Assembly: GCF_018398935.1 (NCBI RefSeq)
Contig: NZ_CP074694.1
Span: 2,040,001 to 2,072,000 of the forward strand
DNA from: Telmatocola sphagniphila
Lineage (GTDB): Bacteria > Planctomycetota > Planctomycetia > Gemmatales > Gemmataceae
Direction of reading: 5' to 3'
DNA length: 32,000 nucleotides
The notes below the pieces were generated by a model. It saw only the letters and a list, made by a program, of their open reading frames with translations. It was not told where the DNA came from and did no database searches. Both the position numbers and the translations under genes were made by a program. Shown here in pieces: positions 1 through 32,000 of the stretch; position 1 is the stretch's first letter; each line of letters begins with the position of its first letter.

Positions 1-780
1 ACCGGCACGCTGAAGCGCAATAGCGAGCATTGGGATAACTGAATCGGGATTGACGAGAAAGACGATTTTTTCTGCTTTGACGTTGTCGGCGGCAAAGAAA
101 ACTTCGGGGGCTTTGGTAGAAAAAGCGGAGTAATATTCTCCCGATGTAATACCAATCTGTGGTCGATAACCCGAATGAATAAGACTCCGCAAAGCCGGTG
201 CCTGAACTTGCTTTGCATGAAGGAGATCTTGAATATCGATAAGTGCAAGCTCACTAAAAAAAGTCAGTCCGCCGGCTTCGGGATTTCGAAGGTCTATGAT
301 CACGGCCCTCGCTTTCAGAACCTCTTTCCGAAGTTCTTCACGCCAGGTGATACTCTTCGCATAATCCGTAACTGCATTCGGGAAAATCGCCAACACTTCA
401 TTTTCGATCCAGCTGAAAAACTTCGGAGCATTTTTGCCGTTGTTCAGATCAGGAAAACCGTTCTTCGACACGATAGGCTTGCGAACCACCCGCGTAGCGG
501 AATCGCCGAGAGTGTTGAGCATTTCCTGAACGACCTGCACAAATTCGTCCGCATCTTTTGCGGCACGCACTTTGGGCAGCGCCTTGATTAAAGCCGCATC
601 CCAGTCAATCTCCTTGTAAGCGAGAGAGGGATGCAAATAACGAACAGTTCCCCAGACTTTGCAGAGCCTAGCGATTCGATCGATGCGAGCTTCATCTAAG
701 GGAGGAGGTTCAAATGCAAAACTAGTTTTACCAAATATCGCGAGTGATAGAGCCAGAGCTATGAAGTGGGAGTACAGCAT
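1..780 (-). CDS. S41-like (C-terminal processing) peptidase family protein, N-terminal 260 aa; 3' end runs off the window
   Basis: Open minus-strand frame from ATG at 780-778 (GGAGG 5 nt upstream) to the window edge; absent from the ORF track because it has no stop. Signal-like N-terminus MLYSHFIALALSLAIFG. The block IIDLRNPEAGG resembles the S41 DLRxNxGG motif. The listed + ORF 175..591 is its antisense shadow. Confidence 0.5.
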   Translation of the reverse strand, partial: MLYSHFIALALSLAIFGKTSFAFEPPPLDEARIDRIARLCKVWGTVRYLHPSLAYKEIDWDAALIKALPKVRAAKDADEFVQVVQEMLNTLGDSATRVVRKPIVSKNGFPDLNNGKNAPKFFSWIENEVLAIFPNAVTDYAKSITWREELRKEVLKARAVIIDLRNPEAGGLTFFSELALIDIQDLLHAKQVQAPALRSLIHSGYRPQIGITSGEYYSAFSTKAPEVFFAADNVKAEKIVFLVNPDSVIPMLAIALQRAG

Positions 781-1013
781 GTTGACCTCCATTGGTTTAC
801 GGCAAATTTGTCGAGTATAGCAGTTCCCGATTGCTGATCGCGTTTTAGATTACGGCCACTATTGCGATATTCGGTGAATCCATATGTTTACAGAGGTCTA
901 ACGCGACACTCGAAAACTGCATCGATTTTGATACTGCAGTAATATAAGCTATTGGCGATTCTGTGCCAGTAGCTGGTAAAGTTTCTCACGAGTCGGGTAT
1001 ATGGAGGGGCTTG

Positions 1014-1535
1014 ATGGGGGATGAACAAAAGATCCGGCGATGGTTGCTTGCGGTCAGCGTCCTAGCAGTTGTCGCAGCGGTTGCAGCCTGGTGGTTCTCC
1101 CCCGGACAGCAGCAGAAGAGGTGGACCGCTGCACTGATCAACGCCGTACAATCTGGCAACCAAAAAGCCGTTCAGGCAGCCTTCGATGATGGGGCTGACG
1201 TCAACTCCCGCGACTCCGATGGCATCACTATTCTGATGCATGCAGCCCGTGGAGACCAACCGGATATTGCCAACCCTGCCCCCAGTGACAACCCCGAGAT
1301 CGTGGAGCTGCTAATCCATCGTGGGGCAGACGTCAACGCCAAGACGGACTCGGGGTTCGTAGCATTGTTCTGGGCCGCTCGATATGGACACGCGCGGGTC
1401 GCCAAAGTGCTCATAGCCAATGGCGCGGAGGTGAACGTCAAGGATAAAGAATCCATGACGGCCCTACGGTGGGCTAATACCAACCAGCATACCAAGCTGG
1501 TCGAGTTGCTAAAGGAGGCCGGGGCCAAGGAGTAA
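1014..1535 (+). CDS. membrane-anchored ankyrin-repeat protein
   Basis: ATG at 1014 preceded by GGAGGGG. N-terminal hydrophobic helix (WLLAVSVLAVVAAVAAWWF). Repeated ankyrin signatures follow: DVNSRDSDGITILMHAAR, LLIHRGADVNAKTDSGFVALFWAARYGH, VLIANGAEVNVKDKESMTALRWA. The ORF track start at 963 is a GTG further upstream. Confidence 0.8.
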   Translation: MGDEQKIRRWLLAVSVLAVVAAVAAWWFSPGQQQKRWTAALINAVQSGNQKAVQAAFDDGADVNSRDSDGITILMHAARGDQPDIANPAPSDNPEIVELLIHRGADVNAKTDSGFVALFWAARYGHARVAKVLIANGAEVNVKDKESMTALRWANTNQHTKLVELLKEAGAKE

Positions 1536-2093
1536 GCCTCGGGCTGCACAATCCGTGGCAACTGTCAAGAAAGCATTTAAGTCGATTGCGAAGCAATATC
1601 TAAGAAGAGACAACTCGAGGTGAGCTGCAGCGCTTCTCGCCTCCTCAGTTTACATTAGCCAAGTGAAGCTTTTTCAAAAAAACGCTTTCCTCCCGGGCAC
1701 TTTTCTCTTCCATCCGGCATTTAACAGATAGCCCTATTTTCAGTCCCCGTCCATACGAGTGATCGTGAGGCGAACGTCGCTGAGGATTCGGGAAAGGACC
1801 GACAACACGAAGCCCCCTCGTGAAGCTGGATCTGAATCGGTTCTGGTGATTTTTAAGACCACCGATTCTTAGCACTGCAAAGGCCTAGATTGCCGGCGAA
1901 GCCCTGCTTGCAACCCATCTTTCCACTGATAGAAATCTAGCAAGCGTCCTATTCCCGCGAAAGCAAAAGATGACACGCGATCAAATGGATCGGCGAATTG
2001 CTAATGAGCTTCTCCAAACTCGTGATTCTGCATCGATAATTCCCTCGCCCTCGCTGCAAGATAATCCTTTTGATTTAGAACGCGGATACCGGG

Positions 2094-3384
2094 CAGGGAA
2101 ATCGCATTTAAAGCTGAAGGAATTCTCGAATAATTAATTCTCGGCGTTCATCGCTGGCGCAGGCTTTCAGTCGTTTGACTGCCATCGATTCCTTGCCGCT
2201 CGCATTCGCTACTATGCTCAGAGCCAACCTTTTAATCCTGGCGAAATTCTGAGGGCCGTTATCTTTTCGAACCCGGCTGTCGTCGTCGCCGAATGTCACA
2301 TCCAAGGACCAATGCAAATTATTCTCGATCGTCCAATGTTCCCGGACCGCTTTCGCCAACACCGGAGCGTCCGACGCTCGGCTGCAAATATAGTAGCGGA
2401 TTTCGCTCGCGCTCTTGTGGTTTTCTCGGCGGTCGGTCACCACCACGACCACCGTCTTCAAGCCTTTCCAATCGTCCTTCATCGATAAGAAATTGACGTC
2501 CGAAAACACGAGGCACGAACGGTACTCCACTCGGCCTCGATTCTTCTCCGTCGATTCGCAGAACGTCGTCGGTACATCGGCGAATCCGGACTCCAAATGC
2601 TTGAAGTAATGAGCCTTGATCTCGGCCAAGAGAGTCGGTTGATTGTCCTTCACCGCCAACAGGTAATCCGCGTCCCGTTCCCGCACCGCCTCGGCGATTT
2701 TTTTTTGACAGCCCATCGCGTCGATAGTCACGATTTTTCCGGCAATGTCCAGCCGTTTCAGCAATTCCGGGATCGCGGTGATCTCGTTCGATTTATCGTC
2801 CACCGCCTCTTGGCCCAGCGTCACGCGGTTGGCCGTCGCAAACGCGCTGACCACGTGCAGGCACTTCTGACCCGGACCGCCTGACGAACGCATCGTCTTG
2901 CCGTCGATCGCCACCTGAAGCAGGTCGGTCCCGACGCAGATTTCCGCCATCCATGAAGCGAAGCAGGCCTCGAAAGCATCCGTGTCCAGATAGCGGAAAA
3001 CTCGGCCGAAAGTGTCATGGCTCGGGATGCCGTTGGGCAAGGGAGATACTTCCGGAACCAGTCGATCTTGGTCACGCCGAAAGCTTCGACGGCCACCCAG
3101 TCGTTGGCTCCGGAAACCGCGGCGCAAATGGCTATGAAAATGATTTCCGAAAGCGTGTGTTGTTGGCAACGATCGAGGCGGTGGTCGGGCAAATCCGCGA
3201 AGTGGACGAGGAGATCGGTCAACGGAGTTTTCGCCGGCGCGGGAGATAGTTCGGAAAGCTGAAACATCGAGGAACCCCAGGGCGATCTAGCGAGCGATTT
3301 CCACATCCTCCACTAAAGAAGAACGATGCGCAATACAATTAATGACATTAGATGTTTTCTTGGAATTTAAGCGCGATTTCCCTG
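2094..3384 (-). mobile_element. ISAs1-family insertion sequence, copy 1 (1291 bp)
   Basis: Same length as the element at 7567..8857, and every listed ORF translation is identical in inverted orientation (coordinates map as x+y=10951). Terminal inverted repeats are CAGGGAAATCGCGCTTAAA and CAGGGAAATCGCATTTAAA (17/19). The flanks GGATACCGGG (2084-2093) and GGGGCGGTGG (3385-3394) do not match, so this copy has no target-site duplication. Confidence 0.85.
2108..3306 (-). CDS. ISAs1-family transposase (H-repeat-associated type), encoded in two overlapping frames offset by -1
   Basis: N-terminal part (ORF 2821..3306): LLVHFADLPDHRLDRCQQHTLSEIIFIAICAAVSGANDWVAVEAFG, like the DDE_Tnp_1_assoc region. 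DDE part (ORF 2108..3169): LPNGIPSHDTFGRVF ... AIDGKTMRSS ... NEITAIPELL ... TIDAMGCQKKIA ... HWTIENNLHWSLDVTFGDD, colinear with E. coli H-repeat proteins. The frames meet at KYLP / LPNGIPSHDTF (GGG run at 3041-3043). Confidence 0.85.
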
Positions 3385-3446
3385 GGGGCGGTGGGCTGCC
3401 GACGATGTTCCAGTCGCCGAGTTTGGGGAAGCGATGGCCGTGGTGA
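3385..3446 (+). pseudogene. 3'-terminal remnant of a terminase-large-subunit-like gene, abutting ISAs1 copy 1
   Basis: Translates GGGLPTMFQSPSLGKRWPW*, clearly paralogous in DNA and protein to the end of ORF 4189..4371 (GGLPTFFEFQSLGRRWAW*). It begins exactly at the IS boundary. Confidence 0.4.
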
Positions 3447-3716
3447 GGAACTACTTCAACCGTTTTCCAGCGTGAAACTTAAATTCGAAGATTCACTACG
3501 GACAAACTAACAAATTGTGAAACTCATCTTAAAAAACTTGATATTCCTCCGCTGGAATTGAAAATCGGGCACCCTACTCATCTGGGGTCGATTATCGTTC
3601 GGGACCGAAAATTGGCAAGAAAGTGATGAGCTTAAACACTAAAGCTAACTATGTAAAGCCCATCGACAAGATCGATTTTATGTTGCATGGACAAATAAAA
3701 AGGATGCAAGTGATCG

Positions 3717-4046
3717 CTACCGTACAGCCTCTAAGAAGCGATAGTCATACATCCACATATCCCCCTCCACATCGCTATGGATAGCAATCCGCCCCGTCGT
3801 CTTAAATGCTAGTTTGAAAATTTCCCACTGCTCATCGCTGATATTGCCCTGTTGGGACGTTGCTCCGCCCTCTTCCCATAAGATGGAAACGCTCCGACCT
3901 CCGGCAATCTCAAAGTAGCCAAGTCTACTGACTCTACCAAAATGCCACTCGAAGTTAGCCCCAGCCTTCCGAGCTTGAGCTTTATCCAGTGATTCGCCTC
4001 CAACTTCATGTAATTGGTGCTTTATCGCTACTGACTTCTTTGCCAT
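3717..4046 (-). CDS. hypothetical protein (109 aa) in a low-GC tract
   Basis: ATG at 4046 with AAGGA about 10 nt upstream. No motif I recognise. Sits between the two terminase-like remnants. Confidence 0.4.
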   Translation of the reverse strand: MAKKSVAIKHQLHEVGGESLDKAQARKAGANFEWHFGRVSRLGYFEIAGGRSVSILWEEGGATSQQGNISDEQWEIFKLAFKTTGRIAIHSDVEGDMWMYDYRFLEAVR

Positions 4047-4188
4047 GAGTTCACATCCTTTGGTTTGCTTGACAACGTACACAGGTTCGATTTTACGCCT
4101 TCACTAACTTACCTGTGTTTATCTTATTGATAATCGGTTATTCCTCATAAAACTAATCGTTTGATACTCGACTCATCGAAATTCCCAC

Positions 4189-4371
4189 GTGAAATTAACC
4201 ACCGCAGCAAATGAACAATTCGGTGTCTGGCGGAAAGGAACGCACGATGATTTGGTTCTAGCCGTGGCTCTGACGGTATGGAGCGCGGAGAAGTTCCCCG
4301 AGTTCATTCCGTTGGGTGGGTTGCCGACGTTTTTCGAGTTCCAAAGTTTGGGGAGACGGTGGGCGTGGTGA
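4189..4371 (+). pseudogene. C-terminal fragment of a phage terminase large-subunit-like protein
   Basis: The GTHDDLVLAVALTVW motif resembles the conserved hDDlv.A.ala.w near the C-terminus of the terminase nuclease domain. The ORF is only 60 aa with no upstream ATPase part. Confidence 0.35.
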
Positions 4372-4413
4372 AATGCACTCTCTTTATTCAGCCTTAACGA
4401 AAGATGTTGTAGG

Positions 4414-4848
4414 CTACCCTTTCACTTTCTCCGCGATTGCGGTGAACTGCTCCAGGGCCGTTTGCAAATCCTCCGCGATCTCCTGGGCCAGCACGTCCGG
4501 AGGCGGTAAATCGTCGCTGTCCTCCAGGCTCTTGTCACGCAGCCAGAAAATATCGAGATTCACTTTGTCCCGCTTCATCAGGTCTTCGTAGTCGAACGAT
4601 CGCCAACGGCCTTCGGGATTCGCTTCGGTCCAGGTCGGCTTCCGCAGGTGGCGTTTGCCGGGCCGGTCGCATTCGACGAATTCATCCAGATCGTCACGCT
4701 GCAACGGATTCGTCTTCTGCGTAAAAAGCATGTTGGTCAGCAGGTCGTACACCCAGAGCGTCTTAGTCCAACGCTTTTCCCGAGAAGGCTTCGGTATGAT
4801 AACGGCGAACCGAAGGTCATTGTGGCCGCACTGGTGAATCGTTCTCAA
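4414..4848 (-). pseudogene. hsdM: type I restriction-modification methyltransferase (HsdM-like) C-terminal fragment
   Basis: TLWVYDLLTNMLFTQKTNPLQRDDLDEFVECDRPGKRH..TWTEANPEGRWRSFDYEDLMKRDKVNLDIFWLRDKSLEDSDDLPPPDVLAQEIAEDLQTALEQF matches the characteristic HsdM C-terminal tail. The SAM-binding and NPPF catalytic regions are missing upstream. Confidence 0.55.
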
Positions 4849-5119
4849 TAATCTGGCGATCGCATTGGCTCAGAATCGTGTTTCTTTAGGATCTGGCCCT
4901 TGAAAGCCCGGCAGGTTGCACTTGAAAAGATCCTAATTTCTAAAGATATTTTAATTGACATGTCGCTGGACGAATACGAAAACGAGAGCATGAAATCCGC
5001 CCGATATGGTCCGATCCATTTTTCCAGTTTATTTCAATAATCGAGGAAGAAATCGGCTCTATCTCCGTTTAAGGGGGATAGAAGCAATGGTATCTCAATC
5101 GTGTTGAGAGGTGTAGCTG

Positions 5120-6898
5120 ATGAAGGTCCCTCTGATTTTTTGGGGTTTGCTCGCATCGTTAGCACTCGCATCTCCAAGCCAGGCAGACGAAAAAACAGAT
5201 TTGGCAGCGCAGGCCTACGAGGTCATCGCCAAGCACTGCTTGCGTTGCCATAAGGGGCCTGGCTCCGAAGGTGGGGTTGCCAATTTTGGCTCCCTTGCGG
5301 ATTTGCAGGCACCCCGGGGGAAGAAAGCGGCCCTTATCGTGGCTGGTAAGCCTGAAGAGTCCCGCCTTTACCAGCGTCTGGCGATCGATGGGGATATGCC
5401 GCCGGAAGAGGCGCTGCGAGCCACCGGTAAGCCCACCGAAGAAGAAAAAGCGATTCTGAAAAAATGGATTGAAGCTTCCGCTCCCCCCTTTACAAATTCC
5501 GCAAAGCAGCGAAATTTCATCACTCTGGCTGATGAGCTGACAGCGATTCGCGAAGCACTGCAAAAAGCCAATCGTGAAGATCGTCCTTATATTCGTTTCT
5601 TCACGCTAACACACCTTCACAATGACAAAACGATTCCGGAAGCCAAATTAAAGCTGATTCGAGCGGCCCTCTCTAAAGCCATCAATAGCTTGAGCTTGAA
5701 GCCCACAATTGTTCTGCCCGAATCGGTGAACAGTGCCGGAACAGTGTACGCCGTGGATATTCGACGACTCGACTGGGACACGCGCCATCTGTGGAATCGC
5801 ATTCTCGAATTCTACCCTTACGGTCTACTCTACACGAAATATCCCGATCCTAACATTCGCCGCTTGGCCGAAGATGTGGAAGATCTTTCCAAAGCGCAGA
5901 TTCCCGCGCTGCGGGCGGACTGGTTTGTCGCCACGGCCCTGCGACCGCCGTTGTATCACACCCTTCTGAACATTCCGGAGGATGCCCGGGTACTCGAGCA
6001 ACGCGTTGGAGTAAATGTTGCAACCAACTTCGAGAGCGATAAACTGGCTCGCGCTGGCTTTTCCAGATCCGGCGTCTCCGCTCAGAACCGACTCGTCGAA
6101 CGGCACGACTCCAATCAGGGGGTGTATTGGAAGAGTTATGATTTCAAGCCGGATGCAGGTCGAGGGCGTCTGATCCGTTTTCCCCTTGGTCCACTCAACC
6201 TCTTCTCGAAAGGCCATCACCCCTATGAAAATCAGGCTTTCGTACATGACGGAGGGGAAATCATCTTCAGCCTTCCCAATAAACTCCATGCCTACATGCT
6301 CGTCGACGGTAAGAACAAGCGGATCGACGAAGGTCCGATTTCCGTGGTCGGCGATTCCAAGAAAACGGCCGGGACTTCGGCCATCGTGAATGGCATTTCC
6401 TGTATGGCTTGCCACACAAAAGGAATGATCGAGCTGAAGGATTACGTTCGGGACAACTCCGCTGTCTTCGGCAAAGCGGATGATAAAGTGCGTAAACTCT
6501 ATCCCGATGCTAAAAAGATGGACGAACTGATCCAACAGGATCAGGAACAATACCTTTCCGCTCTCGAGAAAGCTGTTGGGCCTTTCCTGAAGATCGGCCC
6601 GGATGCGAATAAATCGATCGCAGATCTTTCCGAGCCTTGCAGTTACGTCATTATGACCTATCGATCTTCCTCCGACGCTTACCTGACGCTCGACCGGATC
6701 GCTTGCGAGCTTTACCTGAAAAATGGGGAAGAATTGAAAGCAAAAGTCGGAGCTAAGAAGTTCAAGGAGTTAGGTCTCGCTTCCTTACTGTCGCAACCCG
6801 ACGCGGTCATCGCCCGCCTGGAATGGGAAGCGGTCGATGGCTATTCCCTCATGCAAGAACTGGGCAAAGAGTTAGGTTGTCTACCTATTGGAAAGTAA
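5120..6898 (+). CDS. secreted planctomycete-type cytochrome c domain protein (two CxxCH motifs)
   Basis: Signal peptide MKVPLIFWGLLASLALASPSQA. N-terminal KHCLRCHKGPGSEGG...GKPEESRLYQRL...DMPP resembles the PSCyt1-type domain. Second heme motif at NGISCMACHTKG. SD GAGAGGTG lies upstream of the ATG. Confidence 0.8.
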   Translation: MKVPLIFWGLLASLALASPSQADEKTDLAAQAYEVIAKHCLRCHKGPGSEGGVANFGSLADLQAPRGKKAALIVAGKPEESRLYQRLAIDGDMPPEEALRATGKPTEEEKAILKKWIEASAPPFTNSAKQRNFITLADELTAIREALQKANREDRPYIRFFTLTHLHNDKTIPEAKLKLIRAALSKAINSLSLKPTIVLPESVNSAGTVYAVDIRRLDWDTRHLWNRILEFYPYGLLYTKYPDPNIRRLAEDVEDLSKAQIPALRADWFVATALRPPLYHTLLNIPEDARVLEQRVGVNVATNFESDKLARAGFSRSGVSAQNRLVERHDSNQGVYWKSYDFKPDAGRGRLIRFPLGPLNLFSKGHHPYENQAFVHDGGEIIFSLPNKLHAYMLVDGKNKRIDEGPISVVGDSKKTAGTSAIVNGISCMACHTKGMIELKDYVRDNSAVFGKADDKVRKLYPDAKKMDELIQQDQEQYLSALEKAVGPFLKIGPDANKSIADLSEPCSYVIMTYRSSSDAYLTLDRIACELYLKNGEELKAKVGAKKFKELGLASLLSQPDAVIARLEWEAVDGYSLMQELGKELGCLPIGK

Positions 6899-6931
6899 TA
6901 TTTCGAAACAATTGAACTGGGAGATTTACAT

Positions 6932-7566
6932 ATGAAGATTTTGATGTTCTTACTGGCGCTCGGGATCATCCCCTTTTCGTCCGCTCGGGCCGAAGAAATC
7001 AAGACCCTGCAGGTCATCGCCGCCGAACTGGCGATTGATGTCAAAGCGGTCCTGAACAAGGAAAACCAGCAGTCGGTACGGATCGGCCTGTTTAGTCCGC
7101 GCGGGGCGGCCCTCGGAGATGCCAATGCGGGGCTCGCGATTTGCGCCGCACTCGAAAAGGAACTGGGTAATACCGCGAATCCCGAAGCCACTTTTGAGAT
7201 CTCAGGGTATTTCCTTTTCATAGAAGCCCCCAAGGATACCCGGATTAAGCTGATCTCCGTCAAACCAGAATTAACGAATACAAAATCGGGCGAGACGGTA
7301 AAAGCCTTCCTACCTAAGGAACTCGTCATCGGCGGAAATACGGATATTGCACGAATATTGGGTGTCTCGGGTAGAGTACCTTCGGAGAAAGAAGGTGTAC
7401 AAGTGCCCTACACGGAGCGAAACCAGGAAATCCAGAAGATTCACAAACAGCCAACCACTTTCATTCATGGGGAAGATAAATCTCTCATCTCCTCCGGCCC
7501 AGATAGCCTTTACGATGTACAGATTCTCGTCGGCCCCTCCCCCGATTCGATGAGTCCCCGTCCCGC
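6932..7566 (+). pseudogene. 5' part of a secreted hypothetical-protein gene, interrupted by ISAs1 copy 2
   Basis: Signal peptide MKILMFLLALGIIPFSSARA. The frame runs into the IS, and the last 16 codons of ORF 6932..7603 are IS-derived. Removing 7567..8867 (the IS plus one TSD copy) rejoins the frame: ...SPRPA|KLIDGKAFVDIHKEELYQVRVINRSNNEVAVSLAIDGVDQF... Confidence 0.75.
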
Positions 7567-8857
7567 CAGGGAAATCGCGCTTAAATTCCAAGAAAACATC
7601 TAATGTCATTAATTGTATTGCGCATCGTTCTTCTTTAGTGGAGGATGTGGAAATCGCTCGCTAGATCGCCCTGGGGTTCCTCGATGTTTCAGCTTTCCGA
7701 ACTATCTCCCGCGCCGGCGAAAACTCCGTTGACCGATCTCCTCGTCCACTTCGCGGATTTGCCCGACCACCGCCTCGATCGTTGCCAACAACACACGCTT
7801 TCGGAAATCATTTTCATAGCCATTTGCGCCGCGGTTTCCGGAGCCAACGACTGGGTGGCCGTCGAAGCTTTCGGCGTGACCAAGATCGACTGGTTCCGGA
7901 AGTATCTCCCTTGCCCAACGGCATCCCGAGCCATGACACTTTCGGCCGAGTTTTCCGCTATCTGGACACGGATGCTTTCGAGGCCTGCTTCGCTTCATGG
8001 ATGGCGGAAATCTGCGTCGGGACCGACCTGCTTCAGGTGGCGATCGACGGCAAGACGATGCGTTCGTCAGGCGGTCCGGGTCAGAAGTGCCTGCACGTGG
8101 TCAGCGCGTTTGCGACGGCCAACCGCGTGACGCTGGGCCAAGAGGCGGTGGACGATAAATCGAACGAGATCACCGCGATCCCGGAATTGCTGAAACGGCT
8201 GGACATTGCCGGAAAAATCGTGACTATCGACGCGATGGGCTGTCAAAAAAAAATCGCCGAGGCGGTGCGGGAACGGGACGCGGATTACCTGTTGGCGGTG
8301 AAGGACAATCAACCGACTCTCTTGGCCGAGATCAAGGCTCATTACTTCAAGCATTTGGAGTCCGGATTCGCCGATGTACCGACGACGTTCTGCGAATCGA
8401 CGGAGAAGAATCGAGGCCGAGTGGAGTACCGTTCGTGCCTCGTGTTTTCGGACGTCAATTTCTTATCGATGAAGGACGATTGGAAAGGCTTGAAGACGGT
8501 GGTCGTGGTGGTGACCGACCGCCGAGAAAACCACAAGAGCGCGAGCGAAATCCGCTACTATATTTGCAGCCGAGCGTCGGACGCTCCGGTGTTGGCGAAA
8601 GCGGTCCGGGAACATTGGACGATCGAGAATAATTTGCATTGGTCCTTGGATGTGACATTCGGCGACGACGACAGCCGGGTTCGAAAAGATAACGGCCCTC
8701 AGAATTTCGCCAGGATTAAAAGGTTGGCTCTGAGCATAGTAGCGAATGCGAGCGGCAAGGAATCGATGGCAGTCAAACGACTGAAAGCCTGCGCCAGCGA
8801 TGAACGCCGAGAATTAATTATTCGAGAATTCCTTCAGCTTTAAATGCGATTTCCCTG
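7567..8857 (+). mobile_element. ISAs1-family insertion sequence, copy 2 (1291 bp) with 10-bp target-site duplication
   Basis: Same ends as copy 1. Flanked by a perfect direct repeat CCCGTCCCGC at 7557-7566 and 8858-8867. Confidence 0.9.
7645..8843 (+). CDS. ISAs1-family transposase, same two-frame (-1 offset) organisation as copy 1
   Basis: ORFs 7645..8130 and 7782..8843 have the same translations as the copy 1 ORFs. Frame junction is at the CCC run 7908-7910 (aag tat ctc cct tgc / ccc ttg ccc aac ggc). Confidence 0.85.
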
Positions 8858-9103
8858 CCCGTCCCGCCAAGCTCATAGACGGTAAAGCCTTTGTTGATAT
8901 TCACAAGGAGGAGTTGTATCAGGTTCGGGTTATCAATCGTTCGAATAACGAAGTTGCAGTTTCTCTGGCGATTGATGGAGTGGACCAGTTCACCTTCAGC
9001 GATGTCAAAAAGGCGGATGGGAAGCCGAAATTTTCCCATTGGATTCTCGAAAAACAGGGTAATCCCAATCAAGAAATCATCATTAAAGGATGGCACAAAA
9101 ATC
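8858..9103 (+). pseudogene. 3' continuation of the interrupted secreted-protein gene, cut again by the ISL3 element
   Basis: In frame with 6932..7566 once the IS is removed. The final codons RLFRF* of ORF 8914..9120 are encoded by the ISL3 left inverted repeat starting at 9104. Confidence 0.7.
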
Positions 9104-10527
9104 GGCTCTTCCGTTTTTAGGCGCAACTCTCGGCGAATCAGTCATTTTGGGATAGATTGCAACTTAGAGTAACCATTTCCTGGTTCACGGAAGAGCCGAT
9201 GACGACGACTACCATTGCCATAGACATGGACGTCCCCGCCGGAGTGAGCGTTGGCGAATATGAACGCGTCGACGGGGGCCACGCCTTTCACGTGAGTTGG
9301 GAGTTGCCCGACAATCTTTGTTGCGAGACTTGCCGGCGTGAGTCTCCGCTTCAATTGGTGGAGAAGAACAAGTTTCTGAGCATCCGCGATCTGGATTTGT
9401 GGGGTAAGCCGAGCTTTTTCGTGTACCAGGAGGTGTATCACCGCTGCCCGTCGTGCGGTCACCGTCAATCGCTGTTGCCGCCGTTCAAGCGTCGGGATGT
9501 GAAATATACGTTCCGCTTCGAGGAGCAGGTGCTGGTCAGTCTGATCGGGAGCACAGCCGAAGACGTGGCAGTGCGTTTGGGGATTGCCGCGGAGACGGTG
9601 GAGCGAATCGTCAAGAACCGGATAGAGGACGCCAAGGCGAAGCAGATCGATCCCCAGCGGAAGATCAAGCGTTTGGGTCTGGATGAGATCAGCCTGCGTA
9701 AGGGGCATAAGGGATATGCGACAATATTGACGGACCTGACGAATGGGGAGCGTCCGGAGATTCTGGCTCTGTCCAAGGGTCGCGACGAAGCAGCGGGGCG
9801 AGCGTGTTTGGAGCGTTTGTCGGCCCAGCAACGGTCGGCGGTGCGTTGGCATCATACGGACATGAGCGCGGCGTATTTGAAGGCTTGCGGCGTGCATTTA
9901 CCCAACAGCCAGTCGGTGATAGATCGCTTTCACGTCGCCAAGAAATTGGGTGAGGTGGCGGACGATCTGCGAAAAAAAACTATCGAGCCTACAAGCGAAG
10001 TTTGAGCGGGGAAGCCCGCAAGAAGCTGCGTTCTCAGATGCACGACTTCCGGCGTCGTCCCGAGGATTTGAAACCGGAGCAGGTCCAGGCCCTCGAGGAT
10101 TTGTTCGAGAAGGTGCCTTCGTTGGGAACGATCTACCATCTGCGTTGGGAGGCGACCAAAATCTTCGATAGTGCCCCCAACCGAGCCGAAGCCTCGCGAC
10201 TGTTGGAAGATTGGATCGTCCAGGCCCGCGAGACCGAGATGGATTGGGAGCCGTTCATCACGATGCTCAAGAATAACTGGGAGGGGATCTTAGCCTACTT
10301 CGAGGAACGCAAAAGCAGCGGCCCGGTGGAGGGTCTGAATACCAAGATTCGGGTAGTGCTACGCCGAAGTTATGGAATTCAGAGTCTAACTACGCTCTGG
10401 ACGAGAATACTCCTGGACGTGAATTGGGCCGCGAAAAAATTAGGGCCGACCATTGCGGAGATTCGCGGCTTCGTCAACCAGATCCAGAAGCATTTCTCTG
10501 GATGCTACACCTAGAAACGGAAGAGCC
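9104..10527 (+). mobile_element. ISL3-family insertion sequence (1424 bp)
   Basis: Terminal inverted repeats GGCTCTTCCGTTTTTAGGCGCAAC (9104-) and the reverse complement of the right end, GGCTCTTCCGTTTCTAGGTGTAGC (-10527). The GGCTCTT start is typical of ISL3. The flanks CAAAAATC and AAATACAC are not a clean 8-bp duplication. Confidence 0.85.
9199..10514 (+). CDS. ISL3-family transposase, split into two frames at an A8 run
   Basis: zf-ISL3-like CCETC...CPSCGH, an HTH region, then LGLDEISLRKGHKGYATILTDL...DMSAAYLKA...VIDRFHV, then (ORF 10002..10514) ...SSGPVEGLNTKIRVVLRRSYGIQSL. The frame changes by -1 within cgaaaaaaaac (9972-9979). ATG at 9199 is preceded by GGAAGAG. Confidence 0.85.
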
Positions 10528-10769
10528 AAATACACTTGATTTGACGGGACCCCTAATCATTGTTGGTGTCGCTAATCTCATCGGCAAGGTGCAGTCACTC
10601 AAACTCATTCGGCATGTCGCTACCGACGCGCGCAAAAAACTATTGCTTGAATCGGCAGAAACTTCAGCGCCGAACCGTCCTGGTCAAAAACCATGTGCAA
10701 CTGTTGGAGTTGATTTTTCATAGGTAAAATTCCGCTCAAGTTCGATGGGCATTGTCCCAAAATTGGGGT

Positions 10770-11039
10770 TTAATCCCAGTCGACCGATACGATTGTTGGA
10801 TTTTTGTGATTCGGCGCGCGGAGTCGCCAGGGGAACTCGGACGATTTTGACTCTACGCCGCTCGGCGATAACTTTTCAGAAGTCCGCCGAGGCGTTCTTG
10901 GCAAGCGATCTTTGACAAATCGATCTTGGAAGGATCCACCAGCGGAATCGTACCGTTCAAGGGAACGTTGCCCCGACAACCAGTAGGCCAAGCTCGGTCC
11001 GGCGATGCGGGCGCCAGAGATCAGCACGGTGTTCTCCAT
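10770..11039 (-). pseudogene. FAD-binding monooxygenase-like N-terminal remnant
   Basis: The first ~22 aa (MENTVLISGARIAGPSLAYWLS) look like a Rossmann GxGxxG-type FAD-binding start with the third glycine replaced (GARIAG). The rest is low-complexity and does not continue the family pattern. Confidence 0.3.
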
Positions 11040-11234
11040 CTCGTTCCTTAATTGAGAAAAATACTATTTGAGGCGACACAAGCGATAGTGTAGCGATTGG
11101 AAAAGAGATATATCAGATCGCGTAGTTCGACAACTGTCAAAGTCGGCGTGGAGGAAGCATCGATAGGACCGCGAGCCAACTAAGAATTCTTATGAATCGG
11201 GCTGCAGTGTTTTATTGCCCGTGCGACACTCGGA

Positions 11235-11253
11235 ATTAAAACGCGATTACCCT
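11235..11253. repeat. solo ISAs1-like terminal-repeat remnant
   Basis: TTAAAACGCGATTACCCTG matches the IS end TTTAAGCGCGATTTCCCTG at 16/19 positions. There is no transposase body next to it. Confidence 0.25.
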
Positions 11254-12223
11254 GCCCCACCTATCGGGGAGCATCTCAATGGTAATCATTCAGGATAAAA
11301 AGCGTGTTTCAAATTGCAATCTCTTTAATGTATTTTACAAATCCACTGCGGCTAATCGCACAAAATATATTTAATAAAAACAATATACAATATCTAATTT
11401 TTATTCCATAAATGGTCTTTGCAAATCCAATATTTTCGAATTAATATATTTGAATGCTCGAATTATTTATTGATATGACCAAAATATTTTAAGAGCATCT
11501 GATTACCGATACACTCTGAACTGTTTGAAATTTCAACCCATCGAACCGCAAACCGGCTCCCGACCCGCCAAAAAATATCCCGATTCTTTGCCTCCCTGCG
11601 GATAGGAACTCGAGAGTAGCCCATTTCTCGATGGCCTGAGGTGAGCTTGTCCCACCTTAACGGCTCGAGTCTGCAGAGAGTAGCGGAAAAAAAAATTGGA
11701 ATCGTTCTCACTTTCCGTTTTGGCGACGGCGAACTCATTGGCACTGGGGCCGGTAGCCAACAGCCCATTTGCCAAGTCCCTGAAGTGGTTTCGAACAAAA
11801 ACCGAAAAACGATGCAAGAGGCTTTTTGATGGCGTCAGTTCCGTACCTTGCCGGCCTTCTTTTTAAATTTTTCCTCATTCGGAGCCAAAAAATCCGATGG
11901 ACACATGTTAATCCCGGTCGCTCCCCCCTATCCGTACAATAAGACAGCCGACTAACTTGATACTCAATGATGCCGACAGCGAAAAAGTGGATTTTGAACT
12001 TCCGGAAGGGCCACTTTGGGGTTGGGCATTCGACTTGGAGTCTCCCCTATTCATGGAAGCTGTTTTCGAAGCCCACCGCAGAGGCTCCCGATCACGGGGA
12101 AGAGAGATGCCCCAGTTGTATTATCGCTAATACACTTCTTATTTTCATCCGTGAGATTTCCCGGAACACTTCCACTTATTGTAGGAGTTTCGGAAAGCCT
12201 TCTGTGGTCCTTCTCGCGTCCAG

Positions 12224-12411
12224 GCCACCGGCGGCTCCAAGTTCTCGATCCTGCTCACCAAGTTCACCGTCCCCGAAGAGGTCTTTGGGCCGATCTCGAT
12301 TCAGGGACTGAAGGAAGACCGCTTCCAGAGAATCACCAACGGCAAACTCCCCGAAGCCGATTTCGCTTTCGTCGATGAAGTTTTCAAAGCTTCCTCGGCG
12401 ATCTTGAATAC
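12224..12411 (+). pseudogene. fragment (left part) of a paralog of the RavA/MoxR-like AAA+ ATPase gene at 25740..26870
   Basis: Translates [63 protein letters not shown]. The intact gene differs at 3 aa (TS for NG, I for V). Similarity starts abruptly near 12224 and is cut by IS66 at 12412. Confidence 0.85.
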
Positions 12412-13874
12412 GTAATAACTCACGCCCTGGCCAAGAGAGAAGGGGCTTTCTCTTGGGCAAAGTGAGCCTGTACCGCTTGAGTCATCCAGGCGAATGAGTT
12501 CCGTTTCTGCTGACGACAAGTTTCGATCGCGGTCAGCATTCGTTCAACGAACCGACTCCCCTGGGCCGATTGGGTTCCAAAGCATAACTTCCGCCAAATG
12601 ACCGCGGGCCGCAAAGCCCGCTCGGCGGCATTATTGGTGGGCTCTACTCCTTCGACATCGACGAACGTCCAAAGCCGAGCCCGGTATTTCCAGAGTTCGG
12701 AGCAAAAGCCACGCAGCTTCGGATCGAATTTTCCTCGCAAGAGCAAGGCTTCGACTTCGCTTCGTATGGGGATCATTTGTTCGCCGAACGCTTTATGGCT
12801 GAGGGTTCCGTCCCGAACGCGATTCCAGAGTTCGAACATCGCCCGAGTCTGTCGTTGCAAGTCGTGTCCTAAGCGTCGAGCGACCGGACAGGGGCGATCG
12901 ATGAGGCTTTGGAAGTCGCGGAGCAAATGAGCCCAGCACCACTGCAAGCGTCCGAAAGCCCAATACATCTTGGCCCGGTCGCAGCCTAGAACGCCGGTAA
13001 ATGAATCGCCCAGGAATTCGAGGACCACCTGGGCTTTGCGGCTGGTGCGGAGAGCGAAGACGCTGAAAGTCGCGGCTACAAAAGTCCAGGTCCAGGCTTT
13101 GGCGAGCCCTTCTTTGGTGGGCGATTCGTCGCCGTTGAGGACCGCTTCCCCAGGCAAGGCTAAGGCCAACTCCTGGTAGGGGGCTTGCAAGGCTTCGGCG
13201 GCTCGGTTCTGCAGTTTGATCATCCAGGAAGCCGAAGCCTCCTGACCCAGGATTTGTTCCAGAAACAGGCGCAGCGTCGTTTGGAGAGCCGGAAGCAGAC
13301 CATCAACAAAGCGGACAAAGCAACCAATCGAGGCCCGGCCATTCCGACAGGCACGCCTGGGGGTAATTCTCCGCAGGTGGTCTTGCCGCACGAACAGCGC
13401 AGACGATGGAGTTGATATTCCGTAATCGAAGGCTTGATTTCGGGAATCTCCCAGACCTGATGACGCAAAGGCTGGGGATCTGTTCCGTTCAAAGGTTCGC
13501 CACAACGGCGGCATTCGGCCGGTAAACAAACAATGACGCCGTCGCACTCGTGTGCGGAAACCAAAGAGCGTTCGTGTTTGGGATGCCCCGGTTGGCCGCC
13601 CGACTTCCGTTTGGCCTTCTTTTGGGCTTGCTTCGAAAGCTTGGCGTGGGGATGTTGCGTTGAAGGCGGCTTCGAAGAGTTGCTGGAATCCTTGCCGAGC
13701 TTCGCTTCCAGTTCGGCGATGCGGTTCAAAAGAATCCGCAGCACAGCCTGAACTTCCGGCGTTTGGCGAACAAGCCATTCTTCGCTGACAGACTCCATGC
13801 CCCGAGTATGAGATAATTAATTCCCCAGCGCAAGAGCAATTCCCGATAATCTCAGGACGAGGTGTGAGCGGTTA
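12412..13874 (-). mobile_element. IS66-family insertion sequence, single-ORF type (1463 bp), with 8-bp target-site duplication
   Basis: Ends GTAATAACTCACGCC... and (reverse complement) GTAACCGCTCACACC...; the GTAA start is typical of IS66. Perfect direct repeat TTGAATAC at 12404-12411 and 13875-13882, which is the ATPase codon context ..ILNT.. Confidence 0.9.
12420..13798 (-). CDS. IS66-family transposase, split into two frames (-1 offset)
   Basis: N-terminal ORF 13220..13798: leucine-zipper-like start, SSNSSKPPS, GGQPGHPKH, zinc-finger CRRCGEPL...CSCG, GPRLVALSALL. DDE part lies in the C-terminal portion of ORF 12420..13778: LNGDESPTKEG..WTWTF...LGCDRAKMY...WCWAHLLRDF...EPTNNAAERALRP. Junction is at RLSK / TTLRLFLEQILG (TTT run 13280-13282 on the + strand). 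Confidence 0.85.
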
Positions 13875-14142
13875 CTTGAATACTCTTCTGAAGATTCTCA
13901 ATGAACGGACCTTCGATGCCGGCGAAGGTTCCTTGCGCAAAGTCCCCTTGAAGCTCTGCGTGGCAGCCTCCAACGAATGGCCGGCCCCGGAGAGTGCCCA
14001 GGAACTGGCGGCCCTGTTCGATCGTTTCACTCTGCGCAAGAGTCTCTCCCCGATTCGCTCGCAGGCGGGTCGAAAGAGGCTGCTCTGGAATCGGGATCAT
14101 ACTCCCAAGGTCTCGGTACACCTGAAGCCGAGCGATCTGGAA
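13875..14142 (+). pseudogene. fragment (right part) of the AAA+ ATPase paralog
   Basis: Translates NTLLKILNERTFDAGEGSLRKVPLKLCVAASNEWPAPESAQELAALFDRFTLRKSLSPIRSQAGRKRLLWNRDHTPKVSVHLKPSDLE. It differs at 2 aa from the intact gene. Similarity ends at about 14142, where an IS66-like fragment begins. Confidence 0.85.
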
Positions 14143-14527
14143 TCCGAACAAACGGCCGGCTTACAGTCCACCGTCTGGCTCGGCGGCAAAATCGCCCGTT
14201 GCTTCTTGGCGTGCCCCGATTGGCCACCCCGATTCTTCTTCGATTTCTTCCGGGGTGGGGCTCGCTTCACTTCGGGACCGTCCGACGATGGGGGCTTCGA
14301 CGAATTGGAGGAATTCTGGTTCAGGCGTTCCTCGAGAGTTGCGATGCGTTGCTCGTACTGAGCTAAAATTTGACCGAATTCCGCGAAACGTTTAGCAATC
14401 CAAGCTTCCAAATCGGGAAGAACATCCTCGGGGATGCGACTGCGAAGTTCCGGTGGCAAGATTCCTTCCTGCTTCATCACAACAGTCTACTCGATCCCTA
14501 AATTTCTGGGAAGGTGTGAACGGATAC
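14143..14527 (-). mobile_element. truncated second IS66-like element (5' end and transposase N-terminus only)
   Basis: ORF 14097..14480 encodes an IS66-type N-terminus (LEERLNQNSSNSSKPPSSD...GGQSGHAKK) that stops making sense at about 14143. The end sequence GTATCCGTTCACACCTTCC (reverse complement of 14509-14527) resembles the other IS66 terminus. Confidence 0.6.
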
Positions 14528-14926
14528 CAGTGTCTCGGCTCTGAATTTTCACGACAGTAGGCGACATGTTCTCCCAAATTCGTCGACCCTCACTCAACGA
14601 ATATCGTCTCTTCTTCGAAAAAGAGTGCGTCCAAGCAATCCGCCAAAATAAAGATCAAAGAAAGGCCGACGAAGTGGAGGACCGCCCAGAAATCTTGAAT
14701 TCTTTGTTGCCGAGATGAAATCATTTCACTCCCACTTTTCCGTTCCGAAGTTCGCCAAGTCGTCGATTCCCATCGAGGAGATTTTTGTGCCGCTACCGAC
14801 AGGTCGTAAATCGCTTTTTCCCATGAATTCTTGGCGGACCGCACCTCGACTAACGCGGGAAGAACCCAATCCTCCCGCCGCGGAAAGGGAACCTGTAAAT
14901 CATCACTCTTAGGGAGATCTTCTTTC

Positions 14927-16093
14927 TCAGGCCTTCGAGGTAGGGATAGCCGGAAAGAGTAATCGAAACGTGCTTCCCTGATTTGGTTCGCTTTTCACCG
15001 AGATCGCCCCTCCCAAACGGTGCATGAAGCCCAGCACGATACTCAGTCCCAGACCCCGGCCGGTCAATTTGGTGGAATAGAACGGCTCAAAAATTCGACC
15101 GATCTCGGCCGCAGAAATGCCCCTCCCGGTATCGATCACCTCCAAGGTCACATACACCTCCTCCGGGAGCGTTCGGCCATGGATAAAACTATCCAAATCC
15201 GCCCGCTTGAATCGTCTCCGACCGCTCAGCAGCAGAATTTTGGATGGCGGACCGTCCTGCGCTTCCACGGCATTGAGAACCAACTGGGTGACTGCCTGCT
15301 TGAAAAGTTCGGGATCGCAGTCGATCCGCGGGAGATCGACGCCGAGCATCAACAGCAGAGTGGCCCGCCCCTCCATCAAAGCCTCCAGGGGGCGGCGCAG
15401 CGATTCCAGGAGCGCATTGATACTATTGGGCGTGGAGCGGTAAAGACTATTCCCCGAGTAAATTAACAGCTTCTGACAGAGATCGGCCGCTTGTTGGGCG
15501 GCCACCTGAATTTGTCCCAGGTACTCCTGGGTCTGGCGGTCTTGCTGCGGAACCATCGCTGCGAGTTCGGCATTTCCCAGGATGGTCGTCAGATAGTTAT
15601 TGAAATTGTGGGCAATGCCGCCGGTCAAGTGGCCTAACGAAGAGCTAAAAAAGGGCGAACTCCCGGAAGTCGCGGGCCAATCAGAGGGGGCGGGAGGGGT
15701 AGCCACGGGAAGGTTTCCTTGTTCGAACCGCGGGGGAATCCCTTGTCCCGAGGATTCCAAGCTCTTTAGGGAGTCCTCCCGAGAGTTCCTTTTCACGATC
15801 GTTACCTTTCGATGCCAATCCTTCGGGATCGAATCAAGACTCTTCCCGCTGCCGTATTCCGTTCCCGCGATGAATGGGAGCCCGGTTATTTCTCCCGAAG
15901 AAAGCCTTGCGATTCCCGGCGTCTTGGGCGAAGTTTGGCCTCTGTAAACCGTTCCCCTCGTGAGTTCACGAAGTTCGCTGTCCCTTCGGGGACACTTGGT
16001 CATCTTCCACTGCGGCCGGGCGATCGAAGCGGCCGCATCCCAAGCTTTTCCCGCGACCGAACTTGCAGGCCCTCTCCTTGACTGGAAGCGCAC
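14927..16093 (-). CDS. histidine kinase (HisKA + HATPase_c) without recognisable sensor or transmembrane region
   Basis: H-box LGHLTGGIAHNFNNYLTTILGNAEL. ATPase boxes LVLNAVEA, VIDTGRGISAAEIGRIFEPFYSTK, GRGLGLSIVLGFMHRLGG. The N-terminal ~150 aa are low-complexity, so the true start may be downstream (for example ATG at 16003). Confidence 0.8.
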   Translation of the reverse strand: MRFQSRRGPASSVAGKAWDAAASIARPQWKMTKCPRRDSELRELTRGTVYRGQTSPKTPGIARLSSGEITGLPFIAGTEYGSGKSLDSIPKDWHRKVTIVKRNSREDSLKSLESSGQGIPPRFEQGNLPVATPPAPSDWPATSGSSPFFSSSLGHLTGGIAHNFNNYLTTILGNAELAAMVPQQDRQTQEYLGQIQVAAQQAADLCQKLLIYSGNSLYRSTPNSINALLESLRRPLEALMEGRATLLLMLGVDLPRIDCDPELFKQAVTQLVLNAVEAQDGPPSKILLLSGRRRFKRADLDSFIHGRTLPEEVYVTLEVIDTGRGISAAEIGRIFEPFYSTKLTGRGLGLSIVLGFMHRLGGAISVKSEPNQGSTFRLLFPAIPTSKA

Positions 16094-16289
16094 CGCCCCG
16101 GAGGAGACCGGCCCGCCCGTCTCTCAACGACTTCAAAAACTCGGGATGGGCGACGACCCAGACGCAAAAATCCGCTCGCGATGACTCGCCGGGGCTCCCG
16201 GAAAATCGGACTCAAGGCGCCGCCCGGAGAACACTTGACGCGCCGCCCTACACTTCGATACGTCGCCGACCCGCCGAACCTAGCAGGGA

Positions 16290-17009
16290 ATGATTTTTTT
16301 TCGAATAGATAAATTTCGAAACCCTGGTTCCGCCGGGCTCGAACCCTCCGAGTCCGCCGTCGGCTCACTTAAAGGGAATAATGGATTGGTCAGGCTCTCC
16401 GACACTCCCACGCCTGTTTCTCTTCTCGGCCAGCTCCATCGCGCCCCATCCGACCCGCAGGCCTGGGAACGGTTTGTGAATCATTATGGACCCAAAATCC
16501 ATGCGTGGTGTCGGTCCTGGAATTTGCAGTACGCCGATGCCCAGGATATCACGCAAATCGTGCTGCTCAAAGTGGCCGCGCAGCTGAAAGAATTCGAATA
16601 TGATCCCCAGCGCAGTTTCCGCAGCTGGCTCAAAACGGTGACCTTTCATTCCTGGCGCGATCAGGCTCGCAAAGAGAACCGCGCTGCCTCCCCGCGATCG
16701 GAGGAAGCCCTGGTATTTCTGGAAGCCACCGAAGCCAAACAATCGCTGGCGCGCACTCTGGAAGAGGCCTTCGATGAAGAGCTGCTCGGTTTAGCGAGCG
16801 CTCGCGTGCGCCTGCGTGTCGCTCCGAAGACCTGGGAAGCCTTTCGACTCAGTTCACTCGAGCAGCTTCCCGGCGCTGTCGTGGCCGAGCGCCTCGGGAT
16901 GAAGGTCGCCATGGTCTATATTGCCCGCAGTCGGGTGCTGAAGCTGCTGCGTTCCGAATTGATCCAACTCGATCCGAGTCTAGGCGAAAACGAGAATCCG
17001 GATTCTTAG
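16290..17009 (+). CDS. ECF-type RNA polymerase sigma factor
   Basis: Region 2-like: PQAWERFVNHYGPKIHAWCRSW..DAQDITQIVLLKVAAQL..SFRSWLKTVTFHSWRDQ. Region 4 HTH: LPGAVVAERLGMKVAMVYIARSRVLKLL. Start is uncertain (ATG 16290 or TTG 16386). The stop TAG is immediately followed by the kinase ATG. Confidence 0.85.
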   Translation: MIFFRIDKFRNPGSAGLEPSESAVGSLKGNNGLVRLSDTPTPVSLLGQLHRAPSDPQAWERFVNHYGPKIHAWCRSWNLQYADAQDITQIVLLKVAAQLKEFEYDPQRSFRSWLKTVTFHSWRDQARKENRAASPRSEEALVFLEATEAKQSLARTLEEAFDEELLGLASARVRLRVAPKTWEAFRLSSLEQLPGAVVAERLGMKVAMVYIARSRVLKLLRSELIQLDPSLGENENPDS

Positions 17010-20000
17010 ATGAAAACCTGTCCCGATCAAAATGCTCTGACGCAGTTGCTCGAAGAGCAGTTGGCCCCCAACCGGCTCGAGGAGCTGCTCCAGCATATCG
17101 AACACTGTTTGAATTGTCAGAATCAACTCCAGGACCGGACGGACCAGGAAATGACCTCCTGGAGCCCGTTCTTTTCCCCGCTTCGCGAGAAGCCGGAACC
17201 AACTCCCGAGCAACCGACTTATCTTCCGGCCTTCCTCGAGTCCCACCGGCCTCCCCACTCCGCTTCTCCCCTCGATGCTCTTTCCGAGGCCCCCTGGCCT
17301 TCGGTCGACGGCTACGAACTTCTCCGAGTCTTAGGACGCGGAGGAAGCGGCGTTGTCTATGAAGCGCGGCAACGGACGCTCGACCGAGTCGTTGCCCTGA
17401 AACTGCTTCGCGCCGACTTAGTCCGCGATCCGCGGGTTCGAGAGCGGCTCCAACAGGAAGCGGCGATCCTCTCCCGGATGCAACACCCCAACATCGTGAG
17501 CGTCTTCGATTTCCTGGAGTCGGAGGGCTCTCCCTGCCTGGCTCTGGAATTGGTTCGGGGGGGGACGCTCGCGAGCTGGAGCGCTAAAACTCCGGTAGCG
17601 ACCCGGGTCGCCGTCGAAATCTTAATTCCCATCACGCGAGCCATCGAATACGCCCATTCCCTGGGCATCCTGCATCGGGATCTGAAACCCAGCAACGTAT
17701 TGCTAGCCACTTCCGAGACTGCGCCCCGGCCAAACTCCGAGAAATCGGGAATTCCTCCCGAAGCGATCAAGGTCACCGATTTTGGCTTGGCCAAATACTT
17801 TGGCAGCGCAGAAAATCTCGAACGCTCTTTGACCGAAACCGGGATGATCGTGGGTACCCCGTCCTACCTGGCCCCGGAACTCGCCAGCCAACCTTCCTCG
17901 AAGCTGGGCCCGGCCGCGGATATCTATTCGCTCGGCGCGATCTTGTATGAACTGCTCACCGGACGTCCGCCCTTCCAGGCCGACACCCCACTGAACACCC
18001 TACTGCTGGCAATTCAGGAAGAACCGCTTTCGGTGGCGCGCCTGCAACCCCAAGTTCCGCGCGATCTCGGGACGATCTGCATGAAGTGCCTGGAGAAAGA
18101 TCCGCGCAAGCGCTATGGCCAAGCCGAAGATTTGCGCAAAGACCTCGAGCGATTCCAAGCGGGGGAAAACATCCTGGCCCGCCCGCTGGGAACGCTGGAA
18201 AAAGCGACGAGACTCGTTCGGCGGCACCCGTCGCAATCACTATTGATCCTGACCCTGGGGCTGGTTTTGATCGGATCTTTGGCCGCCGTGGGGAATCAGT
18301 ATCAGAAGACCCGAGGGGCGCTTGGGGATCTGACCCAACGGACCCAATCCGAAGCCCGCGCCCACGAAGCCGCCGATCGCGCGCGGGAGCGATCGGAACG
18401 AGCCTCCCTGGAACTGCTTTTGGATCAAAGCGTGACGCTGTGCCAAAAAGACGATCTGGCGAGTGGGTTACAGGGGCTGGCCTCCGGACTCGAGCGGGCC
18501 GGCGCGGCCGATTTTCCCGATTTGAAATCGGTGTTGGCCAAGAATCTTCAAGCCTGGAAAAATCAAACGCTCCTTCCGAGAGTCAGTCCGCGCTTCGGGT
18601 CTTCGGTCACCTCGCTGGCGTTTGATAGTCGGGGACAAAAAATACTCGTCGGTCTGTGGGGTAACAAGGATCAAAAACCTGGCCCGGGCGAAGCCCGGCT
18701 CTGGGACGTGGCTACCTGGAAACCCCTGAGCCCCCCTCTGCCGCACCCGGGAGCCGTATTGGCCGTCGCCATGAGCCCGGACGATCGCTACCTGCTCACC
18801 GGGAGTTTCGACGGTTCGGTGAAACTCTGGGACAGCTCCTCGGGGCAACCGATCTGGGAATCTTCGCGGGAATTTCAACGCGTTTTCAGTGTGGCTTTTC
18901 GCCCGGATGGACGGCACTTTGCCGCGGCGGGACTTTCGAATGACCCGAAATTCCCCGGGGAGGCGCGGATTTGGAATTTGCTCTCAAAAGAGAGGGCCTT
19001 TCCGGCCATACGGCAGTCGGGAATCCTCACCTGCCTCTCGTATAGTCCCAATAGTCAGTGGCTGGTCACGGCGGGGAGTAGTTCGTGGGGAGAAGATCGA
19101 CTTCACTCCGCGGGAGAATGTCGTCAATGGAATGCCGATACCGGAACTCCGGTCGGTCCCGCTTTGATGCACTCGGGATTAGTTCGAAGCGCCGTCTATA
19201 GTCCGGAGGGGAATACGCTACTCACCGGAGGAGTGGACCAAGCGGTGATTTCTTGGAATCGTCAAACCGGTCAGCGTCAGCCTCCCTTGCTTCTCCAGGA
19301 GTTTGGAATTCAATCCTTAACGTGTTCGAAGGAGGGCCGCTTCCTCCTGAGTGGCGGCGGACGATCGGATAAAGAATCACCGGTCCAAAAAGCGGCCTGT
19401 CTCTGGGATGCCGAGACGGGAGCGCGCTTGATGGCCCCCTTAATCCAATCCGACGACGTGTCGGCGGTGGCCTTTCGACCCGAGCACCCTGCCTTTGCTA
19501 CCGGAGGCCGCGACGGCAAAGTCCAACTCTGGGAATTCGCGAGTCTTCTCCCGGCCTGGGAAAAACGCTACGCGACGCCGTTATCGGCCGTGTCGTATAG
19601 CCCAGATGGGCGATTTCTCGCCGTCGCCGGGGATCAGAAGAGTCCCGCTCGAGGCTTAATCGAACTTTTGGACGTCTCCGAGCCGAGTCGAACTTACCGC
19701 TTCGGTGAAGGCTGGGATCCGGTGGAGGCCCTCGCGTTCACGCCCGATAGCCGTAGCCTCGCCGTCAGTTATCGAGGAAACGCTCGGGTCGAACTCTACG
19801 AGGTCCCCTCGGGAAAAAGAATTCGGCCGCCGCTTCCGCACGCCGGAACGCCGCGCCAGCTCTCGTTTTCGCCCGATGGCCGTAAGCTGCTGGCGTTTAC
19901 CCCCGGGGCCGTCGGAGTCCTCTGGGATTTGACGTCTGGTCGGCCCCTTTGGGAATGTCAGCATCAAGGCAACCCCATTCAGGCGACGGCGTTGAGTCCC

Positions 20001-20582
20001 GACGCCAAAGTCCTGTTAACCGGAGGAAAAGATGGGGTGGTCCGATCCTACTCGGCCGAAAACGGCCAATTTCTGCGGGAACTGGCGCGCACTTCCGGAA
20101 CCATCCTTTCCTTGAATTTCCACGAGGATTCCCAGGAGTATTACGTCGGCGATGCAGAGTCTCATCTGTCGGTGGGGAATCTCGACTCGGAAGAACCGCC
20201 GAACCCGCTGTTATCGCATACCCGCTCGGCGGTGCAGAAGATTCTTCCCTTGAATTTTTCCCATCGCGTGCTGACCCTCACTCAAAACGCCTACAGTCAG
20301 TTCGGCGAAATTTGGATTTGGGATCTGTCCCAGAATAAAGCGGAAGTGAAGCAGGCTTGGGGCTTAAACGCCACAAAAGTGCTTTACAACGCTCCGACGC
20401 AGACTTTCCTCACCGCGGATGGCAATCGCAATTTACAACTGTGGGATGCGGTGACCGGGCGGACGATTGGGCCCGCCCGAAAACATCCGGGCCACATCAC
20501 CGGCTTTGACTTTGCCCCCGATGGAGCCAGCTACGCCGTCGTCGGGGAAAAGGGCTATCTCCGCATCTGGAAAACCCCCTGA
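17010..20582 (+). CDS. Ser/Thr protein kinase with N-terminal anti-sigma-like zinc-finger motif, one TM helix and a C-terminal WD40 array
   Basis: HIEHCLNCQ (H-x3-C-x2-C) in the first 40 aa. Kinase motifs GRGGSGVVYEA, VALK, HRDLKPSNVLL, DFGLAK, GTPSYLAPE. TM helix LLILTLGLVLIGSLAAVG. Many WD-like blades from about 18630: GSFDGSVKLWD, GGRDGKVQLWE, GGKDGVVRSY, LQLWDAVTG, YLRIWKTP. Confidence 0.9.
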   Translation: MKTCPDQNALTQLLEEQLAPNRLEELLQHIEHCLNCQNQLQDRTDQEMTSWSPFFSPLREKPEPTPEQPTYLPAFLESHRPPHSASPLDALSEAPWPSVDGYELLRVLGRGGSGVVYEARQRTLDRVVALKLLRADLVRDPRVRERLQQEAAILSRMQHPNIVSVFDFLESEGSPCLALELVRGGTLASWSAKTPVATRVAVEILIPITRAIEYAHSLGILHRDLKPSNVLLATSETAPRPNSEKSGIPPEAIKVTDFGLAKYFGSAENLERSLTETGMIVGTPSYLAPELASQPSSKLGPAADIYSLGAILYELLTGRPPFQADTPLNTLLLAIQEEPLSVARLQPQVPRDLGTICMKCLEKDPRKRYGQAEDLRKDLERFQAGENILARPLGTLEKATRLVRRHPSQSLLILTLGLVLIGSLAAVGNQYQKTRGALGDLTQRTQSEARAHEAADRARERSERASLELLLDQSVTLCQKDDLASGLQGLASGLERAGAADFPDLKSVLAKNLQAWKNQTLLPRVSPRFGSSVTSLAFDSRGQKILVGLWGNKDQKPGPGEARLWDVATWKPLSPPLPHPGAVLAVAMSPDDRYLLTGSFDGSVKLWDSSSGQPIWESSREFQRVFSVAFRPDGRHFAAAGLSNDPKFPGEARIWNLLSKERAFPAIRQSGILTCLSYSPNSQWLVTAGSSSWGEDRLHSAGECRQWNADTGTPVGPALMHSGLVRSAVYSPEGNTLLTGGVDQAVISWNRQTGQRQPPLLLQEFGIQSLTCSKEGRFLLSGGGRSDKESPVQKAACLWDAETGARLMAPLIQSDDVSAVAFRPEHPAFATGGRDGKVQLWEFASLLPAWEKRYATPLSAVSYSPDGRFLAVAGDQKSPARGLIELLDVSEPSRTYRFGEGWDPVEALAFTPDSRSLAVSYRGNARVELYEVPSGKRIRPPLPHAGTPRQLSFSPDGRKLLAFTPGAVGVLWDLTSGRPLWECQHQGNPIQATALSPDAKVLLTGGKDGVVRSYSAENGQFLRELARTSGTILSLNFHEDSQEYYVGDAESHLSVGNLDSEEPPNPLLSHTRSAVQKILPLNFSHRVLTLTQNAYSQFGEIWIWDLSQNKAEVKQAWGLNATKVLYNAPTQTFLTADGNRNLQLWDAVTGRTIGPARKHPGHITGFDFAPDGASYAVVGEKGYLRIWKTP

Positions 20583-20875
20583 ATTATTACGCAGAACGAT
20601 AGTTCCCAATTGCTTGGCCATGGGCTTCCGGCCGTTGCAATTTATCCGTAAAGCTCAAACGGTAGACGATCGGTAACGAACCCCAACCCGCTTTCCCGGA
20701 AGCGTCTTCCCGAATCGGCACGAGCAAAGGCTTCTGGGGTCAAGGTCTCCCCTCCCCGATCGAACCGGCCCGTTCGAGAGGAGGCCTCATTCGATTCTGT
20801 ATCGTCGATGGGAAGATCTCCGCTGTCGGAAGAGGGAGGGTCGGGCTGAGGAATGGATTCGAACGCCGCCCTACG

Positions 20876-20900
20876 ATTCTGGCTCGCCAGGAGCCAGAAT
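20876..20900. repeat. perfect palindrome (10-bp arms, 5-nt spacer) between convergent genes
   Basis: ATTCTGGCTC gccag GAGCCAGAAT. No U-tract follows on either strand, so it is not a canonical intrinsic terminator. Confidence 0.4.
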
Positions 20901-20954
20901 CAAGATATCGAAAGGCGATTGAGAGCCGGAAGCCGTTTTTTCCTGCACAAATAA

Positions 20955-22127
20955 TTAGAATTTCTCAAAAAGATCAATCTTGGGCCAGTGTTCCTGTTTT
21001 CGAATCGCCTCGATGAGTTCTTTTCTCCAAGCGTTCGCCCCGTCCGGCTTCTCCGAATCCTCTTTATCCGCGCTGGTATTGAAGAATACCGCATAATCCA
21101 CATTGCTGGGCAGGTGTTCCATATAGGTAGCGATCCCGGCGATCCCGCCATTTTTTTCATAGAGGTACTTACCCTCTTTCTCGGCGATCACCGAATCCCA
21201 GCCCAGTCCATTGTGTTTATCCTTGGAGGGGAGACTAGGCAACGGAGCCAGCATTTCCCGATAGGACGCTTTGGTAAGGAGCGGTTTGCCCCGAGTTCCT
21301 TCCAAGGCGGTCAAGAACTTGACAAAGTCGATCGGCGAGGCGATCCAACAACCGTCTCCTTTGATTTGATTTTTGGTTCCTCCGGGGAGTTCTTTCCGTT
21401 CCGAACCGACATAGCGATGCGCCTCTTTCGGAAAGTAGCCGGTCTCTTTGGTATCCAAGCGCATATCCTTGATTCCCGCCGGGGTCAGAACATGTTGGAT
21501 GGTGTAACTTTCGTAGTCCTCTCCGGCCGCCGCCTTGACCACTTCCCGAAGTAACAGGAATCCCAGGTTGGAATAAACGGATTTCGTACCCGGATCAAAC
21601 TCCAGGGGATCTCGCATATTTTCGCTGATGAAGTCGGCAATCGCGGCGGCGTCCCGCTTATGCTTGCCATCCCGGGGCAGTCCCGACGCATGATGTAACA
21701 ACTGGCGAACGGTAATCTCGTAGTAGCGGGGATCGACTTTAACGCCCGGCGGTGGTTTAATCGATTTGACGATCCGAAAGGCCTTGTCGTCCAATTTCAA
21801 TTTGCCCGCTTCCACTAATTTGAGAATGGCTACTCCGGTAAAGGGCTTGGTGCAACTGGCCACATTGAAAAGGGTCCTCGGTTCCACCGGAGTTTTCTCG
21901 GCGATATTGGCCCAGCCGTAACCCTTGGCGAATACAAGTCGACCATCTTTGCTAATGGCCAGGGAAGCACCGGCGATCTTGTGCTTCTGCACCGTCTCCT
22001 GCAGGACTTTATCGATCCCCTCCAGCCCCGGACCCGCCCTTCCGGTGGACGAGTGTTCTTGGCCAAAAGCATTCGAGAGGAGGACCAGTAAAGAGAAAAG
22101 CGAACTGCCGATTTTCAGCGTCCTCAT
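20955..22127 (-). CDS. secreted beta-lactamase-family serine hydrolase
   Basis: Signal peptide MRTLKIGSSLFSLLVLLSNAFG. SxxK active-site motif in NVASCTKPFTGVAILKLVEAGKL. ATG at 22127 is preceded by GGGGGAG; the ORF track start at 22145 is a TTG further upstream. Confidence 0.85.
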   Translation of the reverse strand: MRTLKIGSSLFSLLVLLSNAFGQEHSSTGRAGPGLEGIDKVLQETVQKHKIAGASLAISKDGRLVFAKGYGWANIAEKTPVEPRTLFNVASCTKPFTGVAILKLVEAGKLKLDDKAFRIVKSIKPPPGVKVDPRYYEITVRQLLHHASGLPRDGKHKRDAAAIADFISENMRDPLEFDPGTKSVYSNLGFLLLREVVKAAAGEDYESYTIQHVLTPAGIKDMRLDTKETGYFPKEAHRYVGSERKELPGGTKNQIKGDGCWIASPIDFVKFLTALEGTRGKPLLTKASYREMLAPLPSLPSKDKHNGLGWDSVIAEKEGKYLYEKNGGIAGIATYMEHLPSNVDYAVFFNTSADKEDSEKPDGANAWRKELIEAIRKQEHWPKIDLFEKF

Positions 22128-22495
22128 CGAATCTCCCCCTAACAACTGAAAGAAGCGAATTGGCGGTTTGGATTTTTCAAAATGCTTTCCTTCAGATTAG
22201 AAAGACCGGCGTTTCCTTCAAAGGGAAGACCCAGGAGTTTTTGAGTTAAAAAATCGTGAAGCCTCTATAAAAATGCTTTCATTTTAGATCGCGCTTTTGG
22301 CGAACTCCAACTTAGAATCGAGTCAAATCTCAACTTTCGCAAACTGCTCATGGAATAGGTAATGCAATAGAAATCGCTGCCCTGCCGGAAGGAGTCAACG
22401 ACTCCCAAGAACTTGCTCTTTTTTAAAGTAAACCACCACGTCCTTTCCAGATCCCTGGGAGGCTTCGCACACGCCGGCGGAGACTAGAAGACGCA

Positions 22496-23443
22496 CTACT
22501 TCTTGATCTTTTCCCACAGCCCAAGGATACCGCCGGCTACCAACAGGAGGACGAAGAAACGGCCCCAGCCGAGCTGATTCTGGATACTATCGTAGGCCCC
22601 CGCCAGACCTCGACGAGGCGCCGGCGGCAAAGTCCCCTGATTGGTACTTTTGAACTTGCTTGCTGCGTTTCGCGCGGCCTCACTCTGAAAGAGTTCAACG
22701 ATCGAAACGGGTTTCTCCAAGGCCATTCCCTCGACTCCGGTAAAGACCATATCGTCGATCTTCCAACCGCTGGATAGGATCAACCGAAAGTACCCCTCCA
22801 TTTTCTTTCTTTGGCCCACCTCCGAAAACCAGGTCGAGCCGCGAAAGCCTACCATTTTGATCCCCGGCTGGGGACCATCGGTTTCGCGGGTGAACTCGAA
22901 CTGGTCGTTGGGATCCTCGGGGGTTTGCTCCTTGTAAAGTTGTTCGATCCAGGTTTGCATCCGGGGTGTGGTGTAATTCTTAGCTTCGATCGGCGTTTTC
23001 GCCTCCTGCAATTTCTGGCAGACCTCCATGGGGGTATAAGGCCGTAACCATTCATTGACTTGATACCCCAGCCAGCCGAGAATCCCGAGCGTTCCGAGAG
23101 CCATGCCGAGGAAGATCGCCAGCGACAATCGATCGGGTGCGGGCGGGGAAGTGGGAAGGGTTGGAGATCCCGAGGTTGCATTCTTGGGGTAAGGGACGAG
23201 TGGTGCGGGGCTGTTCTGGAGAAGAGTGGGAGGTTTGGGAAGGGGCTTTTCCTCGAGCGTTCCGAAACCGGGGAACTGTCGTAACGGTTGCCACTCCTGA
23301 CCGCCGACCAGACTGGCGCGCGTGTCCCCATGGACCCGCCCGGCGGAAATCTCAGCGTGTACTTGTTCCACGGTAAAGGGACCCGTGGGCAAATCGGCGA
23401 TCAGGAGCCAGTATTGAACGGGGGCCAGAGAACTACTATTCAT
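22496..23443 (-). CDS. GYF_2 (DUF4339)-like domain membrane protein
   Basis: N-terminus QYWLLIADLPTGPFTVEQVHAEISAGRVHGDTRASLVGGQEWQPLRQFPGF fits the GYF_2 pattern. Proline-rich linker, then TM helices (LAIFLGMALGTLGILGWLG and FFVLLLVAGGILGLW). Confidence 0.6.
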   Translation of the reverse strand: MNSSSLAPVQYWLLIADLPTGPFTVEQVHAEISAGRVHGDTRASLVGGQEWQPLRQFPGFGTLEEKPLPKPPTLLQNSPAPLVPYPKNATSGSPTLPTSPPAPDRLSLAIFLGMALGTLGILGWLGYQVNEWLRPYTPMEVCQKLQEAKTPIEAKNYTTPRMQTWIEQLYKEQTPEDPNDQFEFTRETDGPQPGIKMVGFRGSTWFSEVGQRKKMEGYFRLILSSGWKIDDMVFTGVEGMALEKPVSIVELFQSEAARNAASKFKSTNQGTLPPAPRRGLAGAYDSIQNQLGWGRFFVLLLVAGGILGLWEKIKK

Positions 23444-23503
23444 GGCGAATCTCGGTTAAAAGTGCTCGATTGTCACTCATAGTCGATACACTTAAAGTCT
23501 ACA

Positions 23504-23517
23504 CGAGATTAATCTCG
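23504..23517. promoter_or_regulatory. 14-bp perfect palindrome overlapping the RBS region of the XRE regulator (candidate operator)
   Basis: CGAGATTAATCTCG ends 5 nt before the ATG at 23523, in the 79-bp divergent intergenic region. Confidence 0.3.
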
Positions 23518-23522
23518 TTTCA

Positions 23523-23762
23523 ATGGTGAAACGAGAACGCATCCCCGGGATTCAAGAACGATTTGGCACCGCGGTGAAATTCCGACGCGAGAAATTGGGA
23601 CTCACGCAGGAAGATCTCGCCGCGGCCGCGGGCATCCACCGCACTTATTTGTCCGATGTGGAACGGGGCTCCCGCAATCTGAGTCTGGTGAATATCGAAA
23701 AGCTGGCCGCCGCTCTGGCTTGGAAGATCTCGGAACTTTTTGCCTACGTCGAACGAAGTTAA
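23523..23762 (+). CDS. XRE-family HTH regulator resembling restriction-modification controller (C) proteins
   Basis: LGLTQEDLAAAAGIHRTYLSDVERGSRNLSLVNIEKLAAAL parallels the C-protein pattern (..R.Y....ERG.RN.SL.NI.KLA.AL). 79 aa. Confidence 0.8.
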   Translation: MVKRERIPGIQERFGTAVKFRREKLGLTQEDLAAAAGIHRTYLSDVERGSRNLSLVNIEKLAAALAWKISELFAYVERS

Positions 23763-24077
23763 TTCCGCCTTTTTCCTCCAGCGTCGGTATTTTCTCCTCG
23801 AATGCAATTAGAGGGTGTTGAGGTTTACCGATCCTTAGTTATTGCGATTAAACCTCCTGGAGAAGTAATGTAGAGCCTCTTGCCTTCGCCCCTCCGCTTC
23901 CAACCAAGAACCAGGCTCTGCCAACCTTTGATTCCGCCAATTAAATCACACCAGTTGGAAATTTTGACGGCTTTTTGGAAAGAGAATTTTTTCTACAGCC
24001 AAAAACCCTTGCATCGTTTGACCTAATGGCTTAAGCTGAGGCTCTCTCTCCCTCCAAAACCCTTGGAGTTTTTTGTT

Positions 24078-24386
24078 ATGAAAAGTCCTATTCTTGAAGA
24101 AGAAGCTCGAGAGCTTCATTACGCGATTTGTTATTTTGGATCTAATTGTCCGCATCCGTTCGGATTGATTTCTTCACTCATTTCGAATGCCACGACCAAA
24201 ACATGTATGGAGACCTTCGAGTCGTCCGATGAAGCTGAAAAACGGCTTCAGGATGTGATCAAAACTACCGAGGCGCCGATCGTCACAAAGGTATCAAAAA
24301 TTGATATGTTGCGTCGGTGGCAAAACCAAATTCGAGCGACGAATAAGGAATACGACATTAACTTTGTCATGAAGATGAATGAATAG
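24078..24386 (+). CDS. hypothetical protein (102 aa) in the low-GC spacer
   Basis: The only sizeable ORF in 23.8-25.1 kb. No recognisable motif or convincing RBS. Composition differs from the neighbours. Confidence 0.25.
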   Translation: MKSPILEEEARELHYAICYFGSNCPHPFGLISSLISNATTKTCMETFESSDEAEKRLQDVIKTTEAPIVTKVSKIDMLRRWQNQIRATNKEYDINFVMKMNE

Positions 24387-25114
24387 AAATTGCTGATATT
24401 TTTGGTCGCGAAACAGATGGGGACTACACGCCGCCTCCACACGGATGCGGAGGTGCGCGTCAGGATGCTCGTACTATCAGACTCTTATCCACTCCTGAGA
24501 GTACGCGTACAACTGGTTTACTGGTATCGCTCCAGTTCGACTGGCTCTGAAAACGTTGATAGAAACCACTGTCAGTCGTATCGCTTCGGCCGTCCGAACC
24601 TGATTTCGAGGCTCGGTTACAGTCCGAAATGCAAACTTCGCAAACTTCGTTTCTCACGCAAACGAAACAATAGGACGCCGTGATAGTGTTTTTTATGATC
24701 TGCTCGATGGTGTCTAAAGTTTTGTGAAGAGTGCCCCTCGCTTGGAGCTTGTGCCGAAGGGAAGAGCCTCCCACCAAGATGTCAATCCCCGTAAATGGAG
24801 GATTCCTTCAAAAGATATCTCTTTCAACAAGCTGTCCTTTATTGCCGCTTCATTCGTCGGCTCTTCTGCCAGGGGAACTCCAGCTCGGCCTGCCCTATTC
24901 AAAGAGCCTACTGGCACAGGGCGTATCTCAAGATTACCAAAGTGTCAGTAGTTCCGCGATACTCGAATCTCCCTAATGGCTATCCCATTGGAGCCCTCTA
25001 AATCTTCTCTAAATTCCCAGCCTTTTTGCGTCAGTACCTTTGAGGGAAGTCTAGCTTTGGCTTCTTTCCGGTGAGCCTCTTTTGAGGCACCACTTTACCC
25101 CTTTTCAATCCACG

Positions 25115-25139
25115 ACAACCACCGACCCCCGGCGGTTGT
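25115..25139 (+). promoter_or_regulatory. leader hairpin just upstream of the first operon RBS
   Basis: ACAACCACCG acccc CGGCGGTTGT (10-bp stem, one mismatch), followed by TTCGTTTC and then AGGAG at 25148. Confidence 0.25.
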
Positions 25140-25159
25140 TTCGTTTCAGGAGACTACTC

Positions 25160-25441
25160 ATGCTCATTCCGATGACCGTTCCTGTTTCTATTCCCGTGCT
25201 GTCGCTCGAAGCTCGCCAGCAGGCGTTCGTGACGATTCTGCCCCTGTTGGAGACGAAGGCTCGTTTCGCCTTGCGAGATCTGGCCTCTCCGCACGATCGC
25301 GAAGATGCCGTGGCCGAAGTGGTCGCCCTGGCCTGGGAGCATTTCCGGCAATCCCGACCTTTGCCGGCCTCGCGTTTTATCCAGCAGATCCCACTGTTTA
25401 TCGCCACAGTACGACAACGCCTGAGCTCTTGCCCGGTCTAA
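25160..25441 (+). CDS. hypothetical protein (93 aa), first gene of the operon
   Basis: ATG at 25160 with AGGAG 7 nt upstream. The helix-rich segment REDAVAEVVALAWEHF is only vaguely reminiscent of sigma-70 region 2. No firm assignment. Confidence 0.5.
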   Translation: MLIPMTVPVSIPVLSLEARQQAFVTILPLLETKARFALRDLASPHDREDAVAEVVALAWEHFRQSRPLPASRFIQQIPLFIATVRQRLSSCPV

Positions 25442-25470
25442 ATCTTCCTCCCTTTCAAAAAGGATTTCTG

Positions 25471-25665
25471 ATGTCCCGACGCGTTTTGCTCGAAGAGTTT
25501 CATCTGTCGTTTCTGATCCTCGCCGATACGGCCGAAGCCGAAGTGCAGAGAATCCGTCGGCAATTGAATCGCACCCGCTTCCAGGCCCTGCTCCGAAGAA
25601 CTCTGCTGCATTTCTTCCGGAAGTATCGGGCTCTCGATTCGGTGGTCTTTAAGCTGTCTCGGTAG
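25471..25665 (+). CDS. hypothetical small basic protein (64 aa)
   Basis: ATG at 25471 with AAGGA upstream. Arg-rich helical sequence; no recognisable family. Confidence 0.45.
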   Translation: MSRRVLLEEFHLSFLILADTAEAEVQRIRRQLNRTRFQALLRRTLLHFFRKYRALDSVVFKLSR

Positions 25666-25739
25666 AGCCGCCTCGCGGTGTCTACCCAATTGTCTTCTCT
25701 CTATTCGCCTAATTTCCAATCTCACACAGGAATAATCCC

Positions 25740-26870
25740 ATGAAAACCCTCGTTCCCGACTGCGCGGCCCTGCAGGCCCATTTCGCTTTGCTCCGTTCGG
25801 AATTGGCTTCTGGCCTGATCGAACGCGACGAAGAAATCGATCTCTGCCTCACCGCCCTGATCGCCCAAGAGCATCTGCTCTTGGTCTCGCCTCCGGGCTG
25901 TGCCAAATCGCTGCTGCTCGATTCCCTCCTGAAAGCCACCGGCGGCTCCAAGTTCTCGATCCTGTTAACCAAGTTCACCGTCCCCGAAGAGGTCTTCGGT
26001 CCCATATCCATACAGGGACTGAAGGAAGACCGCTTCCAGAGGATCACCACGAGTAAACTGCCCGAAGCCGACTTCGCCTTCATCGATGAAGTCTTCAAGG
26101 CTTCCTCGGCGATCCTGAATACCCTTCTGAAGATTCTCAATGAACGGACCTTCGATGCCGGCGAAGGTTCTTTACGCAAAGTCCCCCTCAAGCTTTGCGT
26201 CGCGGCTTCCAACGAATGGCCGGCTCCGGAGAGTGCTCAGGAACTTGCCGCGCTGTTCGACCGCTTCACTCTGCGCAAGAGTTTATCCCCGATTCGCTCG
26301 CAGGCGGGTCGGAAGAAGCTGCTCTGGAATCGGGAGCATACTCCCAAGGTCTCCGTGCACTTGAAACCGAGCGATCTGGAAGCCGCCCGCCGCTATGCCC
26401 GAGAATTGCCCTGGTCGATTCCGGCTCAGGAAGCCTTTGAAACCATTCTCAAAGACCTGGCTAAAGAAGGCGTTCAGCCGGGCGATCGCCGCCAGTTCAA
26501 GGCGGTCGGCATCGTGCAGGCGTATGCCTTTTTGCAGGGGGCCGAGCAGGTCGAACCGGAACATCTGGAAGTAGCCGCGCATGTTCTTTGGGACGATCCG
26601 AAAGAACAGCCCGCCAAGGTCGCTCAAGTGATTGCCCGCATCGCCAATCCCATCGGCATGCGGTTGAATCAGCTTCTGTTAGAAGTCGAGCAGGTTCTCT
26701 CCTCGACCGATGTCCGCAAGCTGCCCGAGACGGCCAAAGCCGCCGCCAAGCTCGGCGAGATCGACAAGCAGCTGAGTGAATTGAAGTCCAATGACCGGGT
26801 CACCCGAACCCGGAACTACGTTCGCGAACAGCTCCGACAACTCAAACTCGCCTCGCTGGAGGCGATCTAA
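25740..26870 (+). CDS. RavA/MoxR-like AAA+ ATPase
   Basis: Walker A-like [26 protein letters not shown], Walker [26 protein letters not shown]. These are colinear with E. coli RavA: GPPGIAKS / TRFSTPEEVFGPLSIQAL / [25 protein letters not shown]. Confidence 0.9.
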   Translation: MKTLVPDCAALQAHFALLRSELASGLIERDEEIDLCLTALIAQEHLLLVSPPGCAKSLLLDSLLKATGGSKFSILLTKFTVPEEVFGPISIQGLKEDRFQRITTSKLPEADFAFIDEVFKASSAILNTLLKILNERTFDAGEGSLRKVPLKLCVAASNEWPAPESAQELAALFDRFTLRKSLSPIRSQAGRKKLLWNREHTPKVSVHLKPSDLEAARRYARELPWSIPAQEAFETILKDLAKEGVQPGDRRQFKAVGIVQAYAFLQGAEQVEPEHLEVAAHVLWDDPKEQPAKVAQVIARIANPIGMRLNQLLLEVEQVLSSTDVRKLPETAKAAAKLGEIDKQLSELKSNDRVTRTRNYVREQLRQLKLASLEAI

Positions 26871-26886
26871 CCTCTAGGAAAAAACC

Positions 26887-28257
26887 ATGAATGCCGAAGA
26901 ACTCCGTAAACTCTTCGATCTCGATCGCCCGTTACCGCCAACAGCTTCTAATGCCGAAACTTCTTCCCCTTTCCATTCCGCTCCGTCTCCCTCTGCTCCT
27001 TCCGCGAATCCAACCGCACTGCAGGTCGATCCCTGGGGGCTGCGTCGGGGCAGCGATCTGCTGCGGGATTCTCCCCGCTTGCAAACGTTCGCCTTGGACG
27101 AGTACGCCATCGCGGATTTTCACACGGCGGCTTTTGAACCGGAACCGCAGCTGTTGGAGGATTGCCAGGATCCGGCCCGCCGGGCTTTCCTGGTCGAGCT
27201 GTTCCAGACCCCGGAGTACCAAGCGTTGCACGCCGGGACCCGTTTGGATGAAGTGTCCTCCGAGATTGCCACCCTGCACTTCGCTGAACAGTTCGCTGCT
27301 CTGCGGAATGCTTCTGCCACGGCCGAACCCGAGATCGCCACCTTAAAAGCGGTCAGCCGGGCGGTGCTGGCCGCTCGGGAAGAGGTCGACCAGTGCCGGG
27401 AAGCGATTACTGCTCTCGGCGGCGGGCTCGGTCCGGGAACGCCGGGCTCCGTCGATCCTAAGGCGATCGCTCAACTGTTTCAGCGGGTCCGTCAGGACCC
27501 CACGTTGCGAAGGATCTGCGAACTGGCCGGTCGTTATCGGCGACTGGCCCAGTCGAGCCAGCGTCGCAAATGTGCGCACGGTCAGGACGACTTGGTCGGA
27601 GTGACTACCTCCGGTGATTTGGCCCAACTGCTGCCGCACGAGTTGGTCCGCTTGGGAATTCAAGAGTTGGAACTGGATACCCTGCGGCGTCTGGCCGAAA
27701 GGCAGTGCCTGGCCCGGGACTACCAGTCCTTGGAACCGGTGGGCAAAGGGCCGATCGTGGTGGTCATCGATGAATCGGGATCGATGGCTGGGGATAAAGT
27801 GCAAACGGCCAAAGCTCTGGCTTTGGCCTTAGCCTGGATCGCCCGGCAGCAGCGTCGCTGGTGTGGTTTGATCGCCTATTCGGGCGATACCGGCGAACGG
27901 CTGTTGTCTTTGCCGCCGTCCCGCTGGGACGAATCGGAAGTGCTCGACTGGCTGGGAGCCTTCCTGGGCGGTGGTTCGACCTTGGATGTTCCGATTGTCG
28001 AACTGCCCTGGATGGTGGAACAGCTCTGGGCTCCGGCGGGCATTACCGATGTCTTGATCCTGACCGATGCCATCTGCTCGATTCCTCTGGAACTGCAGCA
28101 GAAGTTCCTGGCCTGGAAGCGCTCGGTTTCGGCGCGGGTGATTTCGTTGGTCTTAGCCGAGACCGCGGGTGACCTGGCGGCGCTAAGCGATGAAGTCCAT
28201 CTGGTCCAGTCGCTCGAAGTCACCGAGACCGCCCTCGGTTCTGTACTGTCGATCTAA
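26887..28257 (+). CDS. vWA-domain protein (ViaA/CoxE-like partner of the ATPase)
   Basis: MIDAS-type core GPIVVVIDESGSMAGDKVQTAKALALALAWIA ... LIAYSGD ... GGGSTLDVP ... VLILTDA in the C-terminal half. Starts 16 nt after the ATPase stop, with its own SD. Confidence 0.85.
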   Translation: MNAEELRKLFDLDRPLPPTASNAETSSPFHSAPSPSAPSANPTALQVDPWGLRRGSDLLRDSPRLQTFALDEYAIADFHTAAFEPEPQLLEDCQDPARRAFLVELFQTPEYQALHAGTRLDEVSSEIATLHFAEQFAALRNASATAEPEIATLKAVSRAVLAAREEVDQCREAITALGGGLGPGTPGSVDPKAIAQLFQRVRQDPTLRRICELAGRYRRLAQSSQRRKCAHGQDDLVGVTTSGDLAQLLPHELVRLGIQELELDTLRRLAERQCLARDYQSLEPVGKGPIVVVIDESGSMAGDKVQTAKALALALAWIARQQRRWCGLIAYSGDTGERLLSLPPSRWDESEVLDWLGAFLGGGSTLDVPIVELPWMVEQLWAPAGITDVLILTDAICSIPLELQQKFLAWKRSVSARVISLVLAETAGDLAALSDEVHLVQSLEVTETALGSVLSI

Positions 28258-28281
28258 TCCGGCTTTTTCATTTGTTGTGAA

Positions 28282-28326
28282 AGCCTGCGGATCTTCTTTT
28301 GAGAAAGGTTCCGCAGGCTTTTTTCT
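28282..28326 (+). terminator. intrinsic-terminator-like hairpin inside the operon (after the vWA gene)
   Basis: AAGCCTGCGGA (28282-28292) pairs with TCCGCAGGCTT (28310-28320), followed by TTTTTCTGTTT. Confidence 0.6.
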
Positions 28327-28362
28327 GTTTATTTCTCAGTCTTGAAGTGAAAGGAACTCTCT

Positions 28363-29241
28363 ATGAGTGCTTTGATCAAAACCAACCACTTGCCTAAGGT
28401 GACCCCGGGTGTTCGCCTATTGGGTGAGATCATCACCTGGACCGCATCCGGGGCCAGCGTCCGGCACAGTGACTTGATCCGAGCCCTGAAGGAAGTCGGA
28501 CTCGATGAAAGCGTGGCCCGGGAGCTGGCGCCCCGGCACGCTTTTGCCCGGGCCTGTCGCAAGCTGTCGGAAGCCCGAATTATTCGGCAGATTGCCGAAG
28601 ATGAAGTCTCGATTCAATTCCAGTTCACCCAGGAATCGAAACAGGGGGACCGCTTCAGCTACGACTTCGAAACTCTTCTGACGCTGACCAAGAAGACCGG
28701 GCAGGTGCACTGCGACAAACGGGAACTGGCTCTGCTAGCTCAGGAAGAGCTGGATCGCTGCATTGCCGTGCGGACCGGCAGCGATATTACCCGGATTGTG
28801 CAAAAGCTCTTCGAACGGGAAGCCGATCTTTTCCCGATTCGACCCCAGGGCGGAGCCTACTTCGTGCCGCAGCTGCATGCCGGCTTCATCGATCGGGTGC
28901 AGAGCTTGTTGAAGCAGCTGAATGGTCAGATGCTGCGCTTCCCGGTGCCGGAAGGAACCGCCAGCGGCGATGTCTCAGTGAAAGAAGCAGTCGCCTCGGG
29001 ATTAGCGTCTTTGATTGCCGAACACGAGGAAGCGATCGAATCGTTTGGCGAAGACACCCGGCCCGATACGGTGGAGCGAGCCGCCGAGCGAATTCGCAAC
29101 ACCAAGTTCAAAGTCGAAGCCTACGCCGCGTTGCTGGCCGATCAAAAGCATCAGTTGGAACTCTCTCTGGCTACGGCCTCCCGAAAGCTCCGTCAGAAAG
29201 TTGAAAGTCTGGCCGCCGAGCGGGAAGCGGTGCTGGTCTAG
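28363..29241 (+). CDS. hypothetical protein (292 aa), no family recognised
   Basis: Uninterrupted ORF with an SD, and composition like its neighbours. Features: IRPQGGAYFVP motif mid-protein, and an acidic/helical C-terminal third ending in coiled-coil-like KHQLELSLATASRKLRQKVESLAAE. Confidence 0.75.
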   Translation: MSALIKTNHLPKVTPGVRLLGEIITWTASGASVRHSDLIRALKEVGLDESVARELAPRHAFARACRKLSEARIIRQIAEDEVSIQFQFTQESKQGDRFSYDFETLLTLTKKTGQVHCDKRELALLAQEELDRCIAVRTGSDITRIVQKLFEREADLFPIRPQGGAYFVPQLHAGFIDRVQSLLKQLNGQMLRFPVPEGTASGDVSVKEAVASGLASLIAEHEEAIESFGEDTRPDTVERAAERIRNTKFKVEAYAALLADQKHQLELSLATASRKLRQKVESLAAEREAVLV

Positions 29242-29337
29242 TTCGACTGGCTTTTCAATTGATTCGCAGTTCTGCTGATTCGCCCTTTGCCCACCTACTC
29301 GCCCTTTCACTCCAACACGATTTACCGGGAGAAAACC

Positions 29338-30684
29338 ATGATTCATTTGCAGCGTCGGCAAGTCCGGCAGTTACGCAGCCTATTCAAGAAATTGGGAGCG
29401 ACCCGCTGCCCAGCTCCGACTAGCCTCTTGCTCCAGACCGATCCGAGCGGACTTACGATTCAGGGCTCGGTCGGCGAAGTCACGGCGATTTACCGTCTGC
29501 CGGGCTCCTTTGCCGAAGAACAGATGACCATTCCTTTTGCCGTGTTCAATGATACCGCCGGCTCGGACGACAGCGTCGTCGAGATTGTGGCCCTGGTCCA
29601 TCAGAAGTTGCGGGTGGCTTGGAGTTCGGGCCCGATGCCGCAGGTTCGCGAGTACGAGATTCTCGCCAGCGTCGAAAGCTTGCCTTTACCCGATGTCTGG
29701 ACGCCGATGGACCTGCGTCTGCGGGAAGCATTAGCCGAGGCGATGAAGACGGCTAGCCCCGAAGCGACGCGGTACGCCGCCAATTACATCCAGTTGCGCG
29801 GCCGAACGGGCGAGGTCATCGGTACCGACTCCAGGCAACTGTTCATCGAATCGGGATTCGCTTTTCCTTGGGACGATGAGGTCTTGATCCCCCGGTCTGG
29901 ACTCTTCGCTGCGGAAGAACTCTCGGCGGACAGACTGGAAATCGCTCGTACAAAAACGCACCTCTGGTTCCGCTTGGGGTCTTGGATGATCGCCTTGCTA
30001 ATCGCCTCGGAAGCCCGTTATCCCGAAGTCCATCGAGCGATTCCTGCCTCTTTGGAAGCGACGCGCTGGAGGATAGACCCGGGAGAATCGCACGGGTTGG
30101 CTCAGTGCTTGAAGCAGTTGCCGGGCGAGAAAGATCCGCATCGACCGGTGACGGTGGAACTCAACGGTCACGTTGCGATTCGGGCTCGAGGAACCGAAAG
30201 TCTGCAAACGACCGAAGTTCACCTCAATCGCTCTCAGGTGGAAGGGAATCCGATGAGTCTCGCCTTGGATCGAGCTTACCTGCAGCGAGCCTTGCAGTTG
30301 GGTTTTTCGGAGTTCCAGATCGTTCATCCCGATAAACCGATAGTCTGCCAGCAGGGCAGCCGAAGGTTCGTCTGCATGCCGCTGGGTAAAACCTCGGTGA
30401 TCGCGGCTTGTCCAGAGGCCTTGCAGGTGGAGTTGGGAGAGACTGCCCGAGCGATGAGCGGCAAAAATACTTCGACGAGAATACGAGATCGGGCCAGGAA
30501 CTTCAGTTCGGCGATTCTGGCCGGTCTTCTGGAAGAAGCGAACTCCCTGCAATCGGTAGTTCAAGCCCTGCTGGAGCGATTGACCTATTTAAGCGAAGAG
30601 CTCCATCGGTTGCTTCCTCGCCGGAAATCGGAGCGCATCGGTGTAAATACTCCGTCCGAAGCCATGATCGATCCATTTCTTTAA
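29338..30684 (+). CDS. divergent DNA sliding-clamp (DnaN-fold)-like protein with a C-terminal helical extension (448 aa)
   Basis: ATG at 29338 is preceded by GGGAGAAAACC. TRYAANYIQLRGRTGEVIGTDSRQLFIE..DDEVLIPRSGLF, EARYPEVHRAIP, LALDRAYLQRALQLG and RRFVCMPL line up in order with the DnaN blocks TRYYLNGMLFETEGEELRTVATDGHRLAV..SVIVPRKGV, GRFPDYRRVLP, IGFNVSYVLDVLNAL and YVVMPMRL. Confidence 0.7.
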   Translation: MIHLQRRQVRQLRSLFKKLGATRCPAPTSLLLQTDPSGLTIQGSVGEVTAIYRLPGSFAEEQMTIPFAVFNDTAGSDDSVVEIVALVHQKLRVAWSSGPMPQVREYEILASVESLPLPDVWTPMDLRLREALAEAMKTASPEATRYAANYIQLRGRTGEVIGTDSRQLFIESGFAFPWDDEVLIPRSGLFAAEELSADRLEIARTKTHLWFRLGSWMIALLIASEARYPEVHRAIPASLEATRWRIDPGESHGLAQCLKQLPGEKDPHRPVTVELNGHVAIRARGTESLQTTEVHLNRSQVEGNPMSLALDRAYLQRALQLGFSEFQIVHPDKPIVCQQGSRRFVCMPLGKTSVIAACPEALQVELGETARAMSGKNTSTRIRDRARNFSSAILAGLLEEANSLQSVVQALLERLTYLSEELHRLLPRRKSERIGVNTPSEAMIDPFL

Positions 30685-30734
30685 CCGTTCGAAACTTCGA
30701 TTCTTTTTCATTCCAACCCTATCGGAGAAAATGC

Positions 30735-30890
30735 ATGAGTGCGAAGCACAAATTGAATGCGGCCTATATGTCGGGCTCGTTTCTGATAGCGATCTTAGTC
30801 GGAGCTTTCTTTCAATCGACGGCGATTGTCCTGGGTACGCTGGCCTTCTTGCTCTTCATGGATTTCGTTGCGGGCAATATCCGCAAATAG
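30735..30890 (+). CDS. small hydrophobic membrane protein (51 aa)
   Basis: ATG at 30735 with GGAG about 8 nt upstream. SGSFLIAILVGAFFQSTAIVLGTLAFLLFMDFVAG is almost entirely hydrophobic. A strong terminator follows directly. Confidence 0.6.
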   Translation: MSAKHKLNAAYMSGSFLIAILVGAFFQSTAIVLGTLAFLLFMDFVAGNIRK

Positions 30891-30896
30891 TCCCCG

Positions 30897-30945
30897 CCTC
30901 CCGCGTTCCGAAGAGTGTTCAGGAACGCGGGAGGTATATTTCGAT
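30897..30945 (+). terminator. intrinsic terminator closing the operon
   Basis: 13-bp perfect GC-rich stem: CCTCCCGCGTTCC (30897-30909) pairs with GGAACGCGGGAGG (30922-30934). 12-nt loop, then TATATTTCGATT. Confidence 0.75.
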
Positions 30946-31418
30946 TCAACAAAAACAAAGAGACTCCTTGCTTTAGCTATCAGCGATCCTCGGATGGACT
31001 GCGGATTTAATCCGGAACAACCGAGTGTTCAGCGGACGGTCGCCGGTTCGAGTCCAATTCGGGGAGCTTTTCACTTTTCAGCGAAAAATGGTCGAAGAAC
31101 GAGTTAACGGAACCGTATTTTTTCTCTCCCCCAAGTTAGCCGGTTTTCCCAGTGGTTTTTTCAGATTTTCGCACTTTATTCAATTCTCCATTTCGAAAAC
31201 TGAAATTCAGGTACCAGGCAAGAACCGTCGGTTTCGTTTCGCACCCTTCAAGTTTTTTGCGGAAACTCTCAAAGCCTCTTTTTTACGCTGCAATCCAGTT
31301 AACGCGTGCATGTTACTCCCTTGAAGACCCCTTCAGCTTTTCTGTTTGGCTACTGTCCAAAAAAAACGTTACAATTTCTATGCCGATAGAACCCCACAAT
31401 CGATGGACGAAGTTCGAA

Positions 31419-32000
31419 ATGTCAGACATCGACGAAACCGCTCCGCACTTCGAAAAAAGCAATCCCCAGCCAGCCGACACTAATCAACTTCCCCAATTGA
31501 TTGGTCGTTACCGCGTTCAAAAAGTCCTCGGAAAAGGAGGCTTCGGCGTCGTCTACCTAGCCATGGACGAGCAACTTCAACGGTCCGTTGCGATCAAGGT
31601 TCCGCACAAAGAGCGGATCAGCAGTTCCGAGGACGCTGCTGCCTATCTGGCGGAAGCACGAACGGTAGCCAATCTCGATCATCCAAATATCGTTCCCGTA
31701 CATGATGTGGGCAGCACCGACGACTGCCCCGTTTTTATCGTCTCGAAATACATCGACGGGACCGACCTCGCCGCACGGCTCAAGCAGACCCGTCTGTCAC
31801 AGCACGAGGTGGTCGAACTGGTGGCGGCAGTGGCCGAGGCACTTTATTTCGCTCACAAGCAAGGTCTGGTTCATCGGGACATCAAGCCCGGCAACCTGCT
31901 CCTCGACAAGGGCGGCAAGCCGTTCGTGGCCGACTTCGGGCTGGCCCTGCGGGAGCGGGAAGTGGACAAGGGGCCACGCTACGCCGGGACGCCCGCGTAC
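31419..32000 (+). CDS. Ser/Thr protein kinase, N-terminal 194 aa (runs off the window)
   Basis: Open frame from ATG 31419 to the window end; not in the ORF track because it has no stop. Motifs: GKGGFGVVYLA, VAIKV, HRDIKPGNLLL, DFGLA, GTPAY. Confidence 0.85.
   Translation, partial: MSDIDETAPHFEKSNPQPADTNQLPQLIGRYRVQKVLGKGGFGVVYLAMDEQLQRSVAIKVPHKERISSSEDAAAYLAEARTVANLDHPNIVPVHDVGSTDDCPVFIVSKYIDGTDLAARLKQTRLSQHEVVELVAAVAEALYFAHKQGLVHRDIKPGNLLLDKGGKPFVADFGLALREREVDKGPRYAGTPAY

Follow-up and report, generated by a model that had tools for sequence, protein, structure and literature searches.

A MoxR-vWA-DUF6744 gene trio beside a divergent beta sliding clamp in Telmatocola sphagniphila: a probable backbone segment of a phage-like planctomycete element family

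The gene cluster at 25160-30890 of the window, a 32,000-nucleotide stretch of the Telmatocola sphagniphila genome, is probably part of the replication/recombination and establishment backbone of a family of integrative, phage-like planctomycete elements. A maintenance or replication module of an integrated element had been only the second choice of a sequence-only reading of this DNA, and it is the one favoured by the evidence presented here. The cluster would contain two separable functional parts, a portable trio (a MoxR-clade AAA+ ATPase, a ViaA-like vWA protein and a DUF6744 protein) and the element's own sliding clamp. The seven genes are co-directional, with intergenic gaps of 29, 74, 16, 105, 96 and 50 nt and an AGGA/GGAG-type Shine-Dalgarno sequence upstream of every start, which reproduces the layout read earlier; in the NCBI annotation they are KIH39_08285-08315. 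The cluster and two flanking genes linked to it are arranged as follows.

22496-23443, - strand: GYF-domain protein, 315 aa (Pfam GYF_2)
23523-23762, + strand: XRE-type HTH regulator, 79 aa, linked to the element
25160-25441, + strand: gene 1, truncated sigma-70-region-2-like protein, 93 aa (weak Sigma70_r2 match)
25471-25665, + strand: gene 2, conserved protein of unknown function, 64 aa
25740-26870, + strand: gene 3, MoxR-clade AAA+ ATPase, 376 aa, RavA-like without the RavA C-terminal part
26887-28257, + strand: gene 4, ViaA-like vWA protein, 456 aa, with a C-terminal vWA domain and a complete MIDAS motif
28279-28322, + strand: terminator-like hairpin and T-run between the vWA and DUF6744 genes (-25 kcal/mol, z -4.4)
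28363-29241, + strand: gene 5, DUF6744 protein, 292 aa (PF20529, 1.5e-10, 41 bits, cut-off 27)
29338-30684, + strand: gene 6, divergent DnaN-like beta sliding clamp, 448 aa, with a C-terminal extension of ~80 aa
30735-30890, + strand: gene 7, hydrophobic protein, 51 aa
30896-30935, + strand: closing GC-rich hairpin (-31.5 kcal/mol, z -6.6)

The cluster had been taken as a single operon with a closing terminator. Because a strong terminator-like hairpin with a T-run separates genes 4 and 5, leaving MoxR-vWA on one side and DUF6744-clamp on the other, the genes probably do not form one simple operon. Among 57 distinct related loci, most have an equivalent long hairpin in the spacer between the vWA and DUF6744 genes; the hairpin sequences differ, and a TTCGTTTCC-like tract comes after them. 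Counted strictly, the hairpin is present in 23 of the 57. The closing hairpin does fold, although with a poor T-tract. Beyond it, from ~31380, lies a Ser/Thr kinase gene that is assumed to belong to the host.

In agreement with the proposed RavA/ViaA-type pair, gene 3 matches Pfam bpMoxR (7.8e-51), AAA_5 and AAA_lid_8 as well as PHROG 19600 (7.6e-66), and its Walker A (SPPGCAKS) and Walker B (FIDE) motifs can be read from the sequence. Its AAA+ module aligns colinearly to residues 7-327 of RavA (NCBIfam RavA, 6e-56). Gene 4 matches NCBIfam ViaA (3.6e-21), Pfam VWA_2 and PHROG 24053 (1e-18); its vWA/MIDAS region aligns to ViaA residues 244-444, and the MIDAS motif DxSxS...TD reads DESGS...TDA. 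The gene order, ATPase followed by vWA, is that of E. coli RavA-ViaA, from which the pair differs in having a DUF6744 partner. RavA and ViaA are the best named matches, which speaks for a host housekeeping chaperone of this type, acting in respiratory or metallo-enzyme maturation and lying beside a clamp paralogue by chance. We consider this explanation extremely improbable: the proteins are not equivalogs (190 and 76 bits, where the cut-offs are 681 and 500), gene 3 lacks the C-terminal region of RavA, the genome holds four copies, homologues exist on phages and plasmids and metabolic neighbours are absent.

The 292-aa product of gene 5, which could not be placed from the sequence alone, is a member of Pfam DUF6744, a family with 1592 representatives of 50%-identity clusters. 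Its AF2 model (pLDDT 87) predicts a winged-helix-like N-terminal part, a central alpha/beta region and a C-terminal helical hairpin or coiled coil. While no fold match to the model was found in the PDB, the DUF6744 fold also occurs in haloarchaeal virus HVTV-1 and in uncultured tailed phages (E 7e-15 to 6e-12). Our literature search found no paper describing the DUF6744-containing trio or its association with a clamp.

Gene 6, previously noted as colinear with DnaN, was examined by model. The AF2 prediction (pLDDT 84) has three clamp domains and a C-terminal extension that includes a long helix, and DnaN structures make up all of its top Foldseek matches in the PDB (E 1e-21, TM ~0.75), confirming the three-domain DnaN fold. 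The family profile matches DnaN sequences in the PDB (6.5e-9), with the motifs TDxRQL and RFP..viP aligned, and gene 6 matches the phage processivity factors of PHROG 947 (1.3e-7). With bacterial DnaN and phage-encoded beta-clamps it shares the motifs TDG(H/R)(R/Q)L and RFP(D/E)...(V/I)P. It differs from DnaN in being only 16-19% identical to the solved structures, in having no match to the Pfam DnaN domain, in its C-terminal extension, and in its location in a mobile-element backbone rather than in a dnaA-dnaN-recF locus. It also evolves much faster than its neighbours; the median identity is 44% for the clamp versus 66-67% for the other three genes.

The core genes co-occur elsewhere, as the sequence-only reading had proposed to check. 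In metagenome loci, the vWA gene is directly upstream of DUF6744 in 39 of 42 and the ATPase gene upstream in 21 of 23, and a clamp follows within 2.5 kb downstream in 29 of 31, or in 17/17 when at least 3.5 kb of downstream sequence is available. The view of a four-gene core as one unit does not hold, since in Bacillales and at one planctomycete locus no clamp accompanies the trio, and the clamp itself is mostly found with another AAA+ module (22 of 30 loci, versus 1 of 30 with MoxR and none with both). This alternative module, an AAA protein of 497 aa with a 325-aa and an 82-aa protein, and the trio fill the same backbone slot and are mutually exclusive. The backbone around the clamp, described from 41 planctomycete genomes, runs sigma-like protein, DUF1257, DUF2997, AAA+, 325-aa protein, 82-aa protein, clamp, and continues with a DUF3072-like protein, PD-(D/E)XK, in some cases an ATP-dependent ligase, and an XRE regulator. 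Trio-type elements additionally have a DnaQ/ExoX-like exonuclease and a GP88-family protein upstream, and locus L055 also a DUF6094 protein, an SNF2 helicase and a PAPS reductase. A related viral contig in IMG/VR encodes a clamp, DUF2924, a large serine recombinase, a sigma-like protein and RusA, together with an SF2 helicase, a Prim-Pol and a ParB-methylase. Backbone genes belong to the PHROGs phage families 19600, 24053, 947, 8638, 192 and 1392.

The tight order of DUF6744 and clamp, their position on one side of the conserved hairpin and the presence of one or the other AAA+ module upstream of the clamp in 23/30 loci would also suit a dedicated clamp-handling machine, in which the trio loads, unloads or remodels the divergent clamp on element DNA, DUF6744 serves as its DNA-targeting or clamp-binding subunit and the alternative module does the same job in sister elements. 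The alternative AAA+ protein indeed weakly matches the phage clamp-loader family PHROG 168 (6e-6), and a dnaN gene is also found near the trio on a Brevibacillus plasmid. We nevertheless regard such a machine as unlikely. The PHROG 168 match covers the generic P-loop region only and MoxR lies outside the clamp-loader clade; DUF6744 and the 325-aa protein have no detectable homology, and no clamp-binding motif conserved throughout the DUF6744 family was found. In L046 (the planctomycete locus mentioned above), Paenibacillus and Virgibacillus, the trio has no clamp within 10 kb. Moreover, between the copies in the T. sphagniphila genome the trio is 92-98% identical and the clamps only 68-80%, which argues against tight co-evolution.

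The divergence of these clamp paralogues is positional and mosaic, beginning after ~residue 180 and being greatest in the C-terminal tail, and is hence better explained by recombination break-points than by a sensor surface under diversification. This bears on the reading preferred from the sequence alone, a MoxR-vWA conflict system for defence or abortive infection whose clamp-like ring would detect invading DNA or act on it. Planctomycetes do have MoxR-vWA conflict systems, gene 3 falls into bpMoxR, a Pfam family built from the ternary ones (Kaur, Burroughs, Iyer and Aravind 2020, PMC7159879), and the window shares with these a MoxR and vWA core and a conserved third gene. The faster divergence of the clamp, the surroundings of the trio in L046 (DNA methylase, MORC-like ATPase, REase-like protein and helicase gene) and a GmrSD_N gene after the trio in Paenibacillus point in the same direction. 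The defining features are missing, however: the third component is none of VMAP, iSTAND and FtsH, the vWA protein has no beta-propeller and no effector domain after its vWA domain, and the conservation of the trio is uniform and not effector-variable. The neighbours are replication and recombination genes, and the trio is also carried by a plasmid and a lytic-type large phage. None of the seven proteins matches any PADLOC model and our literature search found no paper mentioning DUF6744, in line with the earlier statement that this is not a described defence system; a conflict system is therefore a quite improbable explanation.

Outside Planctomycetota, the trio is present in Moorella phage MTATph1, on a plasmid of Brevibacillus marinus that has dnaN at a distance of 5.5 kb, and in islands of the Paenibacillus and Virgibacillus chromosomes, one of them beside RadC. 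The closest known systems are MoxR-vWA pairs of mobile elements with a chaperone-like or unknown role: orf66/orf63 of Bacillus phage 0305phi8-36, ORF101/ORF103 of pCAR1 and their relatives in R478, Rts1, SXT and R391, where the pairs are kept in the backbones (PMC2642839), and the tail-assembly pair of Acidianus two-tailed virus. An archaeal virus MoxR-vWA pair is required for tail assembly according to the work cited in PMC7824862. Like these pairs, the window has adjacent MoxR-clade AAA+ and vWA genes in a non-structural, DNA-metabolism part; the ATPase of 0305phi8-36 is 32% identical to gene 3, and its vWA gene likewise comes after. Unlike them, DUF6744 is a third conserved partner in the window, in MTATph1 and in Bacillales, and the planctomycete module is fixed beside a private beta-clamp.

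Phage 0305phi8-36 stays viable but shows a growth defect when an 8.1-kb deletion takes out its MoxR and vWA genes along with two tRNA genes and six unknown genes (PMC3357382). Such a lowered fitness would suit an anti-defence or establishment module, with the trio remodelling or neutralising a host factor soon after entry and the clamp being a mere neighbouring replication gene. Genes typical of early or leading plasmid and phage regions do lie near the trio, such as RadC, a DUF6094 methyltransferase-like protein with an SNF2/DEAD helicase, PAPS reductase, an SOS-response-associated peptidase, DUF6573 and DUF4258. This is guilt by association, the associated genes vary by lineage and no known anti-defence family was matched, so that we hold this role to be rather improbable too.

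Gene 1, a singleton in the genome at the 90% level, matches the N-terminal part of a 197-241-aa backbone protein in L001, L033, L036 and L046, and its homologue in L051 matches Sigma70_r2 at 2e-10; gene 1 is a short homologue of the sigma-70-like protein (~200-240 aa) of relatives. Gene 2 is present in 4/4 T. sphagniphila copies (94-98% identity), with homologues in L021, L024, L044 and several metagenome loci. Gene 7, whose assignment as a small membrane protein closing the set is upheld, is identical in two of the copies and has homologues downstream of the clamp in L003, L033 and L065. The XRE regulator has homologues (66-77% identity) in L002, L044, L025 and many metagenome loci, where they are found 5-7 kb downstream of the clamp. 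A GYF homologue that clusters with the window gene recurs on the opposite strand beside an XRE gene in the related trio/clamp loci L055 and L129, there downstream of the clamp and in the window upstream of gene 1; the GYF-domain protein probably belongs to the same element as the trio and clamp.

The module had been thought to be multi-copy on account of a second, decayed ATPase copy at 12.2-14.1 kb. This relic is real, but the genome also carries the block intact in four copies, among which gene 2 and the trio are 92-98% identical.

12223-14146, + strand: relic of a further ATPase copy, matching gene 3 nucleotides ~25935-26385
12412-13876: IS66-family element splitting the relic (transposase at 12420-13778, - strand; Pfam DDE_Tnp_IS66)

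The relic pieces, 12223-12411 and 13877-14146, have 87-90% DNA identity to gene 3 (85-92% by tblastn), and the alignments reveal CTTGAATAC as the target duplication and GTAA... at the ends of the insertion sequence. The neighbourhood in the window is rich in insertion sequences.

Within the element backbone, the MoxR-clade ATPase would be the motor of the trio and the ViaA-like protein an adaptor gripping an acidic peptide through its MIDAS site. By analogy with every MoxR-vWA pair studied, the trio most likely works as a chaperone that uses ATP to assemble or remodel its client. This client would belong to the element and be a protein or nucleoprotein complex; DUF6744 would be either the client itself or a partner that may bind DNA and target the trio to it. 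The clamp probably keeps DNA enzymes, of the host or of the element, attached to element DNA, and related elements offer a DnaQ-like exonuclease, an ATP-dependent ligase, a PD-(D/E)XK nuclease and Prim-Pol as candidate partners.

Against assigning the element to one type, no structural or transfer gene was seen within 10 kb on either side in any related locus; IMG/VR contains few relatives, and the phage and plasmid collections no relatives of the clamp. Beside the copy in the window there is no recombinase, primase, virion or conjugation gene and no att-like repeat, and this copy may hence be a remnant or a domesticated block. The four near-identical intact copies in T. sphagniphila could also be compatible with selection for a function that benefits the host.

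The cluster consists of seven forward-strand genes, annotated in GenBank as KIH39_08285-08315 of Telmatocola sphagniphila (Planctomycetota). The open reading frames and the gaps between them (29, 74, 16, 105, 96 and 50 nt) lie exactly where the sequence-only reading had placed them, and an AGGA/GGAG-type ribosome-binding site precedes every start, as was also reported there. The stable hairpin described after gene 7 is found at 30896-30935, with a very favourable folding energy of -31.5 kcal/mol; a Ser/Thr kinase gene starts downstream of it. The cluster and the two genes upstream of it are arranged as follows.

22496-23443, divergent orientation: GYF-domain gene, upstream of the cluster
23523-23762: XRE regulator, upstream of the cluster
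25160-25441, + strand: gene 1, short homologue of a sigma-70-like backbone protein that has 200-240 aa in relatives
25471-25665, + strand: gene 2 (g2)
25740-26870, + strand: gene 3, MoxR-clade AAA+ ATPase, 376 aa
26887-28257, + strand: gene 4, ViaA-like vWA protein, 456 aa
28363-29241, + strand: gene 5, DUF6744 protein, 292 aa
29338-30684, + strand: gene 6, DnaN-like clamp, 448 aa
30735-30890, + strand: gene 7, 51-aa membrane protein

In agreement with the proposed pair of a RavA-like ATPase and a MIDAS-type vWA protein, gene 3 matches Pfam bpMoxR (7.8e-51), AAA_5 and AAA_lid_8, NCBIfam RavA (6e-56) and PHROG 19600 (7.6e-66), while gene 4 matches NCBIfam ViaA (3.6e-21) and PHROG 24053 (1e-18). 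The Walker A/B motifs of the ATPase (SPPGCAKS and FIDE) and the MIDAS motif of the vWA protein (DESGS...TDA) are complete and can be read straight off the sequence. The 292-aa protein encoded by the next gene belongs to DUF6744 (PF20529), scoring 41 bits against a gathering threshold of 27 with residues 19-284 of 292 covered; NCBI likewise names it a DUF6744 family protein. We refer to the products of genes 3, 4 and 5 as the trio.

DUF6744 is a sizeable family, with 1592 representatives of 50%-identity clusters and two motifs conserved throughout, AFxRA and P.R..GG.YF.P; no paper on it was found in the literature searched. The AlphaFold2 model of the 292-aa protein (pLDDT 87) has no fold match in the PDB; it does match proteins from HVTV-1, a tailed virus of haloarchaea, and from uncultured tailed phages, with E-values of 7e-15 to 6e-12. 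Pfam gives a weak PaaX-like winged helix-turn-helix match, and from the predicted secondary-structure string we read the N-terminal half as winged-helix-like. A tblastn search of the phage collection with the protein gave no match; the homologue in Moorella phage MTATph1 was recovered by a profile search. An invariant ADLF loop in the planctomycete members was considered as a clamp-binding motif and rejected, because Bacillales members of the family lack it.

The identification of the 448-aa protein as DnaN-like, made earlier from the sequence, is upheld by its structure prediction. The AlphaFold2 model (pLDDT 84) shows three tandem clamp domains followed by a C-terminal extension of ~80 residues, and in a Foldseek search of the PDB the top 50 matches are all DnaN, with E-values of ~1e-21 to 8e-20 and target-normalised TM-scores of ~0.72-0.77. 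A profile of the clamp family finds DnaN in the PDB at 6.5e-9, with vaTDgrQL aligned to VATDGHRL, so that the cleft motif ATDGHRL is retained in the family in this alignment. The protein also matches PHROG 947, a phage processivity factor, at 1.3e-7. No match was obtained in a Pfam search that included the DnaN models, nor by tblastn against the phage and plasmid collections. The gene does not lie in the single-copy dnaA-dnaN-recF setting of a housekeeping dnaN: its neighbours encode the MoxR, vWA and DUF6744 proteins and a kinase, and the genome holds four paralogues. Most members of the clamp family (in related loci L001-L055) terminate in a basic stretch and then SL(R/K)QLxL, which resembles the beta-clamp-binding motif (QLxLxL); in the clamp of the window (30560-30684) and its T. 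sphagniphila paralogues the terminus is DPF(L/I) or the tail is absent.

The trio and the clamp are closely linked beyond this genome. Among 80 metagenome contigs recovered with a DUF6744 alignment, the vWA gene lies directly upstream of DUF6744 in 39 of the 42 loci with sufficient flank, the ATPase gene lies upstream in 21/23, and a clamp gene follows within 2.5 kb in 29/31, confirming that the core genes co-occur in other genomes. Where at least 3.5 kb of downstream sequence is available, the clamp is found downstream without exception (17/17). In the 19 loci with all four genes, the median pairwise identity of the clamp is 44%, compared with 67% for the ATPase, 66% for the vWA protein and 66% for DUF6744.

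The order and direction of the genes agree with the single co-directional operon suggested by the sequence-only reading; a strong terminator-like hairpin between the vWA and DUF6744 genes speaks against it. This hairpin, followed by a T-run, lies at 28279-28322 (-25 kcal/mol, z -4.4). The spacer concerned (28258-28362 in the window, with equivalents in L025-L136) is 60-200 nt long, and in most of 57 distinct loci it holds a long GC-rich hairpin, its sequence varying by locus, and then a TTCGTTTCC-like tract; a strict count gives the hairpin in 23/57. It looks like a conserved terminator or attenuator that divides the block into a MoxR-vWA part and a DUF6744-clamp part.

A scan with the clamp alignment, limited to one genome per species, returned 41 loci, nearly all from Planctomycetota and T. 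sphagniphila not among them. They share a backbone that runs from a sigma-like protein, DUF1257, DUF2997, a classical AAA+ protein of ~497 aa and proteins of 325 and 82 aa through small ORFs to the clamp, and is completed on the far side by a DUF3072-like protein, a PD-(D/E)XK nuclease, an ATP-dependent ligase in some loci, and an XRE regulator. The position taken elsewhere by the MoxR trio is filled by an alternative module in most clamp loci of Planctomycetota; three Verrucomicrobiales loci have this module in rearranged form.

L001-L043, e.g. L005 5158-9460: alternative module with DUF1257, DUF2997, 497-aa AAA+ protein (PHROG 8638, 8e-82), 137-aa, 325-aa and 82-aa proteins

Thirty loci have at least 7 kb of sequence upstream of the clamp; of these, 22 contain the 497-aa AAA+ module, one contains MoxR and none contains both. 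The rest of the backbone is retained in the trio-type elements; in L044, for instance, DUF1257 lies just upstream of MoxR. Since no locus holds both and the remaining backbone is shared, the trio and the alternative module occupy a single slot and exclude each other. The 325-aa protein has no detectable homology to DUF6744 (hhalign probability 0.1%), and the literature on DUF2997 and DUF1257 yielded only unrelated cyanobacterial and plastid mentions.

The four genes of the trio and the clamp do not form one indivisible system. A trio lacking a clamp within 10 kb is found in one planctomycete locus, L046, and on chromosomes of Paenibacillus and Virgibacillus, with the genes arranged DUF6744, bpMoxR, vWA and lying once beside RadC and once ahead of GmrSD_N. 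The flanks of the trio in L046 (1-20867) code for a DNA methylase/HhH-GPD fusion, a MORC-like HATPase_c_3 protein, DUF6573, DUF6166, an REase-like protein and a 1208-aa DEAD/ResIII helicase, a setting reminiscent of a defence island or anti-defence region.

Four intact g2-ATPase-vWA-DUF6744-clamp blocks are present in the genome of T. sphagniphila itself, the other three around KIH39_07910-07935, KIH39_15485-15505 and KIH39_22645-22665. The second, decayed ATPase copy noticed earlier is real: 12223-12411 and 13877-14146 match gene 3 at 87-92%, and between the two parts sits an IS66-family element that has produced a CTTGAATAC target duplication. The claim that the module is multi-copy stands, with the correction that four intact blocks are present besides the relic. 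Among the four copies g2, ATPase, vWA and DUF6744 are 92-98% identical, and the clamps share 95%, 80% and 68-71% identity, their divergence starting after about residue 180 and peaking in the C-terminal extension. Diversifying selection on the clamp was considered and set aside, as the paralogue alignment shows a positional, mosaic pattern. Judged from the sequences, this pattern is as would be expected from recombination break-points inside the clamp gene and appears unlike a specifically diversifying surface.

The assignment of the cluster to a mobile or integrated element (candidate types being a prophage, an integrative plasmid or a satellite) is supported by the four genomic copies, the patchy distribution, the PHROG matches of backbone genes and the homologues on plasmids and in phages. 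The sequence-only reading had offered a maintenance or replication module of an integrated element as its second choice, and the multi-copy state, the backbone and the phage and plasmid homologues favour this choice. The trio-type planctomycete elements encode a DnaQ/ExoX-like exonuclease (PHROG 192, 'DNA polymerase exonuclease subunit', 2e-41) and a GP88-family protein. In one of these, L055, the upstream region adds DUF6094, an SNF2 helicase and a PAPS reductase. A relative on an 18.9-kb IMG/VR contig classed as viral contains the clamp, DUF2924, a large serine recombinase, a sigma-like protein and RusA, together with an SF2 helicase, Prim-Pol/PriCT and a ParB-methylase; the recombinase with DUF2924 comes directly after the clamp in L051. 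Outside Planctomycetota, a 101-kb plasmid of Brevibacillus marinus carries homologues of all three trio proteins together (ATPase 35% identical, vWA and DUF6744 27%) beside dnaN, DUF6094 and a DEAD/DEAH helicase. In Moorella phage MTATph1 a 36% identical ATPase is followed by a 493-aa gene, with a DUF6744 homologue 0.7 kb upstream (hmmsearch 7e-8), in a region that also codes for a ribonucleotide reductase, a Holliday junction resolvase and UvsX. A MoxR-vWA pair is present in Bacillus phage 0305phi8-36 as well, where an 8.1-kb deletion spanning MoxR, vWA, two tRNA genes and six functionally unassigned genes leaves the phage viable but with a growth defect (PMC3357382), and such pairs are conserved in the backbones of pCAR1, R478, Rts1, SXT and R391 (PMC2642839). 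Virion or conjugation genes were found in none of the loci examined, within 10 kb on either side, and a literature search for planctomycete mobile elements returned nothing specific.

Searches of the window turned up neither a tRNA nor a recombinase, and flanking direct repeats were likewise missing, including att-like ones around the cluster. Just past the cluster, 30985-31060 contains GGTTCGAGTCC, which resembles a tRNA T-loop and might be the remnant of an old attachment site; neither ARAGORN nor Rfam reports a tRNA there. Homologues of the XRE and GYF genes accompany the trio and clamp in other loci too, but there they lie downstream of the clamp at a distance of 5-7 kb. The stretch from the ATPase relic to the GYF/XRE pair contains a 239-aa ORF whose end abuts the start of a 1190-aa Ser/Thr kinase-WD40 protein (17009/17010; region 16290-20582); L002 likewise has a WD40 protein after its XRE gene. 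IS elements abound in the remainder of the window: an identical pair of 1299-bp copies in inverted orientation, an ISL3 element and the IS66 element. The 1299-bp copies (2090-3388 and 7563-8861; 100% identical, inverted, each with a 353-aa DDE_Tnp_1 transposase) enclose 4.2 kb including a planctomycete cytochrome-like gene (5120-6898), and together look like a composite transposon. The ISL3-family transposase (9157-10514) is seemingly split into overlapping ORFs, 9157-10005 and 10002-10514, and is probably frameshifted.

The cluster shares with RavA-ViaA (NF010054/NF008230) a MoxR-clade AAA+ protein with Walker A/B motifs followed by a vWA/MIDAS protein. It is not a RavA-ViaA orthologue, because the scores are far under the equivalog cut-offs (190 vs 681 bits for RavA, 76 vs 500 for ViaA) and the C-terminal part of RavA is absent, the 376-aa ATPase covering RavA residues 7-327 of 498. 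The sequence-only reading had preferred a MoxR-vWA conflict system, and adjoining MoxR and vWA core genes are indeed common to the cluster and the ternary conflict systems (PMC7159879). Here, however, the third gene is DUF6744 and not VMAP, iSTAND or FtsH, and the vWA domain ends the protein at residue 456 with no propeller, STAND or FtsH match. Whereas the conflict systems have variable, displaced vWA effectors, the vWA protein lacks added domains and its median identity of 66% over the 19 loci is on par with that of the ATPase and DUF6744. With no VMAP, iSTAND or FtsH, no vWA-fused propeller and no variable effectors, the cluster is not a member of these systems. As none of the seven proteins has a significant match in PADLOC-DB 2.0 (best E 0.02) and the hallmarks of conflict systems are absent, the defence reading is not sustained, and the cluster is not evidence for a new immune system. 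In its manner of working it resembles a MoxR-vWA chaperone pair of mobile elements, joined by a DnaN that is likewise encoded on a mobile element.

By analogy with all studied MoxR-vWA pairs (compiled in PMC7159879), the trio would be an ATP-driven assembly or remodelling chaperone, in which the MIDAS site of the vWA protein would grip the client and DUF6744 would be either that client or a DNA-targeting partner. The clamp would probably tether DNA enzymes of the element or the host to the element's DNA. A more direct connection can be imagined, in which the trio is a clamp-handling machine outside the canonical clamp-loader clade: it would load, unload or remodel the divergent beta-clamp of the element on the element's DNA, DUF6744 would be the subunit that targets the DNA or the clamp, and the alternative module (497-aa AAA+, 325-aa and 82-aa proteins) would be an independent solution to the same task. 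We consider this proposal improbable, and direct handling of the clamp by the trio less likely than a chaperone role.

MoxR-vWA pairs in the backbones of plasmids, ICEs and large phages (pCAR1, SXT/R391, 0305phi8-36) have been noted for years, and we know of none with a known client. With DUF6744, the mobile-element pairs gain a conserved third partner whose range runs from Planctomycetota to Bacillota and whose fold recurs in archaeal viruses. One large lineage has the trio fixed beside a private, fast-evolving beta-clamp, and a non-homologous AAA+ module can stand in for the trio in the same slot. As far as the literature searched shows, neither the trio with DUF6744, nor its fixed planctomycete pairing with a private clamp, nor the swap of modules has been described. 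Taken together, these leads offer a concrete set of proteins for testing the function of MoxR systems in mobile elements. Little is known, to our knowledge, about mobile DNA in Planctomycetota, and the loci outline an undescribed, widespread family of planctomycete mobile elements.

Follow-up and report, generated by a model that had tools for sequence, protein, structure and literature searches.

The stretch of DNA analyzed here (the window, 32,000 nucleotides of the Telmatocola sphagniphila genome) carries at 29338-30684, on the plus strand, an open reading frame of 448 aa whose product resembles the bacterial sliding clamp DnaN and whose gene lies downstream of genes for an AAA+ ATPase and a vWA protein. 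This raises the question of whether the locus encodes the replicative clamp of the cell, an accessory clamp, or a clamp-like protein with some other role, and what its gene neighbors have to do with it.

A divergent clamp and its family

The ATG start codon at 29338 has a GGGAG element 8 nt 5' of it, the frame stops at 30684, and the N terminus, MIHLQRR, matches the first residue of the protein family in the alignment. A longer version of the frame, beginning with TTG at 29287, was unsupported.

Judged by its AlphaFold2 model (pLDDT 84.8, three domains per chain), the protein is a highly divergent DnaN-fold clamp. A Foldseek search of the PDB with this model returned 465 matches at an E value of ≤0.001, and the best 50 listed were bacterial beta clamps without exception (E ~1e-21; target-normalized TM score, 0.71 to 0.76; ~380 aligned columns; 16 to 19% identity). 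Viral clamps equaled cellular clamps in their structural similarity to the model. The family profile, run against PDB sequences, had beta clamps alone at the top (E values of 1.2e-8 to 2.5e-7), and hhalign against E. coli DnaN gave an E value of 1.4e-5; the resemblance to DnaN is clearly greater than chance would give. PHROG_947, "DNA polymerase processivity factor," was the sole curated profile that matched (E 1.3e-7, aa 30-321). The DnaN models of Pfam and NCBIfam, including TIGR00663, produced no match even at E ≤1; control proteins encoded by plasmid and phage dnaN genes matched all three Pfam DnaN domains. Clamps of the PCNA, 9-1-1, and T4 gp45 type, which are trimers of two-domain protomers, are excluded by the three-domain model and by the bacterial beta clamps as best structural matches. 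A preliminary description of this locus, made from the DNA letters, had proposed a DnaN fold and high divergence, and both were borne out by the structure prediction, the structural search, and the profiles.

The protein is laid out as follows.

29338..30435, plus strand: clamp core, aa 1-366, with domains at about aa 1-120, 121-240, and 241-366 (AlphaFold2, Foldseek, and profiles)
Within the core: basic N-terminal helix at aa 6-19; TRYAANY at aa 144-150; GTDSRQLF at aa 162-169; RYPEVHRAIP at aa 227-236; last core strand, RFVCM-PL, at aa 342-349
30436..30510, plus strand: linker, aa 367-391, low-complexity, net charge of +4 in the window protein
30511..30684, plus strand: C-terminal tail, aa 392-448, with a long amphipathic helix and, after it, an unstructured end

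The core is modeled mostly at pLDDT values of 84 to 97, with a lower block at aa 21-30 (70). It shares with housekeeping DnaN (PF00712/PF02767/PF02768, TIGR00663) the fold, the colinear cleft motifs, and an acidic character with basic helices. Where DnaN has VRYYL, ATDGHRL, and RFPDYRRVLP, the family to which the window protein belongs has TRYAL, ATDGxQL, and RFPxVxxxIP. In DnaN these motifs border the cleft in which partners bind, between domains II and III, with R152/Y153, T172-L177, and P242 (E. coli numbering) as the residues concerned. Within the cleft, the family has an invariant Q in place of R176 and varies at H175, and the window protein departs from the ATDGxQL consensus in having G162 for A and S165 for G. 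Its GTDSRQL in place of ATDGHRL had been read correctly. The block-by-block colinearity with E. coli DnaN, previously read by eye, is reproduced in the first three blocks by HMM and hhalign alignments; the fourth block, RRFVCMPL, coincides in position with the final strand of the modeled core (aa 342-346).

DnaN ends at the MPMRL-type strand, but the window protein continues with the linker and helical tail. The helical tail announced earlier is thus real and conserved in the family; its length of about 95 residues has to be corrected to 82 aa (aa 367-448) when counted from the end of the last core strand and to 99 aa when counted from MPL. The linker is mostly disordered (pLDDT of <50 at aa 369-390, where a short helix is predicted with low confidence at aa 379-387) and varies in length across the family, the alignment being gap rich at columns 400 to 470. 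The tail helix, aa 392-425, is predicted with pLDDT values of 66 to 81. Conservation of the tail within the family (0.51 to 0.62) is as high as that of the core, where it peaks at aa 161-180 and aa 1-20. The most constrained parts of the family are the basic N-terminal helix, with its invariant arginines, and the counterparts of the DnaN cleft motifs; many columns of the alignment are invariant. A terminal basic/leucine motif of the family, LKRxRKQSRL...TLASLRQLxL, is missing from the Telmatocola proteins. Rad9 of the eukaryotic 9-1-1 clamp also has a long flexible C-terminal tail, which serves as a regulatory or docking arm. The likeness to Rad9 is one of analogy in the tail only, since its core belongs to another clamp lineage (two-domain PCNA type, heterotrimer) and the tails have no sequence relationship.

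Clustered at 50% identity, the unnamed family, whose proteins are about 470 to 500 aa long, forms at least 1,390 clusters. Our search gave 4,166 matches at E ≤1e-3, 1,390 of them at E ≤1e-30; the best 150 measured about 410 to 635 aa, nearly all of them 440 to 530 aa, and the profile aligned through to the tail. Every member with a named source came from Planctomycetota. Motif scans of IMG/VR with three pattern sets and tblastn searches of phage and plasmid collections found no relatives of the clamp. Some relatives in long-read metagenome-assembled genomes (loci L006 and L007; L numbers denote loci elsewhere) appear frameshifted. Phage- and plasmid-encoded sliding clamps were already known. 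The novelty lies in a family of at least a thousand clusters whose members share a conserved C-terminal tail, have no curated model, and have so far been labeled "hypothetical protein"; a Pfam-type model could be built from the alignment at once.

A four-gene cassette in four copies

The clamp gene is the last of a cassette of four, following genes for a MoxR-type AAA+ ATPase, a vWA protein, and a DUF6744 protein. The cassette sits in an island of ~8.5 kb (22.4 to 30.9 kb of the window), which contains, besides the clamp gene, the following features.

22496..23443, minus strand: 315-aa protein with a GYF-like N-terminal domain (GYF-like by eye) and transmembrane segments, at the left edge of the island
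23523..23762, plus strand: XRE-type HTH regulator, 79 aa, its gene oriented divergently from that of the GYF/TM protein, 66% identical to the product of L002 16534-16770
25082..25441, plus strand: small conserved ORF, 119 aa, upstream of the cassette; its homologues start related clamp operons
25740..26870, plus strand: MoxR/RavA-like AAA+ ATPase, 376 aa, Walker A SPPGCAKS
26887..28257, plus strand: vWA-domain protein, ViaA-like, 456 aa, vWA at aa 290-456
28363..29241, plus strand: DUF6744 protein, 292 aa, directly upstream of the clamp gene (PF20529, E 1.5e-10)
30735..30890, plus strand: possible 51-aa membrane peptide, uncertain, within ORF 30408-30890, at the right edge of the island

The AAA+/vWA pair had been recognized previously as neighbors and does lie upstream; the gene immediately upstream of the clamp gene is that of the DUF6744 protein (28363-29241), which had been omitted. 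The ATPase matches PF20030 (bpMoxR, E 7.8e-51), AAA_5 (E 1.1e-21), AAA_lid_8, and phrog_19600 (E 7.6e-66), and the vWA protein matches VWA_2 (E 4.8e-4) and phrog_24053 (E 1e-18). With its MoxR-clade AAA+ protein, whose P-loop resembles that of RavA and ends in AKS, and its ViaA-like vWA protein, the pair is reminiscent of RavA-ViaA, but it scores far below the equivalog cutoffs: the ATPase reaches 190 bits (E 6.3e-56) with the RavA model, whose cutoff is 681, and the vWA protein has an E value of 3.6e-21 with NCBIfam ViaA yet only 76 bits against a cutoff of 500. The vWA protein carries the conserved peptide ELRKLFDLD in its N-terminal part; a Pro-rich linker and a helical region then lead to the vWA domain, with which the chain ends at aa 456. 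Pfam gave no match to a C-terminal beta-propeller. The DUF6744 protein has a weak winged-helix-like N terminus, a beta-sheet middle, and a long helical C terminus, and its AlphaFold2 model (pLDDT 80.8) had no significant fold match in the PDB. It has more than 900 homologues, the best 120 listed being 62 to 71% identical to it except for one cluster at 97%. None of the papers found in the literature mentions DUF6744.

By exact cluster look-up, four copies of the cassette were identified in the T. sphagniphila genome (QVL33891-94, 33821-24, 31614-17, and 30256-59), with consecutive accession numbers within each. The first three proteins are 92 to 98% identical between copies; the clamp is 69 to 95% identical, in a mosaic pattern, and its tail, at 40 to 65%, is the fastest-diverging part. 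Such a set of three near-identical genes with a mosaic, fast-diverging clamp offers a natural system for locating the partner-specificity region of a clamp. All four clamp copies are intact and full length.

Is the protein simply a very divergent housekeeping DnaN? It does have the fold, but this reading is effectively refuted: there are four paralogues in the same accessory cassette, the TIGR00663 and Pfam DnaN models are unmatched, family members adjoin recombinases and transposases, and no dnaA, recF, or gyrB gene was evident among those window ORFs of ≥150 aa that were scanned, the clamp gene instead following MoxR, vWA, and DUF6744 genes. The earlier proposal of an accessory clamp is upheld. 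Because there are four paralogues and no match to the DnaN equivalog, it is very unlikely that the T. sphagniphila genome lacks a canonical dnaN elsewhere.

The island itself has no recombinase, so the window copy may be a domesticated or non-autonomous remnant. Neither att-like flanking repeats nor tRNA genes nor Rfam families were found around it above chance, and promoter and terminator scans stayed at chance level. The ~0.5 kb after 30890 is free of ORFs; next comes a Ser/Thr kinase gene, which is cut off by the end of the window. Another kinase gene, with WD40 (17010-20582), lies 5 kb from the cassette, with a beta-lactamase-like gene on the opposite strand and the GYF/HTH pair between them. 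Pairs of GYF/TM and HTH genes were also seen near clamp operons elsewhere. The GYF/TM protein matches that of L002 14199-15152(-) by blastp (E 1.5e-16), L003 and L004 have a 327-aa GYF_2 (PF14237) protein in an analogous position beside an HTH gene, and the HTH regulator matches L003 and L004 as well as L002, where the gene at 16534-16770 carries HTH_31/HTH_3. The 119-aa product of the small ORF matches L001 807-1154 (E 1e-7) and L002 831-1526 (E 2e-5) by blastp.

That the clamp is a functionless, decaying relic is a very doubtful proposition. The missing recombinase, the apparent frameshifts in the L006 and L007 relatives, and the consensus residues and terminal tail motif lost by the window protein would all fit decay. 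They have to be set against the integrity of all four copies, the ribosome-binding site, which is a good one, the many invariant alignment columns, and the size of the family, with most of its best 150 matches being full length.

Related cassettes, and the triad on plasmids and in phages

Among Planctomycetota, the cassette recurs at L008/L009, L065, L068, and L070. L065, L068, and L070 have a DUF6744 gene directly next to the clamp gene, as do two Alicyclobacillus plasmids; in L008 the two are close but separated by two small ORFs. Upstream of clamps of this family we found three non-orthologous kinds of AAA+ partner, namely, bpMoxR with a ViaA-like vWA protein, AAA_5 with a DUF2201 peptidase-vWA protein (L064), and a classical AAA protein of the phrog_8638 type. 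Hhalign showed no relationship of the 325-aa protein upstream of type-A clamps to DUF6744, nor of the various downstream genes to one another. The planctomycete operons stand beside large serine recombinases in L020 and L022, transposases adjoin some family members, Phage_integrase, Ku, and PDDEXK_1 proteins occur among the neighbors, and the L002 operon includes an ATP-dependent ligase and a PD-(D/E)XK exonuclease. Within 7 to 10 kb of the planctomycete family members examined, we found no gene for a DNA polymerase, a primase, or a replicative helicase.

The MoxR-vWA-DUF6744 triad also occurs on plasmids of Bacillota and Actinomycetota and in large phages, with AAA proteins of the bpMoxR type, as in the cassette. 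Two Alicyclobacillus plasmids have the order dnaN-DUF6744-AAA-vWA with a canonical dnaN, in contrast to the AAA-vWA-DUF6744-clamp order of the window; ssb is near on both, and a CHC2 primase-type gene is near on one. A Brevibacillus marinus plasmid is a further case of this cross-phylum link. In Bacillus phage 0305phi8-36, the ATPase (gp66), the vWA protein (gp63), the DUF6744 protein (gp46), and the clamp (gp39) are encoded together with a DNA polymerase (gp240), and the module lies inside a replication/recombination block with RecQ, clamp gp39, DNA polymerase, and UvsX. The beta clamps of these elements (PHROG_947; 0305phi8-36 gp39; dnaN of Alicyclobacillus pDSM3922.1 and ALC3) thus keep the same gene company as the window clamp but differ from it in being 361 to 393 aa long, tailless, and above the Pfam DnaN thresholds. 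The triad is also found with no clamp gene nearby, in L010, Nocardia pNF1, a Streptomyces plasmid, and a Moorella phage. A paper on plasmid leading regions mentions neither MoxR nor vWA.

The preliminary description had placed the clamp outside any replication context and supposed it recruited to another function. With the triad beside canonical dnaN genes, near ssb and a primase-type gene on the Alicyclobacillus plasmids, and within the replication block of 0305phi8-36, that wording is not supported; the context is that of a mobile-element DNA-metabolism module. The link between clamps and MoxR-vWA-DUF6744 appears to be undescribed. Across phyla, it gives a first functional handle on DUF6744 and also one on the many orphan MoxR-vWA pairs of phages and plasmids.

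It is also important to consider the MoxR-vWA ternary conflict systems, whose MoxR component is represented by PF20030 (PMC7159879). The cassette could be a conflict system of this kind, either host defense or counterdefense of an element, in which the clamp senses or marks DNA and the AAA+/vWA pair controls an effector. The match of the ATPase to PF20030, the multicopy cassette with one variable component, the XRE regulators and GYF/TM proteins nearby, and the position of the plasmid homologues among genes of anti-defense type (AcrIIA9, an antirepressor, and a DUF6094 protein next to an SNF2/DEAD helicase on the Alicyclobacillus plasmids) are in keeping with this. We nevertheless regard it as unlikely. 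In the described systems, the vWA protein has a C-terminal beta-propeller of about four blades and the third component combines a variable N terminus with TPR and a beta-propeller (PMC7159879); the window cassette has neither, its third and fourth genes encoding DUF6744 and the clamp. A clamp is unmentioned in that paper, no PADLOC model scored above noise, the cassette has no recognizable effector domain, and the triad occurs in phage and plasmid replication blocks.

Possible roles of the clamp

Taken together, these observations lead us to favor, with a little better than even confidence, an accessory beta sliding clamp derived from a mobile element, with the motifs of the partner-binding cleft retained and a tail gained. 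Such a clamp would dimerize head to tail into a ring around duplex DNA, and its cleft could tether proteins with clamp-binding peptides, candidates being host Pol III or repair enzymes and the element ligase and PD-(D/E)XK exonuclease of related operons. It would thereby support the replication or repair of element DNA, with the tail as a putative added docking or regulatory arm, and the AAA+/vWA pair encoded alongside would, with DUF6744, probably assemble, load, or remodel the clamp complex.

A more specific idea concerns this last step. The recurrent pairing of clamps with AAA+ ATPases outside the RFC/gamma type (MoxR with a ViaA-like vWA protein and DUF6744, MoxR with a DUF2201 peptidase-vWA protein, and an AAA protein of the phrog_8638 type), and the presence of the triad beside canonical dnaN on Bacillota plasmids, suggest that a MoxR-vWA chaperone with DUF6744 as its adaptor might load, unload, or remodel the element clamp independently of the host loader, using the tail as a handle for the vWA MIDAS or the ATPase pore. 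We consider this a speculative proposal with a low probability. If true, it would constitute a previously unrecognized clamp-handling machine, and the gene linkage raises the possibility that some mobile elements handle their clamp by a chaperone-type ATPase rather than an RFC-type loader.

Alternatively, the protein may not be a processivity factor but a clamp-like regulator or decoy, which would bind host clamp-binding proteins through its cleft or heterodimerize with the host beta clamp, so that host replication is redirected or inhibited, or would track along DNA and activate transcription of the element. The T4 clamp gp45 acts in transcription, and phage Mu likewise uses the host clamp. 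Precedent for clamps in transcription is also provided in PMC12867686. In favor of this, the neighboring genes include none for a polymerase, conservation in the family is highest in the cleft motifs, and the clamp diverges faster than its three neighbors, with the tail most variable, as would suit a specificity or interaction surface. The conserved basic N-terminal helix with its invariant arginines, however, fits encirclement of DNA, and the mosaic divergence resembles what gene conversion among the copies, and not just positive selection, would produce. Sequence does not separate this reading from an ordinary clamp, and we give it perhaps one chance in five.

Sequences resembling a clamp-binding motif (QLxLxL-like) are present at the family C terminus (SLRQLxL) and in DUF6744 (QLELSL), but we do not claim them as such, since the Q of DUF6744 is unconserved, and the motif at the family C terminus is part of a leucine-rich helix and does not occur in the window protein. 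The C terminus of the MoxR protein (LRQLKLASLEAI) bears some likeness to the clamp-family tail; it is probably the ATPase's own conserved terminal helix, as this helix is shared by the plasmid and phage ATPase homologues.

A tailed protein of the beta-clamp superfamily

The gene of interest (29338-30684, + strand) is an intact ORF of 448 codons. An alternative upstream start, TTG at 29287, would give a longer protein; we take ATG 29338 as the start because GGGAG lies 8 nt 5' of it, an alignment of 23 family members starts at this very point with MI(H/T)L..R, and the public annotation also has 448 aa. The identical protein (100%) is annotated in Telmatocola sphagniphila, a Gemmataceae planctomycete with a 6.59-Mb genome, as "hypothetical protein KIH39_08310".

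As a single sequence, the protein matched nothing in Pfam, NCBIfam, the PADLOC models, or PDB sequences. PHROG_947 ("DNA polymerase processivity factor") matched aa 30-321 (E 1.3e-7), and the top matches of a profile of 23 family members in the PDB sequence set were exclusively beta sliding clamps (E 1.2e-8 to 2.5e-7). The AlphaFold2 model (mean pLDDT 84.8, pTM 0.75) has three repeated helix-plus-sheet domains ending at residue 366, a disordered stretch at aa 369-390 (pLDDT <50), and a helix at aa 392-425. In a Foldseek search of the PDB, all 50 of the best-listed matches were bacterial beta clamps (465 at E<=0.001), with E ~1e-21, ~380 aligned columns, 16-19% identity, and target-normalised TM of 0.71-0.76; predicted phage clamps matched as well as those in the PDB. 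At the superfamily level, the protein is thus a beta sliding clamp. These results, including the structure search it had proposed, confirm the DnaN fold put forward in the preliminary description from four blocks read against E. coli DnaN. Blocks 1 to 3 were recovered by HMM and hhalign, and block 4 agrees with the final strand of the modelled core. The C-terminal extension it described as a helical tail of ~95 aa is real, but measures 82 aa past the core.

Four cassettes with mosaic clamps, and a large family

Exact look-up of the window proteins located four consecutively numbered sets in T. sphagniphila, each encoding a MoxR-type AAA+ ATPase, a von Willebrand factor A (vWA) protein, a DUF6744 protein, and a clamp.

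Cassettes in T. sphagniphila
Set 1: QVL33891-94, this window's cassette (AAA+, 25740-26870; vWA, 26887-28257; DUF6744, 28363-29241; clamp, 29338-30684)
Set 2: QVL33821-24
Set 3: QVL31614-17
Set 4: QVL30256-59

Identity between the four copies (protein sequences)
ATPase: 95.5-97.1%
vWA protein: 92.5-95.6%
DUF6744: 96.9-98.3%
Clamp: 68.8-95.5%

The clamp copies are mosaic, with blocks of 100% identity directly beside blocks of 45-65%, and their linker and tail diverge most (40-65% identity). This points to recombination or gene conversion between copies, together with fast change of the tail. The paralogue P0002 is 98-100% identical to the window clamp in windows covering aa 221-300, but only 52-65% identical at aa 181-220 and past ~aa 340; for P0303, the differences are confined to the first 160 aa. 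Both patterns suggest gene conversion between cassettes. A housekeeping gene would look different and, given the four mosaic copies and the failed DnaN equivalog match, it is very unlikely that the window clamp is the only dnaN of the genome. That it is a housekeeping DnaN at all is scarcely credible, as it misses the model thresholds and differs in copy number, context, and C-terminal end.

When 1.84 billion cluster representatives were searched exhaustively with a profile, 4,166 matched at E<=1e-3, of which 1,390 reached E<=1e-30. Nearly all of the best 150 are ~440-530 aa long (range, ~410-635) and cover the profile through the tail, and all members with source names are planctomycetal (Isosphaeraceae, Planctomycetaceae, Telmatocola). 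Across 167 full-length members, conservation is highest at aa 161-180 (ATDGxQLLxxxGFxFPW), followed by a basic N-terminal helix (R6 and R13, >90%). The distal tail (aa 421-440) has a mean identity of 0.62, as high as in the core. Charge differs between the parts: the median net value is -4 for the core, which is mildly acidic, and +6 for the linker plus tail, which is basic. That the window clamp is a relic is highly improbable.

In the profile and hhalign alignments, the family motifs TRYAL, ATDGxQL, and RFPxVxxxIP correspond to VRYYL, ATDGHRL, and RFPDYRRVLP of DnaN, which supply R152/Y153, T172-L177, and P242 of the E. coli peptide-binding cleft. Judged by alignment, the strongest constraint would therefore fall on the surface with which clamps hold their partners. 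The Telmatocola clamps are a divergent twig of the family: G162/S165 stand in place of its A/G, and its terminal motif (...LKRxRKQSRL..TLASLRQLxL) has been lost. In two long-read MAG contigs (L006, 9893-11442; L007, 9919-11367), the family gene is split over several frames, through either sequencing frameshifts or pseudogene formation.

Operon partners and a proposed role on mobile elements

We collected 69 planctomycete loci with a family member and called and clustered their ORFs, using a simple longest-ORF/GC3 heuristic in metagenomic loci. The clamp stands at the operon end in at least three operon types that have little else in common.

Clamp operon types
Type A (commonest): DUF1257-sized small protein, DUF2997, classical AAA ATPase (~497 aa), variable genes, unannotated ~325-aa protein, 81-aa protein, clamp, ~165-aa protein
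Type B (the window's order; L065, L068, L070): bpMoxR, vWA, DUF6744, clamp
Type B variant (L008/L009, 9.3-Mb genome): two small ORFs inserted
Type C (L064): AAA_5 MoxR-like ATPase and DUF2201 metallopeptidase-vWA protein, upstream of the clamp

The AAA+/vWA pair noted in the preliminary description is indeed present in the window, although the gene directly upstream of the clamp, which had been overlooked, encodes DUF6744. Profile-profile tests detected no homology between the non-clamp partners of different types, so that an AAA+ upstream of the clamp recurs through non-orthologous replacement; it is not of the RFC/gamma clamp-loader type. The type A ATPase (PF00004; phrog_8638, E 5.8e-87) has phage relatives, and that of Rhizobium phage RHph_I4 adjoins DUF1257 and DUF2997, near DnaB and Pol I. 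Large serine recombinases adjoin the clamp operon in L020 and L022, and other neighbours include tyrosine integrase, Ku, PD-(D/E)XK nucleases, ATP-dependent DNA ligase, transposases, and XRE regulators. None of the neighbours seen was a DNA polymerase, primase, or replicative helicase. Type I-C-like CRISPR-Cas genes (Cas3, Cas5d, Csd1) adjoin one clamp locus (L046), probably as host context.

The DUF6744 protein has >900 homologues; among the best 120 listed, a single cluster reaches 97% identity and the others 62-71%, and those with names come from Gemmataceae, Fimbriiglobus, and Isosphaera. By tblastn, it also occurs on large Brevibacillus, Alicyclobacillus, Nocardia, and Streptomyces plasmids and in two phages, MTATph1 of Moorella (177 kb) and 0305phi8-36 of Bacillus (219 kb). 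In all annotated contexts examined, DUF6744 is accompanied by a bpMoxR-type AAA+ (in the three tested, PF20030 matched at E 1e-42 to 1e-56) and, next to this, a large protein; the distance is a few kb at most, rising to ~10 kb in 0305phi8-36. The large protein is vWA by annotation or confirmation in most contexts; the Nocardia one had no Pfam match. Both Alicyclobacillus plasmids have the order dnaN-DUF6744-AAA-vWA with ssb near; pDSM3922.1 also has a CHC2 primase-type gene, and the ALC3 plasmid has genes for an antirepressor and an AcrIIA9-family protein. A Brevibacillus marinus plasmid has dnaN at a distance of 5.5 kb, and in 0305phi8-36 the block comprises RecQ (gp70), ATPase (gp66), vWA (gp63), DUF6744 (gp46), UDG (gp43), clamp (gp39), DNA polymerase (gp240), and UvsX (gp241). 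These clamps are ordinary, with 361-393 aa and matches to all three Pfam DnaN domains. In four other plasmid or phage contexts, the triad has no clamp within 9 kb. The view that the window clamp lies outside a replication context is not supported by this company, which identifies its gene set as a mobile-element DNA-metabolism module, not foreign to replication.

The planctomycete locus L010/L011 has the triad with no clamp-family gene within 10 kb. It carries instead DUF6573, DUF6166, a 428-aa protein (weak REase-ARP match), a DNA methylase, and a large DEAD/ResIII helicase, which echoes Brevibacillus plasmids (DUF6573; DUF6094 and a DEAD helicase in B. marinus).

We somewhat favor a reading in which the protein would form a head-to-tail dimeric ring around duplex DNA and tether proteins with clamp-binding peptides, which could be enzymes of the host or, in loci that encode them, a ligase or nuclease of the element. 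It would in this way help to replicate or repair the DNA of the element. The tail, on its flexible linker, may be an added docking or regulatory arm, and the AAA+/vWA pair might assemble or remodel the clamp complex; such pairs are commonly seen as a chaperone with its co-chaperone (PMC7824862, PMC7159879). A role for the MoxR-vWA(-DUF6744) module as machinery that handles clamps with no need of RFC-type loaders is improbable. Alternatively, the clamp could be a mimic, decoy, or transcriptional activator, which seems unlikely; T4 gp45 is a precedent for a clamp in transcription activation. Phage Mu provides another for a clamp-based transcriptional role (PMC12867686). That the clamp senses DNA for a MoxR-vWA conflict system is a doubtful alternative: the defining components of such a system are missing, PADLOC gave no match, and the triad is located in replication blocks.

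Of known kinds, the nearest is the mobile-element-encoded beta clamp, from which the window clamp differs in its conserved tail, extreme divergence, multicopy mosaic paralogy, and membership in a very large family without model or name. Motif scans of IMG/VR did not find the family, which is weak evidence as such scans are insensitive. The upstream pair is similar but not equivalent to RavA-ViaA, and is something other than the beta-propeller ternary system for which PF20030 is named. We found no paper that mentions DUF6744, and no clamp-MoxR-vWA link in the literature except separate mentions in one jumbo-phage survey.

The island and its surroundings

The cassette lies in an island (~22.4-30.9 kb) flanked by a beta-lactamase-like gene and a Ser/Thr kinase gene; recombinase, flanking repeats, and tRNA gene were looked for there and none was found. 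The window has in common with other clamp loci an XRE gene (66% identity to its L002 counterpart), a GYF/TM gene, and a small ORF (25082-25441). The stretch from the XRE gene to the first ORF of the cassette (23800-25050, ~1.2 kb) has lower G+C and only low-GC3 ORFs, with no convincing gene and nothing in an Rfam scan; it could hold regulatory or non-coding elements.

The first 48 aa of the vWA protein (26887-27030) comprise a short conserved peptide, MNAEELRKLFDLD, and a Pro/Ser-rich linker. Similar peptides occur in planctomycete homologues (DLLKLLDLD) and in those of Nocardia and Streptomyces plasmids (LRKFADLA, INKLKDLA), and the peptide looks like a docking motif. The MoxR C terminus (26826-26870, ...REQLRQLKLASLEAI) resembles the family tail consensus SLRQLKLxE, absent from the window clamp; this is probably the ATPase's own conserved terminal helix.

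Insertion sequences are abundant upstream of the island.

Other features upstream and downstream
2090-3388 and 7563-8861: two 1,299-bp IS copies, inverted to each other and 100% identical (DDE_Tnp_1 transposase, 353 aa)
Between them: 4.2 kb with a PSCyt1 (planctomycete cytochrome-c) gene (5120-6898) and a 223-aa ORF
9157-10514: ISL3-family transposase, apparently split (overlapping ORFs 9157-10005 and 10002-10514)
12420-13778 (-): IS66-family transposase
16290-17009: ECF-type sigma factor gene, abutting a Ser/Thr kinase-WD40 gene (17010-20582; 1,190 aa)
From ~31385: second Ser/Thr kinase gene, continuing past the window end

The layout of the IS pair is that of a composite transposon.
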